This document shows positions 1 to 64,000 of a DNA stretch of 64,000 nucleotides, one piece after another. The stretch is taken from contig CBDCSU010000005.1 in NCBI GenBank assembly GCA_965221775.1, positions 256,001-320,000 on the forward strand, read 5' to 3'. A program made the position numbers and the translations under genes. The notes under the pieces are model-generated. The model did no database searches. It was not told the DNA's origin and saw nothing but the letters and a program-made list of their open reading frames with translations. Source of the DNA: Candidatus Latescibacterota bacterium (GTDB lineage: Bacteria; Latescibacterota; UBA2968; UBA8231). The stretch's first letter is position 1; each line of letters opens with the position of its first letter.

Positions 1-737
1 ATCACCCCGAGGCCGCGGCCGTGGAGGTGATCGACGAAGTACGCGAAGTCTTCCGGCGGTCCGAGGCGGGCCGTGGGCGCGAAGTAGCCGGTGACCTGGT
101 ATCCCCAGGAGCCGTCGAAGGGATGCTCGGCCACGGCCATCAGCTCGACGTGGGTGAAGCCCAGGCCGGCGGCGTACTCGGCCAGCTCGTGGGCCAGCCG
201 GCGCCAGCCGAGGGGCTCGCCCCCGGGGCCGCGCCGCCACGAGCCGGGGTGGACCTCGTAGATGGACAGGGGCTCCCGCGCCCACCGGCGCTCCTCCCGG
301 CGCTCCATCCACTCGGCGTCGGTCCACTCGAAGTCGTGCCCGGCGGAGACGACGGAGGCCGTGCGCGGCGGCGCCTCGGCGGCGAAGGCCACCGGGTCGG
401 CCTTGTGCAGCAGGTCCCCGGCGGCGGTCAGGATCTCGTACTTGTAGAGGGCGCCGGCGCCCACGCCGGGGAGGAAGAGCTCCCATACCCCGCGGGACCC
501 CGCCCGGGCCATGGGGTGGCGGAGTCCGTCCCAGTCGTTGAAGTCCCCCACCACGCTGACCCGTTCCGCGGCCGGGGCCCACACGGCAAAGTGCACCCCG
601 TCGCGACCTTGCACGATCCGCGGATGGGCGCCGAGGAGATCGTGGATCCGGTAGTGCCGGCCGGCGGCACGGCCCCCGGCGTCGACCCCGGGCGAAGAAG
701 GCGGCGCGGCTCCCGGAGAGGATGGGGCCGCATCCAT
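1..737 (-). CDS. glgB: 1,4-alpha-glucan branching enzyme (N-terminal part; runs off window edge)
   Basis: Manual translation from ATG at 737 (TGATG overlap with upstream gene): [71 protein letters not shown]. Not in ORF track because truncated. Confidence 0.95.
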
Positions 738-2650
738 CAGGTGGAGGCTCTCTCGCGGTCCCCTGTCTCGAGTGCAGCCGTCGAGGCGCCGCAGCAGCCG
801 GCCTCGGGCTCGGGTTCGGACGGCGCTCCACAGCAGTCCGGCTCGGGCTCCGACGCCCCCACGCAGCAGTCCGGCTCGGGCTCCGACTCGCAGCAGGAGT
901 GGGCGGCCTCGCCGGCAGGCTCCGCGGTGCCGGCTTCGAGGATCTCGCCCACGAAGGCCCGCGGTCCCCGGCGCACCATCGAGGCCAGCATCAGCGCCCC
1001 GAGCGCGGCCAGGCAGAGGTCCCGCCACCCGGCCCCGTGGCCGGCGTGCTCCAGGTCCGGCACGACGCCGGCCACCTCGGTCAGGCCGTTGACGGCGCGC
1101 CCGAGGAGCACGGTGATGACGACCACGCAGGCGGCGAAGAGCAGGGCGATGCGGCGGCCGTGGAGCCGCGTGAGCACGCCGAGGGTGGTGACGTTGGTCG
1201 CCGGCCCGGTGATCAGGAAGGCCAGGGCCGCCCCCGGCGAGACGCCGTTGAGGACCAGGACCGCCACCAGGGGCGTGGCCCCGGCGGCGCAGACGTAGAC
1301 CGGCATGCCCACCAGGGCCATGATCTCCACCTCCAGCCCGGGCGGCACCAGCTCCGACCACCGGGTACCGACGAGACCGTGGACCAGCGCGGCGAGGGTC
1401 AGCCCCACGAGGATCCAGGGCGCCGTGGAGTCCACCACCTCGCCCAGGCCCTGGGACAGTCCCGTGCGCAGGCGCGCCGTCAGGGGCGCCTTGCCCGCGC
1501 CGGCGTCGGCCGCCGCCCCCTGGGGCACCAGCCGCGAGGCGAAGCGGCCCACGAACCACCCCGTGCCGAGGGCGACGGCGGCCGCCGCCGCCACCCGGGC
1601 GACGGTGAACTCGCCTCCCAGCAGGGGCAGGGTGATGAGGACGGCGTCGAGGCTCAGCTCGGGCGTGGCGATGAGGAAGGCCATGGCCGCCGTGGGCGGG
1701 ACCCCGGCGACCACGATCGAGCGGTAGAGGGGGACGACGCCGCAGGAGCAGACGGGCAGAGGCAGGCCGAAGGCCATGCCCCGGGCGGCCTGGGAGAGCC
1801 GGGAACCGCGCCTCATCCAGTCCACTGTGCCCTGGGGCAGCAGGGCGTACACCAGGCCGGCACCGACGTAGGCGATCAGCAGGGCGGGCGCCGACTCGCG
1901 GGCCAGGGTGTAGAACACCCCCGCCATCCCGCCCAAGGCCGCGGGAACCCCCTGGGCGGCGGTGACCACCCCCAGCAGCACCAGGGCGGCCAGGGCTCCC
2001 AGGCCCGAGGGCCACCGCCGGAGGGCTGCATCTTCGGCTCCGGCCACCGGATAGCGGCGGCGCAGCACGACGTGCAGCAGGGCGCCCGCCGTCAGCGCCT
2101 GGAACAGCCCCCAGCCGAGCCCGCCCGGGGCCGTCCCGCCCGGGATGAAGCCGAGGAAGCCGCCCGCGGTGGCCGCCGCCACCGCTCCCAGGGCGGCCAG
2201 GGCGGGCGCCAGCCCGTAGAGCGGCCGCAGGAGAAACCAGAGGGCCAGCCCCAGCGGCAGGCGGTGCAGGAGGCCGGCCGCGTGCCAGTCACCGCCGCCG
2301 GCCCCCCCGGACAGAGCAAGGCCGTCGAGGCAGGCGTGGGCACCGATGGCGGCCAGGGCGAGGAGGAGGGCGACGACGCGGACGGTGGACTTGAGGGGCG
2401 GCAGATAGCGCCCGATCAGCGCCGGCAGCCACAACCCGGCGGCCACGGCCGCCGCCGCCGGCGCCCAGCCGGCTACGGCGGCGCTTCCCGGAACCATCTG
2501 CAGAAGGACGAAGCCGCCGACGCCGACGAAGAGAAAACCGTCGAGGAAGGCCGTCAGACGGCCCGAGGCCCGTGCGGCCCCGTAGGCCAGGGGGCCCGCC
2601 GCGAGGGCGAGCAGAGTGAGCGCCAGCAGGGTCCAGGCGGATGGATTCAT
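737..2650 (-). CDS. Metal-efflux permease (DUF318/ArsP-like) with extra N-terminal membrane domain and Cys-Cys tail
   Basis: [38 protein letters not shown] motifs; many TM segments; C-terminal CC repeats. Confidence 0.85.
788..905 (-). repeat. Coding tandem repeat of CC-x-SEPEP units (four Cys-Cys pairs)
   Basis: Recurring gcagcagtccggctcgggctccgac on + strand; protein [38 protein letters not shown]. Confidence 0.85.
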
Positions 2651-2770
2651 GACGAGATCGAATGTACTGGGCCCGCCAGCCCCCGGCTACCTGGCTCCTT
2701 GCCAGGAAAGGGAGCGGGGGTTACCTAGGGACACCTGCGGTATCCATCCGGCTCCCGGGACAAGGCCTGC

Positions 2771-4081
2771 GTGAAGACCGAACCACTGCACGGCTGGGGG
2801 CGCCACCCACGCCTCCACGGCGCCGTGCACCGCGCCCGCGACCTCGACGACCTGCGGCGGCTCGCCCGGTCGACCCGCGCCGGCATCGGCCGCGGCGCCG
2901 GCCGCAGCTACGGAGACGCGGCCGTCGGCGCCCATGTGATCTCGGCCCTGCCGCTGCGTCACCTGCTCGACTTCGATGGCCAGAGCGGGGTCCTGAAGGC
3001 CCAGGCCGGCGTCACCCTCGACGACGTGATCCGCTTCGCCCTCCCCCGCGGCTGGTTCCCCCCGGTCACCCCCGGGACCCGGCACTGCACCCTGGGCGGC
3101 TGCGTCGCCGCCGACGTCCACGGCAAGAACCACCACCGCGTCGGCGCCTTCGGGGCCTTCGTCGACGAGCTGGAGATGGTGCTCGCCGGCGGCGACGTGG
3201 TGCGCTGCTCGCGGACCGAGCTCCCCGACCTGTTCTGGGCGACCCTGGGGGGCATGGGGCTGACGGGGCTGATCCACGCCGTCACCCTGCGGCTGGCGCC
3301 GGTATCCTCCGCCTTCATCGACAACCTCGGCGTGCGCACCGGGAACCTGGGAGAGACCTGCCGGCTCCTCAGGGAAACCCAGGATGACCACGCCTACTCC
3401 GTGGCCTGGATCGATCTGCTGCCCCGGGGCGGGCGCCGGGGGCGGGGGCACGTGCTCCTCGGCGACCCCGCCGACGGGCCCGCGCTGGCCCCCCTGCACC
3501 GGGATCCGCGGTGGAAGCTGCCCGCCCTGCCGGCCAACCTCGTGCGCGGCACCGGGCTGCGCCTGCTCAACGCCCTCTGGTACCGCCGGCAGCTCCGGAA
3601 GCGCAGCCGTCGGCGGGTCCACTACGGCCCCTACTTCCATCCCCTCGACGGCGTCGCCCACTGGAACCGGGCCTACGGCCCCCGGGGCTTCCTGCAGTTC
3701 CAGTTCGCCGTCCCCTTCGACAGCGGCGAGGAGGTGATGGCCGACGTGGTCGAGCGCACCCGGCGTGCAGCGCCCTGCTCGCTGGCGGTGCTCAAGACCT
3801 TCGGCGACCACCCCGGCGGGCCCCTCGGTTTCCCCATGCCGGGATACACCCTGGCCCTCGACTTCCCGCGCACCTCGCGGATCGAGGAAGCTCTGGGCGC
3901 CGCCGCCGGCACGGTGGCCGCCGCCGGGGGCCGCGTCTACCTGGCCAAGGACGCCCTCCTCACGCCGGATCAGACCGAGGCCATGTACCCGCGCCTCGAC
4001 GAGTTCCGCGCCGCCCGCCGCCGCTACGACCCCGGGGGCCGCTTCCGGTCGGCTCTCTCCGACCGCACGGGGCTGACGTGA
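2771..4081 (+). CDS. FAD-binding oxidoreductase, DprE1-like (polyprenylphosphoryl-ribose 2'-oxidase)
   Basis: GRGAGRSYGDAA, PVTPGT, GGCVAADVHGKNHH, GGMGLTG, YGPRGFLQFQ, GGRVYLAKD. Confidence 0.9.
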   Translation: MKTEPLHGWGRHPRLHGAVHRARDLDDLRRLARSTRAGIGRGAGRSYGDAAVGAHVISALPLRHLLDFDGQSGVLKAQAGVTLDDVIRFALPRGWFPPVTPGTRHCTLGGCVAADVHGKNHHRVGAFGAFVDELEMVLAGGDVVRCSRTELPDLFWATLGGMGLTGLIHAVTLRLAPVSSAFIDNLGVRTGNLGETCRLLRETQDDHAYSVAWIDLLPRGGRRGRGHVLLGDPADGPALAPLHRDPRWKLPALPANLVRGTGLRLLNALWYRRQLRKRSRRRVHYGPYFHPLDGVAHWNRAYGPRGFLQFQFAVPFDSGEEVMADVVERTRRAAPCSLAVLKTFGDHPGGPLGFPMPGYTLALDFPRTSRIEEALGAAAGTVAAAGGRVYLAKDALLTPDQTEAMYPRLDEFRAARRRYDPGGRFRSALSDRTGLT

Positions 4082-4818
4082 GCGGCCGCGCCCTGATCCT
4101 GGGGGCCCGCTCGGCCATCGCCGCGGCCCTGGCCCAACGGCTGGCCGGGGACGGCTGGGACCTGGTGCTGGCGGCGCGCGATTGCCGGAGGCTGGAGCCG
4201 GTGGCCGCCGACCTGCGCCTGCGCCGGCAGCGGCAGGTGGACCTGCTGGAGTTCGACGCCCTCGACCTGGCGTCGCACGCCTGTCTCGCCGACCGGGTGC
4301 GCGCCGCCGCCGGCCCCTTCGACCTCGTGGTCTGCGTCTTCGGCTACGCCGGCGATCCCGACGCGGCGCGCCGCGACACCGGGGAGATGACGGCCACCCT
4401 GGGCATCAACTTCACCGCCGCCGCCGTCTGCCTCGGACACCTGGCCAACGACCTGGAGGAGCGGCGCGAAGGCGGCCTCATCGCCGTGAGCTCCGTCGCC
4501 GGCGACCGGGGGCGGCAGTCCAACTACGTGTACGGCGCATCCAAAGGCGGGCTGAACGTCTTCCTCCAGGGCCTGCGGAACCGTCTGGCACCCGCCGGGG
4601 TGCACGTGATGACCGTGAAGCCGGGCTTCGTGGACACGCCGATGACGGAGGGCCGCGAGGGGCTGTTCCTGGTGGCCTCGCCGGAGCGGGTGGCCGGCGA
4701 TGTCCTGCGCGCCTGGAAGAGGCGGCGGAACGTGGTCTACACGCCCTGGTTCTGGCGCTGGATCATGCTCCTGATCCGCCTGGTGCCGGAGGGGTTGTTC
4801 AAGCGGCTGAGGCTGTAG
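4078..4818 (+). CDS. SDR oxidoreductase, DprE2-like
   Basis: GTG at 4078 overlapping upstream TGA; ILGARSAIA, SSVAGDRGRQSNYVYGASK (YxxxK), VKPGFVDTPMT. Confidence 0.9.
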   Translation: MSGRALILGARSAIAAALAQRLAGDGWDLVLAARDCRRLEPVAADLRLRRQRQVDLLEFDALDLASHACLADRVRAAAGPFDLVVCVFGYAGDPDAARRDTGEMTATLGINFTAAAVCLGHLANDLEERREGGLIAVSSVAGDRGRQSNYVYGASKGGLNVFLQGLRNRLAPAGVHVMTVKPGFVDTPMTEGREGLFLVASPERVAGDVLRAWKRRRNVVYTPWFWRWIMLLIRLVPEGLFKRLRL

Positions 4819-7033
4819 GCGCCGGGCCTGGGGGGCCGTCCAGGGCTTGGCGCAGGCGCGAGGCCAGGTTGGTGTTCCGCCGGGCGGGGCGGTCGTTCTC
4901 GATGGCCCGCCGCAGGGCGCGCTGGCTGCCGATGAGGACGAAGAGCTCCCGGGCCCGGGTGACGGCGGTGTAGAGCAGGTTGCGCTGCAGCATCGGGTAG
5001 TGCTGGGTCGTCAGGGGCAGGACGACGGCCGGGAACTCCGAGCCCTGGGAACGGTGGATGCTGATGGCGTAGGCCATGCTCAGCTGGTCGAGCTCGGCCA
5101 GCTCGTAGCGCTGCACGCCGCCGTCGTCGAAGACGACCTCGGCGAAGGACTCCTCCCCCGTCTCCAGGCGGCCGATGCGCCCCAGGTCGCCGTTGAAGAC
5201 CCCCTTGTCGTAGTTGTTGCGCACCTGCATCACCCGGTCCCCCTCGCGCAGCTCGCGATCGCCGATGGCGTGGGCCTTGCGCCCCGGGTTCAGGCGCTCC
5301 TGGAGCTGGCGGTTGAGCTGCAGGGCGCCGGTCTCGCCGCGGTACATCGGGGTCAGGACCTGGACCTGCCGCATGGGGTCGAGGTCCCGGCCCTGCGGCA
5401 GGCGGCGGGCCACGAGGTCCACGAGGCGCTCGGCGGCGCGGGCGGGGTCGTCCTCCTCGACGAAGTAGAAGCCGGAGTCGGCGCGGTTGTCGATCCGGGG
5501 CCACTGGCCCCCGTTGATGCGGTGGGCGTTGCCGACGATGAGGTTGTCGCCGGCCTGGCGGTAGATGTGGCGCAGGCGCGCCACGGGCACGACGCCGGAG
5601 TCGATGACGTCCCCGAGGAGGTTGCCGGGGCCGACCGAGGGCAGCTGGTCGGCGTCGCCCACCAGGACCAGCCGCGCCGCGTCGGGGACGGCCCGCAGCA
5701 GCGCGTTCATCAGGTTGATGTCGATCATGGAGCTCTCGTCGACGATGACCGCCTCCGCCTCGAGGGGCAGGTTGTCGTCGCGGCGGAAGCCGCCCTCCCG
5801 GGGCGCGAACTCGAGGAGCCGGTGGATGGTGCGGGCCTCGCGGCCGGTGGCCTCGGTGAGGCGCTTGGCGGCCCGCCCCGTGGGCGAGCACAGGGCCACC
5901 CGCAGGCCGGAGGCCTCCAGGCGCCCCACGATCTGGCGGGTGATGGTGGTCTTGCCCGTGCCGGGGCCGCCGGTGACGACCAGGACCTTCCCCGCACCCA
6001 CCTGCTCCAGGGCCCATCGCTGGTCCTCTCCCAGGGACGCTTCCTCCTCGGCATCCGCCTCCCCCGCCTCCTTGGCCAGAGGCGGCCCCGGCGAGGTGAG
6101 AAGCCGCTCCAGGGCCCTGGCCACCCCCCGCTCCGCCCGGTGCAGGCGGCGCGGATAGCAGTCCCGCCCCTCCACGACGACGTCCCCCGATTCCCGGAGG
6201 GCCGCAAGCGCCTCCGGCACGCGCCCGGGGTCCACGCCGAGCAGCTCGGCAGCCGCCGGGGCCAGCTCCTCCTCGGGCAGGAAGAGATGGCCCTCGTCGG
6301 CGGCCTCCTCCAGCAGGTAGCGGAGGCCGGCGCGCACGCGCTCCGGGGCGTCGTGCGCGATGCCGAGATCGCCGGCGATGCGGTCCGCCGTCTGGAAGCC
6401 GATGCCGCGCACGTCGCGCTGCAGCCGGTAGGGATCCTGCCGGACGCTGTGGATCGCCTCCTCGCCGTACTGCTGGTAGATGCGCACCGCGTGCCCCGTG
6501 CCGACGCCGTGGGACTGGAGGAAGACCATGACGTCGCGGATGCGCCGCTGCTCCTTCCAGGCCTCGGCGATGGCCCGCGCCCGCTTGCGCCCCAGGCCCT
6601 CGATCTCCAGCAGCCGCCGCGGCTGGGCGTCGATCACCGTGAGGGAGGAGTCGCCGAAACGGGCGACGATGCGCCCCGCCATGACCGGACCGATCCCCTT
6701 GATCAGCCCTGAGCCGAGGTAGCGCTCGATGCCTTCGGCGGTGGCGGGATACGCGGGGATGCACGACTCCACTTGAAGCTGGCGGCCGAAGCGGGGGTGG
6801 AGGTCCCAGCTCCCCTCCAGCTGCACGCTCTCGCCGGCGGAGACGGCCATGGTGCCGACGACGGTGACCGGCTCCCCCTCGCCTTCCGGTTGCAGCCGGG
6901 CGATGGTGTAGCCGTTCTCCGGGTTCTGGAAGGTGATGTGGTCGATGAGCCCCTTGAGACGCACTCCCGTCCCGGGTGCCGGGTCCTCCCGCGCCGCTCT
7001 CCCGGCGCCCTCGAAGAGATCCCCTTCGCTCAC
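4799..7033 (-). CDS. recD2: ATP-dependent RecD2-family DNA helicase
   Basis: GTG at 7033 (GTGA coupling); ITFQNPENGYTIARL, IKGIGP HhH, GGPGTGKT, PTGRAAKRL, DESSM, AISIHRSQGSEF, RNLLYTAVTRAR. Confidence 0.95.
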   Translation of the reverse strand: MSEGDLFEGAGRAAREDPAPGTGVRLKGLIDHITFQNPENGYTIARLQPEGEGEPVTVVGTMAVSAGESVQLEGSWDLHPRFGRQLQVESCIPAYPATAEGIERYLGSGLIKGIGPVMAGRIVARFGDSSLTVIDAQPRRLLEIEGLGRKRARAIAEAWKEQRRIRDVMVFLQSHGVGTGHAVRIYQQYGEEAIHSVRQDPYRLQRDVRGIGFQTADRIAGDLGIAHDAPERVRAGLRYLLEEAADEGHLFLPEEELAPAAAELLGVDPGRVPEALAALRESGDVVVEGRDCYPRRLHRAERGVARALERLLTSPGPPLAKEAGEADAEEEASLGEDQRWALEQVGAGKVLVVTGGPGTGKTTITRQIVGRLEASGLRVALCSPTGRAAKRLTEATGREARTIHRLLEFAPREGGFRRDDNLPLEAEAVIVDESSMIDINLMNALLRAVPDAARLVLVGDADQLPSVGPGNLLGDVIDSGVVPVARLRHIYRQAGDNLIVGNAHRINGGQWPRIDNRADSGFYFVEEDDPARAAERLVDLVARRLPQGRDLDPMRQVQVLTPMYRGETGALQLNRQLQERLNPGRKAHAIGDRELREGDRVMQVRNNYDKGVFNGDLGRIGRLETGEESFAEVVFDDGGVQRYELAELDQLSMAYAISIHRSQGSEFPAVVLPLTTQHYPMLQRNLLYTAVTRARELFVLIGSQRALRRAIENDRPARRNTNLASRLRQALDGPPGPAPTASAA

Positions 7034-7656
7034 ATCAAGGCAGGTCGCAGCAGCAGGGTGACGGCCGCCCCGAGGGCGGCGCCGGCCACCAGCTGCGCCG
7101 GTGAGTGGGCCTGCCGCCGCCACCGGGCCCACCCCGCCGCCAGGGGCAACAGCGCGCACAGGGGCCACCACGCGGCTTCCACGAGGGTGGCCGCCAGCGC
7201 CGCCCCCCCTCCGGCGCCGGTGGTGTGGATGCTGATCTTCCAGCGGCGGTTCACCAGGCCGACGCCGGCGGCGCCCACGGCGAAGGAGGCCGCCGCCCAG
7301 CGCTGCACCGGCGGCATCTGCAGCCCCTGGAGGAGCGCGAAGCCCACCGCGTAGCAGAGGGTCCCGACGAGCAGGAACCGCCTGCGCAGAGGGCGGGGGG
7401 GATCGTAGATGTCGTCGACTCCCCCGCCCCTGGCCAGCCAGCCGAGGAGGGCCGCGGGGCCGATGGAGAACAGCAGGATGGCCAGGGCCTTGCCCCACGC
7501 CGCCGACAGGGGATCGTCCCCGGCGGGCAGCCACAGGAAGACGATCAGGGCGAGGGCCGGCGGACTGAGGAGATGGGTGATCCAGCGCGCGGCCCCGTCG
7601 GCCCCGGTCTCCCGGCGGGCCGTTCCCGGGCGCGATCGATCGGCCGCGGCTCTCAC
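7030..7656 (-). CDS. PAP2-like integral membrane protein (start uncertain)
   Basis: Several TM helices; WKISIHT and WARWRRQAHSPAQL..G resemble PAP2 C2/C3 motifs. Confidence 0.6.
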   Translation of the reverse strand: MRAAADRSRPGTARRETGADGAARWITHLLSPPALALIVFLWLPAGDDPLSAAWGKALAILLFSIGPAALLGWLARGGGVDDIYDPPRPLRRRFLLVGTLCYAVGFALLQGLQMPPVQRWAAASFAVGAAGVGLVNRRWKISIHTTGAGGGAALAATLVEAAWWPLCALLPLAAGWARWRRQAHSPAQLVAGAALGAAVTLLLRPALM

Positions 7657-7691
7657 ACCTCCGTCCCCGCCGTCACCCCCGGGCCGGGCCC

Positions 7692-8129
7692 TCACCGCTT
7701 CCACTTCTTGCCGCTGGCATCCTTCCCTCTCCTGGCACCCCCGGAACCCGCTTTCCGGGCGCTCTCCACGAGGAAGCCGATGAACCGCTTCTGACCGAGG
7801 GTCTTCAGGTAGGAGAGCAGGGAAACCTCCGCCTCCTTGCGGTCGAGCTTGTAGCGGTCCCGGAGGCCTTCGATCATGTCGGCCACGGAGTTGCGGCCGT
7901 CGCACATCTGCCAGACCTGGGCGCCCACCTCATCGAGGGTGATGGTCCGCTTCTCGGGGATGTAGAAGAGCTTCGACAGGAGTCGGGTCTTCCAGGTCTC
8001 CTGCCGGGTCACCGTGATCCGGACCTCACCCTCCTCGGTCTTCTCCCACGCCAGCAACTCGTTGCGGGCCGGCCGCGACTCCAGCATGGCGTCCCGCGTC
8101 AGCCGCGGCTTCTTCTTCGTGGCAAACAT
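7692..8129 (-). CDS. PqqD-family protein (RiPP recognition element-like)
   Basis: ATG at 8129; ITLDEVGAQVWQMCDGRNSVADMIEGLRDRY...SLLSYLKTLGQKRFI matches the PqqD/RRE pattern. Confidence 0.88.
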   Translation of the reverse strand: MFATKKKPRLTRDAMLESRPARNELLAWEKTEEGEVRITVTRQETWKTRLLSKLFYIPEKRTITLDEVGAQVWQMCDGRNSVADMIEGLRDRYKLDRKEAEVSLLSYLKTLGQKRFIGFLVESARKAGSGGARRGKDASGKKWKR

Positions 8130-9144
8130 ATCCGTCAATGACCTCGTCGAGGGTGTCGCCGCCCTGCTCGCTCTTCTTGAACAGATGCTCGACGATGCAG
8201 ATGCGATTCTGGTCGGGGCAGTGCCACACGGCGCCCCGCAGGTGGCGCCTCGGCCTCGGGTTGACGAAGGGCAGGGGCCGCAGCACCTGGCGCCAGCGGC
8301 TCTGGGGCCGCCCGGTGACACTCAGGCCTTCGTGGCCCCGGAAGTCGGACCGGGCGATCTCGTGGTTCACGTCGCGCAGGTCCTTGCGGAAGAAGGAGGG
8401 GTACCAGTCGGAAAGGTTGGTCCCCTTCAGCAGCATGTGGGCCATGCTCAGCCGGTGCACGCGCAGGACCTGGGCGCCGCCGTCCTTCTCGAAGGTCATC
8501 TTCACGTGGCCCGACTTCAACTCCTTCTCGGTGAGCTCGAAGTCGGCGGGGGCGTGGAAGGTGAGGCCGTACAGGCTCCAGTACTGCAACTTGCCGCGCG
8601 GGTGGTCCTCGAGGGTGGGCAGGACCTCGTTCACCAGGCCGATCGCGCCGACGCCGTCGTCCTTTGCCGCCAGCACCCGCAAAAGCACGATGCGGCCGCA
8701 GTCCGGACAGGCGCGGGCCAGGTTGTAGGCCCGGTAGTCGGCCTCCCAGATGAAGGTCTCGTACTCGCTTCCCTCGAGCCAGCGCTTGTCCTGGAGGAAC
8801 TTGGCGCGCCGCTCGACGCGCAACTCCATGCCCGCCTTGTCGGCCTTCTTCTGCAGCTGGGAGATATAGCGGCTTACGAGATCCTCCACGGGCCGGCGGA
8901 TGCCCCGCTTGGGAGGCGCCCGCCACTCGACCTCGGCCCGCACCATGCGCGTGTCGTCGAGGCGGGCGTAGCCGCTGGCGGCGTCGCCGTCGACCCGGCC
9001 CATCTCCCACTCCTCCGGGACGCGCAGACGGATCCCCTGCCAGCCGAAGTCGTAACGCCGGCCCCCCCCGGCCTGGGATGTCCCCGCAGGCTGCCGGGCC
9101 GGGGCCCCGCCTTCCACGGCCGGCAGTCCGTCGCTCGCGGACAT
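8026..9144 (-). CDS. Hypothetical soluble protein with internal two-fold duplication
   Basis: Protein-like composition; halves start FGWQGIRLRVPEEWEM / WSLYGLTFHAPADFEL and contain ACPDCGRI / HCPDQNRI. Confidence 0.8.
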   Translation of the reverse strand: MSASDGLPAVEGGAPARQPAGTSQAGGGRRYDFGWQGIRLRVPEEWEMGRVDGDAASGYARLDDTRMVRAEVEWRAPPKRGIRRPVEDLVSRYISQLQKKADKAGMELRVERRAKFLQDKRWLEGSEYETFIWEADYRAYNLARACPDCGRIVLLRVLAAKDDGVGAIGLVNEVLPTLEDHPRGKLQYWSLYGLTFHAPADFELTEKELKSGHVKMTFEKDGGAQVLRVHRLSMAHMLLKGTNLSDWYPSFFRKDLRDVNHEIARSDFRGHEGLSVTGRPQSRWRQVLRPLPFVNPRPRRHLRGAVWHCPDQNRICIVEHLFKKSEQGGDTLDEVIDGYVCHEEEAAADAGRHAGVAAGPQRVAGVGEDRGG

Positions 9145-9168
9145 GGACCCTTTCCGACCCGGGCCCGG

Positions 9169-11649
9169 CTAGAAGATGAGGACCGACACCGACTTCTGGA
9201 TCAGGGCGATGGAGATCGACGCCATGCCCATGAGCGCCATGCCGCAGGCGAAGCCGACGGCGAGGACGGGCGCATAGGTGCGCCACTGTTGTCGTCCGTA
9301 GCGGTTCCAGAAGTAGTACCGGGCCAGCATGGCGCCGATGACTTCGGTGATCATCCAGTGGGGGATCGTCGTCAGGGCGCGCACGTAGCCGAAGACGAGG
9401 AGGATGGGCAGCCCGAAGGCCGACAGGAGGATGTAGCTGCCCAGGCCGACGACGGTCCCGGCGACGATGAGGTTCGGCTTGATGGCGCGGAAGAGCCAGG
9501 GCTCGTCGGTGGAGCGCTGGATCCAGGGGCTGGTGAAGTTCGGGTCGGTGTCGACGGCGAAGTAGTACTCCCAGCCGGCGGGCAAGGTCTGGGCGCTGGA
9601 GGCGAGGAGGGCTGGGCGAGGCGTGTCGACGACGCCGATCACCGGTTTCTCGCCCTCGACCAGCTCGGGGATGCGGTCCGGCGTGGCCACGGCGTCGCGG
9701 ATCAGGTCGGCGGCGTGGGGCAGGCCCGCGGCAGCCGGGCCTTCGGCGCGCACCTCGTAGCCTCCGGCCGGCGCCGCCTTCTCCAGGGCGCCGGGAGGCA
9801 GGGTCGGAACGTCTTCGGGCATACCCTCGCCGAAATGGGTGTAGAAGGCGCGCTTCTCGGACCAGGGGCCGGCCTCGCCGAGCTTGCCCTGCGACTCGAT
9901 CCACTTGCTGTCGGCGGCGCGCACGCGCCAGTACCACCACTCCCCCTCCACCAGGTTCGACGGCACCCAGGTGGCGCTGTTGCGCTCCGGCGACTCCTTC
10001 AGCTCGCTCTTCAGGGTGCCGGTGAACCAGATGCAGGTCTGCAGGGCCCGCAGGCGCCACATGACCTGGGCATAGGGGTACGAGGCCGAGGGGATGGGCG
10101 CCAGCTTCCAGATGTAGGAGGAGTAGAGGAATGTGGCGAAGAGGACGATGGGCACCATCACCAACTCGGCCTTGATGATGCTCGTGAACTTGGTGCCCGT
10201 GAGCTCGATCTCGCGGAACTTCTGGGTCTGGGAGCCGTAGTTGCCCAGCGGGAAGGGCATGAACCAGATGTCCACGCCCTGGTACCCGGAGAGGATGATC
10301 GTCGCCTCGCGCACGTAGGGGATCTCGATCGTCTGCCCCACCATGCCCACGAGGCGCGCGTTGACGAAGGACTGGAACGGCGTCAGCACGAACCCGAAGA
10401 ACAGGAAGAACCAGATGAACTGGTGGAAGGCGGGCAGGAAGATCCAGGCGATGACGATGAGGCCGGCGGCGGTCAGCCCGTACAGGGTCAGGGCGATCCA
10501 CATGGGGAAGTCGCCGCGCCCTTCGGGCACCGCCCAGGAACCGCCCCCTCCGCCGGAGGCCCTGGCGGCGGCGGCGTTTCGCAGCCCCTGCACGACCTGC
10601 CAGATGCCGATGAGGGCGATGGCGATGGTCGTGCCGATGCCGAAGCTCATCCAGAAGTCGACGGAGTTGACGAAGAAGGTCTCGATGGCGCCCATGCCGG
10701 GCTGCCAGATCTGCAGGTAGCCGAGGTCGTAGAGGATCGGGTTGGCCACCGAGTGGGCGACGACGCCGAGGAAAGTGCCCATGACCCCCCAGAAAGGCAT
10801 GACGAGGCCGGCGAAGATCGGCCCCAGGTGGGCGGTGAACCCGAGGGGGGTGGCGGGGATGAAGTTGCCCGTGACCTGCGTGAAGTCGACGAAGGGAATG
10901 GGGATCAGCTGGATCGGCTTGGTGAGCAGGGAGCCGGAGATCGCCGGGATCGCCACGTACAAGGTGCCGAAGACGAGGCCGATCATGGCCCCGGCGGAGA
11001 ACGCCCTCCAGCGCCACGACTCCACCCCCTGGGTGGTCTCGGCCAGGGCCGTGGCCCCCTGGGCGGCGACGGGCGCGAAGGGGAAGGGCAGGCGCTCGTA
11101 GTCGGAGTTCAGCCGGAAGAGGGCATAGGCCATGGTGAACCACGAGACCCGCGAGATCACGAACTGCGCCAGCAGCAGCGAGATGGGGATGATCCAGTCG
11201 GTGTGCAGGAAGGTCCGCTGCAGCAGCGCCGGCGACTCCAGGGGCGGCGCCCACCAGTCCGGGATCAGGTTGGCGATGCCGAACTGCTGCGCCGGCGGCG
11301 ACTGGCGCAGGTACTGGTTCCACAGCAGCCCCTCGAAGGCGCCGGTCTCGGCGGCGATCAGTCCCGCCGCCACGTAGTAGAGGACGTACACCTCCTGGCG
11401 CGTCAGGGAGGTGAAGGAGCGCTTGGTGATCTCGGCGAAGAGGATGATCGTCACCCACTCCGCCGCGGCGCCGAGGGAACCGCCCACCATGAGGCTGAGG
11501 TACATGTTCCCCGGGATCATGACGAAGGCGACGAAGAACACGCCGAGGATCGCCTTGCGCGTGAAGCCGTCCTCGAACTCGGTGGGCGTCTCGAGGAGGT
11601 CGCGGTACTCTTCGACTTCCTGGTTGGCGTTGCTCTTGCGTCTCAGCAT
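9169..11649 (-). CDS. OPT/YSL-like oligopeptide transporter with inserted FN3-like soluble domain
   Basis: 826 aa polytopic; GFTRKAILG, MYLSLMVG, LTRQEVYVL resemble the OPT N-terminus; soluble insert with WYWRVRAAD. Confidence 0.8.
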   Translation of the reverse strand: MLRRKSNANQEVEEYRDLLETPTEFEDGFTRKAILGVFFVAFVMIPGNMYLSLMVGGSLGAAAEWVTIILFAEITKRSFTSLTRQEVYVLYYVAAGLIAAETGAFEGLLWNQYLRQSPPAQQFGIANLIPDWWAPPLESPALLQRTFLHTDWIIPISLLLAQFVISRVSWFTMAYALFRLNSDYERLPFPFAPVAAQGATALAETTQGVESWRWRAFSAGAMIGLVFGTLYVAIPAISGSLLTKPIQLIPIPFVDFTQVTGNFIPATPLGFTAHLGPIFAGLVMPFWGVMGTFLGVVAHSVANPILYDLGYLQIWQPGMGAIETFFVNSVDFWMSFGIGTTIAIALIGIWQVVQGLRNAAAARASGGGGGSWAVPEGRGDFPMWIALTLYGLTAAGLIVIAWIFLPAFHQFIWFFLFFGFVLTPFQSFVNARLVGMVGQTIEIPYVREATIILSGYQGVDIWFMPFPLGNYGSQTQKFREIELTGTKFTSIIKAELVMVPIVLFATFLYSSYIWKLAPIPSASYPYAQVMWRLRALQTCIWFTGTLKSELKESPERNSATWVPSNLVEGEWWYWRVRAADSKWIESQGKLGEAGPWSEKRAFYTHFGEGMPEDVPTLPPGALEKAAPAGGYEVRAEGPAAAGLPHAADLIRDAVATPDRIPELVEGEKPVIGVVDTPRPALLASSAQTLPAGWEYYFAVDTDPNFTSPWIQRSTDEPWLFRAIKPNLIVAGTVVGLGSYILLSAFGLPILLVFGYVRALTTIPHWMITEVIGAMLARYYFWNRYGRQQWRTYAPVLAVGFACGMALMGMASISIALIQKSVSVLIF

Positions 11650-11668
11650 GCTCGAGAGGGGGCGCGGT

Positions 11669-14600
11669 TCAGGCGGAGACGGAGCCGGCGGGGGCGCCGG
11701 AGAGCAGTTCCTGTCCCTGGCTCCGGTAGGCCTCCTTGGCCTCGGCGTCGACGGTGCGCCAGATGAGGAACTGCTTGCGGATGACGTTCATGAAACGCTG
11801 GTTGACGCGCCGCCACGAGGCGTCCTCGCCGCTCAGGCGCCGGATGTCGAGCTGGATCTGGTAGATGTTGTGCTCGGACTCGGGCAGGGCGCGGATGACG
11901 ACGTGCTGGCTCACCCCCAGGTCGAAGGGCGCCAGCCAGATGTTCATGTCGATGGTGTAGCCCTCGCCGTACTCGGAGTCGAGGCGGCCCAGCTTGGCGC
12001 CGTCGGTGTAGAAGGTCCCGATCGACTCCTCGGAGTAGGAGTCGAAGTAGCCGATGAGGAAGACCGACAGGCCGAGGACGTCGCGCCCCGCCACGGTGAA
12101 GGGGAACTCGAAGTGCCAGTCGTCCCCTTCGGGCCGCGGCAGCCGCCAGCGGCGGGTCACGTCGGGGACCGCCATCTGCGACGCCCGGCGCGCCGGGTAG
12201 ATGGTGGAGAGCATGACCACCGCCATCACCAGGATGCAGGAGAGCACCGCCGACAGGGACGAGTAGTTGAGGGTGAAGCCGGTGACCACCCCGAGCTGGG
12301 TGAGCAGGGTCGCCGTGATCTGACCGACGAGGTAGCCGGCCACCACCCCGAGGACCGAGTAGACGCAGGACTCGGCCATGAACAGCCAGGCGATGTGCCC
12401 CGGCGCCAGGCCCACGGAGGAGTAGATGCCGATCTCGCGGAAGCGCTCGTAGACGCTGCCCATCATCGTGTTGAGGACGATGAGGGCGGCGATGAGGATC
12501 GGCACGAAGAGGTTGGCCACCCCCGACAGCGAGGTCATGCCCAGGGAGCTGTAGATCGACACCTTGATGTAGTCGTCGCCCGGCTCCTGGATGCCGGCGA
12601 AGAGGGTCACCGCCAGGCGCGACAGGAACTGCTCGATCTCGGCGCGCTCGTCGACGCCCTCGTCGAAACGGATCGCCACCGACTGCAGGGGATTGCCGCT
12701 GCCCACGTTGCGCAGCGTGTGGTACGGCAGGATCAGGGTGTTGGCCGGCTCCAGGTGGACGAAGGGCTTGATCACCACCTGCGCGTCCTCGAGGCCCTGC
12801 TTCTCCCGCTGCTCCTCCTCGGCGATCTCCTGCACCGCCTGGCCGCCGGTGACGGCGAAGTCGGCGGGCGTCATCGTCTCGTCGTCGAGATCCTTCAGCT
12901 CCTTCATGCGCGTGGAGTTGATGATGCCGATGACGGTGAACCGCTCGCCGAAGACGCGCACCGTGACGCCGCCGGCGTCGACCTCGCCCATGTCGATGCC
13001 GAGCTTGTCGGCCCCGAGCATGTCGTTCGGCAGGATGCAGACCCTCTCTTCGCCCTCCCGGAACCAGCGCCCCGCCAGCAGGGCCTGGTCGAGGCCGGTC
13101 ACATCGGTCTCGGACGGGGTCAGGCCGAGGACGCCGAGGGCGTTATGGGCATCCTCGCCGTACTTGATCTTGATGTGGGCCTTCTTCTGGTTGTCGTACC
13201 AGCTCCGCGGCGCGATGGCGGCCCGGCCGCCGAAGTTGCTGTGGGCGTACTCGAGGACCGACTCCTCCAGCGGCGTCCACGCCTTGCTGCGGATCAGCAG
13301 GCCCTCGTAGAGCCCCTCGTTGTCGCGCTCGATCTGGTTGTAGCGCAGCGCCGTCTGGATGGACGTGAAGGACAGGACCGTGAAGGTGAGCAGCAGCAGG
13401 GTGACGAAGGTCAGCGCCGTGCGCAGCTTGCGGCGCTTCATGTTGGAGATGCCCAGGAGGAAGGCGGTGAGGGAGGCGCTGGAGCGGCTCACGTCGGTGT
13501 CGTGAATGACCGCCACCTCGGTGCGCAGCTTCTTCATCTGCTCGTTGAAGCGGCCGGAGATGATCCACATGACGAGGGCCGCGAGGACGAGGATGACGAA
13601 GGCCAGGAGAATGACGAAGGGGTTGGACAGCTCGAAGGCCGGGTGGACGAAGGAGAGGACGATCCAGATGACGAGGAAGATGCCGGCGAAGCCCATGATC
13701 TGGCGCTGGATCGTGGCGGCGGTGATCAGCAGGCGCTCGGCGAAGTAGGCGCAGGGCAGGACCAGGGCCATGAAGAAGATGATGCCCTGGATCACGTCGT
13801 TCTGGGTCGACTTGACGTCGGGATAGGCCCGCGACTCCAGGCCGATGGCGGAGCGCGTGTGGCGCACGAACTCGCTCCACTCCTTGCGCTCCAGGGCCGC
13901 CGCCGCCCGTTCCAGCTCCCCCCGGGCGCGTTCGTGCAGGTCGTTCAGACGCTGGTTCTCGATGGCGAAACTCCGCAGCTCGCGCATGCGGGCCTCGTCG
14001 AGGGTCCACATGTCACGGGCCGACTGGTAGGAGGTTCGCGCGAAGGAGGACCCCGGCTCCATGGCGAAACCCGCCCCCAGGGCCTCCTCCTTGTCGTCCG
14101 GGTTCTCGGAGTTCAGCAGCAGGGAGCGGAAGCCGAGAATGCCGGCGCCGAAGCCCATTTTCACCAGGGCCCCCGGACGGGCGAAGAGCACGCCCACCGG
14201 CTCGTCCTTGGCCGAGGGGCCCTCCCCGATGGTGTATCCGTACTCCACGGGGGAGGCGTTGGTCTCGTCGAAGACGGTGACCTCGGAGAGCTTGGTGAGG
14301 TAGCGGGGGTCGACGATGTCGAAGAAGTTGAAGGCGTGACACGGGAAGAGGACGACCATCCACTCCTTGTCGCGCCAGTCCATCTTGATCAGCATCGGGT
14401 AGGCCTGGTCGCCCTGGATGCCGCGGTCGGGCGCGTAGCTGACCCGTCCGGTGGCCGGGTCCATGCGGTAGCCCTCCACCTGGACCTGCTCGACGCGGAT
14501 GCGGTTGACGAAAAAGGCGCCGTCGCCGTCGACGACCTCGAAGTACTCGCCGCGCACGCCCTTGTAGGACTTCTTCTTGCCGTTGCGCACGACGCCGACG

Positions 14601-16480
14601 GCGCCGGTGCGCGGCAGGTCCGGCACGATGCTGCGCCTCGGGAAGACCATGGTCCGGGCCTTCAGGGAGCGCATCGTGTCCTTGAGGCGCATCTTGAAGT
14701 CGGGGAACAGCTCCGGGTCCTCGAAGGCCATGTGGAACATCCCCGCCAGGGCCCGGATCTGCCGCGAGAGGTTGTCGTAGCGGATGTGGTGCGCGCGGTC
14801 GAGAGGGGTGTCGACGAGGAACCGGGCGTCGTTCACGGTGACGAAGGCCAGGGCCGGTGTCCCCGTGGTCAGCACCAGCTCGCTGTTCACGGAGATCTCG
14901 CCGGGGACGAAGGTCTCCCAGCTCTTGCCCCCCTCGGGGCTGATGCCGTTCACCAGGACGTCGCGGAAGCTGTAACCGAGCTCGCGGCTCACCTTTCGCG
15001 AGTAGCCCATGAAGTTCTTGCCGAAGGGCGCGAAGTAGCGCTTGTAGTAGAAGCTCGAGTTGCTGTTCCAGATGCCGAGCTCGTCGGTCTGCGTCGACAG
15101 GTCGAGGCTGATGAACAGGTTCACGTCGAGGGAATCGACCTTCGGATCGACCCACTCGCGGTAGAAGCCCAGGCGCAGGTCCTCGTCGTCGCCGAGCTTC
15201 CTAAGCAACTCGTCGGAGGAGTCGAAGGAAGCCTGGCGGAGCTCGGACCCCTTCCTGTACCGGAGCCGCCAGTCGTCGCCGTCGCGGATGATCAGGTCTT
15301 CGCCGTCCGCCATGGAGGCCCTGGCCACGGCGCGCACGAGAAGGGTGTCGGTCTCGGCCACGGAGCGAACCAGCGCTTCCTTGCCGCTGAAGGTCTCCTC
15401 GCCGAGAAGGTAGGTGACCCCGTCCTCTCCCTCGCCGATCAGCCCGCGGGCCAGGGACGCTTCGATGACTCGGCGCAGGACCATGCGGTCGATGAAGGGG
15501 TTCTCGTCGCGCAGGTAGCGCTGGATGAAGTCGTCGATGCCGCGCAGGGCGAGGTGGTGGGCGGAGGTGGCGAGGAACAGGACCGAGCGCGCCGGGGGAT
15601 GCTCGCGGAAGTACCGGGCCAGCTCGAGCAGGGCCGTGATCCCCGCCGCCTGCTCGGCGCCGGGCGCGAGGGAGGGCACCACCGACATGGCGTCGTAGTA
15701 CGACTCCAGGACGATCACATCGTCCTGGAGCAGGGGGTCGTAACCGGGGATGAAGCCCATGACGTTCCAGGCCGGGCGCCGCTCCCAGTCCATGCGGTAC
15801 TCGAGGTGGGCCGAGGGCGGCCCGCCCGCGCCCTCGATCGCCTCCCGCAACAGTCCGCCATCCGGGCCGCTCACCCAGAACCGGGGCAGGTCGAGGGGCA
15901 TGGTGAGGAACTTCTTCTCGCCCTCCAGGTAGACGGTCGAGTCGGGCTCGATGAAGACGACGGCGGCGGCGCCCAGATAGGCGCCGTTGAGCCAGTTGTC
16001 GCCGGAGTTGAAGTCGAGGACGACGACGGCCCCCTCCACGTCCTGGCCGTCGAACTCCACGAACTCCCCCCGTCCGCCGTAGATCAGGGGCCCGTGGATG
16101 CCGCCGTCGGGCAGGGTCGAGGTGCGCACCAGGTTGGGCCACAGTCCGTGGAGCTCCACGGAGGGCCCTCCCGCGATCCTGAGACGTCCTCCCTGGTCGA
16201 CGGGCACGGAGACGTCGTACTTGTGGAAGGTGATGTCGTGCAGGCCGATCTGCCGGAACTGGCGGTGCACGTGCAGGGCCGCCTCCTCGGCTCCGGGATA
16301 GCCGGCCACGCGCGAACCGAGGCCCGAGAAGAACCCCACGGTCCGGCGCAGACGGTCCTCCGGCGCCAGCTGGCGGAGGGCCTCGAAGTCGACTTCGGCC
16401 GCCGCCGGCGCCGCCGCGAGGACGGCGAGCAGGCCGAGGGACCCCGCGCGCAGACGGAGAAACGGGCGCATATCGGTCAT
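11669..16480 (-). CDS. Large PA/M28-peptidase-like + FtsX/MacB-type permease fusion
   Basis: Signal peptide ending AAAPAAA; RVAGYPG, NVMGFIPG, VIVLESYYD, APGAEQAAG (M28-like); NMKRRKLRTALT, NTMMGSVYERFREIGIYSSVG, YPARRAS (FtsX/MacB). Start 16471-16507 uncertain; ORF-track extension to 17203 overlaps other genes. Confidence 0.88.
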   Translation of the reverse strand: MTDMRPFLRLRAGSLGLLAVLAAAPAAAEVDFEALRQLAPEDRLRRTVGFFSGLGSRVAGYPGAEEAALHVHRQFRQIGLHDITFHKYDVSVPVDQGGRLRIAGGPSVELHGLWPNLVRTSTLPDGGIHGPLIYGGRGEFVEFDGQDVEGAVVVLDFNSGDNWLNGAYLGAAAVVFIEPDSTVYLEGEKKFLTMPLDLPRFWVSGPDGGLLREAIEGAGGPPSAHLEYRMDWERRPAWNVMGFIPGYDPLLQDDVIVLESYYDAMSVVPSLAPGAEQAAGITALLELARYFREHPPARSVLFLATSAHHLALRGIDDFIQRYLRDENPFIDRMVLRRVIEASLARGLIGEGEDGVTYLLGEETFSGKEALVRSVAETDTLLVRAVARASMADGEDLIIRDGDDWRLRYRKGSELRQASFDSSDELLRKLGDDEDLRLGFYREWVDPKVDSLDVNLFISLDLSTQTDELGIWNSNSSFYYKRYFAPFGKNFMGYSRKVSRELGYSFRDVLVNGISPEGGKSWETFVPGEISVNSELVLTTGTPALAFVTVNDARFLVDTPLDRAHHIRYDNLSRQIRALAGMFHMAFEDPELFPDFKMRLKDTMRSLKARTMVFPRRSIVPDLPRTGAVGVVRNGKKKSYKGVRGEYFEVVDGDGAFFVNRIRVEQVQVEGYRMDPATGRVSYAPDRGIQGDQAYPMLIKMDWRDKEWMVVLFPCHAFNFFDIVDPRYLTKLSEVTVFDETNASPVEYGYTIGEGPSAKDEPVGVLFARPGALVKMGFGAGILGFRSLLLNSENPDDKEEALGAGFAMEPGSSFARTSYQSARDMWTLDEARMRELRSFAIENQRLNDLHERARGELERAAAALERKEWSEFVRHTRSAIGLESRAYPDVKSTQNDVIQGIIFFMALVLPCAYFAERLLITAATIQRQIMGFAGIFLVIWIVLSFVHPAFELSNPFVILLAFVILVLAALVMWIISGRFNEQMKKLRTEVAVIHDTDVSRSSASLTAFLLGISNMKRRKLRTALTFVTLLLLTFTVLSFTSIQTALRYNQIERDNEGLYEGLLIRSKAWTPLEESVLEYAHSNFGGRAAIAPRSWYDNQKKAHIKIKYGEDAHNALGVLGLTPSETDVTGLDQALLAGRWFREGEERVCILPNDMLGADKLGIDMGEVDAGGVTVRVFGERFTVIGIINSTRMKELKDLDDETMTPADFAVTGGQAVQEIAEEEQREKQGLEDAQVVIKPFVHLEPANTLILPYHTLRNVGSGNPLQSVAIRFDEGVDERAEIEQFLSRLAVTLFAGIQEPGDDYIKVSIYSSLGMTSLSGVANLFVPILIAALIVLNTMMGSVYERFREIGIYSSVGLAPGHIAWLFMAESCVYSVLGVVAGYLVGQITATLLTQLGVVTGFTLNYSSLSAVLSCILVMAVVMLSTIYPARRASQMAVPDVTRRWRLPRPEGDDWHFEFPFTVAGRDVLGLSVFLIGYFDSYSEESIGTFYTDGAKLGRLDSEYGEGYTIDMNIWLAPFDLGVSQHVVIRALPESEHNIYQIQLDIRRLSGEDASWRRVNQRFMNVIRKQFLIWRTVDAEAKEAYRSQGQELLSGAPAGSVSA

Positions 16481-16518
16481 GACCGGGTAATGATCGGCAA
16501 ACGGCATGGGCCCCGCAA

Positions 16519-17049
16519 TCACCGACCGGGGGCGGGGCCTCCCCCGTAGCCCGCCCTGGCCAGGGCCCGCACCGCGTAGTAGGTGATCAGCCCCGTCATC
16601 GCCCCGGAGAGGACGCCGCCCACCAGGAAGAGGGGCAGCAGCCGCAACAGACCCGCCTGGGCGAGATAGACCTCGGCCACCAGGAGCTGCGTCACCTGGT
16701 GGACGACGGCCCCCGCGACGCTCAGCCCCACGGGGCTCAACAGGCCGGGCAGGTATCGCCGCAGTCCGATCATCGCGGCCAGGCTCGTGAGGGCGGCGCT
16801 GCCCCCGATGACCGACGCCGGGCCGGCCAGACCGCCGCTCAACAGACCGCCGACGACGACCTTCACGGCGCTCACCGCCGCCCCCGGGCCGCCGCCGAAG
16901 AGGAGCAGCGTCGACAGGACGGCGGCGTTTCCGAGTCCGAGCTTCATCCACGGCAGGGGGCGCGGCACGACCGTCTCGAAGACGAAGAGGATCAGGGCGG
17001 CGGCGGACATCAGCCCCAGGAAGGCGACGCGCTTTGCGGGCGAGAGCAT
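16519..17049 (-). CDS. Gx transporter family (heptaprenyl diphosphate synthase component I-like) membrane protein
   Basis: FVFETVVPRPLPWMKLGLGN, SPVGLSVAGAVVHQVTQL. Confidence 0.9.
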   Translation of the reverse strand: MLSPAKRVAFLGLMSAAALILFVFETVVPRPLPWMKLGLGNAAVLSTLLLFGGGPGAAVSAVKVVVGGLLSGGLAGPASVIGGSAALTSLAAMIGLRRYLPGLLSPVGLSVAGAVVHQVTQLLVAEVYLAQAGLLRLLPLFLVGGVLSGAMTGLITYYAVRALARAGYGGGPAPGR

Positions 17050-17414
17050 CAGCGGCTGACCCCGTCGAAGGAGGGACCGCCCTCCCCTTCGACCCGGACC
17101 ACCAGATGGTTGGGGACACAGACCGCCACGTCGCCCACCGCCCGCAGCCAGCCGCGGCGGACGCAGATCCGCCGGGCGCAGGGAGAGTCCACAACGCGGG
17201 CACGGCCGCCGTCGACCTCCACCGCGCTCACCCCGGCGGGGCCGGGCACCTCGATCCGCGCCGCCTCGTGCAGCGGCAGGAGACGCACGACCTCGCCTCC
17301 CACCTGCACGCTCGCCGCCCGGGGGGTCCCACCGCCGGGCCTCGCCACGAGCAGGGCCGCCGCCGACAGCAGCACCACCGCCGCGAGAACGATGTCGCCC
17401 GGGCTGGGAGGCAG
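17049..17414 (-). CDS. NusG domain II-containing membrane-anchored protein (start uncertain: CTG 17414 or GTG 17543)
   Basis: GD + TM anchor; VVDSPCARRICVRRGW...AVCVPNHLVVRV. Confidence 0.85.
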   Translation of the reverse strand: MPPSPGDIVLAAVVLLSAAALLVARPGGGTPRAASVQVGGEVVRLLPLHEAARIEVPGPAGVSAVEVDGGRARVVDSPCARRICVRRGWLRAVGDVAVCVPNHLVVRVEGEGGPSFDGVSR

Positions 17415-17427
17415 GGGCCGGTACGGC

Positions 17428-17456
17428 TTGACACTCCCCCTGGGGCTGATTACACT
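17428..17456 (+). promoter_or_regulatory. Sigma70-type promoter upstream of rel
   Basis: TTGACA(17428-17433)-N17-TACACT(17451-17456). Confidence 0.75.
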
Positions 17457-17592
17457 GGCGAGAGCGCCGCGCAATGACGTATCTCGTTGTCGGCTATGGA
17501 GTAACCGCCGTTTCGCCGGGCCTGTTTCGAGGCCTCCGGACACCCCGTGCCCGTCGAGCCCGCACCGGCTTCACCGGGCTTGTGAGCCCCTC

Positions 17593-19869
17593 TTGACGAC
17601 CTCCCGGACCGCCGTCGAAGAAGCGCCCCCCCGCGACGGGGAAGACCTGCCGGAGCGCCCGGGCCCCACCAATCTCGAGGCGCTGCTCGAGGACTCGCGG
17701 GACCACCTGCAGCTGCAAATGCTGCTCATCGAGGTCGCCTCGTGCAACGAGTCCGCCGACTTCGACCTGGTGGCCCGCGCCTACCACTTCGCCCACGAGG
17801 CCCACGCCGGGCAGATCCGCAAGTCGGGGGAACCCTACCTCCAGCACATCGTCGAGGTGGCCCGGATCCTCGCCCAGCTGCGCCTCGACACGACCACCGT
17901 CGCCGCCGGCCTGCTCCACGACGTGGTGGAGGACACGGCGGTCACGCAGGACCAGATCGAGTCCCGGTTCGGGTCCAAGATCTCGGCCCTCATCGACGGG
18001 GTCACCAAGATCGAGCGCTTCCAGCTCGAGAGCCGCGAGGCCCGCCAGGCCGAGACCTTCCGCAAGATGCTGCTGTCCATGGTCGAGGACATCCGGGTCA
18101 TCCTGGTCAAGTTCGCCGACCGGCTGCACAACATGCGCACCCTGGACGCCCTCGACGACGACCAGCGCCAGCGCATCTCCCACGAGACCCTCGAGGTCTA
18201 TGCGCCCCTGGCCCACCGGCTGGGCCTGGCCCGGATCCGCTGGGAGCTGGAGGACCGCAGCCTCAAGCATCTCGAGCCCGCCTTCTACCGCGAAATCCGC
18301 GAGAAGGTGGCCATGCGGCGCGAGGAGCGGGAGCGCCTGATCGACGGCTTCAAGACGCCCCTGGCCGAGGAGCTGGCTCGCAGCGGCATCGAGGCCGAGA
18401 TCACCGGGCGTCCGAAGAACTTCTACAGCATCTACAACAAGATGCGCAGCCGGGTGAAGCCCTTCGAGGAGATCTACGACCTCACGGCGGTGCGCATCAT
18501 CGTCGGCACCGCGCGCGAGTGCTACCACACCCTCGGCCTGGTGCACACCCTCTACCGCCCGATCCCGGACCGCTTCAAGGACTACATCGCCACGCCCAAG
18601 ACCAACATGTACCAGTCGCTGCACACCACGGTCATCGGCCCTCAGGGCATGCCGGTGGAGGTGCAGATCCGCACCTGGGAGATGCACCACACGGCGGAGA
18701 TCGGCATCGCCGCCCACTGGCGCTACAAGGGGGGGGGAGCCGGGGAGAGCAGCGACCTCGACCAGCAGATGAACTGGCTGCGCCAGGTCCTCGACTGGCA
18801 GCGGGACTCCACCGACCCGGCGGAGTTCATGGAAAACCTGAAGATCGAGCTCTTCCAGGACGAGATCTTCGTCTTCACCCCCAAGGGCGACCTCCACCAG
18901 CTGCCGAAGGAGGCGACCCCCATCGACTTCGCCTTCGCCATCCACACCGACATCGGCCTCCACTGCCTGACCGCCAAGGTGGACGGCCAGATCGTTCCCC
19001 TGAGCACGCCCCTGACGAGCGGCGCCACCGTGCAGATCATCACCTCGCCCCACCAGAAGCCGAATCCGTCCTGGCTCGAGATGGTCAAGACCGCCAAGGC
19101 CCGCCAGGCGATCCGCCGATGGGTGAAGGAGGAGCGATTCTCCCAGAGCGTGCGCCTCGGCCAGGAGATCCTCGAGCACGAGCTGAAGCGCTACCGCCAC
19201 CGCGCCGGCAGCGAGGCCCTCGAGGAGCTGGCGGCGGAGATGAAGCTCGCCGACACCGAGCACCTCTACGCGGCCATCGGCGCCGGCGACCTGTCGGTGA
19301 GCCGCGCCGTCAACCGCCTCGTGCCGAATCCGCCGAAGCGTCGGGTGCGGCCGCTGATCCGCGACCGGCGGGGCATCCGCATCCAGGGCATGAACGACAT
19401 GATGATCCACTTCGGGAAGTGCTGCACGCCGATTCCCGGAGACCCGATCATCGGCCTCATCACCCGGGGCCGGGGGCTGTCGGTGCATCGCACGGACTGT
19501 CCCAACTTCGCCGACCTGGCCGAGGATCCGGAGCGCCTCACGCCGGTGGCCTGGGACCTCGAGGAGGAGCAGGCCTTCACGGTGCAGCTCCTCGTGTGCG
19601 GGCATGACCGCAGGTACTTCCTCTCCGACGTGACCCGCATCATCTCCGACACGGGTGCCAACATCGTCAGCTGCGAGACCCGGACCCTGGCCCACGTCGT
19701 GGAGGAGACGTTCCGGATCGACGTCCACGATTCCCGGCAATTGCAGAAGATGGTGAAGAAGCTGCGCGGCGTGGAAGGCGTCACCGAGGTGCAGCGCGTC
19801 GACGAAGTGGCCGTGGAGGGACCGGACCTCCGCGGCGAGGAGGGACGGGGGTCCGCCGAGCCCCGGTGA
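17593..19869 (+). CDS. rel: Bifunctional (p)ppGpp synthetase/hydrolase (long RSH, Rel/SpoT)
   Basis: RKSGEPY, HDVVED hydrolase motif, RFKDYIATPKTNMYQSLHT, EVQIRT, TGS and ACT domains. Start TTG 17593 (alternative ATG 17719). Confidence 0.95.
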   Translation: MTTSRTAVEEAPPRDGEDLPERPGPTNLEALLEDSRDHLQLQMLLIEVASCNESADFDLVARAYHFAHEAHAGQIRKSGEPYLQHIVEVARILAQLRLDTTTVAAGLLHDVVEDTAVTQDQIESRFGSKISALIDGVTKIERFQLESREARQAETFRKMLLSMVEDIRVILVKFADRLHNMRTLDALDDDQRQRISHETLEVYAPLAHRLGLARIRWELEDRSLKHLEPAFYREIREKVAMRREERERLIDGFKTPLAEELARSGIEAEITGRPKNFYSIYNKMRSRVKPFEEIYDLTAVRIIVGTARECYHTLGLVHTLYRPIPDRFKDYIATPKTNMYQSLHTTVIGPQGMPVEVQIRTWEMHHTAEIGIAAHWRYKGGGAGESSDLDQQMNWLRQVLDWQRDSTDPAEFMENLKIELFQDEIFVFTPKGDLHQLPKEATPIDFAFAIHTDIGLHCLTAKVDGQIVPLSTPLTSGATVQIITSPHQKPNPSWLEMVKTAKARQAIRRWVKEERFSQSVRLGQEILEHELKRYRHRAGSEALEELAAEMKLADTEHLYAAIGAGDLSVSRAVNRLVPNPPKRRVRPLIRDRRGIRIQGMNDMMIHFGKCCTPIPGDPIIGLITRGRGLSVHRTDCPNFADLAEDPERLTPVAWDLEEEQAFTVQLLVCGHDRRYFLSDVTRIISDTGANIVSCETRTLAHVVEETFRIDVHDSRQLQKMVKKLRGVEGVTEVQRVDEVAVEGPDLRGEEGRGSAEPR

Positions 19870-19896
19870 CCGCCGCGTCTCCGCACGGTGAGGCCG

Positions 19897-19926
19897 TTGA
19901 CACTGTGCGCGAGGCCCGGGTATTTT
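19897..19926 (+). promoter_or_regulatory. Possible sigma70 promoter for hisC
   Basis: TTGACA(19897-19902)-N18-TATTTT(19921-19926) in the rel-hisC gap. Confidence 0.55.
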
Positions 19927-19954
19927 GCCGCCGGCCCCGCCTCGCCACCGGCCC

Positions 19955-21010
19955 ATGACCCCCTTCCTCCCCCACATCGCCGGCATGGCCGGTTACCTCC
20001 CCGGCGAGCAGCCCGCCGACGGGGAGTACCTCAAGCTCAACACCAACGAGAACCCCTACCCGCCTTCGCCGCTGGTCCTGGCGAGGCTGCGCGCCGCCCT
20101 CGACGGCCGCCTGCGCCGCTATCCCGACGCCGCCGCCGCCGGGGTTCGCCGGCGACTGGCGGCCCTCTTCGGCTACGACGAGGAACACTACCTCGTCGGC
20201 AACGGCTCCGACGAGCTGCTCAACGTCGCCGTGCGCTGCTTTGCCGGCGCCGGAGACGAGGTCGCTTTCGCCACGCCCACCTACCCGTACTACGCCAAGC
20301 TCGTGGAGCTGCAGGACGCCCGCCGCGTGGCCATCGAGTTCGACGGTGACTTCGCCCTGCCGGCGTCCCTCGCCGCCGCCGATGCCCGGCTGACCCTGGT
20401 GCCCAACCCGAACTCTCCCTCGGGGACGGTCGTGATCTGCGAAGATCTCGATCACCTGGCCGCCAGGCTGTCCGGAATCCTCCTCATCGACGAGGCCTAC
20501 GTCGACTTCGCCCGCGGCGGCGCCCTCGATCTCGTGGGCCGCCACGCCAACGTGATCGTCGCCCGCACCCTGTCCAAGTCCTTCTCCCTCGCCGGACTCC
20601 GCATCGGCTTCTGCGTCGCCTGCCCCGAGGTGGTCCGGGGGATGGGCAAGGTGAAGGAGCACTACAACATCAACACGCTGAGCCAGGTCGCCGGCGAAGC
20701 CGCCCTCGACGATGTCGACTGGATGCGGAGAAACGCCCGCCGGGTCGCCGCCACTCGTTCGCGCCTGACCGGAGCCCTCCGCGGGCACGGCTGTCACGTC
20801 TGGGACTCGGAGGCCAACTTCGTCCTCGCCCGAATGCCTGCCGGCGCCGAGGCGGGGCGGATCGCCTCGGAGCTGAGGCGGCGCCGCATCCTGGTCCGCT
20901 ACTTCGGCGGCGATCCGAGGCTCAGCGACTGCCTGCGCATCTCCATCGGCACCGACCCGGAGATCGACCGGCTGCTGGAAGAGCTCCGCGGGTTGCTGGG
21001 CAAGGACTGA
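19955..21010 (+). CDS. hisC: Histidinol-phosphate aminotransferase
   Basis: LKLNTNENPYPP, GNGSDE, NPNSPSG, DEAYVDF, RTLSKSFSLAGLRIG. Confidence 0.95.
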   Translation: MTPFLPHIAGMAGYLPGEQPADGEYLKLNTNENPYPPSPLVLARLRAALDGRLRRYPDAAAAGVRRRLAALFGYDEEHYLVGNGSDELLNVAVRCFAGAGDEVAFATPTYPYYAKLVELQDARRVAIEFDGDFALPASLAAADARLTLVPNPNSPSGTVVICEDLDHLAARLSGILLIDEAYVDFARGGALDLVGRHANVIVARTLSKSFSLAGLRIGFCVACPEVVRGMGKVKEHYNINTLSQVAGEAALDDVDWMRRNARRVAATRSRLTGALRGHGCHVWDSEANFVLARMPAGAEAGRIASELRRRRILVRYFGGDPRLSDCLRISIGTDPEIDRLLEELRGLLGKD

Positions 21011-21026
21011 GCCGCCCCTCCCGGTG

Positions 21027-21548
21027 CTACCGCCGCCCGGCCTCCCGCATCCGCATCAGGGCATTCACGTCCGAAACCCTCAGACCGACGCGGCGCGAGA
21101 TCTCGGCCGCTGACAGGCCCTGCGCGAGCATCTCGCGGGCCCTGCGGTAGGCCTCCCTGCCGGGGTCGGGGAATCCCTCCTCCCGGCGCGGATCGGCGGC
21201 GGCAGACCCGGCGGTCCGGCCCTCCCCCGAGGCTCCCACCTGGCGAAGCCCGGTCTCGGCCGGCCTCGGAGCCGGGACGGTGCCGGCGGCCTTCGGAGGG
21301 GCCGTCGATCCGGCGACCCGGGCCGCGGCGGCGGGAGCTGGTTGCTCGAGGGTCCGGCAAAGGTCGGCCAGGCGCTGGCCCAGCTTGTGCAGGCTCCGTT
21401 GCTGATCCTCCAGGAGGGTCAACCGCCGGTCCAGCTCGCGCTTCTGTTCCCTCAACCAGGACCGGAACCAGAAAGCCAGGGTCCCGGCGAGGACCAGGAA
21501 CAGCAGATCGAGGAGGATCTGGCGCAGGGCGGAGTCAGGAAGGCTCAC
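21027..21548 (-). CDS. Membrane-anchored coiled-coil protein with C-terminal HTH-like tail (DUF2802/DUF6115-like)
   Basis: N-terminal TM, coiled-coil, low-complexity linker, YRRAREMLAQGLSAAEISRRVGL. Confidence 0.65.
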   Translation of the reverse strand: MSLPDSALRQILLDLLFLVLAGTLAFWFRSWLREQKRELDRRLTLLEDQQRSLHKLGQRLADLCRTLEQPAPAAAARVAGSTAPPKAAGTVPAPRPAETGLRQVGASGEGRTAGSAAADPRREEGFPDPGREAYRRAREMLAQGLSAAEISRRVGLRVSDVNALMRMREAGRR

Positions 21549-21588
21549 GGGACCAATATACCCCCGTACCCCGCAAACCCGCTATCGA

Positions 21589-22590
21589 TCATCGGCTGGA
21601 GGGATCCTCCCGGGGGGCTGCCGCAGGTCCGATGCGGTCCCGCACCGGCGGCGTCCGGCCGCCCCGCTGATGGAGGCTGGCCAGCATGTCCCCCAACAGG
21701 CCGGTGGAGAACAACTGGAATCCCACGATGATCAGCAGGATGGCGAGCATCAACAGGGGATGGCGGTTCTGGATCGTGCCGGTCTGCCACCACAGGTTCG
21801 TGATGTACGCGCCGATGGCGCCGCCCGCGATCGTGCTCAGCAGCCCGAGGGAGCCGAAGAGATGCATGGGCGTCGACATGAAGCGGACCACGAAGGTGAT
21901 GGACAACAGGTCGAGGAGGCCGTTCAGAAGCCGCCGGGTGCCGAACTTGGAACGCCCGAAGCGGCGGGGATGGTGGGTCACCGGCAGCTCGGCGACGCGG
22001 TATCCGGCCCAGTGGGCGATGGCGGGCAGGAACCGGTAGAGCTCCCCGTACAGGTAGGGCAGGGCCTCCTCCACCACCTCGCGCCGGTACACCTTGAGGC
22101 CGCAGTTGAAGTCGTGCAGGCGGATGCCGGAGACGGCCGACGTGATCAGGTTGAAGAGCTTCGAGGGCAGGGTCTTGGTGAGGGGATCGCGGCGCTTCCT
22201 CTTCCATCCCGACACCAGGTCCCGGCCGCCCTCCGCCTCGAGGGCGGACAGCAGGTTGGGGATCTCCGCCGGATCGTCCTGGAGGTCCGCGTCCAGGGTC
22301 GCCACCAGCCGGCCCCTGGCTTCCTTGAAGCCGAGGGCCAGGGCCGCCGCCTTGCGGTAGTTGCGGCGGAAGCGGACCGCCCGCAGCCACCCGTAGCTTC
22401 CGGAGAGCCGTGCGAGCACCTCGAAGGAGCCGTCGGTGCTGCCGTCGTCGACGAAGACCACCTCGAAGGCCAGGCCCTGGCCCGAGAGGGCGGCTTCGAT
22501 CTGCTCGCACAGCGGCTCGAGGCTCTCCTCCTCGTTGTACAGGGGGACCACGATCGTCAGATCGATGGGGCCATCCGCAGACATCGCCAC
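21589..22590 (-). CDS. GT2 polyprenol-phosphate glycosyltransferase (ArnC/DPM synthase-like)
   Basis: VVPLYNEEESL, VDDGSTDGS, LDADLQDDP, HDFNCGLKVY, two C-terminal TMs. Confidence 0.92.
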   Translation of the reverse strand: MAMSADGPIDLTIVVPLYNEEESLEPLCEQIEAALSGQGLAFEVVFVDDGSTDGSFEVLARLSGSYGWLRAVRFRRNYRKAAALALGFKEARGRLVATLDADLQDDPAEIPNLLSALEAEGGRDLVSGWKRKRRDPLTKTLPSKLFNLITSAVSGIRLHDFNCGLKVYRREVVEEALPYLYGELYRFLPAIAHWAGYRVAELPVTHHPRRFGRSKFGTRRLLNGLLDLLSITFVVRFMSTPMHLFGSLGLLSTIAGGAIGAYITNLWWQTGTIQNRHPLLMLAILLIIVGFQLFSTGLLGDMLASLHQRGGRTPPVRDRIGPAAAPREDPSSR

Positions 22591-22744
22591 TCCTCTTCGA
22601 GCCGGCCTCCCGGCCGCGAGACCTCCCGGGGCTCCGTGCTGGTTCCAAGATAAGGCCGGAGAGAGTGCGGGTCTCCCATGGGACCAGACCCCTTCGGCCT
22701 CCCGTCATTATACTCTCTCACCTCCTCGCCTCTCCCGGAATGAC

Positions 22745-24163
22745 GTGATCCCCCTCACCCCCGACGCTCACATCCACCTGATCGCCGCCTGCGGAACGGC
22801 CATGGGCTCCCTGGCCGGAATGCTGAAGAGCCGGGGCTACCGCGTAACCGGATCCGACCGCAACGTCTACCCGCCCTTGAGCGACTTCCTCCGCGCCGAG
22901 GGCATCCGCCTCTTCGAGGGATTCGACCCGGGGAACATCGATCCCGCGCCCGACCTCGTCGTCGTGGGCAACGCCGTCTCCCGGGGCAATCCCGAGCTGG
23001 AGGCGGTCCTCGACGCCGGACTTCCCTACACCAGTCTTCCCGAGATCCTGCGCGACCTGTTCCTGGAGGGCCGCCGGCCGATCGTCGCCACGGGCACCCA
23101 CGGGAAGACCACGACGACGGCGATGGCCGCCTTTCTGCTGCGGGCCGGGGGGCTCGATCCCTCCTGGCTCGTGGCCGGCCTGCCGCGGGACCTCGATCGT
23201 CCCTACCACCTGGGAGCCGATCCCTGGTTCGCCATCGAGGGAGACGAGTACGACAGCGCCTACTTCGCCAAGTCGGCCAAGTTCCTCTACTACCGTCCCC
23301 GTGTGCTCATCATCAACAACATCGAGTTCGACCACGCCGACATCTACCGCGACCTGGACGAGATCCGCCGGGCCTTCCGGCAGGTCGTCAACCAGGTGCC
23401 GCGCACCGGCGTGATCCTGGCCAACGGGGACGACCCGGTCGTCGGCGAGAGCGTGGCCGAAGCCCTGGCTCCGGTGCAGACCTTCGGCCTGGGGCCCCAC
23501 AACCACTGGCGGGCCTGCGAGGTGGAGACCGGTGAGCGCGGGCAGTCCTTCGACCTCGTCCGTGACGGACAGCCCTCCGGCCGCCTGCGGCTGTCCCTCG
23601 TCGGCGAGCACAACCTGCGCAATGCCCTGGGAGCGCTGGCGGCGGCGGCCTTCACCGGAGCCGACCTGGAACTCTGCGGCGCAGCCCTGTCCGGCTTTGT
23701 CGGCGTGAGCCGCAGGCAGGAGCACCTCGGCACCATCGGCGGGGTCCGGCTCGTCGACGACTTCGCCCACCATCCGACGGCGGTGGCCCAGACCCTGGCC
23801 GGCCTTCGGCGGTCCTTTCCACAGGGCCGGCTCTGGGCCGTCTTCGAGCCCGCCAGCGCCTCGAATGCGCGGGCCACCTTCGAGGCCCTCTACGTGCAGG
23901 CTTTTGCCGAGGCCGACGCCGTCATCCTCGGGGCGGTTCCGCGTCCCGAGCGCAGCGGCGAGGAGGAACCATTCTCACCGGATCGTCTCGCGAGTCATCT
24001 TCGGTCCCGAGGCCTCGAGGCCCGGCACCTGCCCTCGCCCGAGACGATCGCCGAGCACCTGGCCGGCCACGCGGCCCGGGGCGATACAGTGCTGTTCATG
24101 AGCAACGCCGGCTTCGGAGGCGTGCAGCGGCTCACGGCGGAAGCCCTGCGCCGCCGGAGCTGA
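22745..24163 (+). CDS. mpl: Murein peptide ligase Mpl
   Basis: GTG at 22745; HLIAACGTAMGSLA, GNAVSRGNPE, GTHGKTTT, EGDEYDSAYF, DDFAHHPTA. Confidence 0.9.
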   Translation: MIPLTPDAHIHLIAACGTAMGSLAGMLKSRGYRVTGSDRNVYPPLSDFLRAEGIRLFEGFDPGNIDPAPDLVVVGNAVSRGNPELEAVLDAGLPYTSLPEILRDLFLEGRRPIVATGTHGKTTTTAMAAFLLRAGGLDPSWLVAGLPRDLDRPYHLGADPWFAIEGDEYDSAYFAKSAKFLYYRPRVLIINNIEFDHADIYRDLDEIRRAFRQVVNQVPRTGVILANGDDPVVGESVAEALAPVQTFGLGPHNHWRACEVETGERGQSFDLVRDGQPSGRLRLSLVGEHNLRNALGALAAAAFTGADLELCGAALSGFVGVSRRQEHLGTIGGVRLVDDFAHHPTAVAQTLAGLRRSFPQGRLWAVFEPASASNARATFEALYVQAFAEADAVILGAVPRPERSGEEEPFSPDRLASHLRSRGLEARHLPSPETIAEHLAGHAARGDTVLFMSNAGFGGVQRLTAEALRRRS

Positions 24164-24182
24164 TCCCCCCTTCCTTCCACGC

Positions 24183-24325
24183 CATCAAGGACCAACCCGG
24201 GGGACTCCCGGCGGAGGATGGGTACCTCCGTCGCCGGGAGTGTGAGCAGAGGGCCACAGCCAGGTGCCTGCCTCCAGGGTTCGAGTACCCCGCAAGCCTC
24301 GCTGCAGCACAAGGAGTTGCACCAT
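24183..24325. other. Structured intergenic element (candidate ncRNA or orphan IS end)
   Basis: Long hairpin actcccggcggagg...cctccgtcgccgggagt (24204-24241), further short stems, then AAGGAG-N7-ATC. Confidence 0.35.
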
Positions 24326-24337
24326 CACGGCCAAAGC

Positions 24338-24353
24338 CGGCACGGGAGTTGCA
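24338..24353 (+). promoter_or_regulatory. Sigma54 (-24/-12) promoter-like site
   Basis: CGGCAC-GGGAG-TTGCA matches TGGCAC-N5-TTGCW spacing, upstream of ATG 24418. Confidence 0.6.
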
Positions 24354-24417
24354 CCGAGGCGGGCCCGGCAGGCGGAAGACTTCGCCCGCCCCCCCACCCT
24401 ATCCCGGGAGGCATCCC

Positions 24418-25089
24418 ATGCTGACTCGAGTGTTGCGCAAATCCCCCTGGCTGGCCGGCTGGCTCTTCCTCACAGGCGCCGGCTCCGCTGCCGGCGAGCC
24501 GGGGCCCGTCGTCGTGAGCGAGCTGATGTGGGCCGGAAGCTCCGCTTCCAGCTCCGATGAGTGGATCGAGCTCTACAACCGTGGTTCCGACACCGTGGAC
24601 CTCACCGGCTGGACGATCACCCGGGGCGAGGGCGAGGACGAGAGCGTGATGGTCCTCATCGAGTCCGGCCAGCTGCGGCCGGGCGAGGTCTATCTGATCT
24701 CCAATTACGGCCACGAAGACGAACGATCCCGCCTTGCGGCGGAGCCCTCCCTCGTGGACCCGCAGGTCTCCCTGCCCAACAGCAAGCTCCGTCTCCGCCT
24801 CTACGACGGGGACCCCGAGTCAGGATCCGTCATCGACCTGGTCGATGATGGCAAAGGTGCGCCCTTCGGGGGCCTGAGCGGCGATACGAAGGCGGCCATG
24901 GTGCGGACCGACCTCGAGGCTCCGGGGGACGAGAAGAGTTCGTGGACCACCGCCACGGCGGCCAGCGGATGGGACCCGGGGGCCACCGAGCTCGGCACTC
25001 CCGGTACCATGCCCGGCGAGCAGTCCTCGACGGAGATGCCCACCCACGTATGGGCTGTCGCCTGGGGGACGATCAAGCACGGGCTCTGA
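24418..25089 (+). CDS. Secreted lamin-tail-domain protein with C-terminal WGTIK motif
   Basis: GGGAGG RBS; signal peptide; VVVSELMWAG, DEWIELYN, VDLTGWTI, GTPG; tail PTHVWAVAWGTIKHGL. Confidence 0.85.
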   Translation: MLTRVLRKSPWLAGWLFLTGAGSAAGEPGPVVVSELMWAGSSASSSDEWIELYNRGSDTVDLTGWTITRGEGEDESVMVLIESGQLRPGEVYLISNYGHEDERSRLAAEPSLVDPQVSLPNSKLRLRLYDGDPESGSVIDLVDDGKGAPFGGLSGDTKAAMVRTDLEAPGDEKSSWTTATAASGWDPGATELGTPGTMPGEQSSTEMPTHVWAVAWGTIKHGL

Positions 25090-25191
25090 GCGCCGCGTTG
25101 GTCCACAGGTTCGTATCTTCTGGTCGGCATCCGCCCCGCCGCCGCAACCCAGACGGCGGCGGGGCCAGCACGACCTATCCGGACCATCTCT

Positions 25192-26901
25192 CTGTCCCCT
25201 CTCTCCACCCTCCGCGGCTTCATCCTCCTGCTGGCCTGCCTCGGCTGCGGCGCTCCCGGAAGCCCTCCCCGGGCTGCGCCCGGAGTCTTCTCCGACGTTA
25301 CCGAGGCTTCGGGGATCGACTTCGTCCACGAGAGCGCCGCCGACGGCCGCTACGCCTACCCCGAGACGTTTGGCGCCGGAGCGGCCTGGGTCGACTACGA
25401 CGGAGACGGATGGCTCGATCTCTACCTGATCCAGGGCGGCAACCTGCTGCGCTCGGGAGGAACCCGCCCCCCTCCGACCAACCGGCTCTACCGGAACCTG
25501 GGTCGGAGGCCAGGCTCCGGCCTTCGGTTCACCGATGTCACCGAAGCCTCCGGAGCCGGGGACGAGGGCTACGGCATGGGGGGTGCCGCCGCCGACGTCG
25601 ATGGGGACGGCAGTGTCGATCTGTTCGTCACCAACGTCGGCCCGAACTCCCTGCTTCTTCAGAGGGATCGGCGGTTCCAGGAGCGATCGGCAGCCGCTGG
25701 CGTCGCCGATGCCCGCTGGGGCACGGGAACGGGCTTCGCCGACGTCGACCTCGACGGCGACCTCGACCTCCTCGTCGTCAACTACGTCCCTTTCGACGCA
25801 GAGCTCATCCCCGTCTGCCGGCGGGGCTCGATCCGCACCTACTGCGACCCGGACCGCTTTCCGGGAACCCTGGACATCCTTTACCTCAACGAAGGTGGTA
25901 CGGGGAAACCGGGATTCAGCGACGTAACCCTTCAGGCTGGCCTCAACGGCGTCGGACGCGGACTCGGGCTGGCCATGGCCGACATCGACCTCGACGGCGA
26001 CACGGACTGGTTCGTGGCCAACGACGGCGAGGCAAACTTCCTCTATCGGAACGACACCGGGAGCGGCGATCCCCCCCGCGTGACGGAGACGGGCCTGGCA
26101 TGGGGAGTGCGGTTCAACGCCGATGGCCGCGCCGAGGCCGGCATGGGCGCGGACTTCGGCGACGTGGACGGGGACGGCTGGCCGGACCTGGTGGTGGCCA
26201 ACTTCTCACGCGAGACCAACACCCTCTACCGCCATGGCGGCCCGGGGGACCCGGGTTACACGGACGAGACCCGGCCCCGCGGACTGGCTTCGCCCAGCTT
26301 CCTGCCCCTCGGCTTCGGCGCCGCCTGGTTCGACCCCGACGGCGACGGCGACCTCGACCTGGCGGTGGCCAACGGTCACGTCCTCGACCGCATCGCCGAC
26401 ATCGACAGCGGCCTGTCCCATGCCCAACCCGACCAGCTGCTGGTCAACGACGGCAGCGGACGCTTCAGCGAAGATCCGTCCTGGACTACCGGGCTCCCGC
26501 CTCTCGTGAGCCGCGCCCTGGCCGTCGCAGATTTCGACAACGACGGCGACGAGGATCTGATCGTCACCGCCAACGGGGCAGGTCCCCGCCTGCTGCGCAA
26601 CGAGCGAAGCGGGGGAACCTCGCTGAGCCTGACCCTGGTAACGATGGAGCCGGGCAACCGGAGCGGGCTGGGGGCCCTGGTCGAGGTCCGGACCGGCGGG
26701 CGCCTGCTCCGCCGCCAGGTTCAGGGCGCCGGCAGCTACCTCTCCGCCTCGGACCCGAGGGTCCACATTGGACTGGACGGTGCTCCCGGGGCGGCGGTCA
26801 CCGTGAACTGGCCCGGAGGCGGCCGCGAGCGCTGGGAGCTGGCCGCCGGCGCCCACACCCTGAGACAGGGAACCGGGTCCCCGGAGCACGGGCACCGGTG
26901 A
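25192..26901 (+). CDS. CRTAC1-family FG-GAP/ASPIC-UnbV lipoprotein (start non-canonical/uncertain)
   Basis: Frame of ORF 25576..26901 stays open upstream through LLLACLGC lipobox and FSDVTEASGIDF; many DxDxDGxxD repeats; GSYLSASDPRVHIGL. Confidence 0.85.
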   Translation: MSPLSTLRGFILLLACLGCGAPGSPPRAAPGVFSDVTEASGIDFVHESAADGRYAYPETFGAGAAWVDYDGDGWLDLYLIQGGNLLRSGGTRPPPTNRLYRNLGRRPGSGLRFTDVTEASGAGDEGYGMGGAAADVDGDGSVDLFVTNVGPNSLLLQRDRRFQERSAAAGVADARWGTGTGFADVDLDGDLDLLVVNYVPFDAELIPVCRRGSIRTYCDPDRFPGTLDILYLNEGGTGKPGFSDVTLQAGLNGVGRGLGLAMADIDLDGDTDWFVANDGEANFLYRNDTGSGDPPRVTETGLAWGVRFNADGRAEAGMGADFGDVDGDGWPDLVVANFSRETNTLYRHGGPGDPGYTDETRPRGLASPSFLPLGFGAAWFDPDGDGDLDLAVANGHVLDRIADIDSGLSHAQPDQLLVNDGSGRFSEDPSWTTGLPPLVSRALAVADFDNDGDEDLIVTANGAGPRLLRNERSGGTSLSLTLVTMEPGNRSGLGALVEVRTGGRLLRRQVQGAGSYLSASDPRVHIGLDGAPGAAVTVNWPGGGRERWELAAGAHTLRQGTGSPEHGHR

Positions 26902-26907
26902 GAACGG

Positions 26908-26942
26908 AAACGAGCCCGGCCGCAAGGCGCGGCCGGGCTCGT
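26908..26942 (-). terminator. Intrinsic terminator-like hairpin between convergent genes
   Basis: 14-bp stem acgagcccggccgc/gcggccgggctcgt with 5-nt loop; short T run on minus strand. Confidence 0.65.
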
Positions 26943-26962
26943 CACGCAGGAAGTATGGTTGC

Positions 26963-28303
26963 CTACTGGGCGTACTGACCGACGTTGGCGATACCGCCGG
27001 GCTGGGTCAGGGCGAAGACGATCAGGTTGACCCCGAACTGCAGGCCGCGCTCCCGGGCATCGGCATTCGGATCGCCCCAGAACCAGCTGATGTTGAGGTC
27101 GGAGAAGATCACCGCCACCCGGCCCCGGATCTCGAGCATCTCGAGGTCGAAGACGTTGCCGCCGGGCGCCCCTCCCTTGGGGGGTCCGTCGCCGAAGTCG
27201 TAGAAGCTGGAGAACAGGGAGTGGGTCTTCTCGACTCGCTGCCAGCGGGCGCCGTCGCCGGAGAGGACTTTCTCGTCCTTCATGAGCGCCTTGAACTGGC
27301 GGTCGAAGATGGTGCCCGCCGTGCCCGCGCCCGAGCCCTCCAGGCTGCCCTCGGAGTTGGCGTGGCGGATCTCCTCCGCAAAGAGGAAACCGCCCTGCCG
27401 GAGGTACTCGCCCAGGTTCTGCTTTTCCGTGGAGGAGAACTGGAAGATGGCGTTGTTCCCGGTCATGTAGAGGAACGGTTCCTTGAAGATCTGCGAGTCG
27501 CTCAAGCGTAACGTCACCCCCTCGATGCGGGCGTTGATGCGCGTATGGTCGCGCATGTAGCGCATCAACTCCTCCACGGCGGTGGGGAAGCGGTCCGTGC
27601 TCTTGTTGGCCAGATCGTAGTCCATGACGCTCATGTTGAAGAACCCGCGGATGTTGCGCTTGTTCTCCGGGTCCTGGATCAGGATCGCCTGGTAGCGGCC
27701 GAAGTCGAGGTCCTGGACGTTGAGCAGCTCCTGCTTCAGGCTCAGGGCCTCCTGGACGGGGGCCGCGGTCTCCGTGAGCTCGATCATCTCGACCTCGTCG
27801 AAGGCCAGATCCTCCGCCTTGGCGCCGGAGAACGTGCCCAGCACCTGGCTCCCGGGCAGCACCGCACCGAGGAGGTCGGATCCGATGGCACTCACGTCGG
27901 CGATGGCGTTGATGTCGGTGGGCAGATCCGGCGGCGACAACGACGCCAGCATTTCCATCTGCACCTCCGAGATCTCAGGCTGCTTGGCCAGGTCGAAGTT
28001 CTTCTCGAGGATCGGCGGCGGCGCCTGGAAGCGGATCAGCTTCGCCTCCTCCTCTGTGACCTGCTGCTCGTAGTACCAAGCGACGCCCCAGGCGATGGCC
28101 TCGATGACTATGGCCACCGCCAGACTCACGAACAGGGCCGCCCGCCGGCCCGCCGTGGCCCGCCAGAGGACGTAGACCAGCACGGCACCAACGAGAGCGT
28201 TGAGCCCCAGCACCTGGGTCTTCGAGAAGAACCCGATGATGACGACATGAAGGAAGACAGCGATCCCGAAGGAGCCGTACAGTATCTTTCTGCGCTCTTC
28301 CAC
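26963..28303 (-). CDS. DUF4159 domain protein with N-terminal TM helices and Pro/acidic linker
   Basis: EPFLYMTG, EKQNLGEYLRQGGFLFAE, HSLFSSFYDF, GRVAVIFS, GVNLIVFALT. Confidence 0.82.
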   Translation of the reverse strand: MEERRKILYGSFGIAVFLHVVIIGFFSKTQVLGLNALVGAVLVYVLWRATAGRRAALFVSLAVAIVIEAIAWGVAWYYEQQVTEEEAKLIRFQAPPPILEKNFDLAKQPEISEVQMEMLASLSPPDLPTDINAIADVSAIGSDLLGAVLPGSQVLGTFSGAKAEDLAFDEVEMIELTETAAPVQEALSLKQELLNVQDLDFGRYQAILIQDPENKRNIRGFFNMSVMDYDLANKSTDRFPTAVEELMRYMRDHTRINARIEGVTLRLSDSQIFKEPFLYMTGNNAIFQFSSTEKQNLGEYLRQGGFLFAEEIRHANSEGSLEGSGAGTAGTIFDRQFKALMKDEKVLSGDGARWQRVEKTHSLFSSFYDFGDGPPKGGAPGGNVFDLEMLEIRGRVAVIFSDLNISWFWGDPNADARERGLQFGVNLIVFALTQPGGIANVGQYAQ

Positions 28304-28368
28304 TTTCCGTTCCCCGTGGCTTGTTCAACTGGGCCCCGCCGGCAAGGCCGGCGGGGCGTTGGGGTCGA

Positions 28369-28776
28369 TTACTTCCCTCGCTGCGGCTCGGTGGCGATGA
28401 TCTGGTCGACCACCCCCACCTGACGAGCGATATCCATGATCTGCACGATCTGCCCATGGGTGGCGCGCTCGTCGCCCTGGATGATGATCATCGTCGTGTT
28501 GTCCAGGATCTGACGCTTCTCCTGGATCCGGTCCTTCAGGTTGGCGAAGGTCACGGTCTGGTGATTCAGCTTCATGTTGCCGTCCTGATCGACGACGATG
28601 AACAGGTTCTCCTTCTCGGGCGCCTGCGCCTCCTCCGCCTCGGGCAGCTTGATGTCGAGACCCGGGGTGATGGCGAAGACCGCCGTCACCATGAAGAAGA
28701 TCAGCAGCTGGAACACCACGTCGATCATCGGCGTGAGATCCGGCTTCTCGTCGTAGCGCCTCTTTTCCTGTGCCAT
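28369..28776 (-). CDS. exbD: Biopolymer transporter ExbD/TolR
   Basis: DLTPMIDVVFQLLIFFMV, IQGDERATHG..VQIMD. Confidence 0.95.
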   Translation of the reverse strand: MAQEKRRYDEKPDLTPMIDVVFQLLIFFMVTAVFAITPGLDIKLPEAEEAQAPEKENLFIVVDQDGNMKLNHQTVTFANLKDRIQEKRQILDNTTMIIIQGDERATHGQIVQIMDIARQVGVVDQIIATEPQRGK

Positions 28777-28797
28777 TTCGGCCTCCGAGCCCCCCGG

Positions 28798-29448
28798 TTA
28801 GGCGGTCTGGCTCTGCCAGCGGCGCAGCAGGGCGTCCACGAACCCGTGCCCGTAGGGCTCGAACTGGATCCCCTTGCCCTCGGCGCGCTGTGCGAAATAG
28901 GTGTAGATGGCCAGCGAAGGCACGGCGATGACGAGACCGGTCACCGTCGTGATCAGCGCCTCGGAGATACCGGCGGCGACGATCGTCGGCTCGCCCAGTC
29001 CCTTCTCGGCGATGCCCTCGAAGGCGCGGATCATTCCGTTCACCGTTCCCAGCAGGCCGAGGAGCACGACCGAGCTGGCGACGAACTGGATCACCGACAG
29101 GTAGCGCTCGAGGTAGCTGCTCGCGGCGCGCTCTACCGTGCCGTTCATCTCGGCGCGCATCTCCTCGATGCTGCGCTGCTCGCGGGAGAGGTGCTCGAAG
29201 CGCTCGATGCCCTCGGCGTAGACATCACCCTCCAGCCGGCCGATCTCCCTGCAGTACTCCTGGAGCTGGTCGAAGGAAGCCCCGGAGTCGATCCGGCCGG
29301 TGACGTCGTTGGTCACCTCGGACAGTTCATCCTCCGACCGCATCCGCGCGTAGGTGACGATGCGCTCGATGAAGAAGCCGAGGGCCATGATCGACCACAG
29401 GCCGAGGGGCCACATGAACGGTCCACCATCCTGAAAGAACTCCAGCAT
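28798..29448 (-). CDS. exbB: MotA/TolQ/ExbB proton channel
   Basis: GGPFMWPL, LLGLLGTVNGMIRAF, AAGISEALITTVTGLVIAVP. Confidence 0.93.
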   Translation of the reverse strand: MLEFFQDGGPFMWPLGLWSIMALGFFIERIVTYARMRSEDELSEVTNDVTGRIDSGASFDQLQEYCREIGRLEGDVYAEGIERFEHLSREQRSIEEMRAEMNGTVERAASSYLERYLSVIQFVASSVVLLGLLGTVNGMIRAFEGIAEKGLGEPTIVAAGISEALITTVTGLVIAVPSLAIYTYFAQRAEGKGIQFEPYGHGFVDALLRRWQSQTA

Positions 29449-29534
29449 GATCGCTGATCCTCCTTGAGTTAGGGCTCAGATCTCTCGGCCCGTATCGCTG
29501 AGTAAAGGTTCATTGCGCTGCCATGGTTCCGGCG

Positions 29535-32500
29535 TTAGAGAACACGCGCTTCCTCCAGCGCCTCCAACTGCTGCTTCGAGAAGTCCACCTGCGGCGAGAA
29601 GCGCTGGATGCTGCCGTACTTCTGCACCACCTGCTGGAATTCCTCGGCCGCCTTGCGGTATTCCTCGAGAGCCATGTACGCCGAGGCGATGTTGACGGCT
29701 GCGTTGACCGCCTGGTCGCTCTCCGGGAAGCGCTCGATCACCTCCTTGAAGATCTCGATGGACTCCACGTACTGCTCGCCGTCGAACAAGGACTCGCCGG
29801 CGGCGTAGACGTTGTAGGCCTCGATCTCCGACAGGTGGCCGAGGAGGACCGACGCCTTGCGGCGCAGGGGCCGGTCCTTGGCTTTCAGACGCTGCTCGGG
29901 GAACATCTCCAGGAACTTCCGGTAACTCGCCGAGGCGAGATCGTACTCCTTCTCGCCGTAGTAGTAGTCGCCCAGGGTGAACTGGCTGGCGGCGCCGAAA
30001 TCACCGTCGGGGTGCTCGGCGACGATCCGCTCGAAGAAGGGAAGGGCGTCGGCCTTGGTGTACTCCTCCCCCAGGTCGGAGAGGTGGATGATGGCCCACG
30101 CCTTGTTGTAGAGGGCGTCGTCGACGACGTCCGACCGCGAATAACGGCCCAGGACGGCGTCGTACTTGCGCATGGCCTCCCTGAAGATCCCCTTCTTGTT
30201 TTCCCGCGTCTCGCCCTGGGCCAGGTTGAAGACCGCCTCCCCCGCCCGGAACAGGGACTGGGCCGCGAATTCGGAGCGCGGGAACTTCGAGGCGAGATCT
30301 TGGAAGGTCTCGCTGGACTCGCGCCACTTGCCCATGCGGTACTCGGCAAAGGCGGCGTAGTAGTAGGCATAGACCGCCTTCTCGTCGTCGGGGTAGGCCA
30401 TGTAGTAGGTCCTGAAGGCCTCGGCCACGTAGGGCAGGTACTGCACGTTGCCGTCCCCCGACATCTTGTTGTAGGCGGCTCCGATCTGGAACTGCGCGTT
30501 TCGCGCCCAGCCGATCTGCGGGTAGTTGTCGACGATGGTCTGGTAGGTCTGCACCGCCTTCTCCAGCTCGCCGGCGCGGAAGTGGCTGTTGCCCTGCACG
30601 AAGAGGGCGTTGGCGATGTCCTCCGCGTCGACGGCCAGATCGAGAAGCTGCTGAGAGGCGGCGACGCTCTGCTCGTAACGCCCGAGACGGAAGTAGGCGC
30701 TGGCCATGCGGATCAGCACCCGCACCTTGTCCTCCTGAGTGGTCAGGCGGGTGAGCATGTCCTCGTAGGTGCGGATCGCGTCTTCCGGATCCTGCTTCTC
30801 CGCCATGGAGATCAGCTGCAACTGGGCATTGCGGGCCAGAGTCTCGTCGCCGGACTCGATCACCTGCGTCAACAGCTTCGTGGCCTCCGCGTCCTGCCCC
30901 TGGGCGGCGAAGGAGAGAGCCATGGCGAAGTTGACCTTCAGCTGCATGCTCTCGGGGAGATCCTGGTCGAGGAGCCACTGGTAGTCGGCCAGGGCCCTGG
31001 AGAACCGGTTGGCCTTGTGGTAGGCCAGGGCGCGACCGTAACGGACCTCCCGGATCACCTTCGCCTCGGGGTATTCGTCGATGACCTTCGTGTATCGATT
31101 GATGGCGTCCACGTAGTTGTCGTTGTTGAGGTCGAGCTGGGCGATCTGGTAGTGGGCCTGGGCCTCCAGCGCCCGGTCACCCGTGACTCCCTTCAGCAGT
31201 TGGTCGAGGACCTGGCGGCCCTCTTCGGAGCGGCCGGCGCCGATGTGGATGTTGGCTGCCTCGATCAGGGATGCCACGTAGACCTCGCCGGCCTCGCGGC
31301 CGACGCGGGAGAAGGCGTCGATGGCGCCGTCCAGCTCACCCCTCTGCTTGTAGAGCAGCCCGAGCCCGTAGTTGGCATCGGCGGCATGGCGGGTCTCGCC
31401 GTAGTTGTCGGCGATGATGCGATAGGCCTCGATGGCCTCGTCGAAGCGCTGCTGCTCGGTGTTGACGCGGCCTATCCGCAACAGGCAGAGAGGTGCCTGA
31501 TCGGACCGTGGGAAGCTCTCCACCACCTGTCCGTAGACATCCAGGGCCGTCTCGAAGTCCTCCAGCTTCTCGGAGGACCAGCCGGCGCTGTACAGGGCGT
31601 TGGCCCGCAGGCCGGTGTCGCTGTCGGGATAGAGGGTGGCGACGGCGGAGTACTCCTGACGGGCCTCTTCGAAGTCCCCTGCGAAGTAACGGGCCTCGCC
31701 CTTGTTGTACTGGGCGATGGGCGGGTACGGCGTGTCTCCGTAGAGCTCGATCACCTGGTTGTAGGTGGTGTACGCTTCTTCGAAGCGCTCCTGCTTACCC
31801 GCCGGTTCCTCGGAGCGCTGGCCCCATTCCATGAAGTTGTCGCCGAGGCGCATCTGCACCTTGGCCTTGTAGAACCGCTCCTCGGCCGTCTCCTGGGCCG
31901 TGATCAGCTCCTCGTAGGCCTCCTCGAAGGCGCCCCCCCGCCGATAGATCTCGGCAACGCGTAGAGAGGAGGTCTCGAAGAGCTGCCGGTAGTTGTCGAA
32001 GTCGACGTTCTTGCCCTCCCGGAAGGAGCCGCGGAGCAACTCGTACATCCGGTCGTAGAGATCGCGAACCTCCCGGTATCCGGCGATGGCCTCCTCGCTG
32101 CGCCCCATCTGGTCGAAGGCCTGCGCCTTGAGATAGGTGGCCTGGGCGATGACGGGACTGGTGGGATACAGCTCGAGGACGACTTCGGCCTCGTCGACGG
32201 CCCTCTCGTACTCCTCCTTCTCGTAGTAGGAGGAGGCGATCCGGAACTGCGAGTCGGAGGCGTAACGGTCCTCGGGATAGGATTCCAGCATGCCCCGGAG
32301 GGCGGTGATGGCGTCGTCGTAGCGCTCGAGGTTGAACAGGCTCCAGCCAGAGTAGAAGTACGCCTCCCCCGCCAGGTCGGAGCTGGGGAAGAGGTCGGCG
32401 TAGCGCTTGTACTCCTCGGCGGCTTTGTCGAACTCCTTCTGCAGGAAGCGGGTCTCGGCCACGCGGAACTGCACGAGGGACCGGAAGTCCTCGTCCACCT

Positions 32501-32828
32501 CCTCCATGGCGATCACCTCACGGAAGGCTCCCACCGCCTCCTCGTGCTGGCCGCTGCGCATGCGGGCGTTGCCCAGCTGGTACCAGGCCGCCGCCATCAC
32601 CGGCAGCTCGAGGTCGTCGCCGAAGGTGACGCGCACGCTGTCGGTGCGCACGGCGGGGCTGTCGAACTTGACGATCTTCGAGTACTCGAGGATCGCCCCC
32701 TCGTACTCGCCCAGGGCGTAGAGGCTCTGGCCGGCGTCGAAGTTCGTCTTCAGCGTCTGCGGCACCGGGAGGAACAGGCTGGTGCCCACCCCCAGCCCCA
32801 GTGCGATCAGCCCGATCCAGATCGTCAT
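29535..32828 (-). CDS. Large N-anchored TPR protein (BamD/CpoB-like repeats)
   Basis: N-terminal hydrophobic segment followed by TPRs throughout, with recurring YP.S...A.A turns. Confidence 0.9.
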   Translation of the reverse strand: MTIWIGLIALGLGVGTSLFLPVPQTLKTNFDAGQSLYALGEYEGAILEYSKIVKFDSPAVRTDSVRVTFGDDLELPVMAAAWYQLGNARMRSGQHEEAVGAFREVIAMEEVDEDFRSLVQFRVAETRFLQKEFDKAAEEYKRYADLFPSSDLAGEAYFYSGWSLFNLERYDDAITALRGMLESYPEDRYASDSQFRIASSYYEKEEYERAVDEAEVVLELYPTSPVIAQATYLKAQAFDQMGRSEEAIAGYREVRDLYDRMYELLRGSFREGKNVDFDNYRQLFETSSLRVAEIYRRGGAFEEAYEELITAQETAEERFYKAKVQMRLGDNFMEWGQRSEEPAGKQERFEEAYTTYNQVIELYGDTPYPPIAQYNKGEARYFAGDFEEARQEYSAVATLYPDSDTGLRANALYSAGWSSEKLEDFETALDVYGQVVESFPRSDQAPLCLLRIGRVNTEQQRFDEAIEAYRIIADNYGETRHAADANYGLGLLYKQRGELDGAIDAFSRVGREAGEVYVASLIEAANIHIGAGRSEEGRQVLDQLLKGVTGDRALEAQAHYQIAQLDLNNDNYVDAINRYTKVIDEYPEAKVIREVRYGRALAYHKANRFSRALADYQWLLDQDLPESMQLKVNFAMALSFAAQGQDAEATKLLTQVIESGDETLARNAQLQLISMAEKQDPEDAIRTYEDMLTRLTTQEDKVRVLIRMASAYFRLGRYEQSVAASQQLLDLAVDAEDIANALFVQGNSHFRAGELEKAVQTYQTIVDNYPQIGWARNAQFQIGAAYNKMSGDGNVQYLPYVAEAFRTYYMAYPDDEKAVYAYYYAAFAEYRMGKWRESSETFQDLASKFPRSEFAAQSLFRAGEAVFNLAQGETRENKKGIFREAMRKYDAVLGRYSRSDVVDDALYNKAWAIIHLSDLGEEYTKADALPFFERIVAEHPDGDFGAASQFTLGDYYYGEKEYDLASASYRKFLEMFPEQRLKAKDRPLRRKASVLLGHLSEIEAYNVYAAGESLFDGEQYVESIEIFKEVIERFPESDQAVNAAVNIASAYMALEEYRKAAEEFQQVVQKYGSIQRFSPQVDFSKQQLEALEEARVL

Positions 32829-32846
32829 GGAAGGAGTCTCCTCTTC

Positions 32847-33779
32847 CTACAGTTGCCAGGCCAGGGAGAATCGGTGGGAGCCGTTGGCCTCGGACAGTTC
32901 GAGGGGGATGTGGTAGCCGTAGTCGAAGAGCATCTTGTTCCACCGGTACCCCAGACCCGCGTTCAGGTCGCCCTTGGCGTCCTCTTCGAAGGCCCGGCTG
33001 CCGCCGGCGCGGAGCATCAGACCCTCCACCAGGCTCGTCTCCCCGCCCAGCACCAGACGGCTCTCCGAACCCTCGCCGCCCACGTCCCGGACCGACCACT
33101 GAACCGAGAGAAGCATCTGGTCCCGGCGGTGGCTCACGCCCACCGACAGGTCCATCGGAAGGTCCCCCGCCCCCGACTCCAGGGAGCCGCCGGACCCGCA
33201 GTTGCAGGTGGCGTTCGGCTGAAGGACGTTCTGCAGCTGAACCCCCAGACGAGCCCCCTGAAACGGTGTCCGCCACAGAAGACCCACGTCGGCGCCCACC
33301 GAACCCGCGCTCTGACCCGACACCGGATCGTTGCTGTCGAAGTCCGACACCTGCCAGAACACGTACTTGCCCGTCAGACCCAACTGAAGATCCCGGCTCA
33401 GGCGATAGCCCACGCCCAGAAACGCCCCGTTCTCCGACATCTGCTCCGAGCCGATGCGCTCGTAGCCCACCCCCAGCGCCAGACGGCCGCCCAGGGGCTG
33501 CGTCAGAGACACCACGTGCTGGCCGAGGTCGTCCTCCTCCAGACCCGAGTGCAGAAGCGACACGTTGGTGTACGCCACCTGGCGCCCCGTCAAGGTCGCC
33601 AGACCCGCCGGGTTGGCGAACATCGCATCGCCGTTGTCGGCCACCGCCACGAAGGCGTTGCCCAGGGACGCCGACCGCGCGCCGGCCCCGAGATTCTGGA
33701 TGTTCACCACCGCTTCCGAAACCGTCACCAGGGACAGAACGAAAGCGAGGGACAGGGTGATGGTGATCCGGCTTGCCAT
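32847..33779 (-). CDS. PorV/PorQ-like outer-membrane beta-barrel
   Basis: [10 protein letters not shown] and ATG 33779; signal peptide; GAGARSASLGNAFVAVADNGDAMFANPAGLA; DLNAGLGY; SHRFSLAWQL end. Confidence 0.8.
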   Translation of the reverse strand: MASRITITLSLAFVLSLVTVSEAVVNIQNLGAGARSASLGNAFVAVADNGDAMFANPAGLATLTGRQVAYTNVSLLHSGLEEDDLGQHVVSLTQPLGGRLALGVGYERIGSEQMSENGAFLGVGYRLSRDLQLGLTGKYVFWQVSDFDSNDPVSGQSAGSVGADVGLLWRTPFQGARLGVQLQNVLQPNATCNCGSGGSLESGAGDLPMDLSVGVSHRRDQMLLSVQWSVRDVGGEGSESRLVLGGETSLVEGLMLRAGGSRAFEEDAKGDLNAGLGYRWNKMLFDYGYHIPLELSEANGSHRFSLAWQL

Positions 33780-33832
33780 TCTAGGCTCCTCCTTGCTGGC
33801 CGCCCGCGTCTCCCGCGGGCCTGGGCGCGACA

Positions 33833-34585
33833 TCAGCCGGCCGCCTCGATCTCGAGGCGGCCGTCGCGGAAGATCCGGCCGATGTCGCGCTGGAATCGGC
33901 AGTTGATCCGTACCGTCTCCACGGGCTCGTTGCGGTGGTCGAACCGCAACACGGCGTCGTGGATGACGACTTCGACTTCGCTCACGTCGTGGTGGAGAGC
34001 GGGGAAGATGAGGAACCCCTCCACCTCCTGGCCGACGAAGACCTCCTCGTTCTTGTAGAGAGTTCGCCGCAGCAGATCGAGACGCTCCTGGTAGCGGGCG
34101 TACTCGTTGCCGCGGAAACCGGTGGCGTAGGCCCGGTAATAGGTGTCGAGCTGCTGCAGCTGCAGGCTCCAGTACTCCGCGCCGCTCGCCGAGCGCAGGA
34201 CGACGCGCGCGGGATCGATCTTGACCTTGGGGTAGCGGTGGTTGGCGACCCGGAGGTGAAAGGTGGTGAACCGGGACCGCTCGCCGTCACCCTCCCAGAA
34301 GCGGGTGTCGCCGAAGGTGTAGGGATTGGTCGACTGGGGCCCGGAGACCGAATGGGGGAGGAACTGGCGGTTGAGATCGTCATCTGTGAGGGCCTGAAGC
34401 TCGACTCGGAAATCCCCCTGGACGAAGGCGACGCCGCCTTGATCCGCAACCGTGCTGCCCGGCGGCTGCAGGAGGGAAGGCTGCAGGGGGCCGGCGTAAT
34501 GATAGTAACCGCAGCCGGAGGCGCCACACAACCCCAGCACGGCCGGGAGCCAGAGCGCACGTCGAAGGCGGGGGCATGGGATCAT
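33833..34585 (-). CDS. Hypothetical lipoprotein
   Basis: Lipobox-like ASGC; beta-rich mature domain; coupled to the downstream gene. Confidence 0.75.
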   Translation of the reverse strand: MIPCPRLRRALWLPAVLGLCGASGCGYYHYAGPLQPSLLQPPGSTVADQGGVAFVQGDFRVELQALTDDDLNRQFLPHSVSGPQSTNPYTFGDTRFWEGDGERSRFTTFHLRVANHRYPKVKIDPARVVLRSASGAEYWSLQLQQLDTYYRAYATGFRGNEYARYQERLDLLRRTLYKNEEVFVGQEVEGFLIFPALHHDVSEVEVVIHDAVLRFDHRNEPVETVRINCRFQRDIGRIFRDGRLEIEAAG

Positions 34586-34618
34586 CGGCTGTCCGCGGAG
34601 TCCTCTCGGTCAAGGGCC

Positions 34619-35503
34619 TTAATATAGTGTTTGAGGCGCGGCAAATGTAGATTTTATCCGGCCCCAGGTCGAGGACCGGACGAGGGTGGGGACCATGGGC
34701 GCCAGCCTCAGGTCCGTGAAGCGGTCGGCCAGCCGGAAGGCGTTGTGCCCGCCGGAGAGGGACCACTTGGCGTCGAGCAGCTCCGAGTGCTCGTCGTAGT
34801 CGGCGAACTCCAGGTTGAACCCGATGACGTCGTCGGCGGCCAGCAGCCGGCGGCGGCTCAGGAAGTCGGCCGTCATGTTGACCTCGTCGAAGACGGCCAG
34901 ACTGAACTCGTAGCTGACCACCGCCGGCCCTCCCTCGGGCCCCTCGACGGCCATCGCCGCCCGCGTGTACGCTCCGTCGGGCTCGGAGTACCATGCGGCG
35001 CCGGAGAAGTTCACCAGGAAATCCCCGTCCTCGTGGGGGCCGGCGAGCACGAAGTGGCTCGCCTGGGCGCCGTTGCGCTCGAACTGCTCGCCCTGGCTCA
35101 GGTCGCTGAAGTCGGCGTACTGGCCTCCGGAGTGGTCGCCGTCGACGAAGATCTCCAGGTCGTCGTCCTGGAAGATGCGGGTGGTGGCCGTCCCCTCGGG
35201 GCGGTCGACCTGGTGGATGTCGTCGCGGACCTGGGCGGCGAGGTAGATCCGATTGGTGTGCGGGCTCCAGCCGAGCCATACCAGGATGTCCAGATCCTCT
35301 GCGTCGGCAGGAGCTTCACCCACGAGATCGACGAAGTCCTCCGTCGTCAGCGTCGCCCGGCCGGCCTGCGCCCAGTCCCCCAGCTGGCCGTCCACCTCGG
35401 GGGCCGCGCCCTCCGGGAACTGGAGGGCGGTTACCTCCCGGCCTAGGGGCAGGTGGCCGCTGGCCGACGACGCCAGCAGGAGAGCCAGCCAGAAGGCTCG
35501 CAT
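34619..35503 (-). CDS. Secreted CBM9/DOMON-like sugar-binding protein with C-terminal TWGRIK motif
   Basis: Signal peptide; PEVDGQLGDW, IYLAAQVRDD, DDLEIFVDGD, IGFNLEFADYD; tail PTLVRSSTWGRIK. Confidence 0.8.
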   Translation of the reverse strand: MRAFWLALLLASSASGHLPLGREVTALQFPEGAAPEVDGQLGDWAQAGRATLTTEDFVDLVGEAPADAEDLDILVWLGWSPHTNRIYLAAQVRDDIHQVDRPEGTATTRIFQDDDLEIFVDGDHSGGQYADFSDLSQGEQFERNGAQASHFVLAGPHEDGDFLVNFSGAAWYSEPDGAYTRAAMAVEGPEGGPAVVSYEFSLAVFDEVNMTADFLSRRRLLAADDVIGFNLEFADYDEHSELLDAKWSLSGGHNAFRLADRFTDLRLAPMVPTLVRSSTWGRIKSTFAAPQTLY

Positions 35504-35730
35504 GCCGGCCGGAGCCGAACTGTGGCGCGGGCAGGTCAAGGTCGGTGTCGGGGAGAGGTTCCAGTCGAGGGGGATGGTGGCGGATCGGTCGCGCGTAAGA
35601 TAGCCCCCCGCCGGAGGCCGGCAACCGGCCCTCGGCCCGCACCGGCCGGACGCTTCAGGCCCGTCCCGCGACGGCTCCGGAGGAGGGGTCCTTGCCCGGC
35701 TGCGGCGCCTCCGTAGGTTCCGTCACACCG

Positions 35731-37215
35731 ATGATTCGACGATCGAGCCTCCCCTTGGCGCTGGCCCTCTGCCTGGCTTGCGGCCCCTCGCGGCAGCCTC
35801 CCGGGGAGACCGACGCCGCAGAGCGGCACCTGGCGGAAGGCCGGTACGGCGAGGCCCTGGCGCTCCTGCGGGAGCAGCTCGCGTCGGGGGATCTCCCTCG
35901 AGTGCACGCCGGCCTCGGGCACGCTCATGCCCGCCTCGGGCGCCTGGACTCCGCCGCCGCCCACTACCAGGCCAGCCTCTCCTTCGATCCGCGGCGGGTG
36001 GAGGTCCAGCACAACCTCGGCGTCGTACTGGCCGACCTCGGGCGCTTCGACGAGGCCGTGGCCGCCCTCGAGCGCGCCGTCGACCTGGACCCCGGATCCG
36101 CGGCCTCCCACCTGACCCTCGGTCTCTTCAGGCGGAAGGTCGGCGACTACGAGCGTGCCGAAGCCGCCTTCCGTGCGGCCGCCGCTGCCGGAGACCCTTC
36201 CGCTCACCGCCACCTCGGCGGACTCTACGTCCGGCTCGGCCGCTACGACGAGGCCGACCGGGAGCTGGAGCAGGCCCTGAAGGCGGATCCCCAGGACGCC
36301 GAGAGCCACCGCCTGTCGGCGGTCTCGATGAGGTCCCGCGGCGACCTGGAGGGGGCCGCGGTCTCCTTCTCCCGGGCGGTGGAGCTGAACCCCCGCGACC
36401 CCGAGGCCCTCTTCGGCCTGGCCAACCTCCTGATCGCCTCGGGCGACGCCGAGGGCGGCAGACAGCTGCTGGAGCGTTTCGAGCGGCTGCGCCAGGGCGC
36501 CGGCGAGGTCGAGCGGCTGCGCCGCCTTCTGGATACGAGCCCCGGGGACCTGGAGGCGCGGATGACCCTCGCCGGGAGGCTCCTGCGGGACGGCCTCGAG
36601 CCGGAGGCGGCGAGACAGTACGAGGCGGTGCTGGCCTACGACCCCGGGCAGGTCGACGCCCGGCTGCGCCTGGGGCGGCTGTACCGCGACCTCGGCGACA
36701 CGCTCCGGGCCCTCCAGGTGCTGTCCGCCGCACCCCTCGAGGACGCGCGCCTGGCCTTCTTCCTCGGCTCCCTGCAACTGATGCGCGGCGACCTGGAGGC
36801 GGGCGCCGCCACCCTCGAGGGCGCCGCGGCCCTGGACCCCGGCCACGGGGAGGTCCTCAACAACCTCGGCAACGTCCGCCTGATGCAGGGGAACCCCGAG
36901 GCGGCGGCCGCCGCCTTCCGCCGCGCCCTCGCCGCCGCCGCGCCCTCGGCGCAGGCCGCCCTCAACCTGGGGACCCTCTGGGTCCGGGCCGGGCGTGAGG
37001 ACAGCGCCGCCGTCTGCTACCGGCTGGCCCTGGGAATCGACCCGGACCTGGCCGCCGCCCATCTCGCCCTCGCCCGCCTGCACGACCGCGGCGGCCGCCG
37101 CGACGAGGCCGCCGCCGCGTACGAGCGTCTGCTCGCGGCCTCGCCGGACCCGGCCCTGCAGGAGGAGGCCCGGGTCTTCCTGCGCCGCTGGAGAGAGCTG
37201 TCCGGCGGCGGCTGA
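35731..37215 (+). CDS. TPR lipoprotein
   Basis: ATG 35731; ALCLAC lipobox; multiple TPRs (HNLGVVLADLGRFDEA, NNLGNV). Confidence 0.88.
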   Translation: MIRRSSLPLALALCLACGPSRQPPGETDAAERHLAEGRYGEALALLREQLASGDLPRVHAGLGHAHARLGRLDSAAAHYQASLSFDPRRVEVQHNLGVVLADLGRFDEAVAALERAVDLDPGSAASHLTLGLFRRKVGDYERAEAAFRAAAAAGDPSAHRHLGGLYVRLGRYDEADRELEQALKADPQDAESHRLSAVSMRSRGDLEGAAVSFSRAVELNPRDPEALFGLANLLIASGDAEGGRQLLERFERLRQGAGEVERLRRLLDTSPGDLEARMTLAGRLLRDGLEPEAARQYEAVLAYDPGQVDARLRLGRLYRDLGDTLRALQVLSAAPLEDARLAFFLGSLQLMRGDLEAGAATLEGAAALDPGHGEVLNNLGNVRLMQGNPEAAAAAFRRALAAAAPSAQAALNLGTLWVRAGREDSAAVCYRLALGIDPDLAAAHLALARLHDRGGRRDEAAAAYERLLAASPDPALQEEARVFLRRWRELSGGG

Positions 37216-37216
37216 C

Positions 37217-38962
37217 GTGACTCCCTGGACCCTCGTGGCCCTGGCTGCCGCCCTGGCGGGCTGCCAGCCGGAGGCGTCCCCCCGGGCCGCCCCGCCCGCG
37301 GCAGGGCCGCCGCCGGCGCGGTTCGCCGTCCGCTTCGTCGACGTGGCCGCCGAGGTCGGCCTCGACGCCCTCCACGTGAACGGCTTCAGCGAGGCGCGGT
37401 TCTTCCCCGAGACCATGGGCGGCGGCGGCCTGTTGTGGGACTACGACCGCGACGGCTGGCTCGACGTGTACCTCGTCAACGGCAGACCCCTCTCCCCGGA
37501 TGCGGACGCGGACGCCCCCCCCGTCGGCAACCGGCTGTTCCGCGGCCTCGGGGACGGCACCTTCGCGGAGGCGACCTCCGCGGCGGGCGTGGGCCACCGG
37601 GGCTACGGCAACGGCTGCGTCGCCGGCGATCTCGACGGCGACGGCGACGACGAACTCTACGTCACCAACTACGGCGGCGACGTGCTCTTCCGGAACGACG
37701 CCGGCGCCTTCCGCGACGTCACCTCCGCCGCCGGCCTCGGAGACCCGGGCTGGGGCACGGGGTGCGCCGTCCTCGACCACGACCTCGACGGCGACCTCGA
37801 CCTCTACGTGGCGCGCTACGTCGACTACGAGCTGGCCGACGCCGGGACGGAGACGGTCCCGTACCTCTCCCGCTCCGAGGGCGCCGGCCCCGGCGGGCCG
37901 AAGGGATACCCCCATCCCGACAACTTCGACGGCCTCGGCGACCTGCTGCTGCGCAACGACGGCGGGCCGGGTCCGGCCTTCACCGACGTGTCGGCCGCCG
38001 CCGGCGTCCATCTGGCCGGCGGCAAGGGCCTGGGCGTGGTCACCGGCGACGTGGACGGCGACGGCTGGACGGACCTGTACGTGGCCAACGACGCGACGCC
38101 GAACTTCCTCTTCATCAATCGCCGGGACGGGACCTTCGAGGAGCGCGGAGCCCTCTCGGGGGTCGCCTACGGCGAGAGCGGCCTGCCGGAGGCGGGCATG
38201 GGGGTCGACGCCGCCGACTACGACGGCGACGGCCGCCTCGACCTCACGGTGACCAACTTCCAGGGCGAGCCGAACAGCCTCTTCCGCAACCAGGGGGACG
38301 GGTCCTACTTCCTGCCCCAGGCTTTCGCCTCGGGCACCGGCGCCGTCACCGTCCCCGCCCTGGCCTTCGGCACCAACTGGGTCGACGTCGACGGCGACGG
38401 CCGCCTCGACCTGTTCGCGGCCAACGGCCACGTCCTCGACAACGTCCGCGCCTTCGACCGGTCGACGACCTACCGCCAGCGCAACTTCCTGTTCCACAAC
38501 CGCGGGCCGGGGGCCTACGGCAACACCCTCTTCGCCGACGTCACCGCCATCGCCGGCCCGGGGCTGGCCCAGGAGCGCGTGAGCCGCGGCTCGGCCGCCG
38601 GCGACCTGGACAACGACGGCGACGCCGACCTTCTGGTGATCAACCTCGGGGACCGGGTGTCGGTGCTGCGCAACGAGGGCGGCAACGGCAACGGCTGGCT
38701 GTCGGTGCGCCTGCGGCGGGCCTCCTGCGGCAGCGGCGAGGGCGCCCGGCTGCGCCTGCACTCGCCGTCGGGGACGCAGTGGCGGGAGGTCAGCAGCGGC
38801 CGCAGCTATCTGTCCCAGAGCGATCCCCGGGTGCTCTTCGGCCTCGGACCGGACAGCCGGGTGGACAGCCTGGAGGTCTGGTGGCCGGGCGGGGCCCGCG
38901 AGGTCTACCGGGACCTGGAGGCGGGCCGGTTCCTCGACCTGGTCGAGGGCGGGGCCCCCTGA
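37217..38962 (+). CDS. CRTAC1-family FG-GAP/ASPIC-UnbV lipoprotein
   Basis: GTG 37217; LAGC lipobox; DYDRDGWLD and related repeats; SYLSQSDPRVLFGLG, VWWPGG. Confidence 0.9.
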   Translation: MTPWTLVALAAALAGCQPEASPRAAPPAAGPPPARFAVRFVDVAAEVGLDALHVNGFSEARFFPETMGGGGLLWDYDRDGWLDVYLVNGRPLSPDADADAPPVGNRLFRGLGDGTFAEATSAAGVGHRGYGNGCVAGDLDGDGDDELYVTNYGGDVLFRNDAGAFRDVTSAAGLGDPGWGTGCAVLDHDLDGDLDLYVARYVDYELADAGTETVPYLSRSEGAGPGGPKGYPHPDNFDGLGDLLLRNDGGPGPAFTDVSAAAGVHLAGGKGLGVVTGDVDGDGWTDLYVANDATPNFLFINRRDGTFEERGALSGVAYGESGLPEAGMGVDAADYDGDGRLDLTVTNFQGEPNSLFRNQGDGSYFLPQAFASGTGAVTVPALAFGTNWVDVDGDGRLDLFAANGHVLDNVRAFDRSTTYRQRNFLFHNRGPGAYGNTLFADVTAIAGPGLAQERVSRGSAAGDLDNDGDADLLVINLGDRVSVLRNEGGNGNGWLSVRLRRASCGSGEGARLRLHSPSGTQWREVSSGRSYLSQSDPRVLFGLGPDSRVDSLEVWWPGGAREVYRDLEAGRFLDLVEGGAP

Positions 38963-38971
38963 AGCCTCCCG

Positions 38972-41608
38972 CTACGGCTCTATGCCCGCGTAGATGGTGA
39001 TGAAGCCCCGCGTCCGGGTCTTCACCGGCTCGAAGCGAAGGTCGCGGCGGCTGACCTCGAAACCGAGGGTGGTCGTCAGCAGGTAGCCCTGGTAGTCGGA
39101 GAGGTTCATGATCTGCACCGTCGTCGTCAGCCCCCGGTAGGAGGGGCTGGCCCCTGGGGGCACCGGGTCCCGCAGCTGGCTGAAGACCTCGTACTCCACG
39201 CCCCCTTCGACGAAGCTCTTCTGCATGATCGGGTGGCGCAGGACGATCATGAAGAGCTCGGTCAGCTCCTGGCGGCGCGCCTCTTCCCGCGCCACCGGGG
39301 CCGAGCGCGACCACTCGCTCTTCCACCGGGGGGTGATGAGCGTCGACCCGAGGCTCCAGCTGTAGTGGGCCTTGTTGATCATCCCGAGGAACCAGGACGA
39401 CCGGCGCTGGCCCCGCAGCTCCAGGTCGAGGGCGTCGTCGACCTGCCGCCACCAGGTCCACTTCACCTTGTTGTCCAGGGAGATACCGCCTCTCCGGTGC
39501 TGCCAGCCCGCCCAGGTGGTGTTCACCCACGTGTCCTGCGCCGCCAGCGGGTCGAGAACGGGGAAGAGGTCCCCCCGGGCGTTGGGCAGCTGCACCCACT
39601 GCAGCAGGTCGTCGCGGATCGTGTCCCTCACCCTGCGCAGGTCCTGGAAGAGACGCAGGCGGCCCCGGGCGGCGGTGTTCCAGTCGACGGCGACCTGTCC
39701 GTAGTGGGCCCGGTTGTGGCGGTCGTCGGAGATCTGCTCCACATCCATGCGGCCCAGGGTGAGGCGCACGTCGGGCCCGAGGTGGAAACCGCCGTAGAGG
39801 TTGAAGCCCTGCTGGTCGCGCCGGTAGGGGAAGTCGGGCCGCTCGTCGTTCTCGAAGCGGTCCACCGTGCCGTTGTGGTTGGCGTCGACGCCGTAGAGGT
39901 ACGCCGGGCGGTCGGCGAAGTAGCGCAGGAAGGGCTCCTCCCAGTCGGGGAGCAGGTTCTGGCGCTCCTCGTTGTCGTTCTGGTTGAAGTCCCAGATGCG
40001 GTCGTTGTTCTCGTCGAGCCCCGGGAAGACGTCCTCGTCCCCCGCGCTCGAGCCCTTGCGGCGCCAGTCCGGAGCCCTGTCGTAGTCGTCGTTGTCCTCG
40101 ACGAACTCGTAGATCTCGAAGACGTTGTCGTAGTCCGGCACCGAGGTCTCCTTCTCCACCGTGGCGAAGGAGGTCGAGTACCCCGGGTCCATGCCGAAGG
40201 CCTCGAGGAGGCCGAACCACGGGTAGTCCTTGCGGGAGACGTTGAGCAGCCACCCCAGGGACCGGTCCCGGGCGGTCTCGTGGCGCTCCCGGTGCGGGTT
40301 GGGGTACTTGCGGTAGCGGTGGTTGAGGTTGACCTCGAGGTAGGCGTCGAGGCCGTGGAGGTCCGTCGTCTGCACCGTGAAGCCGGCGATCTGGTTGCCC
40401 GTGGGCATGCCGTAGTCGAAGCGCAGGACGCGCTGGTTGGAGCCGTCCCTGACGTTGCCCCGGGCCCTGGCGAGGGGGAGGAAGACGACGACGCCGTCGG
40501 CGTTGACCTGGCGGTCGGAGGCGATGTCGATGCGGTAGTCGTTGGCCACCACCAGCTCGACCTCGACGCGCTCGATCTCCGTCGGGTCGGGCCCGGCGTA
40601 GGTGCGGTCGCCGAAGTCGTAGGTGACGACGATCTCGTCGCCGTCGGCCGCCAGGAACCCGGCCCGCTGCAGGCCGCCCTCCACGAGGGGGCGGAAGCCG
40701 ATCTCGGAGGCGCGGACGGTGCCGCCGTCGAAGTCGTGGATGCGCAGGTCCGAGGAGAACAGGGCGCCGCCCGAGCCGTCCCCGGGGGAGTCGTCGGAGA
40801 TGCGCACCTGGATGCGGCCGACGGTGCGGAAGTTCTGGCCCTCCGAGAGCACGCCGGAGATGATGTCGCTGCCGAAGCCGTCGAGCTGGGTCACCGAGTG
40901 GTGGGCGTTGACGTAGGTGCCGCCCACGACCAGGAAGTCGCCGATCTGGGACTCCATCCGGCCCCCGAAGAGGTTGGTGTTGCTGGTGCGACCCTCCGGC
41001 AGGAACGAGGGCGAGTTGGGCTCGTTGATGCGCGACAGGAGGAGGGTGACGGCGTGCTTGTCGGAGGCGAAGTCCCACTGCAGGCCGTTGAACTCCGGCT
41101 TGCTGAAGGTCATCGGCGTCAAGGTGGTGCGGATGCGGTTGCCCACGGTGACCGCCAGGTGGTACTGCCCCTTGTGGTCGGAGGCCACGGCGAGGCTCGA
41201 GAACCAGCCGCTGAAGCGTCCCGTCTTCTCCAGCACGCTGCCGAAGGGCACCGAGTTCTGCTGGCGCCAGTCGTAGACCAGCCAGCCGCGGGTCAGCAGG
41301 TTGCCGTAGGCGTCGTACCAGTAGTCGCCCTCCAGCGACGTGGAGACGTAGCGCTGGTAGTTCTGGCGGGCGTAGTTGGAGTACTGCCACTGCTTCCACT
41401 GGTATTCCGCGTACAGCTCCTGGGGCACGTACCACTTGCGCAGGGCCGGGTCGAGGGCGTCGAAGAGCACCCCCGGCCCCGTGGGCTCGAAGCTGACCCG
41501 GCCGCCGCGCTTGACCGTGCCCAGGCGGGCGCCGTAGTCCTGGGCCCCGGCGGCGGCGGCCAGCAGGAGAATCGTCAGTATCCGCACCATCCCCTTCTCC
41601 CCGCTCAT
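38972..41608 (-). CDS. Large secreted hypothetical protein, putative beta-barrel with acidic Ca-binding-like loop (paralog of 43548..46280)
   Basis: ATG 41608 (or 41590); signal peptide; LRKWY, EDNDDYDRAPDW, PDWEEPFLRY, GVDANHNGTVDRFEND; amphipathic strands at C-terminus. Confidence 0.8.
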   Translation of the reverse strand: MSGEKGMVRILTILLLAAAAGAQDYGARLGTVKRGGRVSFEPTGPGVLFDALDPALRKWYVPQELYAEYQWKQWQYSNYARQNYQRYVSTSLEGDYWYDAYGNLLTRGWLVYDWRQQNSVPFGSVLEKTGRFSGWFSSLAVASDHKGQYHLAVTVGNRIRTTLTPMTFSKPEFNGLQWDFASDKHAVTLLLSRINEPNSPSFLPEGRTSNTNLFGGRMESQIGDFLVVGGTYVNAHHSVTQLDGFGSDIISGVLSEGQNFRTVGRIQVRISDDSPGDGSGGALFSSDLRIHDFDGGTVRASEIGFRPLVEGGLQRAGFLAADGDEIVVTYDFGDRTYAGPDPTEIERVEVELVVANDYRIDIASDRQVNADGVVVFLPLARARGNVRDGSNQRVLRFDYGMPTGNQIAGFTVQTTDLHGLDAYLEVNLNHRYRKYPNPHRERHETARDRSLGWLLNVSRKDYPWFGLLEAFGMDPGYSTSFATVEKETSVPDYDNVFEIYEFVEDNDDYDRAPDWRRKGSSAGDEDVFPGLDENNDRIWDFNQNDNEERQNLLPDWEEPFLRYFADRPAYLYGVDANHNGTVDRFENDERPDFPYRRDQQGFNLYGGFHLGPDVRLTLGRMDVEQISDDRHNRAHYGQVAVDWNTAARGRLRLFQDLRRVRDTIRDDLLQWVQLPNARGDLFPVLDPLAAQDTWVNTTWAGWQHRRGGISLDNKVKWTWWRQVDDALDLELRGQRRSSWFLGMINKAHYSWSLGSTLITPRWKSEWSRSAPVAREEARRQELTELFMIVLRHPIMQKSFVEGGVEYEVFSQLRDPVPPGASPSYRGLTTTVQIMNLSDYQGYLLTTTLGFEVSRRDLRFEPVKTRTRGFITIYAGIEP

Positions 41609-43551
41609 CAGTAGGCCACGGCCAGAACGCCGTGGTGGTCCTCGGCAAAGGCGTCGGCGTCGATCCGCAGCCGCCAGACGTAGGTGCCCGGCGCCAGCGC
41701 GCGGCCGTCGGCGCCGCGGCCGTCCCACAGGTATTCCGAGGGCCCCAGGCCGTGGAGCCCGAGGTCGGCGTGGGCCACGCGGCGGCCGGAGAGATCGAAG
41801 ATCTCGAAGCGCACCGGGGCCCTGTCGGTCAGCTGCAGCAGGTTGAACTGCACCCGCAGTCCGTCGTTGAGGCCGTCTCCGTTGGGCGTCACCACCGGGG
41901 TGGAGAGGGCGATCTGTCCCACGAGGCGGCCGATCTGCTCCTCCGGGATGGCCACGAAGAGGCCGGACAGCTCGTCGTGGTCGCCGGGCCCGAAGTCGGC
42001 GGCGTTGCCGCCCTCGAGGGGCTGGGGCACGGAGGGGTAGCGGCTGTTGATGGCGCGGCCCGAGAACGTGGTCCCGAAGCGGAACACCGGCAGATCGAAG
42101 GTGAACTCGAGGACGTCCCCGGCCCCGGAGATGAGGGGCAGGCCGATGCGGAAGGCGTCGTGCCGCGAGAACAGGACCTCCGCCTCCAGGGCCTCGCCGT
42201 TCAACCGCACCTGGCGCACCCTCTCCATGGGGACCGTCGTGTCCACCTCGAGCTGGTCGAAGCCGAGGACCGCTCCCGCCCGGCCCACGCGCACGGCGTA
42301 GCGGAAGCTGGCCGGCTCCTCGACCTGCGAGAGCCGCGGATAGACCTCGGCCCGCAGGGTGTCGGCGATGGGCGGCCTCAGGTAGGGGAAGGAGATGCTG
42401 TCCACCTGCCGGGTGTCGAAGAGGCGGCCGGCGAACTCCAGCCGGAACTGCACCCAGCGGCGCGGGATCGGGGCGGAGACCAGCGCCCCCGGGGCCGCCG
42501 ACTTCCAGGGGCTCCAGCTGTCGATGTCCTCGACCACCCCGGCGCGGTCCTGGGACTCCAGGCTCCAGTACTCCTCCGGGGTGATCTCGGCGAGGATGGT
42601 GCTCTCGGGATCCGCCGGGTCGGGCACGCGGTGCCGGAAGACCAGCGGCGTGTCGTCGTTGCCGGTGCGCACCCGCACCCTCATCTCGGAGAACTCGGGC
42701 GGCCCGGCGATCTCCTCCACCCAGCGCAGCGGCCCGATGGAGGCCCGGCCCCCGAGATCGATCAGGTCCGAGTAGTAGACCCCTCCATCCAGGTACCCGG
42801 TGCCGTAGACCTCCAGCTCGTCGACCTCGAAGGGGCGCTCGCTCAGGGAGCGCAGCTTCACCTGGCGCACGTAGCGCGGGGCGACATGCACGTCGACGAC
42901 GGGGTCGGTGTTGTTGGTGACCCGCGCCACGAGGATGTCGGGACTGCCGGCGGCGCGGTCCGTCTGCCGCGGGTTGATCCACACCTCGTAGGCGCGCAGG
43001 TAGTCGTCGTGGAAGGGCGTCTGCGGCGTCGCCACGACGGTGTTCCGCGGATAGAAGCGGATGCGCTCGACCCCCACCTGGCGCCCGAAGTCGAGCCACA
43101 CCCAGATCCCGAAGCTGGTCAGGGTCGGCTCGAGGAGGGTCGGCTTGCGCTCGAAGGCCACCGAGTGGTCGCCGTTCACCAGCCCCTGCAGCTGCCGCCG
43201 CACCAGGGCCGAGGGCCGGCCGATGGAGTTCGGCGCCCGGATGCGGCCGCCGCTCTCGAGGACGAGGCCGGCGATGTTGGTCTCGCCGTCGTAGTACCGG
43301 GGGCTGATCCAGCCCGGGCGATGCTCGAACTCGATGTCGGCGCCGGGCGCGTTCCCCGTGTCTAGGACCGCCCGGACGCCGGACCTCACCAGGTGGACGG
43401 GTTCTCCCCGGCCGCCCCCCTCGGCCCAGGAATGGCCGCCGTCGCCGAGGGTGTAGAGGGCGAGCTGGGCCCCGGCGCCGTCGGCGCAGGCCAGGGCCGC
43501 CAGGGCGAGGGCCGCGGCGCCCGCCCGCCGGGTGCGGAGGCGGCGGCTCAC
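41608..43551 (-). CDS. Secreted protein with discoidin-like module and C-terminal TPNGDG/FlgD-Ig domain
   Basis: GTG 43551 (GTGA overlap); WLDFG....ERIRFYPR; TPNGDGLND, IFDLSGRRV, WDGRGADG..LAPGTY. Confidence 0.85.
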   Translation of the reverse strand: MSRRLRTRRAGAAALALAALACADGAGAQLALYTLGDGGHSWAEGGGRGEPVHLVRSGVRAVLDTGNAPGADIEFEHRPGWISPRYYDGETNIAGLVLESGGRIRAPNSIGRPSALVRRQLQGLVNGDHSVAFERKPTLLEPTLTSFGIWVWLDFGRQVGVERIRFYPRNTVVATPQTPFHDDYLRAYEVWINPRQTDRAAGSPDILVARVTNNTDPVVDVHVAPRYVRQVKLRSLSERPFEVDELEVYGTGYLDGGVYYSDLIDLGGRASIGPLRWVEEIAGPPEFSEMRVRVRTGNDDTPLVFRHRVPDPADPESTILAEITPEEYWSLESQDRAGVVEDIDSWSPWKSAAPGALVSAPIPRRWVQFRLEFAGRLFDTRQVDSISFPYLRPPIADTLRAEVYPRLSQVEEPASFRYAVRVGRAGAVLGFDQLEVDTTVPMERVRQVRLNGEALEAEVLFSRHDAFRIGLPLISGAGDVLEFTFDLPVFRFGTTFSGRAINSRYPSVPQPLEGGNAADFGPGDHDELSGLFVAIPEEQIGRLVGQIALSTPVVTPNGDGLNDGLRVQFNLLQLTDRAPVRFEIFDLSGRRVAHADLGLHGLGPSEYLWDGRGADGRALAPGTYVWRLRIDADAFAEDHHGVLAVAY

Positions 43552-46280
43552 TGCAGCCCCGCGTTCATGCTCACGAAGAGCAGCGACGAGCGCTCGGCCG
43601 GTCCCGACTCCGGGTCGCGGTCGCCTACCTGGATGCCGCCGCGCGTGACCAGCTGGTAACCCTGGAAGCCGACCCGGTTGATGACCTGCACGATCAGGGT
43701 CCGGGCGGTGAAGCCGCTGTCGAGCTCCCGGCGCTCGCCCTCCAGCAGCCAGCCCCGGGTCCACTCCAGGCCGAGTTGCAGCTCGGTATCGAAGAGCTGC
43801 TTGCCGTAGCGGGCGTAGTAGTTGACGCTGGTCAGCTCGGAGAGCAGCGGCTGCCGCCACATGAGGAAGAGGGACTCCTCCAGGCTGCGGGCCAGGGGCC
43901 GCCGGGCGTCGTAGGGCCGGTCGGCGCGGTACTCGCTCTTCCAGCGCGGCTCCAGCAGCCCCCGGCCCACCGGGATCGACCACTCGGCGCGGTTGATCAG
44001 GCCCAGGAAACCCGACCTCGTCCGCCTCTCCTCCAGGCGCACCTCCGCCTCGTCCCGGCGCTGCCGGAAGGTCTCCCACTTGAAGCGGTGGAAGAGGCGC
44101 ACCCCCCGTCCCGGCCGCTGATCGAGGTCGGCGTAGAAGGTGTTGCGCCAGGTGTCGCGGGAGGGCAGCAGGTCCCGGTCGTCCTCCATGCGCCCCGTCG
44201 AGCCGCTCGGCTGCACCCACGTCTGCAGGTGATCGGGGATGTCGTCGCGCACCGAGGCGCCGAAGTCGAAGAGGCGCAGACGGGAGCGGCCCAGGCGCCC
44301 GGTCCAGGCGAGCATGGCGTACCACGACTCCGTCCTGCCGTCGCCGGAGATCAGGCGCATGCGCTGGCGGCCGGCCACGAGGCGGGCGTCGGGGGTGACG
44401 AAGAGCTTGCCGTGGAGGTTGAAGCCGCGGTGGTCGCGCCGGTAGGGGTAGTCGGCGTGCAGGTCGTTCTCGAAGGGGTCGGCGGTGCCGTTGTGGTTCA
44501 TGTCGACGCCGAAGAGGAACTCGGGCCGGTCCGACCGGAAGCGCAGGAAGGGCTCCTCGTAGTCGGGAACCAGGTTGCGGTTGTAGTTGAGGGAGACCGC
44601 CACCGGCTCTCCCGGCCGCGCGAAGGCCCCTCCCGGGCGGCGGGTGTTGTTCTGGTTGTAGTCGTAGATGAAGTCGCGGTTGAAGTCGACGCCGGGGAAG
44701 GCGATCCCCCCCGACCCGGTCTGCCACGGCCGCGACCACTCCGGGACGGCGTCGTGGTCGTCGTCGTCGTCGACCAGCTCGTAGAGCATGGGCACGGGGG
44801 CCTTGTACTGGATCAGGCCGTTGCCGAGGGTCAGCCAGTGGCTGGTGCTGTAGGCGTCGTCCATGGAGAACGTCTCCAGGAACAGGCCCCACGGGTAGAG
44901 GTTGTACGCGGCGATGCCGTAGGCGGCCCAGGCGGTGCGCACCATCTCGTGGTGCCGGCTCAGCCGCGGATTGGGATACCTCCGGTGCTGGCGGTTGAGG
45001 ACCGTCTCCCCCTGCACCGACAGACCGTGCCAGTCCACCAGGTCCCAGTCGAAGCCGATCAGCTCGTTGGCCGTGGGCAGGCCGTAGTCGAGGAGCAGGA
45101 CGCGGCCGTTGCTCTCGTCGCGGACGTTGCCCTCCGCCCGCGCGTAGGGGAGGAAGACCGTCTCCGGGTTGCGCAGGCCGTCGGTCTGGAGATTCGTGGC
45201 CAGCTCGATCCGGTAGTCGTTGGCCACGGCCAGCTCCACGGCGGCGGCCGTCACCGCCTTGGGGTCGAGGCCGAGCTCGAACAGGCCTCGCAGGTCGTAC
45301 TCCAGCAGCAGGCGCTCCGACCCGTCCACCACGAGGGCGCCCTCGCGCAGGCGCCCGCCCTCGATCACCGGGAGCAGGCCGAGGTCCCGGCCGCTGATGC
45401 GCACCCCGTTGGTGTCGGTGAAGACGATGTCGTGGCGGAAGACCCGGGCGCCGCCGACCCCGTCGGCCGGCGAGTCGTCCCGGACCTGCACCCAGAGCTT
45501 GTCCGGGGTCCGGTTCTGATTGCTGGTGAGCACGCCGGCCAGCGGGTTGCCGGCCCGGAACTCCGGCTCGGTGTTGGAGTTGTGCAGGTTCACGTAGGTC
45601 AGCCCGAGGCTGCCGGCCGCGAAGGGGGCGTAGCCCAGGCGGCCGCCCATCAGGTGGGTCACGTTCCTGCGGGGGCCGGTGGGCTGGCTCGGCCGGGAGA
45701 GGAGCAGGGTGCTCTCGAGGCGGTCCCTGGCATAGTCGAGGCGCACCCCCTCGAAGCCGGGCTTGCGCAGGGTCAGGGGCGTGAGCTGCACGTCGAGGAC
45801 GCTGCCCACCATGAGGCGGTAGGTCTCCCCGCCCCGCCGGTCCGAGGCGATGGCGAGCCCCTGAAACGCTCCCGGGAATCGAGGCCAGAGGATATCCGAG
45901 CCCTCGCGCGACGGCTGCACCTGCTCCCAGGAGTAGACCAGCCAGCCGCGGCCCAGATGCTCGCCGAAGGAGTCGTACCACTCCTCCCCCGCCAGGAACG
46001 GGTCGAGGTAGCGCAGGTAGCGGTCGCGGGCGTAGTTGGCGCCGGTGTCGTACCAGTGGCTGGCGTAGGTGCCGGCGAGGCTTCGGGAGGCGTACCACTT
46101 GTGCAGGGCCGGAGTCGTGTAGTCCACCTCGAAGCGCGGCGACAGGTCGACCCGGTCCCGGGGCGCCTCGACCCGGGTGTCGTACCTCTGGCCCTCCAGC
46201 GGGAGCGGCACGCCCCCGGCCAGGAGCAGGGCCGCCCACAGGGCCGCACGGGGCCCCCGGCCTGTCGCGGGAGAGGGCAT
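43548..46280 (-). CDS. Large secreted hypothetical protein, putative beta-barrel (paralog of 38972..41608)
   Basis: ATG 46280; signal peptide; LHKWY, ELVDDDDDHD, PDYEEPFLRF, GVDMNHNGTADPFEND, EPRWKSE. Confidence 0.8.
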   Translation of the reverse strand: MPSPATGRGPRAALWAALLLAGGVPLPLEGQRYDTRVEAPRDRVDLSPRFEVDYTTPALHKWYASRSLAGTYASHWYDTGANYARDRYLRYLDPFLAGEEWYDSFGEHLGRGWLVYSWEQVQPSREGSDILWPRFPGAFQGLAIASDRRGGETYRLMVGSVLDVQLTPLTLRKPGFEGVRLDYARDRLESTLLLSRPSQPTGPRRNVTHLMGGRLGYAPFAAGSLGLTYVNLHNSNTEPEFRAGNPLAGVLTSNQNRTPDKLWVQVRDDSPADGVGGARVFRHDIVFTDTNGVRISGRDLGLLPVIEGGRLREGALVVDGSERLLLEYDLRGLFELGLDPKAVTAAAVELAVANDYRIELATNLQTDGLRNPETVFLPYARAEGNVRDESNGRVLLLDYGLPTANELIGFDWDLVDWHGLSVQGETVLNRQHRRYPNPRLSRHHEMVRTAWAAYGIAAYNLYPWGLFLETFSMDDAYSTSHWLTLGNGLIQYKAPVPMLYELVDDDDDHDAVPEWSRPWQTGSGGIAFPGVDFNRDFIYDYNQNNTRRPGGAFARPGEPVAVSLNYNRNLVPDYEEPFLRFRSDRPEFLFGVDMNHNGTADPFENDLHADYPYRRDHRGFNLHGKLFVTPDARLVAGRQRMRLISGDGRTESWYAMLAWTGRLGRSRLRLFDFGASVRDDIPDHLQTWVQPSGSTGRMEDDRDLLPSRDTWRNTFYADLDQRPGRGVRLFHRFKWETFRQRRDEAEVRLEERRTRSGFLGLINRAEWSIPVGRGLLEPRWKSEYRADRPYDARRPLARSLEESLFLMWRQPLLSELTSVNYYARYGKQLFDTELQLGLEWTRGWLLEGERRELDSGFTARTLIVQVINRVGFQGYQLVTRGGIQVGDRDPESGPAERSSLLFVSMNAGLQ

Positions 46281-48781
46281 CACCAGGCCACGTGCACGAG
46301 GCGGACCCGGCTGGTGCGCCGGCCTCCGGTGTCCACGCCCACCTGGACGCGCGCGGCATAGATGCCGGGCGCCACGAGGGCGCCCGAGTCGTCGCGGCCG
46401 TCCCACGGGAACTCGTGGCGGCCGCTGGCCTGGGGCGGCACCCGGGACAGGTCGCGCACGAGCCGGCCGGAGAGGTCGTGGATGGCCACCGTGATCCGCG
46501 GCGGGCCCCGCACCTGGAAGACCTGGAAGGAGAGGACGGCCTCGTCGTTGACGCCGTCGCCGTTGGGGGTCAGCACCGGGGGCGTCACCTCCAGCGGCGC
46601 CAGCAGGCGCCCGGCCTCCAGGTCGGAGACGACCACCAGGGACTGGCTCTCCACCAGGTCGGTGGCGTCTCCCTCGCTGGCGATCTGCAGGATCCCGGGC
46701 TCCGAGGAGCGCGACAGCTCGACCCGGAAGGTGGTGCCGCTGAGGAAGACCTGGGTGCGGATGCGGGCCGCATAGACCGAGCGGCCCGAGGTGACCGGCC
46801 CGGGGAAGCGGACGTCCACGCCTCCCTCCACCGGAGCGGCGGCGGCGGTGGCCAGCAGGTCGACGGCGGTCCCCGTGCGCAGGCCGACCTCGGAGCCGGC
46901 GTGCAGGGAGAGCAGCTCCATGGGCGCGCTCGAGGAGGAGCGGATCCCCAGGCGGTCGAAGCCCGGGTCGCCGACCCGGAAGCGGGGCCGCATGTAGATG
47001 GTGAACTCCTGATCGACGCCCGCGGGGACACCGCTGGTGGGCCAGATCTCGGCCCACACCTGGTCCACCAGGGGCTCGGCGAGACCGATCCGCAGGCCGC
47101 GTATGGCGGCGCGCCTGAGGGGGTTGATGGTCAGCAGACGCACCTGGGCCAACGCGTAACGCCGCGGACTCGGGGAGCGGAAGGGCTCCGGCGACTCGCG
47201 GTAGACCTCGCTCCAGCTGCTCCACTTCTGCCCGGGCACGTAGAGCGTGTCCACGGGGCCCCGGTTCGACTCGCGGGCCCGCTCCCAGCGCTCCTGATCT
47301 ATGGGGAAACCGGCGCCATCGAGGAATCTCAGTTCCTGGCGCAGGTCGTCTCCCGAGCGCGTGCGGATCTCGATGCGGGTCTCCCGCGGCGCCTCCCCCT
47401 CCCACGACAGCGAGCTGAACATGCGCGACCCCGGCAGGGTGATCAGCGGCGAGGTGAGGACCACCTCCGAGACGAAGCCCTCGCCGAAGGCCAGCATCTC
47501 GGCGAGCTGGCCGCTCTCCTGCTCGGTGCCCAGCAGCGCCAGGGCGCGCAGCTGCACGTGGCGCACCTCCTGCAGCGGGAAGGTCTCTTCCAGCTGGTGG
47601 AAGCGGTCGCGGTTCAGGCGCTCCTCCAGCTCGTTCCAGACACGCTCCCCGTTGGGGTCGATGGAGCCGTCCGAGAGCAGCACCTGGTAGGCCCGCAGCG
47701 GCTGCTGCGGAGTGACCAGGCGAACCCGGTCGAGCCAGTACTTGGCGCCCAGGTCGACCTCCAGCTGGTTGCGCCGCCGCACCTGGTCGTACGGCTTGAT
47801 GGGGAACCACGTGTAGAAGAACCCGTCCGTCGAGATGGTGCGCACCAGGTCGCCGATGGCCCGGGTCTGAAGGTTGATGAGCCGCTGCGTGTTGAGGACC
47901 ACGTTCTCCCCGGGGGTGATCACCTCCAGCTCCGCCACCCGGGGGCGCTCGCGGCGATAGTGGCGCACCGGGCCCCGCTCGGCCTCGGGCAGGGCCCTCC
48001 AGGTCGCCTCGGAGACGGGGATCTCCCGGCCCGCCACCGTGGTGCGGTGGTATGCCACCGCGCCCCGGTCCTCCGGCGGCAGGGCCGCGTGCTCCTCCGG
48101 CGAGACCTGGCGGCCGCGGTCCCCGTCCGAGCCGAGGGCCTCCAGACGGACGAACTGCACCACCTGGCCCGTCACCCCCGGAGGCAGGGGGCGCTGCGGC
48201 TTGATGTCGAAGACGAAGTACCGCTCGTCCTTGTTGGGCAGGACCACCTGGCCGCCGCGGAAGTAGTCTAGGTCGTCGTTGAGGCGGCCGAGCCCGTTGG
48301 AGAGGCGCACGCGGAACTTCAGGAACGGGTCGCCCTCGCCTTGGGGCGCGAACCGCACCACCACCTGCTCGGCGATCACGGCGCGGCCGAGGTCGATCTC
48401 GACGAACCAGTCCTCCACGTCGTCGGCCGGGTCCGGCTCCCACCAAGTGAGGGGGTCCCCGTCGTGCACCAGGGAACCCGTCTCGGCGCCGCTGCCGATG
48501 GCGTGGACGCCGCCGGTGACCGTGTCGGAATCGGCGAAGATGGCGATGTACTGGTGGGCATCGAGGGCGGCGTTGCCCCGCCGCTCCAGCCCCCGGGGGG
48601 TCACGGTGCCGTCCGGCCCCAGCTCCAGGGCGCCCTCGGGCAGCTGCCACGCCGACCAGTGAGCGGGGCGGTCGACGACGACCTCCGTCGGCCTCAGCCG
48701 GTAGCCCTCCTGGGGGGCGGCGGCGGTGCCGAGGAGCACGAGAGCGGCCCCGAGCCAGCCGGGCGGGCGGGAACGGACCAT
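46280..48781 (-). CDS. Secreted protein with two discoidin-like modules and C-terminal TPNGDG/FlgD-Ig domain
   Basis: DGDPLTWW, EIDLGR, EVDLGAKYWLDRVRL; TPNGDGVND, WDGRDDSG..VAPGIY. Confidence 0.85.
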   Translation of the reverse strand: MVRSRPPGWLGAALVLLGTAAAPQEGYRLRPTEVVVDRPAHWSAWQLPEGALELGPDGTVTPRGLERRGNAALDAHQYIAIFADSDTVTGGVHAIGSGAETGSLVHDGDPLTWWEPDPADDVEDWFVEIDLGRAVIAEQVVVRFAPQGEGDPFLKFRVRLSNGLGRLNDDLDYFRGGQVVLPNKDERYFVFDIKPQRPLPPGVTGQVVQFVRLEALGSDGDRGRQVSPEEHAALPPEDRGAVAYHRTTVAGREIPVSEATWRALPEAERGPVRHYRRERPRVAELEVITPGENVVLNTQRLINLQTRAIGDLVRTISTDGFFYTWFPIKPYDQVRRRNQLEVDLGAKYWLDRVRLVTPQQPLRAYQVLLSDGSIDPNGERVWNELEERLNRDRFHQLEETFPLQEVRHVQLRALALLGTEQESGQLAEMLAFGEGFVSEVVLTSPLITLPGSRMFSSLSWEGEAPRETRIEIRTRSGDDLRQELRFLDGAGFPIDQERWERARESNRGPVDTLYVPGQKWSSWSEVYRESPEPFRSPSPRRYALAQVRLLTINPLRRAAIRGLRIGLAEPLVDQVWAEIWPTSGVPAGVDQEFTIYMRPRFRVGDPGFDRLGIRSSSSAPMELLSLHAGSEVGLRTGTAVDLLATAAAAPVEGGVDVRFPGPVTSGRSVYAARIRTQVFLSGTTFRVELSRSSEPGILQIASEGDATDLVESQSLVVVSDLEAGRLLAPLEVTPPVLTPNGDGVNDEAVLSFQVFQVRGPPRITVAIHDLSGRLVRDLSRVPPQASGRHEFPWDGRDDSGALVAPGIYAARVQVGVDTGGRRTSRVRLVHVAW

Positions 48782-50593
48782 TCAGTAGGCCAGTTCCACG
48801 ACGCCCCGGCGCCGGCCGGTGCCGCCGTCGGCATGGACGCGCAGCTCGTAGAGGTAGAGGCCGGGCGGGACCGGGCGGCCGCTGCCGTCGAGACCGTCCC
48901 AGGCGGCGGTGAGGGTGCCGGCGCCGTGGTCCGCCTCCCAGGCCCGGACCAGGGGGCGGCCGTCGACGGCGAAGATGTCGAGGGTCAGCCGCGCCGGTTC
49001 CATGAGCTTGAGGAGGGTGAAGGTCAGCTCGAGCCGGTCGTTGACGCCGTCGGCGTTGGGGGTCGTCACCGGGCTGGCGGCCCTCAGGTTGGAGATCACG
49101 GACAGGCCTCCCTCTGCCGCCCCGTGGCGCACGACCAGACCGCCTCCGGGCTCGCCGTCGATGTCGGCGGGACGGGCGACCTGGTAGGCCACCCTCGATT
49201 CCCCCTCCTCGGTGCGCCGGTCGAGGGCCTGCACCTCGAACCGCGTGCGCTCGTGGAAGACCGTGGCCGTGAACTCCACCTGCAGGAAGCTGCCGTCCTG
49301 CACCACCCGGCGGGGCAGGTTGACGGTGAAGCCGGTGCCCGGCTCGACCTCGATGAAGGGCAGCACCTCCAGGTCGTCGACGCGGATGCGCGTCACCTCG
49401 CCGATCTCGGCCGCCGTCCTCACCTGCAACTGCCGGAAGCCCGTGTCCCGGTGCGACTCGGAGCCGGTGCGGTCCAGGTGGACCTGAAGGGAGAGGGTGA
49501 AGGGGGTCTCCACCCCGGCCCGCGCCTCCAGGGGCGAGATCTCGGCCGCCAGGTCCCGGGCGACCGGTGGATAGACGTACTCGAACCGCAGTTCCCGCAG
49601 GCCGGCGCCGGGTTCGGTCAGGGTGACGTGGAACTGCAGGTAGCGGTTCAGGGGCGGTGAGCGCACGAGTCCGTCGGTGACCGGCTCCCATGGGCTCCAG
49701 GCCGGGTTGAGCTCGACCGGCCCTCTATCCTCCGGCGGGGCGTTCTCCCAGCCCGCCTTGCTGTACTGGACCACGTCGCCGCCCTGGATCAGGTAGTAGA
49801 GGAGGGGGCTGCGGTCCGGCCCGGTGCGGGTGCGCACCACCACCGGCGCGGTGGAGACATCGCCGCCCTCGTAGAGCACGCGTCCCCACACCGGCTCCGG
49901 ACGCCCGGCCCGCAGCGGCTGGGACTCGAACTCCCCCACGGGGAGCGTGCCGTCCGAGTAGACCTCCAGCTCGGCGATCTCCCAGGCGCGGTCGACCTGC
50001 GGCTCCAGGGCGAGCACCCGCGCCTCGACGCTGCGGAAGCGTTTGTCCACCACGGGGGAGGTGTTCTCGTTGGGGGCCTTGAAGAACATCACCCCGCGCG
50101 AGTCGGCCAGGGGGTCGAGGAATTGCGCCGCCGACAGGGTGAACTCCTGCAGGAAACGGTTGCGGTTGCCGAAGTCGAGGCGGGGGTGGAACCGGACGCG
50201 GTTGATGCGGAAGGTGGCCCCCAGGTCGACCCACAAGGTGGAGGACCGCACCACCCCCTCCTGCAGGTCGGGATCGAAGAAAGTGGTCGGATCGCCGTCG
50301 AAGAGCGCTTCGCCGCCGGGCAGCGGCGTCAGCCCCCTCTCCGGGTCCGAGTACAGCACCCGTCCGCCGCGCTCGCCGAGGGTGGCGGACAGGTTCGCGT
50401 TGGGCTCCACGTCCCACATCCAGATGCCCTCCCCGGTGACGGCGACGTACCGGGAGGAGGACTCCGCCCCGCGCCAGGAGAGCTCGGGCCCGACGGAGAC
50501 GTAGCGGACCTCGCCGGCCGCCGGGCGGCCGAGCGACAGGAGGGCGGCGGCTACCGCGAGGGGCCGCATCATCGCCGTGCGCGCCGCGGGCAT
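48782..50593 (-). CDS. Secreted protein with discoidin-like module and C-terminal FlgD-Ig domain
   Basis: LFDGDPTTF, WVDLGATFRINRVRFHPR; TPNADGVND, WDGLDGSG..VPPGLY. Confidence 0.85.
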   Translation of the reverse strand: MPAARTAMMRPLAVAAALLSLGRPAAGEVRYVSVGPELSWRGAESSSRYVAVTGEGIWMWDVEPNANLSATLGERGGRVLYSDPERGLTPLPGGEALFDGDPTTFFDPDLQEGVVRSSTLWVDLGATFRINRVRFHPRLDFGNRNRFLQEFTLSAAQFLDPLADSRGVMFFKAPNENTSPVVDKRFRSVEARVLALEPQVDRAWEIAELEVYSDGTLPVGEFESQPLRAGRPEPVWGRVLYEGGDVSTAPVVVRTRTGPDRSPLLYYLIQGGDVVQYSKAGWENAPPEDRGPVELNPAWSPWEPVTDGLVRSPPLNRYLQFHVTLTEPGAGLRELRFEYVYPPVARDLAAEISPLEARAGVETPFTLSLQVHLDRTGSESHRDTGFRQLQVRTAAEIGEVTRIRVDDLEVLPFIEVEPGTGFTVNLPRRVVQDGSFLQVEFTATVFHERTRFEVQALDRRTEEGESRVAYQVARPADIDGEPGGGLVVRHGAAEGGLSVISNLRAASPVTTPNADGVNDRLELTFTLLKLMEPARLTLDIFAVDGRPLVRAWEADHGAGTLTAAWDGLDGSGRPVPPGLYLYELRVHADGGTGRRRGVVELAY

Positions 50594-50594
50594 C

Positions 50595-52109
50595 TCAGAA
50601 CGGCGTCCAGTTGGGGTGCAGGTCATCGTACGGACTGTCGGTCACACGTTCCTCGACGCCGCTCTCGACGGAGAGGATGTAGATGTCGTAGCGCGTCTCC
50701 ACGTCGACCAGCCGGGCGAAGGCGATGCGGGTGCCGTCGGGGGACCAGGTCGGCGTCTCCTCCCAGGCCTCGCCGAAGGTCAGCTGCCGGGCGCCGCTGC
50801 CGTCGGCGGCCATGACCCACAGGTGGCTGATGTCGAAATCGTCCGGATCCAGCGCGACATAGGCGATCCAGGCCCCGTCGGGCGACCACGAAGGTTGTCC
50901 GACGAACTGGCCCTCCGGCGAGACGAGCCGCATGCCGCCGCCGGCCGGGTCCATGATGGAGATACCGTCGTCGCCGTCGTAGGCGATCGACGAGCCGTCG
51001 GGCGACCACGCGGGCGACCGGCCCCACGAGGCCTGGGGCTCATGGGTGAGGCGCTCCACGCCGCTGCCGTCGGCGTTCATGACGAAGACCTGCGGCCCCC
51101 TCCCTCCCCCGCCGCTGCGCTCGAAGACGATGTGCCCTCCGTCGGGCGACCAGGCGGGAGCCTGGTCGTAGGCGTCGTCGCGCGTCAGGTTCACCGGGTT
51201 TCCGCCGTCGGCGTCCATGACGTAGATCTCGAGGTTCCCGTCGCGGATCGAGCTGAAGGCCACCTTCGTCCCGTCCGGCGACCGGGCCGGCTGCTCGCCC
51301 CGGCGGGTGAAGAAGAGGGCCTCCAGGGAGTCGGGGAAGGTGCCGTCGGACTTCGGCAGGCCGGTGAGGGCGTAGGACAGGTTCACCACCTCGCCGGTCT
51401 CCAGGTCCAGGGAGTGCACCTCCAGGTCGCGCAGGTAATCGCCCTGGCGACGCCGGTTCGAGGAGAACAGGAGCTGCGTGGCGTATGCGGATCCGACGGG
51501 CACGACCACCTCGGCGGTGTCCTCCGGCTCCGGCGCGGTGTACTCCACGGTCACGCCGCGATCCCCCAGGGCGGCGAGCCGGTCCTGGGCCGCCTCGGTC
51601 AGCGGGTTGCCGGTGAGATCGACGCTCTGCAGGCTGTCGAGACCCGCCAGCGCCGACACCTCCGTCACCGCGTTGCCGGGCAGGAGCAGCACCCGCAGGC
51701 TCTTCAGCGAGGCCAGGGCGGACAACTCCTCGACCCGGTTGGCCCCCAGGTCGAGGTAGCGCAGCCTCGTCAGTCCCGCCAGCGGCGCCAGGTCGCGGAT
51801 CTCGTTGCCGTACAGATCCAGCACCTCCAGCCGCGTCAGCTGCTCGATGCCGGTCAGGTCGGCGATCCCCCGCTCCTTGGCGGTCAGCGTGACCAGCCCC
51901 GCCGCGCCGCCGGTTTCCGCCGCCGCGGCGGCTTCCTCCACCGCCGTCTGCAGCGCCGGGTCCGCGAAGACCAGGGCGGCACCGTCGGGGCCGACGGGGT
52001 CGGGACCGGGGCCGACGGGCGGGTCGGGCTCGGAGCCGCACCCGGCCAGCCCCAGGACGGCCATCAGGGCCGCGAGCTTCCAGGCCATCGTCGTGTGTGA
52101 TCCGGACAT
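50595..52109 (-). CDS. Lipoprotein with internalin-like LRR + TolB-like (PD40) propeller, copy 3
   Basis: LAGC lipobox; FADPAL cap; LxxLxxLDLxxNxI repeats; WSPDG repeats. Confidence 0.9.
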   Translation of the reverse strand: MSGSHTTMAWKLAALMAVLGLAGCGSEPDPPVGPGPDPVGPDGAALVFADPALQTAVEEAAAAAETGGAAGLVTLTAKERGIADLTGIEQLTRLEVLDLYGNEIRDLAPLAGLTRLRYLDLGANRVEELSALASLKSLRVLLLPGNAVTEVSALAGLDSLQSVDLTGNPLTEAAQDRLAALGDRGVTVEYTAPEPEDTAEVVVPVGSAYATQLLFSSNRRRQGDYLRDLEVHSLDLETGEVVNLSYALTGLPKSDGTFPDSLEALFFTRRGEQPARSPDGTKVAFSSIRDGNLEIYVMDADGGNPVNLTRDDAYDQAPAWSPDGGHIVFERSGGGGRGPQVFVMNADGSGVERLTHEPQASWGRSPAWSPDGSSIAYDGDDGISIMDPAGGGMRLVSPEGQFVGQPSWSPDGAWIAYVALDPDDFDISHLWVMAADGSGARQLTFGEAWEETPTWSPDGTRIAFARLVDVETRYDIYILSVESGVEERVTDSPYDDLHPNWTPF

Positions 52110-55010
52110 CTCAGTACGGAGTCCAGTTGGGGTCCATGTCATCGTGCGGATCGTCGGTCAGCCGCTCCTCGGCGCCCCCCTCGACCGGGACGATGTAGAT
52201 GTCGTAGCGCGTCTCCAGCCGGGCGAAGGCGATGCGCCTGCCGTCCGGCGACCAGGTCGGGTCGGTGTCCCAGGCCTCGGCAAAGGTCAGCTGCCGGGCG
52301 CCGCTGCCGTCAGCGGCCATGACCCACACGTGCCTGACGTCGTCGTCGACCGTATCCGTCATGGTGTAGGCGATCCGGGCTCCGTCCGGCGACCACGCCG
52401 GACGCGTACCCCGCAGGCCTCCCTCCGAGAGGAGACGCAGGTCCCCGCTGTCGAGGTCGATGGAGTGAATCCCCCAGGCGGTCCCCATGCCCGAGACGCA
52501 GGCGATGGACGAGCCGTCGGGGGACCAGGCCGGCTGCACGGCCCACGGCGTCCCGGGCCCGAAGGTGAGCTGCTCGACGCCGCTGCCGTCGGCGTTCATG
52601 ACGAAGATGTGGGACTCGCCGCCGTCGCGTTCCGACTCGAAGGCGATGCGCCGTCCGTCGGGCGACCAGGCGGGACTCGAATCGAAGGCGGGGTGGCGCG
52701 TGAGGTTCACCGGATGGCCGCCGTCGGGGTCCATGACGTAGACCTCCTTGTCACCGTCCCGGAAGGTGGTGAAGGCCACCATCGTCCCGTCGGGAGACCG
52801 GGCCGGCTCCTCGCTGGTGGGCGAGACGTATTGGCGCTCCAGGGAGTCGGGCTCGGCGCCGTCGGCAAAGGGGACGACGGCCAGGACCGAGCACAGGTTC
52901 ACGACCTCGCCGGTCTCCAGGTCCAGGGAGTGCACCTCGGGGCTGGACAGGTAGGGACCCTCGAGGCGCCGGTTCGAGGAGAACAGGAGCTGCGAGTCTG
53001 TCAGAGGCGGGGCCGCACCCTCCGGCGGGACCACCTGCACGCTGTCCTCCGGCTCCGGGGCGGCGAACTCGACGCTCACGCCGCGATCCCCCAGGGCGGC
53101 GAGTCGGTCCTGGGCCGCCTCGGTCAGCGGGTTGCCGGTGAGGTCGACGCTCTGCAGGCTGTCGAGACCCGCCAGCGCCGAGACCTCCGCCACCGCGTTG
53201 TCCGCCAGCAGCAGCACCCGCAGGCTCTTCAGCGACGCCAGGGGCGTCACCTCCTCCACCCGGTTGCTCCCCAGGTCGAGGTAGCGCAACCGTTTGAGTT
53301 CCGCCAACGGCGACAGGTCGCGGATCTCGTTGCCGTACAGGTCCAGCACCTCCAGACGCGCCAGCTGCGCGATGCCGCCCAGGTCGGCGATACCCCGCTC
53401 CTTGGCGTTCAGGGAGACCAGCTCCACCGCGGTCCCGCCAGCGGCCGCCGCGGCCTCCTCCACCGCCGCCTGCAGGGCCGGGTCCGCGAAGACCAGCGCG
53501 GCGCCTGCGTCTCCGTCCGGCCCGGGCTCGGGGCCGGTGGGGCCATCCGGCTCGGAGCCGCAGCCGGCCAGGGCCAGGGCGGCGGCCGGGATCAGGACTC
53601 GAGGCAGGGCCGTCATGGTCAGAAGGGCGCCCAGCACGGGTCCTGGTCCACCCCCGGATCGTCGGTGATCTGCTCTCCGGGGCCCCCCTCGGCGGGGATC
53701 GCGTAGAGGTCCTCGGAACTGCCTCCGGGCCGCTCCTCGCGGGAGAAGAGGATGCGGGCGCCGTCGGGGGACCAGGTGGGGCGGCCCCGCCAGAACGTGC
53801 CGGAGGTCAGCCGGCGGGGCTCGCCGCCGTCGGCGGAGATCTTCCACACGTGACTTTCGTCGGGGTCCACGGGCTCGATGTAGGCGATCCAGCGGCCGTC
53901 GGGAGACCAGGAGGGCCCCCACAGGATCCCGCCGTGGTCGGCCAGGACCCGCACCGCGCCGCTGGACAGCTCGATGGCGTAGATCCTGGAGAGGCCCGCG
54001 CCGTCGAGCTGGTTGAAGGCGATGGACGAGCCGTCCGGCGACCACGCCGGGTCACTGGCCCGGACTGGCCGCTGACTGAAGGTCAACTGCTCCACGCCGC
54101 TGCCGTCGGCGTTCATGACGAAGATGTCCTTTTCCCCCTGGCGGTCGGAGACGAAGGCGATCCGCCGCCCGTCGGGCGACCAGGCGGGCTTCGTGTCCCG
54201 GGCCTCGTGGCGAGTGAGGTTCCTCGGAGAGCCGCCGTCGGCGGCCATCACGTAGATCTCCCGGTTGCCGTCCCGGTAGGAGGTGAAGGCGATCCACATC
54301 CCGTCAGGGGACTGGGCCGGGTCCTCGCCCTGACGCCGGCGCTGCAGGGAGACGCTGTCCGGATCGGCGAGGGGAGCTGCGGCCAGGCCATCGGACAGGC
54401 TCACGACCTCGCCGGTCTTCAGGTCGAGGGAATAGACCTCCAAGTCCGTGCGCAGACCAGTGCGCCGGGACGAGGCGAAGAGGATCGGCAGCTCTCCAAG
54501 GGCCGCCAGACCCTCTCCCTCACCCATCCCTTCCGTCCCATCCGGCGCCGCGAACTCCACGGTCACGCCCCGTTCCCGCAGCTCCGCCAGCTGGGACTCG
54601 ACCGCGTCCTCGCTCAGCGGGTTGCCCGTGAGTTCGACGCTCTGCAGGCTGTCGAGACCCGCCAGCGCCGACACCTCCGTCACCCCGTTGCCGGCCAGCA
54701 GCAGCACCCGCAGGCTCTTCAGCGACGCCAGGGGCGTCACCTCCTCCACCCGGTTGCTCCCCAGGTCGAGGTAGCGCAACCGTTTGAGCCCCGCCAACGG
54801 CGACAGGTCCCGGATCTCGTTGCCGTACAGATCCAGGGCCTCCAGCCGCGCCAGCTGCGCGATGCCGCCCAGGTCGGCGATCCCCCGCTCCTTGGCGTTC
54901 AGGGAGACCAGCTCCACCGCGGTCCCGCCAGCGGCCGCCGCGGCCTCCTCCACCGCCGCCTGCAGGGACGAGTCGGCGAAGACCAACGCGGCGCCTGCCT
55001 CTCCGTCCGG
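51550..55010. repeat. Three direct copies of the LRR-encoding DNA block (~51550-51980, ~53060-53530, ~54600-55010)
   Basis: Long identical stretches, e.g. gacgctctgcaggctgtcgagacccgccagcgccga in all three; copies 1 and 2 nearly identical over the LRR. Confidence 0.85.
52111..53616 (-). CDS. Lipoprotein with internalin-like LRR + TolB-like propeller, copy 2
   Basis: ATG 53616; same architecture as neighbours. Confidence 0.9.
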   Translation of the reverse strand: MTALPRVLIPAAALALAGCGSEPDGPTGPEPGPDGDAGAALVFADPALQAAVEEAAAAAGGTAVELVSLNAKERGIADLGGIAQLARLEVLDLYGNEIRDLSPLAELKRLRYLDLGSNRVEEVTPLASLKSLRVLLLADNAVAEVSALAGLDSLQSVDLTGNPLTEAAQDRLAALGDRGVSVEFAAPEPEDSVQVVPPEGAAPPLTDSQLLFSSNRRLEGPYLSSPEVHSLDLETGEVVNLCSVLAVVPFADGAEPDSLERQYVSPTSEEPARSPDGTMVAFTTFRDGDKEVYVMDPDGGHPVNLTRHPAFDSSPAWSPDGRRIAFESERDGGESHIFVMNADGSGVEQLTFGPGTPWAVQPAWSPDGSSIACVSGMGTAWGIHSIDLDSGDLRLLSEGGLRGTRPAWSPDGARIAYTMTDTVDDDVRHVWVMAADGSGARQLTFAEAWDTDPTWSPDGRRIAFARLETRYDIYIVPVEGGAEERLTDDPHDDMDPNWTPY

Positions 55011-55133
55011 CCCGGGCCCGGGGCCGACGGGGGGTTCCGGCCCGGATCCGCAGCCCGCCAAGGCCAGGGCGGCCAGGGCCAACCCGCGGCCAGAGACTGT
55101 TGCCGCCAGTTTCCCGAATACGGAAAAGTCCAT
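53619..55133 (-). CDS. Lipoprotein with internalin-like LRR + TolB-like propeller, copy 1
   Basis: ATG 55133; LAGC lipobox; LRR; WSPDG repeats. Confidence 0.88.
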   Translation of the reverse strand: MDFSVFGKLAATVSGRGLALAALALAGCGSGPEPPVGPGPGPDGEAGAALVFADSSLQAAVEEAAAAAGGTAVELVSLNAKERGIADLGGIAQLARLEALDLYGNEIRDLSPLAGLKRLRYLDLGSNRVEEVTPLASLKSLRVLLLAGNGVTEVSALAGLDSLQSVELTGNPLSEDAVESQLAELRERGVTVEFAAPDGTEGMGEGEGLAALGELPILFASSRRTGLRTDLEVYSLDLKTGEVVSLSDGLAAAPLADPDSVSLQRRRQGEDPAQSPDGMWIAFTSYRDGNREIYVMAADGGSPRNLTRHEARDTKPAWSPDGRRIAFVSDRQGEKDIFVMNADGSGVEQLTFSQRPVRASDPAWSPDGSSIAFNQLDGAGLSRIYAIELSSGAVRVLADHGGILWGPSWSPDGRWIAYIEPVDPDESHVWKISADGGEPRRLTSGTFWRGRPTWSPDGARILFSREERPGGSSEDLYAIPAEGGPGEQITDDPGVDQDPCWAPF

Positions 55134-55167
55134 GATTATTAAGGGGTTAGGTACAATTGTGGACTTA
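55126..55167. promoter_or_regulatory. AT-rich promoter/operator-like region at the head of the 16-kb operon
   Basis: AAGTCCA...TGGACTT inverted repeat, ACAATTGT palindrome, TATTAAGGGGTTA IHF-like motif. Confidence 0.45.
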
Positions 55168-55168
55168 G

Positions 55169-57259
55169 TCAAGCGTCTTCGCAGTGGAACAGACCCACCG
55201 ACCAGGGCTCGATCCCCACCTCGAAGGCGCCGTCCTCGAATGCCACCTTCCGGCCCGTCAGAAGGTCCCTCACGCTCCGGGCCCGCCACGCCGGCTGCAG
55301 AGTCGCCCGCGCCGCGCTCCGCTCGAGGTTGAAGGCGAAGATCAGCCGTCCGCCCCGGCGGGACCCGCGGACGGTGGTGACCAGGCGGCCGCCGGCCACT
55401 GCGACGGGAGCCTGGATGCCGGCCTCCTCCACCAGGCCGAGGACCAGACCGGGATGACCGGCATCCCGGAATCCCGCCGACAGGGTCAGGCCGTACCAGG
55501 TGAAGCGGCCGTCGCCGCTGCGCACGGCCACCACCCGGCCGCCGAGGCGCGCGATGGCCGTCGAGTCCCCTTGCGGCTCGAGGACGGCGTAGCCGCACGG
55601 CGTGGTGACGGGCACCGGCCCCCGGGGCGTCTCCAGGAGGTTCTCCCCGCGGCGGATGTCGTCCGGGGTCACGGCGGAGAAGTCCTCGACGCGCACCCCG
55701 AGGCGGCGGGAGAACCCCTCGGGCGGGGCCTCGCTCGACAGGCCGTTCTCCTGGTAGAGGCCGAAGCTGCCCTCGGCGACCAGCCGCGTCTCCGGACTCT
55801 CCTCGAGAGTGTGGTCGATGCGGTCCCGTGCCTCGCCGCTCATGAGGGCGAGATTGGGCAGGAAGAGGAGGCGGTAGCCCGACCAGTCGATGCGCGGCGA
55901 CACGATGTCGGCGGGGATGCCGTGCTGCCAGAGGGTCCGGTAGACCCCGCGCAGATCGGCGTTGAAGCGCCCGGTCTGGCCGTTGAGGCCGAAGAGTTCC
56001 TGCGACTCCGGGTGGTAGACGATGCCCACCTTCGCGGGCGGGCACTCCAGGGGCAGGTGGTCCTTCATCGCCTCGATGCGGTCCACGGCGGCGGCCACCG
56101 CTCTCAGGCGCTCGGTCGGTCTTCCGTCGAGGGCGGCGAGGTTGTACCCAGGTGACTCGAAGCTGAGGTACTCGGGGCGGTACTGCCAGAACATGCATCC
56201 GGCGGCGCCTCCGGCGAGGGTCATCCACAGCAGGGTGGTGAGCTCGCGCGGATCGGACTGCTTCTTCCAGGTCACGCCGCCGGGGGACATGCCGGCGTAG
56301 ATCTCCTCGTTCCACCAGCGGCCGTTCACCCCCTGGCCGCGGGATAGGTCGAAGCTGAAGGCCCGGTCGGCGAGCGGGTACGGGTCGTCCGCGGTGAGCA
56401 GGTTGTTCGACGACATGGACATCCCCCAGCTGTCGACCTCCCGGGCGCACTCCTCGTCCCAGGGGCGCGGCGTGGAGGCGGCGTGGGCCCGGATCTCGTG
56501 GAGGGGGTCGATCCTCCGGGCCTCGGCGACCATCCATCTCAGATGGCCGACCAGGTTCAGGCGGTGGAAGCGCAGGTAGAGCAGCATCTCCACCACGTTG
56601 TGATTCGAGCGCGGCGGCTCGACATCCTCCCAGTCCCGGTAGCGGCGCAGGACCCGGGCGTTCAGCTCATCGAGGGTGAAGCGCTCGCGCAGCCAGGCCT
56701 TGTAGCGGGCCCGGGTGTGCTCGCAGTAGCAGGGCAGGCCGTCGCCGCGGCGGGGCCACGATGGGCTGACGCCGTCCCACAACCCCCAGACGAGCAGGTT
56801 GGGCCGGTCCCTGTAGCGGTTGACCACGTGTCTCAGGAGAGCTCCGCCGCGCTCGCGCCAGGCCGGATGATCGCAGCAGTGGATCATCGCCCCCTGGGGC
56901 GTGGCGGGGCTCGCGTCTCCCAGGCTCGGCTCGCCCCGGTGGCTGACGGTCCGCATGTCCGGGTGCTCCCGGAGCAGCCACTCGGGGCAGGCGCCGTGGG
57001 TGGCGAGGGTGATGTCCATCCACACCGACAGACCGTGCCTGGCGGCCAGATCGAAGAGCAGGTCGAAGTCGTCCAACTCGTAGACCCCCGGCCGCGGCTC
57101 CATCCAGTTCCAGTAGCTGAAGCTGCGCACCACGCGGAGACCGGAGCGCCGGATGCGGGCGAAGTCACCGTCCCATGTGCGGGGCCCCGGGATCGGCGCG
57201 CGGTAGTACTCCACGCCGACCGGAAAGGGTGTCTCCGGATGGGGCCTGAATGCGGGCAT
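55169..57259 (-). CDS. GH42-like beta-galactosidase family protein
   Basis: GVEYYR, WNWMEPRPGVYELDDFD, CPEWL, CYC, FWQYRPE, trimerisation-like C-terminal domain. Confidence 0.85.
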   Translation of the reverse strand: MPAFRPHPETPFPVGVEYYRAPIPGPRTWDGDFARIRRSGLRVVRSFSYWNWMEPRPGVYELDDFDLLFDLAARHGLSVWMDITLATHGACPEWLLREHPDMRTVSHRGEPSLGDASPATPQGAMIHCCDHPAWRERGGALLRHVVNRYRDRPNLLVWGLWDGVSPSWPRRGDGLPCYCEHTRARYKAWLRERFTLDELNARVLRRYRDWEDVEPPRSNHNVVEMLLYLRFHRLNLVGHLRWMVAEARRIDPLHEIRAHAASTPRPWDEECAREVDSWGMSMSSNNLLTADDPYPLADRAFSFDLSRGQGVNGRWWNEEIYAGMSPGGVTWKKQSDPRELTTLLWMTLAGGAAGCMFWQYRPEYLSFESPGYNLAALDGRPTERLRAVAAAVDRIEAMKDHLPLECPPAKVGIVYHPESQELFGLNGQTGRFNADLRGVYRTLWQHGIPADIVSPRIDWSGYRLLFLPNLALMSGEARDRIDHTLEESPETRLVAEGSFGLYQENGLSSEAPPEGFSRRLGVRVEDFSAVTPDDIRRGENLLETPRGPVPVTTPCGYAVLEPQGDSTAIARLGGRVVAVRSGDGRFTWYGLTLSAGFRDAGHPGLVLGLVEEAGIQAPVAVAGGRLVTTVRGSRRGGRLIFAFNLERSAARATLQPAWRARSVRDLLTGRKVAFEDGAFEVGIEPWSVGLFHCEDA

Positions 57260-57294
57260 TGAAGAAACCTCCCGGCGCCACTAAGCTCTTTTCG

Positions 57295-59121
57295 ATGAAC
57301 ATCCTGGGGATCTCCGCCTACTACCACGACAGCGCCGCCTGCCTCGTGCGGGACGGGGAGATCGTGGCCGCGGCCCAGGAGGAGCGCTTCACCCGCAGGA
57401 AGCACGATCACGAGTTCCCGCAGAACGCCGTCGACTTCTGCCTCGACTGCGGCGGCCTCGAGCCCGGAAACCTCGATCTGGTCGCCTTCTACGACAAACC
57501 GCTCCTCAAGTTCGACCGCCTCCTCGAGACCTGGATCAGCTTCGCCCCGAGGGGCTTCAAGCTCTTCCTCATGGGCATGCCCTTGTGGTTGAGGCAGAAG
57601 CTCCACACCCCCCGGGAGCTGGACCGCGGTCTGCGCGGCGGCTACCAGGGGCGCTACCTCTTCCCCTCCCACCACGAGTCGCACGCGGCCAGCGCCTTCT
57701 ACCCGTCCCCCTTCCAGGAGGCCGCCATCGTCACCCTGGACGGCGTCGGCGAGTGGGCCACGGGCACCATCGCCCTGGGCCGCGGCCACGAGATCGAGAT
57801 GCTCAGGGAGATGCGCTTCCCCCACTCCCTCGGCCTGCTCTACTCGGCCTTCACCTACTTCACCGGTTTCCGGGTCAACAGCGGCGAGTACAAGCTCATG
57901 GGCCTGGCGCCGTACGGCGAGCCCGTCTACCGCGACCTCATCGTCGAGGAACTGCTCGACATCAAGGAGGACGGCTCCTTCCGCATGGACATGTCCTACT
58001 TCGGGTTCTGCCATACCGATGTCATGACCACGCCGAAGATGGACCGGCTCTTCGGAGGACCGCCGCGGCAGCCGGAGGGCGAGATCACCCGGCGCGAGAT
58101 GGACCTGGCCGCCTCGATACAGGCGGTGACCGAGGAGATCGTGCTGAAGATCGCGGGCCACGCCCACGAGCTGACGGGCGCCCGCCACCTGGCGATGGCC
58201 GGCGGCGTGGCCCTCAACTGCGTCGCCAACGGGCGCCTGCTGCGCGAGGGGCCCTTCGAGGACCTGTGGGTCCAGCCCGCCGCCGGAGACGCGGGCGGCG
58301 CCCTCGGAGCGGCCTTGTTCACCTGGCACCAGCTCCTGGGCCACTCGCGCCGCGCGGCGCCCGGGGACAGTCAGGGCGGATCGCTTCTCGGCCCCCGCTT
58401 CGACGACGACGAGATCCGCCGGGCCCTGGACGCGGCCGGGGCGGTGTACCGCCGCTGCGACGACGAGACCGAGCTGATCGACCGGATCGCCGAGTTGGTG
58501 GAGCAGGAGAAGGTGGTGGGGCACTTCGCCGGCCGCGCCGAGTTCGGTCCCCGGGCCCTCGGCAGCCGCTCCATCCTCGGCGACGCGCGATCGGCCGAGA
58601 TGCAGTCGGTGATGAACCTCAAGATCAAGTTCCGCGAGTCCTTCCGGCCCTTCGCTCCCGCCGTCCTGCGCGAGGACGTGGGCGAGTACTTCGAGATGCG
58701 GCCCGGATACAGCAGTCCCTACATGCTCGTCGTGGCCCCGGTCCGGGAGGAGCACCGGCTGCCCTCCGGTTCGACTCCCGGGGGGCTGGAGCAGCGCAAC
58801 GAGAGGCGCTCCACGGTCCCGGCCATCACCCACGTCGACTACTCGGCCCGCGTGCAGACCGTCGACGCCGGCCACCACCCCCGGTTCCGCGGGATCGTCG
58901 AGCGCTTCAAGGAGCGGACGGGGATACCGGTCCTGATCAACACCAGCTTCAACGTCCGCGGCGAGCCGATGGTGAACACCCCCGCCGACGCCTACCGCTG
59001 CTTCATGGCCACCGGCATGGACGCCCTGGTCCTGGAGAGCTGCCTCCTTCTGAAGGAGGACCAGCCCGAGGCCCGGGCCTTCGACGCCTCGGCGTACCTC
59101 GCCGAGTTCGCCCTGGACTGA
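57295..59121 (+). CDS. O-carbamoyltransferase (NodU/CmcH/SxtI family)
   Basis: MNILGISAYYHDSAA, QEERFTRRKHD, HHESHAASAF, SGEYKLMGLAPYG, GGVALNC, EFGPRALG, NTSFNVRGEP. Confidence 0.95.
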   Translation: MNILGISAYYHDSAACLVRDGEIVAAAQEERFTRRKHDHEFPQNAVDFCLDCGGLEPGNLDLVAFYDKPLLKFDRLLETWISFAPRGFKLFLMGMPLWLRQKLHTPRELDRGLRGGYQGRYLFPSHHESHAASAFYPSPFQEAAIVTLDGVGEWATGTIALGRGHEIEMLREMRFPHSLGLLYSAFTYFTGFRVNSGEYKLMGLAPYGEPVYRDLIVEELLDIKEDGSFRMDMSYFGFCHTDVMTTPKMDRLFGGPPRQPEGEITRREMDLAASIQAVTEEIVLKIAGHAHELTGARHLAMAGGVALNCVANGRLLREGPFEDLWVQPAAGDAGGALGAALFTWHQLLGHSRRAAPGDSQGGSLLGPRFDDDEIRRALDAAGAVYRRCDDETELIDRIAELVEQEKVVGHFAGRAEFGPRALGSRSILGDARSAEMQSVMNLKIKFRESFRPFAPAVLREDVGEYFEMRPGYSSPYMLVVAPVREEHRLPSGSTPGGLEQRNERRSTVPAITHVDYSARVQTVDAGHHPRFRGIVERFKERTGIPVLINTSFNVRGEPMVNTPADAYRCFMATGMDALVLESCLLLKEDQPEARAFDASAYLAEFALD

Positions 59122-59138
59122 GGGAGACCACCTGTCCC

Positions 59139-59576
59139 ATGCTGCGGATCGACCTCCGGCCCGACCGACGGAAGCTGCGGCACTTCGGCTTCATCGCCCT
59201 CGCCGGCTTCGGCGCCCTGGCGGTCATGGCCTGGTTCGAACGGCTGGTCTTCGCCTTCGGCCTGGGCGACGCCCGTCCAATCGCCGCCGGGGTCCTGGCG
59301 GGGCTGGGACTCCTGTCGGCCCTTCTCTCCCTCGTCCACCCCAGGGCCAACCGTCCCTTGTACGTCGGCCTCACCCTGCTCGCCCTGCCGGTCGGCTACC
59401 TGGTCTCCTACCTGGCGATGGGCGCCTTGTTCTACCTCCTCATCACGCCCCTGGGCCTGTTCTTCCGGATCGTCGGGCGCGACCCCCTGCACCGGCGGTT
59501 CCGACGGGAGGCCGAGTCCTACTGGATCCCCCTGGGGCCGCGCCCCCCCCGGGAGCGCTACTTCCGGCAGTTCTGA
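59139..59576 (+). CDS. SxtJ-family membrane protein
   Basis: ATG 59139; LRHFG, FYLLITPLGLFFRIVGRDPL, SYWI...YFRQF. Confidence 0.88.
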   Translation: MLRIDLRPDRRKLRHFGFIALAGFGALAVMAWFERLVFAFGLGDARPIAAGVLAGLGLLSALLSLVHPRANRPLYVGLTLLALPVGYLVSYLAMGALFYLLITPLGLFFRIVGRDPLHRRFRREAESYWIPLGPRPPRERYFRQF

Positions 59577-59596
59577 CCCCGGAGACGGAGACCGAC

Positions 59597-59797
59597 GTGA
59601 CAGACGATCCGAAGAGCGACGATCTCGCCGCCCAGGCCCGGCAGAAGCGCAGCGGGCTGGCCTCCGAGTTTCTCGCCTTCCTGAGGGACAACAAGAAGTG
59701 GTGGCTGGCGCCGATCCTGCTCACCGTCGCCGGCCTCGGGCTGGTGGTCATGCTCAGCGGCACCGCCGCGGCGCCCTTCATCTACACCCTGTTCTGA
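59597..59797 (+). CDS. DUF5989 (SxtK-like) small membrane protein
   Basis: EFLAFLRDNKKWWLAPI...APFIYTLF. Confidence 0.9.
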   Translation: MTDDPKSDDLAAQARQKRSGLASEFLAFLRDNKKWWLAPILLTVAGLGLVVMLSGTAAAPFIYTLF

Positions 59798-59866
59798 TCC
59801 CTTCGCCGGCGGCGCACCGCTGGCGGGAGAGCGGCCTGCCCCGGGGCGGGAACCCCGGGAAGGCGA

Positions 59867-60730
59867 CTACTGCTCGGTGGGGGCGCTGCCGTCGGCGGCG
59901 GCGGTGGAGTCGGGCGCCGACGCCTGGTCGTGAAGCACGAGGAGGCGCACGTCCTTGAGGCCGATGGCGAACCGGGAGGAGCCGGCGTACCCGGTGAAGG
60001 CGGAGTCGACGCGGCTGTGGTACTGGTAGTCGCGCTCGCCGGCGAGGCGCACGGGGCTGGCCTCGACGGTGGCCGTGATCGTCTTCCCCGATCTCAGGGA
60101 GATGACGATCGGCCGGACCTCGATCCCGGCCTCCCTGAACTCGATCTTCTCGATCTTGCCCATGTCGAGACTGCGCCGCCTCCGGCCCTGCTCGAAGGCG
60201 AACTCCCGCTGGCCGCGGAAGAGAAGGTTCTGAACCTGGAACATGCGCCCCTTCTCGTTGACCACCGTCGCCCGCAGGGGCGGCTTCGGCTTGATCGGCA
60301 CGCCGGAGTCCGGATGGTGCATGACGACCTCGGCCACGTCGCGCAGCAGGATCGTGAAGGGGCCGAGCCGGGTCGAGCCCGTAGCGCTCTCCGGCGCGAT
60401 GCCGCCGCCGAGGGCCTCCACGTTGGCCGTGGTGGAGGCGATGACGTAGGTCCCGCGCTCCTCCTTGCCGGTGCGCATTCGAACCACGAGGTCCTGCTGC
60501 TCCTCGCGGGGACCGCTGGCGAATCGGAAACGGTCGATCTCGCGCAAGGGGACGTCCCGGCGGACGCTCCCTAGGTAGTACGACAGGGAGGTCTTGCCCC
60601 GGATCTTGAACTTCGTCAACTCGAAGCGGTTTCCCTGCCGGTCGATGAGGGTGGCCGCCAGGTCGGCCGCCGACGGCGCCGCCCCGAGGGCGAGGAGGCA
60701 GGAGGCGAGGGTGAGGATGCGAGCCGTCAT
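59867..60730 (-). CDS. Secreted hypothetical protein with two tandem domains
   Basis: ATG 60730 (TGATG overlap); signal peptide; LAATLIDRQGNRFEL / LRATVVNEKGRMFQV repeat starts. Confidence 0.75.
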   Translation of the reverse strand: MTARILTLASCLLALGAAPSAADLAATLIDRQGNRFELTKFKIRGKTSLSYYLGSVRRDVPLREIDRFRFASGPREEQQDLVVRMRTGKEERGTYVIASTTANVEALGGGIAPESATGSTRLGPFTILLRDVAEVVMHHPDSGVPIKPKPPLRATVVNEKGRMFQVQNLLFRGQREFAFEQGRRRRSLDMGKIEKIEFREAGIEVRPIVISLRSGKTITATVEASPVRLAGERDYQYHSRVDSAFTGYAGSSRFAIGLKDVRLLVLHDQASAPDSTAAADGSAPTEQ

Positions 60731-61422
60731 CAGCGCTGCGGCTCCTGCTGCTGCGTCTCCGGCCCCTCCTGCGTCTCGGTGCCCAGATCGATGATCACCG
60801 GCGTGGGCCGGCCGAAGGCGACCTCGAAGGACCGGATCTCGTCGAGCCCCGAGGGGCTGTTCTCGAGGCGCAGCTTGTAGGTGCCCACGGGCAGGATGAA
60901 GTAGCGCAACTCGCCGGTGGTCATGCCCCGGCCGAGGACGGTGCGCATGGTGTAGTCCAGGAAGAGGAACGGGATCTGGGTGAACCCCTGCCCGCCGGTG
61001 ATCAGGACCTGCACCCTGCCGAGCTGGAGGACGACGTGGGCCTCCTGCCCCATCTGGATCTTCACGCCGCGCTCGATGATGCTGTCCTTGATGTCGGTGT
61101 TGACGGTGACGTCGTAGGTGCCCGGGTCGAGGTCGACGACGAGCCGGTTCTCGGACCACGAACGCTCGAAGGCGGAGGGCGAGAAGGCGGAGGCCCTCGG
61201 CATGTCCTCGTAGACGATCTCTCCGCTCTCGGCGTCCTCGACGAAGAAGTTCAGCTCCTGGATGCCGCCGGCCTCGAGGAAGAGCCGGCCCTTGCCCTCT
61301 GGGATCGGGGGAGGTCCGTAGTCGGACCCGCCGCCGCTCTGGGTGCTGGCGCAGGAGAGCAGGAAACAGGACGCAAGAGGCGCGGCGCACCGCCGCCATG
61401 TCGATCGAATTCGGGAGGTCAC
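60730..61422 (-). CDS. Hypothetical lipoprotein
   Basis: FLLSC lipobox; two beta-sandwich-like units (LDPGTYDV, LPVGTYKL). Confidence 0.75.
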   Translation of the reverse strand: MTSRIRSTWRRCAAPLASCFLLSCASTQSGGGSDYGPPPIPEGKGRLFLEAGGIQELNFFVEDAESGEIVYEDMPRASAFSPSAFERSWSENRLVVDLDPGTYDVTVNTDIKDSIIERGVKIQMGQEAHVVLQLGRVQVLITGGQGFTQIPFLFLDYTMRTVLGRGMTTGELRYFILPVGTYKLRLENSPSGLDEIRSFEVAFGRPTPVIIDLGTETQEGPETQQQEPQR

Positions 61423-61462
61423 AGGATCCTCCTTTCAGAGGAAGAACGCGTCTGTCGGGTAC

Positions 61463-63139
61463 CTAGTTCCCCGCCGGGGAATTGTCAACCAGGCGGACGA
61501 CGAGGATGTTCCTCTCCGGCCCCTCCACGGAACGGGCCTGGCGCCGGAAGGAACGTTCGTCCGTACGGAAATCGGGATAGGCGGCGGCCGTGGTCACGCC
61601 GCGCGCCAGCAGCTGGCTCCACAGCGGCTCCGCGCGCTTCACGAACCCCGCCGCCACCACGAAGTAGTCGGCGCCTTCCGCCGCCAGCGAGTCGAGCCGG
61701 GAGGCCTCGAAGAGATCCGGCGTGATCTGCCAGCCCTTGCGGTGGCAGTAGTAGAGCAGGGTCGGGCTCCGGGTGCGGAACGGGCCGCCGCGGTCCTCGT
61801 CGATGTCGCCGGTCACCAGCCGCGCGTCGGCCGGCATCCGCGCGTCGAGGACGCGTCCGGCGAGCTCGCAGCTGCGATAGTAGTTGTAGATGTTGTTCCC
61901 CGGGCGGTAGTAGTCGCCGACCTTCCAGAGACTGCCGGCGGCCACGGCCGCCAGGGCCAGACCCACCACCGCCCGGGCTCCGGGCGAGCCGGGACCGAGC
62001 CGCCGCAGCTGCCGCCCCGCCACCCCGGACAGGCGCGCGCCCCCCGGCTCCCACAGGGCGGCCAGGGGCGCGGCGGCGAGGATCGCCGCCGGCAGCGTGA
62101 AGGGCAGCTGGTAGTAGTGCAGCCGGCGGTTGCCCTCGGGGATCAGGAAGAGGTAGAGCAGCAGGCCGCCGAACCAGGCGTAGAGGGGCCACACCTCGCG
62201 CCCTTGCCGGGGACCGCCGTCACCGCGGGGCCACAGCCCGACGAGTCCGACCGCCGCCAGAAGGACGCCCATCGGCGTCAGCACGGCTTCGACGAACCGC
62301 CCCGCCATGAGGTGGTAGAAGCCGCCCTGCAGGAGCAGGTCGTGGCTCCACTTGTCGTAACCCCGGCGGCCCCAGATGCCGAAGGTGAGCCCCGTCTGCT
62401 CGAAGAGGCCGGCGGCGTGCACGTGCCAGGCCGCCGCCGGTGCCACCGCCGCCAGCAGGTAGAGCCACAGCGACCCGCGGCGCACGAAGGCAGGCCCCCA
62501 GCGGCCGAGGGCCATGGCCACGAGCGGGAATCCGAGGTACAGGGTCGGGATCTTCAGCGCGAAGCAGAGGCCGGCGATCCCGGCCGCGGCCAGCAGCCAG
62601 GCCGTCCCCTCCCGGCAGGCGCGGCCGAAGGCGCTCAGGGCGGCGGCGCTCAGCAGCAGCATGAGCGCCTCGGGCATGAAGGCGCGGCCGAAGAACAGGC
62701 TCAGGGGCAGCATCAGGTAGATCGCCGCGGCCAGGCGCGCCCCCGCGGCGCTCCCGAGCCAGGCGCGGGCCAGGCAGTACAGGGGGACGGCCGCGGCGGT
62801 GGAGAAGAGAGCCGCGAGCAACCGCCCCATCCACTCGTGGGCGCCGCCGGCCAGGGAGTAGAGGCAGGCCGCGAGGAAGGGGAAGAGGGGCAGGTTCATC
62901 TCCACGTAGCCCGGCGTGTTGCCGCGCCAGTCCACGCGGGGATGGAAGAGGGTGAGACCCTCCTCGTGGAAGTTGCGGGCGATGGCCGCCGTGTCGGCCT
63001 GGCGCCACGCCTGGTGGTCGATGAGGGGCGCCGTCACCTCCACGAGGCGGAGGCCGAGGCCGGCCGCCAGGAGCAGGAGGAGCCAGCGGTCGGACAGCAG
63101 GCGGCCGGGTCGCGAGTCGGCCGCCGGAGTGCTCTTCAG
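61463..63139 (-). CDS. GT-C fold glycosyltransferase (ArnT/PMT-like); start uncertain, possibly CTG 63139
   Basis: WRQADTAAIARNF, VEMNLPLFP, FFGRAFMPE, ALKIP, HYYYQLP; many TMs. Confidence 0.85.
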   Translation of the reverse strand: MKSTPAADSRPGRLLSDRWLLLLLAAGLGLRLVEVTAPLIDHQAWRQADTAAIARNFHEEGLTLFHPRVDWRGNTPGYVEMNLPLFPFLAACLYSLAGGAHEWMGRLLAALFSTAAAVPLYCLARAWLGSAAGARLAAAIYLMLPLSLFFGRAFMPEALMLLLSAAALSAFGRACREGTAWLLAAAGIAGLCFALKIPTLYLGFPLVAMALGRWGPAFVRRGSLWLYLLAAVAPAAAWHVHAAGLFEQTGLTFGIWGRRGYDKWSHDLLLQGGFYHLMAGRFVEAVLTPMGVLLAAVGLVGLWPRGDGGPRQGREVWPLYAWFGGLLLYLFLIPEGNRRLHYYQLPFTLPAAILAAAPLAALWEPGGARLSGVAGRQLRRLGPGSPGARAVVGLALAAVAAGSLWKVGDYYRPGNNIYNYYRSCELAGRVLDARMPADARLVTGDIDEDRGGPFRTRSPTLLYYCHRKGWQITPDLFEASRLDSLAAEGADYFVVAAGFVKRAEPLWSQLLARGVTTAAAYPDFRTDERSFRRQARSVEGPERNILVVRLVDNSPAGN

Positions 63140-64000
63140 AAGGCCCGCCAACTGGGCGAACGCTCGTCCCGGTCGTCGGTTCGGGTGAGGTTGACGGGCA
63201 TCACCGGTCTCTCGGTGGTGTCGTCCCAGTCGAAGCCGGCGGCAGGCAGCAGGTAGATGTCGAAGGTGCCGAGTGACCGGCCCCTCTCGTCGGTGACGAA
63301 CTCGCCGTCCTCGCCGACCTTCATCTTCCCCGAGTAGGCCAGGCCGCGGCCATCGGGCGACCACGCCGGGTTGAGCTCGAAGGTGTTCTCCGCCACGGTG
63401 ACCCGCACCTGCTCGGTGAGGTCGCCACCGGCCACGAGCAGCTCCTGGCCGCCGAAGCGTTCGGAGGCCATCACCAGCCGCAGGCCGTCGGGCGACCACG
63501 CCGGCTGCTGGTCGATCTTCTTGTGCTCGGTGAGGCGGCGCATGCCGCTCCCGTCGACGTCGATCAGGTAGATCTCGTCGTTGCCCTCGGCGCTGGATGT
63601 GAAGGCGATCCGGCGGCCGTCGGGGCTCCAGGCGGGCTCCCGGCCCTCGACGAGCCTGCGCTTGTTGCCGCCGTCGGCATCCATCAGGTAGATGGCCACG
63701 TCCCCCTCCCGCTGGCTGACGAAGGCGATGCGCCCGCCGTCGGGAGACCAGGCGGCCCCCTGGTCGCGCTCGGCGTGCTCGGTGAGCCGGCGCCGGTCGC
63801 TGCCGTCGGCGTTCATCACCCAGACGTCGATGTTCGACATCACCGTGCCCTGGGTGAACAGGATCTGCCCGCCGTCGGGGGACCACTTCGGCTGCTTCTC
63901 CGCTTCGTAGGTGGCGGTGAGCCGCGAGACCTCGCCCGAGGCCACGTCGACGGTGAAGAGGTCCCAGTTGCGGACGCGGGTCGGCGTCGACGCGTAGAGG
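63136..64000 (-). CDS. TolB-like PD40 beta-propeller protein (5' end outside window)
   Basis: Repeated WSPDG..IAF.S motifs; frame open to window edge. Confidence 0.88.
   Translation of the reverse strand, partial: LYASTPTRVRNWDLFTVDVASGEVSRLTATYEAEKQPKWSPDGGQILFTQGTVMSNIDVWVMNADGSDRRRLTEHAERDQGAAWSPDGGRIAFVSQREGDVAIYLMDADGGNKRRLVEGREPAWSPDGRRIAFTSSAEGNDEIYLIDVDGSGMRRLTEHKKIDQQPAWSPDGLRLVMASERFGGQELLVAGGDLTEQVRVTVAENTFELNPAWSPDGRGLAYSGKMKVGEDGEFVTDERGRSLGTFDIYLLPAAGFDWDDTTERPVMPVNLTRTDDRDERSPSWRAF

Follow-up and report, generated by a model that had tools for sequence, protein, structure and literature searches.

The 64,000 nucleotides of Candidatus Latescibacterota DNA considered here (the window; positions 256,001 to 320,000 of contig C5) carry four genes that probably belong to a six-gene envelope system of the type VII (MacB/FtsX-type) ABC class working as proposed below, of which the remaining two genes, for a minimal FtsX protein and an ABC ATPase, would have moved to another contig of the same genome. 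The four genes encode a giant envelope protein that joins an M28-like domain to an FtsX module, an OPT-like permease, a soluble protein of 372 residues without known family (h372) and a PqqD-like protein. Synteny and genome profiles uphold the proposal of a first-pass annotation that these genes form an apparently uncharacterised envelope module, as they are conserved and co-occur across several phyla. A literature search returned no paper on this gene set, none with DUF6785 or DUF6784, and none joining FtsX, M28 and PqqD; papers pairing two of PqqD, MacB and FtsX-like proteins deal with other matters. The system is widespread and unstudied. Type VII ABC systems, among them MacB, LolCDE and FtsEX, serve in efflux, lipoprotein release and cell-wall control, and here the same kind of engine is tied genetically to a permease of the OPT fold, to a protein without known family and to an RRE-type domain.

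The gene cluster and its neighbours

Third-position GC content indicates minus-strand coding from about 7100 to 17500, which, together with the open reading frames and Pfam matches, confirms the six co-oriented genes reported by the first-pass annotation. The tight packing it described is likewise confirmed, with a 1-nt overlap between the NusG_II and Gx genes, then gaps of 11, 19 and 24 nt, and finally a 104-nt overlap between the h372 and PqqD-like genes. The core order of giant, OPT-like, h372 and PqqD-like genes is kept in 18 of 18 close loci, far beyond chance, and the giant relatives at these loci are 73-99% identical. The domain assignments of an M28-like/FtsX fusion, an OPT-like transporter and a PqqD domain also hold through Pfam, that of the OPT-like protein by way of its relatives. 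As had been stated for the cluster, radical-SAM, YcaO and pqq families are absent, here from the nine flanking genes checked; neither a RiPP maturase nor a precursor peptide was found in the operon or among the same nine genes. An Rfam search of positions 6500-18500 gave a chance sR30 match alone (E 0.09), and the promoter and terminator scan of the cluster yielded nothing useful above shuffled background. Contigs from RNA libraries of three studies span 23-30 of 30 bins and run across three gene junctions, a hint of expression. Parts of the stretch lack cover in three of four libraries, a gap that is uninformative on expression.

Two of the six genes stand apart from the core. The NusG_II-domain protein (17049..17543, minus strand; PF07009, 79.5 bits) has an N-terminal transmembrane anchor, and its true start may lie later, near 17414. 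It is followed by a Gx transporter/Hpre_diP_synt_I membrane protein (16519..17049, minus strand; PF07456, 103.6 bits). Both were detected in 15 of 18 close loci; the deep-branching operons and the loci in other phyla lack the two, and Gx lies beside the giant at 0 of 52 other loci (L026-L027, L029-L030, L032-L039, L042-L072, L074-L093). The view that these genes head the system is thus abandoned: they are upstream neighbours of the giant in the family-level lineage of the window only, and lie outside the conserved system. On the other side, 41 nt past the PqqD-like gene, is a PAP2-like membrane protein (7030..7650, minus strand), for which PF01569 reaches 22.2 bits against a cut-off of 27.2. 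Of the 18 close loci, 15 have a match downstream, in many cases at a distance of 1.5-2 kb, and the gene is a neighbour in this lineage.

The giant protein and its core partners

The giant protein (1612 aa; 11669..16507, minus strand), delimited by Pfam, hydropathy and relatives, starts with a signal peptide, after which come some 860 periplasmic residues that include a degenerate M28-like domain, three transmembrane helices, and an FtsX module with a putative periplasmic core domain of MacB type and a cytoplasmic tail, conserved and about 165 aa long. Hydropathy places the transmembrane helices at aa 905-972, 1032-1050 and 1327-1436. Members of the giant family occur at 76 of 93 loci examined, where they adjoin the OPT-like gene.

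The M28-like segment (aa 248-329; 15521..15766, minus strand) matches PF04389 with 28.8 bits against a cut-off of 21.3, covering only positions 1-78 of the 193 of the model, and its relatives in the PDB are YwaD (E 2e-5) and Nicalin (E 0.015). The M28 site was mapped by alignment to YwaD and the Vibrio aminopeptidase, and residues were counted in 75 family members, the comparison excluding two C-terminal ligands that could not be aligned. The first His ligand is Tyr in 50 giants, Phe in 17 and His in two, the bridging Asp is Glu in 52 and Asp in 23, the catalytic Glu is replaced by His in 66 of 75, and the second Glu is variable; D272 is retained in all 75. Judged from this alignment, the two-zinc ligand set and catalytic Glu are not kept and the site is degenerate. 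The catalytic and metal residues being unconserved across the family, the suggestion of a working M28 peptidase finds no support. A search of the ESM Atlas with aa 340-900 gave nothing usable.

The MacB_PCD domain (aa 1041-1218) and the four-helix FtsX module (aa 1334-1445) are encoded at 12173..13387 on the minus strand. The FtsX match (PF02687) is clear at 57.2 bits against a cut-off of 25.5 and is accompanied by the transmembrane pattern seen in hydropathy; that of MacB_PCD (PF12704) stands at 26.5 bits, just under its cut-off of 27. In the loop after the second transmembrane helix, each of the 75 giants compared has E1354, R1355, E1358 and I1359, and this motif is presumably the coupling helix that contacts the ATPase. 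The C-terminal cytoplasmic domain (aa 1446-1612; 11672..12172, minus strand) is conserved without belonging to a known family: it has no Pfam or NCBIfam match, and W1454, P1469, F1470, W1524, D1529, W1565 and W1583 are among its many invariant residues, each found in all 75 members.

The OPT-like polytopic permease (826 aa; 9169..11649, minus strand) was recognised from the OPT matches of its relatives and from hydropathy, which gives at least 10 hydrophobic segments. As with OPT proteins (TC 2.A.67; PF03169), it is a large polytopic membrane protein, and relatives match PF03169, one of them (P0336) over its full length with 55.1 bits. Unlike these proteins, that of the window fails the Pfam and NCBIfam OPT models (no Pfam match; TIGR00728 at 17.4 bits, where the cut-off is 128), has a soluble insert that varies among relatives and is genetically tied to an ABC engine; we know of no characterised OPT protein that is so tied. 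An OPT match was obtained for three of 29 members of the family, the matching relatives being of 28-46% identity, and the protein of the window would accordingly be a remote member of the OPT superfamily, its homology being transitive only. The non-membrane insert (about aa 545-715; 9505..10017, minus strand) was recognised by tblastn of shorter relatives: those of 650-700 aa are without it, and their alignments skip aa 550-710. At the same position, other relatives hold PDZ, Reg_prop (4/29), WD40 or FGE-sulfatase domains.

The permease family is also remotely related to DUF6785/DUF6784, its profile aligning to DUF6785 over 449 columns (hhalign, E 6.9e-5). A DUF6785/DUF6784 gene lies between the giant and OPT-like genes in Desulfobacterota and ahead of the giant in some relatives; there is none in the window cluster. 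The genome that contains the window has 21 DUF6785 genes scattered over it, many of which are found beside catabolic genes, with SBP_bac_1, an enolase-type enzyme, a xylose-isomerase-like TIM barrel, SDR, a PALP enzyme and DUF4838 among the neighbours. The same genome has five giant/OPT pairs, and the four outside the window have neighbours without a common theme.

Downstream of the permease is h372 (8026..9144, minus strand; from its ORF and relatives), which lacks a transmembrane segment by hydropathy and has no Pfam, NCBIfam or PDB match (profile against PDB sequences, best E 0.16). The ESM Atlas returned unnamed clusters only, and each of its 95 relatives is unnamed or "hypothetical". The internal duplication ascribed to it has weak support, hhalign of the N half against the C half giving a probability of 37% and E 3.6e-4 over 37 columns. 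The PqqD-like (RRE-type) protein (145 aa; 7692..8129, minus strand) contains a clear PF05402 domain (49.6 bits against a cut-off of 23.4) as PqqD/RRE proteins do. It differs from them in falling below the cut-offs of all curated PqqD subfamilies, those of PQQ, lasso, GeoRSP and SCM included (PQQ_PqqD 31.6/46, lasso_PqqD_Bac 29.2/80, geo_PqqD_fam 29.2/100), in a basic N-terminal extension that is conserved across phyla, in having no RiPP enzyme or precursor nearby, and in its partners, which are h372 and the ABC engine. When h372 (aa 28-345) and the PqqD-like protein were predicted as a complex, the score was 0.07, well short of the mark of 0.32, a result that counts in neither direction.

The 104-nt overlap of these two genes (8026..8129, minus strand), present in 18 of 18 close loci, takes in the last 30 or so codons of h372. 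Among 26 sequences, pairwise differences at codon positions 1, 2 and 3 of the PqqD frame number 1633, 1882 and 4530, and this excess at third positions identifies the PqqD frame as the selected one, while the end point of the h372 frame varies. A programmed frameshift producing an h372-PqqD fusion was considered and dropped, given the varying h372 ends, the third-position bias in the PqqD frame only and the lack of fused proteins; the search for longer or fused PqqD-like forms found none, which is weak evidence.

Profile searches of genomes define the distribution of h372. Among 168 genomes of the phylum, 148 have both h372 and the OPT-like gene, six the OPT-like gene only, one h372 only and 13 neither, and h372 is single copy in 149. 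The corresponding counts for 101 Desulfobacterota genomes are 28, one, zero and 72, and the system is patchy in that phylum (29/101 genomes). As genome-wide profiles nearly always pair both h372 and the PqqD-like gene with the OPT-like gene, the idea that these two are optional accessories was discarded. An OPT-like relative is present in over 500 species genomes, from phyla that include Latescibacterota, Desulfobacterota, Armatimonadota and Planctomycetota.

The ATPase and minimal FtsX genes

The first-pass annotation saw no ATPase in the cluster, which is correct for the window: ABC_tran has 73 matches in the genome and none in C5:256001-320000 by Pfam profile. It does not hold for the system, as neighbourhood analysis across loci found a cognate ATPase consistently linked elsewhere, an outcome that the first-pass annotation had itself named as refuting its proposal. 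In the deep-branching families of the phylum (f8, f11 and f12), the giant, OPT-like, h372, PqqD-like, minimal FtsX and ATPase genes stand together at 5 of 5 loci fetched, with identities of 44, 42, 29, 53, 58 and 75%, in that order, to the genes of the window or its genome. The tree was made with FastTree and carries local support values only and long-branch warnings. In Desulfobacterota and Armatimonadia, minimal FtsX and ATPase genes lie directly ahead of the giant; overall, an ATPase orthologue adjoins the module in 26 of 93 loci, and minimal FtsX is beside it in 21, these being of Desulfobacterota and Armatimonadia.

The genome of the window retains both genes on another contig, at C6:2503857-2505318, where Pfam confirms the minimal FtsX (about 230 aa) and the ATPase (C6:2504548-2505345). 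Compared with a Desulfobacterales pair, the ATPase is 68% and the minimal FtsX 42.5% identical, the next ATPase paralogue of the genome reaching 44%. The genome has one copy each of h372, the PqqD-like gene, minimal FtsX and ATPase, the last two counted at orthologue level. Taken together with the synteny seen elsewhere, these orthologues lead to the reading of the window as four genes of a split six-gene system. Across the phylum, 154 genomes carry the OPT-like gene and 144 of these have an ATPase at orthologue level; family f10 has no OPT-like gene, and none of its 13 genomes has such an ATPase. This contrast hangs on the one lineage and hence on about one independent event. Most of the 10 OPT-bearing genomes without an orthologue-level match are 60-89% complete, and one (G132) is 95% complete. 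In the sister-clade module (L026, L027, L033), which is followed by DHDPS, PhyH, ADH and DAP-epimerase genes, the adjoining ATPase is a 58-59% paralogue and not the orthologue.

The system resembles MacB and other type VII members (MacAB-TolC, LolCDE) in the four-helix FtsX fold of the giant, with a putative core domain between the first and second helices, in the loop motif conserved after the second, and in a separate ATPase of the MacB/LolD kind that shares the deep-branching operons. As in LolC/LolE/LolD, a single type of ATPase goes with two distinct FtsX subunits. Departing from this class, one FtsX partner is minimal and has no periplasmic domain, the giant adds an M28/PA-like head of 860 aa, three transmembrane helices and the 165-aa cytoplasmic tail, and neither TolC nor a membrane-fusion protein was seen. 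An OPT-fold permease is always part of the set, h372 and a PqqD-like protein usually are, and the ATPase genes are unlinked in the genome of the window.

Mechanism, cargo and alternatives

The observations are of the composition and synteny of the gene set, its co-occurrence across genomes, a degenerate M28 site and a conserved FtsX loop motif, and the function that they suggest would be the ATP-driven handling of a periplasmic ligand coupled to an OPT-fold permease. Two copies of the ATPase would dock on the minimal FtsX paired with the FtsX module of the giant, and ATP binding and hydrolysis would move the periplasmic core domain and the M28/PA-like head, by analogy with mechanotransmission in MacB. 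This head would bind, and not cleave, a periplasmic ligand, passing it to or taking it from the OPT-fold permease, which would provide the path across the inner membrane. At the cytoplasmic face, h372 and the PqqD-like protein would be single-copy partners of the ABC engine, and would probably take hold of the cargo, or of a partner, by a peptide-like segment; the five giant/OPT cassettes may all share one engine. PMC8277102 describes MacB-type proteins as working through mechanotransmission, with no transport across the inner membrane. Standing against the split type VII system are the non-catabolic neighbours in Desulfobacterota, the lack of a common theme around the other four giant/OPT loci of the genome, the MacB_PCD match under its cut-off, the sister-clade ATPase paralogue, the 10 OPT-bearing genomes without an orthologue-level ATPase and the single lineage behind the f10 contrast.

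Import of a peptide-like or glycopeptide-like nutrient is tentatively favoured, since OPT proteins are, to our knowledge, importers, and since giant/OPT pairs and DUF6785 genes are multiplied and found beside catabolic genes. Cargo and direction are nonetheless guesses: a peptide cargo would follow from the PqqD and OPT folds only, and import is not known to us for any type VII ABC system described so far. The Desulfobacterota module is single-copy in 5 of 5 genomes, and its neighbours are STAS, RsbW-like, cNMP-binding and glycosyltransferase genes, not catabolic ones. A rather doubtful extension is a modular machine, in which a single-copy engine (minimal FtsX, ATPase, h372 and PqqD-like) drives several interchangeable cassettes, each of a giant FtsX with a pseudo-peptidase head and an OPT-fold permease, and in which type VII mechanotransmission coupled to a secondary-transporter fold would capture and import such nutrients. 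If true, transport would here work in a new way, with the energiser shared among cassettes as TonB is, present in sponge symbionts and several other phyla.

Export is the more serious, if unlikely, alternative. Here the PqqD-like protein and h372 would hold a cytoplasmic peptide (RiPP-like) or glycoconjugate, the OPT-like protein, with DUF6785 where present, would take it across the inner membrane, and the ATP-driven giant would trim it, present it or expel it from the periplasm, in the manner of MacB and its substrates. PqqD/RRE domains bind precursor peptides, and a radical-SAM/SPASM gene lies just upstream at locus L066, but this is one of 10 upstream neighbours scanned, the nine flanking genes checked in the window include no RiPP enzyme, and the 11-41 nt gaps of its operon leave no room for a precursor gene. 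Glycosyltransferase genes recur beside minimal FtsX and ATPase, with a GT28_C-type gene (c31) upstream in five Desulfobacterota loci (L057, L060, L061, L081, L085) and downstream of PqqD in L089, and a GT2 gene beside the pair in the genome of the window. A PorV-like or Omp85-like outer-membrane gene is near some loci; against this, no conserved membrane-fusion or TolC-type partner was seen, and known OPT proteins import. According to PMC8277102, MacB-type pumps clear substrates from the periplasm, which would suit export.

Less probable still is an envelope regulator analogous to FtsEX, in which the ATP-driven giant, through its dead peptidase-like head, would switch on a hydrolase or other envelope protein, or bring it into place, and the OPT-like permease would recycle the fragments released. 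FtsEX uses a degenerate LytM protein, EnvC, and the two systems share an FtsX-type engine with a metallopeptidase fold devoid of canonical catalytic residues; the family-wide degeneracy of the M28 site, the conserved FtsX module and loop motif, and PPIase, surface-protein, M20 peptidase and LPG_synthase_TM genes near paralogous loci fit this reading. The degenerate domain is, however, M28-like and fused to FtsX, where EnvC is a LytM/M23 protein of its own, the 93 loci show no conserved partner of amidase or other hydrolase type, and there is no link to a cell-division gene. Five paralogous giants and 21 DUF6785 genes fit substrate diversification better than housekeeping, and the patchiness in Desulfobacterota also argues against it. 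The first-pass annotation's own model, an ATPase-independent complex of periplasmic M28-like receptor, proton-driven OPT carrier and cytoplasmic RRE without an ABC engine, is very improbable and already contradicted by synteny. It could appeal to the lack of an ATPase gene in the window and to orphan FtsX permeases, known as a class and represented here by a weak NCBIfam match to the ADOP family, but it is opposed by the operonic and adjacent ATPase and minimal FtsX genes, by the orthologue kept in the genome of the window and by the invariant FtsX loop motif.

If the parts of the split type VII system work together, they would offer a model for coupling ATP-driven periplasmic work to a secondary-transporter fold, give RRE domains a role outside RiPP synthesis, and account for a gene family strongly multiplied in a sponge-associated lineage (five giants, 21 DUF6785). 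Cultured holders exist in Solidesulfovibrio, Desulfogranum and Desulfacinum, and the system is therefore open to testing.

Gene content and the split operon

Minus-strand coding from about 7100 to 17500, read from third-position GC in a window of about 70% G+C, coincides with the six co-oriented genes reported by the first-pass annotation, which are borne out by ORF listing with start mapping and by Pfam and NCBIfam scans. In order of transcription on the minus strand, these encode a NusG_II protein (17049-17543; 164 aa; PF07009), a Gx/Hpre_diP_synt_I protein (16519-17049; 176 aa; PF07456), a giant protein with partial M28, MacB_PCD and FtsX matches (11669-16507; 1612 aa), an OPT-like permease lacking a Pfam match and carrying a faint TIGR00728 tail (9169-11649; 826 aa), h372, a 372-aa protein of no family (8026-9144), and a PqqD-like protein (7692-8129; 145 aa; PF05402). 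Their spacing runs from a 1-nt overlap through gaps of 11, 19 and 24 nt to a 104-nt overlap. A weakly PAP2-like gene (7030-7650) lies 41 nt past the PqqD-like gene, and the cluster is flanked by RecD2 downstream and by divergent RelA/SpoT and aminotransferase genes upstream. None of the 73 ABC_tran matches in the genome falls within the window, and no RiPP-enzyme family is represented among the nine flanking genes checked. One base at 9148, within the 24 non-coding nt that separate the OPT-like gene from h372, is absent from contigs of the RNA libraries X15 and X16, a case of strain variation or assembly difference.

The last four genes retain their order and strand in all 18 close loci found through the OPT-like protein, which come from MAGs assigned by label to Latescibacterota or Gemmatimonadota. 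Within these loci, RelA (40-95% identity) and RecD2 (56-95%) are less well conserved than the giant (73-99%) and the OPT-like protein (71-98%). The h372/PqqD-like overlap (8026-8129), unusually long for coupled genes, is likewise kept in 18 of 18, at 60-104 nt. Across 26 sequences, pairwise differences in the overlap number 1633, 1882 and 4530 at PqqD-frame codon positions 1, 2 and 3, third-position bias is confined to that frame and the h372 stop varies in position; thus selection acts on the PqqD frame, and the h372 tail is a by-product.

Profile searches of 168 genomes of the phylum found the OPT-like gene in 154 and h372, always single-copy, in 149. Both occur in 148, the OPT-like gene alone in six, h372 alone in one (a 57% complete genome) and neither in 13, every one of which belongs to family f10. 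The OPT-like gene is accompanied by an orthologue-level ATPase (best E <= 1e-105) in 144 of 154 genomes, against 0 of the 13 f10 genomes. A distance of 1.3-1.5 kb separates h372 from this ATPase in several small genomes, and all five loci fetched from among these, representing families f8, f11 and f12, form a contiguous, co-oriented operon of giant, OPT-like, h372, PqqD-like, minimal FtsX and ATPase genes (44, 42, 29, 53, 58 and 75% identity, respectively, to the proteins of the window or its genome). The window cluster is therefore this six-gene operon, its last two genes lost to another locus.

Orthologues of those two genes, the “engine” pair, were located by tblastn side by side on another contig of the same genome (C6:2503857-2505318), with RmlD-like and GT2 genes ahead of them. 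Identity to the Desulfobacterales counterpart is 68% for the ATPase, against 44% for the next paralogue in the genome, and 42.5% for the minimal FtsX. With both genes in the same operon in five of five loci and an orthologue on C6, the earlier proposal of a system without an ATPase falls; NusG-II and the Gx transporter, cast as its heads, are absent from the six-gene order and from the Desulfobacterota order described below.

Orthologue-level minimal FtsX and ATPase, h372 and the PqqD-like gene each occur once in this genome, which has five giant/OPT-like pairs. The four further pairs (C5:836607-844976, C4:758263-766767, C4:349830-361309 and C6:229458-250136) have no h372, PqqD-like gene or ATPase of their own, and their neighbourhoods all differ (FG-GAP/UnbV_ASPIC, PPIase, CARDB/Dockerin surface protein, M20 peptidase, LPG_synthase_TM). 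Elsewhere in the window, 24349-26901 encodes a Lamin-tail-domain protein and an FG-GAP/UnbV_ASPIC protein, the family of the latter recurring beside one paralogous giant/OPT locus (C6:234343-242655). Two small minus-strand genes at 28369-29448, followed by a 1097-aa protein, resemble by eye an ExbD/ExbB-type (TolR/TolQ-type) pair.

Occurrence in other phyla

An independent phylum was sampled evenly through 101 genomes of the class of one Desulfobacterales genome. The h372-like profile was found in 28 and an OPT-like orthologue in 29; both occur in 28, the OPT-like gene alone in one, h372 alone in none and neither in 72. The recurrent order in Desulfobacterota is minimal FtsX (~230 aa, PF02687), ABC ATPase (PF00005), giant, a DUF6785+DUF6784 protein, OPT-like, c14 (a periplasmic 205-aa protein), h372-like and PqqD-like, with Desulfacinum hydrothermale, Desulfogranum marinum, Desulfovibrio sp. 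DV and Solidesulfovibrio aerotolerans among its cultured holders. Among 20 h372-anchored loci, the PqqD-like gene is adjacent in 19, c14 in 17 and the OPT-like gene in 13. The c14/h372/PqqD trio is set apart in five, each with its OPT-like gene elsewhere in the genome, and in three of four cultured holders, too, h372 lies at another place in the genome. After the system in Desulfobacterales, the opposite strand encodes STAS, RsbW-like HATPase_c_2 and cNMP-binding proteins and a fused ABC exporter (L089:15509-19505; the same families at L058, L066, L080, L081, L087 and L090), which may be a partner-switching regulatory set. The only RiPP-like enzyme noticed near the system is a radical SAM/SPASM gene directly upstream of minimal FtsX in a Desulfatibacillum-labelled locus with h372 and PqqD (L066:469-1365).

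At E <= 0.001 there are 962 representative relatives of the OPT-like protein, and scanning one genome per species with the profile confirmed at least 555 stretches. Of ten relatives scanned, two match PF03169 (OPT), P0336 over its full length (55.1 bits), and others bear PDZ or Reg_prop within the insert; the 29-member alignment of the family holds three OPT, four Reg_prop, one WD40 and one FGE-sulfatase match. Gene clustering over 93 loci places the giant beside the OPT-like gene in 76, the remaining 17 being cut by contig ends (eight) or stand-alone OPT-like paralogues (nine). An ATPase of the engine subfamily adjoins the module in 26 of the 93, and minimal FtsX was detected in 21. A FastTree phylogeny of 95 OPT-like proteins, with local support values only and long-branch warnings, puts the window copy in a 31-row clade with h372 and PqqD adjacent in 30 rows. 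Its sister clades, comprising the paralogues P3-P5 of the same genome and a group of Latescibacterota with a 58-59% paralogue as the adjacent ATPase, have neither nearby. In the Latescibacterota sister clade (L026:14242-19410; also L027, L033, L029 and L035-L038), DHDPS-family, PhyH dioxygenase, zinc-ADH and DAP-epimerase-family genes come after the giant/OPT module, possibly as a catabolic route for the cargo.

Protein features

The giant comprises a signal peptide, a partial M28 match (aa 248-329), three TM helices (905-972), a marginal MacB_PCD match (1041-1218), FtsX (1334-1445) and a tail of 165 aa. When 75 giants are aligned to YwaD and the Vibrio aminopeptidase, they depart from the canonical M28 site: the first His ligand is Tyr in 50, Phe in 17 and His in two, the catalytic Glu is His in 66, the second Glu is variable and the bridging Asp is Glu in 52 and Asp in 23, with D272 invariant. 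Because canonical metal and catalytic residues are not kept, a working peptidase is not supported, and the head is most likely a pseudo-peptidase with a binding or regulatory role; the non-catalytic M28-like protein Nicalin also gives a weak match. In all 75 giants the FtsX loop after TM2, presumably the ATPase-coupling helix, keeps E1354, R1355, E1358 and I1359 unchanged, and many residues of the cytoplasmic tail are invariant. In MacB-type proteins, ATP moves periplasmic domains without passage of substrate across the inner membrane (PMC8277102).

Profile alignment shows a distant relationship between the OPT-like and DUF6785 families (hhalign probability 63%, E 6.9e-5, 449 columns). The 5.4-Mb genome carries 21 DUF6785 genes, compared with none in 14 control genomes. 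Its stand-alone DUF6785 genes neighbour SBP_bac_1, an enolase-type enzyme, a xylose-isomerase-like TIM barrel, SDR, a PALP enzyme, DUF4838 and CarboxypepD_reg; many adjoin sugar or organic-acid catabolic and solute-binding genes (e.g. C4:161093-168391, C5:1448049-1451476, C6:943323-964447). DUF6785 seems to be a large transporter family, hitherto unstudied, that has expanded in this sponge-associated lineage. The PqqD-like protein scores under the cut-off of every curated PqqD subfamily and has a basic N-terminal extension whose conservation reaches from Latescibacterota to Desulfobacterota. No TM segment or family match was found in h372, which shows weak signs of internal duplication.

Proposed role, novelty and expression

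From the observed gene composition, split and co-occurrence, together with the degenerate M28 site and the conserved features of FtsX and ATPase, a working model can be drawn. Two ATPase copies and a minimal FtsX/giant FtsX pair would drive the periplasmic head of the giant, the OPT-fold permease would supply the inner-membrane crossing, and h372 and the PqqD-like protein would be cytoplasmic partners of the engine; since they share its single-copy state, they may act for all five giant/OPT-like cassettes. Import of a peptide-like or glycopeptide-like nutrient is tentatively favoured, because the cassettes are multiplied, catabolic genes are among the neighbours and known OPT proteins are importers. 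Against import, the module occurs in one copy in Desulfobacterota, where regulatory and glycosyltransferase genes surround it, the paralogous giant/OPT loci share no common theme and no type VII ABC system is known to import. A chaperoned peptide or glycoconjugate seems unlikely to be exported instead, and an FtsEX-like regulatory role is less likely still. The system is a variant of the type VII ABC kind. The earlier interpretation is partly borne out: the system is conserved and undescribed, but it includes an ATPase, NusG-II and Gx do not head it and it lacks a functional M28 site.

Full-text searches, with most subscription journals outside their reach, found no paper on DUF6785 or DUF6784 and none on FtsX, M28 and PqqD together; one of those journals may carry a description. 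Queries for OPT family/FtsX/M28 and PqqD/MacB/FtsX-like gave unrelated papers only, and one for NusG domain II/Gx transporter turned up nothing of use. Among the database names seen for relatives of the OPT-like protein and h372, “hypothetical protein” is the only one.

RNA-library contigs from four libraries of three studies cover 24, 23, 30 and 24 of 30 bins over 7000-18000. They span the giant/OPT-like, OPT-like/h372 and h372/PqqD junctions, although bridging by contigs is not proof of one transcript, and hint at expression of the cluster, with DNA carry-over possible. Near-identical DNA is present in sponge and marine metagenomes.

Follow-up and report, generated by a model that had tools for sequence, protein, structure and literature searches.

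In Latescibacterota and Gemmatimonadota, genes for secreted proteins with a C-terminal tail of the T9SS type-B class are systematically paired with genes for a predicted outer-membrane β-barrel that is unrelated to, and much larger than, the small PorP/SprF carriers which type-B cargos are currently thought to use. The pairing is seen in the genome of a Candidatus Latescibacterota bacterium, in a stretch of 64,000 nucleotides that was analysed as a whole (hereafter the window), where five minus-strand genes occupy positions 38972-50593 in the order cargo1, cargo2, X1, cargo3 and X2, cargo denoting the tail-bearing proteins and X the predicted barrels. It is proposed that each X serves the type-B cargo or cargos encoded just upstream as a dedicated partner in the outer membrane, acting in the role of PorP/SprF without being related to them, a reading to which we would give about an even chance. 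No description of type-B-tail genes paired with such barrels was found in the literature searched, and work on the type-B system has, to our knowledge, been confined almost entirely to Bacteroidota.

The source DNA is about 70% G+C and the genes were therefore called by third-position GC. The initial annotation had read the five genes in this order and as translationally coupled, and both the gene calls and the junctions within 38972-50593 (TGAATG, GTGATG, GTGA and TGATG, giving a gap of 0 nt or an overlap of 1-4 nt) bear it out. The extent that it gave to the unit, 38972 to 50593, was too short. A further three closely spaced genes occupy 50595-55133, upstream of the five, which form the end of an operon of eight genes running on the minus strand from 55133 to 38972. 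The operon starts with three paralogous lipoprotein genes, H, G and F, whose products combine leucine-rich repeats with a TolB-like propeller. Gene H (53619..55133, minus strand, 504 aa), placed as the first operon gene by frame plot and start codon, encodes a lipoprotein with a LAGC lipobox, leucine-rich repeats and a TolB-like PD40 β-propeller, matched by the NCBIfam model propeller_TolB with E 1.8e-51, under its equivalog cutoff. It is followed by gene G (52111..53616, minus strand, 501 aa), with the junction TGACCATG, and by gene F (50595..52109, minus strand, 504 aa), which has a TGAGATG junction at either side. G and F share 69% identity, LAGCGS is invariant in the alignment of all three lipoproteins, and none of them gave a match to TPR or OmpA_C.

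Cargo1 (48782..50593, minus strand) is a secreted β-sandwich protein with a type-B-class tail; its open reading frame as listed runs to 50626 (614 aa), and the start taken is the ATG at 50593, 1 nt past the upstream stop. The C-terminal domain (CTD) comprises about the last 100 residues (48785..49084, minus strand). Cargo2 (46280..48781, minus strand, 833 aa) carries discoidin-like modules and a CTD at 46283..46594 (minus strand), delimited by the Pfam match and the cargo alignment, and cargo3 (41608..43551, minus strand, 647 aa) consists of a β-sandwich chain, a linker and a CTD at 41611..41910 (minus strand, residues about 548-647) that scores over the cutoffs of both CHU_C and FlgD_ig in Pfam. 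A hydrophobic leader can be seen at the N-terminus of each of the three translations. When the cargos were aligned, RxRxG(xD), WSxW, TPN.DG.ND, WDG and PG.Y were invariant and the last residue was Y or W, in agreement with the common RxRxG and WSxW motifs, TPN-type tail and terminal aromatic residue described beforehand. Discoidin-like modules had been claimed for all three cargos; this held for cargo2, in which F5_F8_type_C_2 scores 30.8 bits (cutoff 27.8), and weakly for cargo1, but not for cargo3, where Pfam finds no discoidin (F5/8 type C) domain.

Judged by its sequence, the tail, roughly 100 residues long, probably falls in the T9SS type-B class (CHU_C/FlgD_ig). Against a Pfam cutoff of 27 bits for both models, PF13585 (CHU_C) reaches 30.1 bits in cargo3 and stays under with 21.4 in cargo1 and 17.8 in cargo2. 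Of the models named with the initial annotation for scanning these proteins, FlgD_ig scored over the cutoff in cargo2 (39.4) and cargo3 (30.4) and under it in cargo1 (19.2), whereas TIGR04131 (NCBIfam) fell short, with 16.4 bits in cargo3 (cutoff 35) and no match at E ≤ 0.1 in cargo1 or cargo2. The tail-domain matches stop 5-19 residues short of the C-terminus, and FlgD is among the PDB matches of cargo2. PF13585 is carried by 110 of 120 cargo3 orthologues among the matches listed, some of which are named 'T9SS type B sorting domain-containing protein' by NCBI, and 7 other loci contribute 13 neighbouring tail proteins that reach at least 27 bits with this model. Two proteins of one related locus, L034, end in tails that look like type A (Por_Secre_tail, scoring under its cutoff). 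The AlphaFold2 model of cargo3 (pLDDT 82.2) displays a low-confidence flexible linker (residues 517-540) ahead of the tail and no enzyme fold, and Foldseek matched it to the ScpA FN3 array, PorU, galactose oxidase and one S-layer protein (7ptp_A).

X1 (43548..46280, minus strand, 910 aa) and X2 (38972..41608, minus strand, 878 aa, with an alternative start at 41590) align collinearly from end to end (329 of 878 residues identical, 37%, E 4e-172), confirming that they are paralogues as first supposed. Neither has a match above threshold in Pfam or NCBIfam or a PDB sequence match, and no Pfam or NCBIfam family matched above threshold in 54 members of the X family, consistent with the earlier view that X stands outside known families. 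Searching 1.84 billion protein representatives at E ≤ 0.001 recovered 771 X representatives at 50% identity, and several copies occur per genome, for example at four loci on OZ220690.1; on these searches the family is large and nameless. OZ220089.1, like OZ220690.1 a complete Latescibacterota chromosome, encodes an X2 of 98% identity. In the protein atlas it falls into unnamed clusters, and the nearest named cluster, DUF6029 'TonB-dependent receptor-like barrel' (0.89), is a lead only. The sole match of the A2 profile among PDB sequences, a restriction-enzyme subunit at E 0.021, was dismissed as chance. An internal duplication of X into two halves of 13/14 strands (hhalign of N-half against C-half, probability 0.2%) and a kinship of the X profile with the PorV-like protein of the window (hhalign probability 2.6%) were likewise discarded. 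No fused forms, cargo-X included, were found among proteins of 1538-4390 aa, which is weak evidence. Conservation within the family peaks in an acidic loop, located in X2 at residues 502-598 (39815..40105, minus strand), where D, E and N make up 38% of the residues and D.N.N-type motifs resembling calcium sites and invariant D/N/G columns are found; the acidic, DxNxNG-rich loop noted previously in X is accordingly present. X1 and X2 contain no cysteine, which is also missing beyond residue 30 in 32 of the 54 family members.

X1 and X2 are both predicted giant outer-membrane β-barrels, as modelling of X2 suggested. Its AlphaFold2 model (pLDDT 83.5, pTM 0.80) is made almost entirely of long β-strands, 26 by DSSP, and the amphipathic character of the strands, already suspected from the translations, was evidenced by a hydrophobicity alternation beyond that in 496 of 500 within-strand shuffles (4/500 reach the observed value). 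Foldseek returned 42 matches at E ≤ 0.001 with giant outer-membrane barrels at the head, which together with the model supports the view that X is a barrel: the best is MtrB (6r2q_B, E 5.4e-07), SlpA structures take ranks 2 to 4 (8ae1_A, TMq 0.29), LptD (e.g. 8h1s_A and 5iv9_A) fills many of the next ranks, and the FimD/PapC ushers and SprA are also among the best, with a probability of 1.00 for MtrB, SlpA and LptD. The TM-scores are low (about 0.17-0.32 against MtrB and LptD, at 6-9% identity), and the matches therefore show no more than 'large barrel'. MtrB and LptD have 26 strands each, similar to the strand count of the X2 model, but their partners are a cytochrome and LptE, respectively, and they share no sequence kinship with X. 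On the model, X2 would form a barrel with roughly 26 strands in the outer membrane, and a count of 13 strands from its C-terminal end would place its acidic loop outside the cell. The X model also has an insert at residues 292-345. Prediction of a complex of X2 (24-878) with the cargo3 tail (538-647), each with its own alignment, gave a score of 0.00, uninformative either way.

The adjacency of X and tail genes recurs well beyond the window. A scan with patterns from the X acidic loop (18-sequence alignment) gave 80 related loci of 22 kb each, from Latescibacterota and Gemmatimonadota, which hold 117 X copies, X1-type orthologues among them. Loci L016 and L020 come from MAGs labelled Gemmatimonas phototrophica. 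In 96 of the 108 assessable copies a type-B-tail gene lies directly upstream on the same strand, 7 copies follow another X, and 5 follow neither; the preferential adjacency that had been put forward as a check is therefore present. When X copies were grouped at ≥60% identity, 17 of 20 assessable groups showed the pairing. It is present in every recurrent gene order, namely C-C-X-C-X, C-X-C-X-l-C, C-X-C-C, C-C-X-X-C and C-C-X (C, cargo; l, gene for a leucine-rich-repeat protein). Adjacency across orthologous operons is partly inherited and is not wholly independent evidence. The 80 loci contain 218 tail ORFs, in all of which (218/218) the tail match stops at most 12 residues from the ORF end. 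This amounts to about two tails per X, and many cargos are therefore without a barrel of their own.

The order of the genes and how they are coupled, the class of the tail, the barrel prediction, the missing family match and the conserved adjacency are seen directly in the sequence or in the output of the programs. On the carrier reading, the operon would build a cell-surface module from three cargos, two giant barrels and three periplasmic lipoproteins. Each cargo would present a discoidin-like domain followed by Ig/FN3-like domains, joined by a flexible linker to the type-B tail of about 100 residues. X would take the tail of the cargo encoded just upstream and keep that cargo anchored at the cell surface, and the docking site may be the conserved acidic loop with its calcium-site-like motifs. 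We infer, in other words, that X binds the tail, that export resembles that by T9SS, that the loop is external and binds calcium, and that the displayed domains bind ligands. The cargo plus dedicated-barrel surface system envisaged in the initial annotation gains support from the barrel model, the absence of a family match and the adjacency in 96/108 copies. The tail class, the domain chain of cargo3 and the T9SS-type parts close by, a PorV/PorQ-family-like protein and the type-A-like tails of L034, speak for the carrier as well. Against it stand the low TIGR04131 score of cargo3, the many cargos that have no own barrel, the 5 assessable X copies without an upstream tail gene, the partly inherited adjacency and the lack of cysteine in X. 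Kinship of X with PorP/SprF, or with the fold class of FadL and PorV, was also not detectable.

PorP and SprF are about 300-350 aa long, and a periplasmic C-tail Cys-x-Cys is confined to SprF and its close homologues. The X operons resemble SprB-SprF of Flavobacterium johnsoniae and PG1035-PorP-PorE of Porphyromonas gingivalis in having a CHU_C/TIGR04131-class tail with the barrel gene directly beside it, several cargo-barrel pairs per genome, some cargos without a barrel (compare the three orphans sharing Fjoh_1677) and a propeller-containing lipoprotein encoded nearby (compare PorE). According to passages in PMC12635249, PMC12618676 and PMC9143113, type-B cargos remain attached to a carrier of their own, the gene for which is usually adjacent, and the premise of a co-encoded PorP/SprF barrel from which the earlier reading started agrees with the two latter sources. 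PorP/SprF is described in part of PMC9143113 as a 14-strand barrel of the FadL family, unlike X with its roughly 880 aa and 26 strands, and no PorP_SprF or T9SS family HMM matched X1, X2 or the 54 members at E ≤ 1. PorE, the partner of PorP, is given there as a lipoprotein with TPR and β-propeller domains, whereas the operon lipoproteins have leucine-rich repeats and a propeller without a TPR or OmpA_C match. In SprF the C-tail Cys-x-Cys links to GldK, as stated in a passage of PMC12635249; X1 and X2, being free of cysteine, therefore lack a tail of this type. The hosts also differ, with PorP/SprF in Bacteroidota and X, across the 80 loci, in Latescibacterota and Gemmatimonadota.

Alternatively, X itself may be the translocon or sheath: the tail would target the cargo to its own barrel, through which the cargo would cross the outer membrane and be held there without T9SS or SprA. 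Such a split 'passenger plus barrel' pathway would resemble two-partner secretion, or MtrB and LptD, which take up a partner protein in the lumen. About 26 strands are far more than a carrier needs, the best Foldseek matches (MtrB, LptD, FimD/PapC ushers, SprA) carry protein or polymer, the cargo and X genes are translationally coupled, and the literature searched shows no link between Latescibacter and T9SS. We nevertheless consider this reading unlikely, given the low TM-scores (0.17-0.29), the lack of a POTRA or other recognised translocator domain in X and, as weak evidence, the absence of a cargo-X fusion among the longer proteins. Moreover, the clusters hold a PorV/PorQ-like gene and type-A-like tails and therefore point to a T9SS-type machine, and Gemmatimonadetes are listed among the phyla that may have T9SS in a passage of a review (PMC11285876). 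A nutrient channel, with the tail proteins capturing glycans at the surface through discoidin-like and CBM9-like domains, would make the system a TonB-independent SusC/SusD analogue with which anchoring is compatible. The F5/8 type C (discoidin) modules of the cargos, the weakly CBM9-like protein in 45/80 loci, the DUF6029 lead and the presence of X at several loci per genome, like polysaccharide utilisation loci, are in keeping with such a role. A gene for a GH42 β-galactosidase also ends 36 nt upstream of the operon, but a GH42 neighbour is found in 0/80 related loci. No match to a TonB-dependent receptor plug or barrel was found in X, and regulators, glycoside hydrolases and sugar transporters of the inner membrane are absent from the seven other clusters examined, which makes the channel distinctly unlikely in our estimate.

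Deinococcus radiodurans SlpA is a 30-strand outer-membrane barrel (SlpA_C, PF21620) and, like the predicted X, very large. X could be a distant SlpA relative, a structural giant porin or envelope-organising barrel, with the tail proteins forming a coat that is co-regulated only and involves no one-to-one binding. SlpA_C is matched by 9 of the 54 family members at a consistent, homologous place in the protein (profile positions about 232-308), yet their scores of 12-22 bits stay below the cutoff of 35, and neither X1 nor X2 is matched. The three SlpA structures at Foldseek ranks 2 to 4 and the S-layer protein 7ptp_A among the cargo3 matches favour this kinship; the TM-scores are only 0.21-0.29, and SlpA is not among the PDB sequences matched by the A2 profile. 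SlpA has an SLH domain and a coiled-coil tether, neither of which was detected in X1 or X2, and we know of no SlpA paired with tail-bearing cargos. There would be little reason for a general porin gene to follow a tail gene directly in 96/108 cases, and we hold this explanation to be very unlikely.

Latescibacterota and Gemmatimonadota are little-studied, environmentally abundant phyla, and the pairing suggests how uncultured Latescibacterota display binding proteins on their surface. If X is a carrier, tail recognition would have arisen on at least two occasions, each time on a different scaffold. If it is a pore, it would represent a new secretion route in Latescibacterota and Gemmatimonadota, which might be an evolutionary relative of the T9SS carrier step. 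Either way, hundreds of 'hypothetical' outer-membrane proteins acquire a testable function.

Downstream of the operon lie conserved genes that were also absent from the initial annotation. One probable accessory gene (34619..35539, minus strand), separated from X2 by two opposite-strand genes in the window, encodes a secreted, weakly CBM9-like protein of 306 aa. CBM9_1 matches it with 19.4 bits, below cutoff, and the orthologue in locus L013 with 24.0 (cutoff 23.4); its homologues in the related loci are on the X strand in 46 of 47 matches. A second probable accessory gene (33833-34585, minus strand) encodes a likely lipoprotein of 250 aa. A third (32847-33833, minus strand, 328 aa) encodes a PorV/PorQ-family-like outer-membrane protein, which NF033709 matches with 85.4 bits (cutoff 90, E 5.3e-24). 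In locus L017, this PorV/PorQ-like gene is contiguous with an X2 orthologue.

At a G+C content of ~64-76% long spurious ORFs are common in the window, and gene calls were settled by third-position GC and a frame plot. One minus-strand series of eight genes was obtained, consisting of the lipoprotein genes H (53619-55133), G (52111-53616) and F (50595-52109), followed by cargo1 (48782-50593) and cargo2 (46280-48781), encoding secreted proteins with a C-terminal tail, the giant barrel gene X1 (43548-46280), cargo3 (41608-43551), encoding a third tailed protein, and the second barrel gene X2 (38972-41608). The junctions from H to X2 read, in order, TGACCATG, TGAGATG, TGAGATG, TGAATG, GTGATG, GTGA and TGATG, giving spacings between a 2-nt gap and a 4-nt overlap. 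The initial annotation gave exact coordinates and the correct gene order (cargo, cargo, X, cargo, X), although three more genes precede its five in the unit, which starts at H. F, G and H are mutually 60-69% identical and carry an LAGC lipobox, leucine-rich repeats (LRR) and a TolB-like propeller. A GH42 beta-galactosidase gene (55169-57259, minus strand) ends 36 nt upstream of H, with an AT-rich spacer in between, and had no homologue in any of 80 related loci.

Alignment of the three cargos confirmed the motifs read initially from the sequence: RxRxG, WSxW, TPN.DG.ND, WDG and PG.Y are invariant, and the last residue is aromatic in each protein. The C-terminal Pfam matches are to FlgD_ig and CHU_C ('Type IX secretion signal domain'), both exceeding the cutoff in cargo3, FlgD_ig alone in cargo2 and neither in cargo1; NCBIfam TIGR04131, also suggested for scanning, matched weakly. 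Discoidin-type Pfam matches were strongest in cargo2. PF13585 was present in 110 of the 120 cargo3 orthologues listed, some of which are named 'T9SS type B sorting domain-containing protein' or 'gliding motility-associated C-terminal domain-containing protein' in NCBI. In the AlphaFold2 model of cargo3 (pLDDT 82.2, pTM 0.70), a series of beta-sandwiches leads through a low-confidence linker (517-540) to the tail. Its Foldseek matches were the FN3 array of streptococcal C5a peptidase, PorU, galactose oxidase (which contains a discoidin domain), adhesins and an S-layer protein, with no catalytic fold prominent among them, and the cargo profile retrieved only FlgD Ig-like domains from PDB sequences.

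X1 and X2 (910 and 878 aa) are collinear paralogues, as first noted, with 37% identity over the full length (E 4e-172). None of X1, X2 and 54 family members reached a Pfam or NCBIfam cutoff and no PDB sequence matched X, in agreement with the initial view that X lacks a known family. Relatives at E ≤ 0.001 numbered 1127 of 8000 scored candidates among 90%-identity clusters, and 771 representatives at 50% identity (211 at E ≤ 1e-30); the source names seen for the 90%-identity clusters were all 'hypothetical protein', from Latescibacteria/-ota, Gemmatimonadetes/-ota and Handelsmanbacteria. An AlphaFold2 model of X2 from a 54-sequence alignment (pLDDT 83.5, pTM 0.80) consists almost entirely of long strands apart from the conserved, poorly modelled residues 19-89. 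The DSSP line of this predicted model gives 26 strands, 13 on each side of an acidic stretch (474-598); in the C-terminal half, successive strands are joined alternately by turns of 2-5 residues and by longer loops. Foldseek returned outer-membrane barrels only, headed by MtrB, three SlpA entries and many LptD, then ushers, SprA and porins, at query-normalised TM-scores of 0.17-0.29, which places X in this fold class without a close solved relative and, at the level of a model, bears out the suspected barrel. The predicted amphipathic strands and acidic loop were likewise recovered: hydrophobicity alternation exceeded that of 496 of 500 shuffles, and the most conserved family columns fall in the acidic stretch, where D, E and N make up 38%. 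If the C-terminus is periplasmic, a count of 13 strands from it would put this stretch outside the cell. X contains no cysteine, no internal duplication was detected in it, and it has no detectable relation to the PorV-like protein of the window. Right after the signal peptide, X2 residues 44-90 (window ~41339-41479) form an aromatic-rich segment (pLDDT < 50) with W59, Y60, N78, Y79, Y84 and others near-invariant across the family, which could serve as a docking peptide in the periplasm or as a plug.

Scanning one genome per species confirmed at least 563 relatives, of which the 80 best loci were retained. Their record titles name Latescibacterota/-bacteria for 44, a Gemmatimonad for 27, Handelsmanbacteria for two and Planctomycetota for one, although labels of metagenome-assembled genomes are perhaps unreliable. 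L002, on a Latescibacterota chromosome, has 98% X2 identity and so comes from the window's organism or a close relative, and some single chromosomes carry several loci (four on OZ220690.1). Stop-to-stop ORFs of at least 120 aa were searched over these 80 loci (1.46 Mb) with HMMs of the three window tails and of X, yielding 117 X copies and 218 terminal-tail ORFs. After exclusion of nine copies at contig ends, a same-strand tail gene ended -60 to +300 nt upstream of X in 96 of 108 copies, another X lay directly upstream in seven and neither in five, demonstrating that the adjacency expected from the window recurs elsewhere. Pairing was found in 17 of 20 assessable single-linkage X groups at ≥ 60% identity and 35 of 39 at ≥ 70%. 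With C a tail gene and l an LRR protein gene, the window's order C-C-X-C-X recurs, alongside C-X-C-X-l-C, C-X-C-C, C-C-X-X-C and C-C-X. There are about two tail genes per X, so that some cargos lack their own barrel. The Planctomycetota-labelled locus (JBLHGI010000158.1) carries a propeller-lipoprotein gene, a tail gene and X (51% identity) in that arrangement; it could be a mis-binned contig or reflect a taxonomically wider range.

Type-B cargos of Bacteroidota each remain attached to a carrier of their own (PMC12635249). PorP-like proteins, 14-strand FadL-family barrels, anchor type-B cargos, and PorP is bound by the lipoprotein PorE, which combines TPR with beta-propeller domains (PMC9143113). 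The X clusters share with these systems a probable type-B tail class, the cargo-then-barrel order, multiple pairs per genome and a lipoprotein with a propeller, whereas the barrel appears to be exchanged for an unrelated one of ~26 predicted strands; X falls outside the PorP/SprF family in membership tests. No PorP_SprF match at E ≤ 1e-4 was found among 52 plus-strand neighbours from seven other loci, for which 93 genes were called. Because the clusters keep these four features, we favour, at about even confidence, X as the functional counterpart of PorP/SprF, and the proposed pairing of cargo with dedicated barrel is supported as far as computation reaches, by tail class, adjacency and predicted barrel. 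Cargos without their own barrel parallel the three orphan type-B cargos of Flavobacterium johnsoniae, which have one common shuttle (PMC12618676).

The large size of X leaves some weight to other readings. That X is itself the conduit seems unlikely, and a capture-and-uptake channel somewhat more so. Weak Pfam SlpA_C matches in 9 of 54 family members, always to the same profile segment, and the Foldseek ranks single out Deinococcus SlpA as the closest barrel with a name, with X far short of membership; an SlpA-like structural porin merely co-expressed with the cargos is the most doubtful of the three. Gemmatimonadetes are listed among phyla possibly possessing a T9SS in a review (PMC11285876), and no paper naming Latescibacter alongside T9SS was found in the collection searched.

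The scanned neighbours include LRR proteins, SurA-like double-parvulin isomerases and further discoidin-bearing tail proteins, and two have sub-threshold type-A-like tails. The latter, an LVIVD-repeat protein and a metallophosphatase (L034:2629-6809), both end in FlgD_ig plus a sub-threshold Por_Secre_tail and lie upstream of a C-X pair on the same strand; both classes of tail are thus represented in these genomes. The SurA-like genes (L041:15593-17332, L034:15736-17475 and L066:13590-15251), each encoding two parvulin-type isomerase domains, sit between tail genes in C-X-C-C and C-C-X clusters and may provide a dedicated periplasmic chaperone.

Homologues of a weakly CBM9-like secreted protein of 306 aa (34619-35539, minus strand) occur in 45 of 80 loci, on the X strand for 46 of 47 matches and immediately following X in 20 of the 111 cases that could be assessed. 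In locus L017, X2 is followed contiguously by genes for the CBM9-like protein, a 250-aa protein, a PorV/PorQ-like protein, a 1097-aa TPR protein, ExbB, ExbD and DUF4159, whose window counterparts are seven minus-strand genes (26963-35539). Here the 250-aa product is a likely lipoprotein, the PorV/PorQ-family-like outer-membrane protein scores 85.4 bits against a cutoff of 90, and the 1097-aa protein has YbgF/BamD-type repeats and a weak PorW/SprE match; together with the TolB-like propeller lipoproteins, this set is reminiscent of Tol-Pal or of accessory components of a T9SS. Plus-strand genes for a 507-aa TPR and a 655-aa FG-GAP/ASPIC protein (35692-38962) separate X2 from the CBM9-like gene. 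This opposite-strand pair is present in the window and L002 and absent in L009, L012, L013 and L017, where the CBM9-like gene directly follows X, as if the pair had inserted into an originally longer cluster. In 16 of 80 loci, C-X clusters likewise have FG-GAP/ASPIC homologues at their flanks. Elsewhere in the window, a minus-strand 1844-aa ORF (11669-17203) combines an M28 peptidase match with MacB-like periplasmic and FtsX permease domains, and the next two, 9169-11649 (826 aa) and 8026-9144 (372 aa), gave no family match. The CBM9-like protein itself ends in ...STWGRIKSTFAAPQTLY (window 34619-34678); in other FCB-group proteins, a WG.IK motif can occur immediately ahead of sorting tails.
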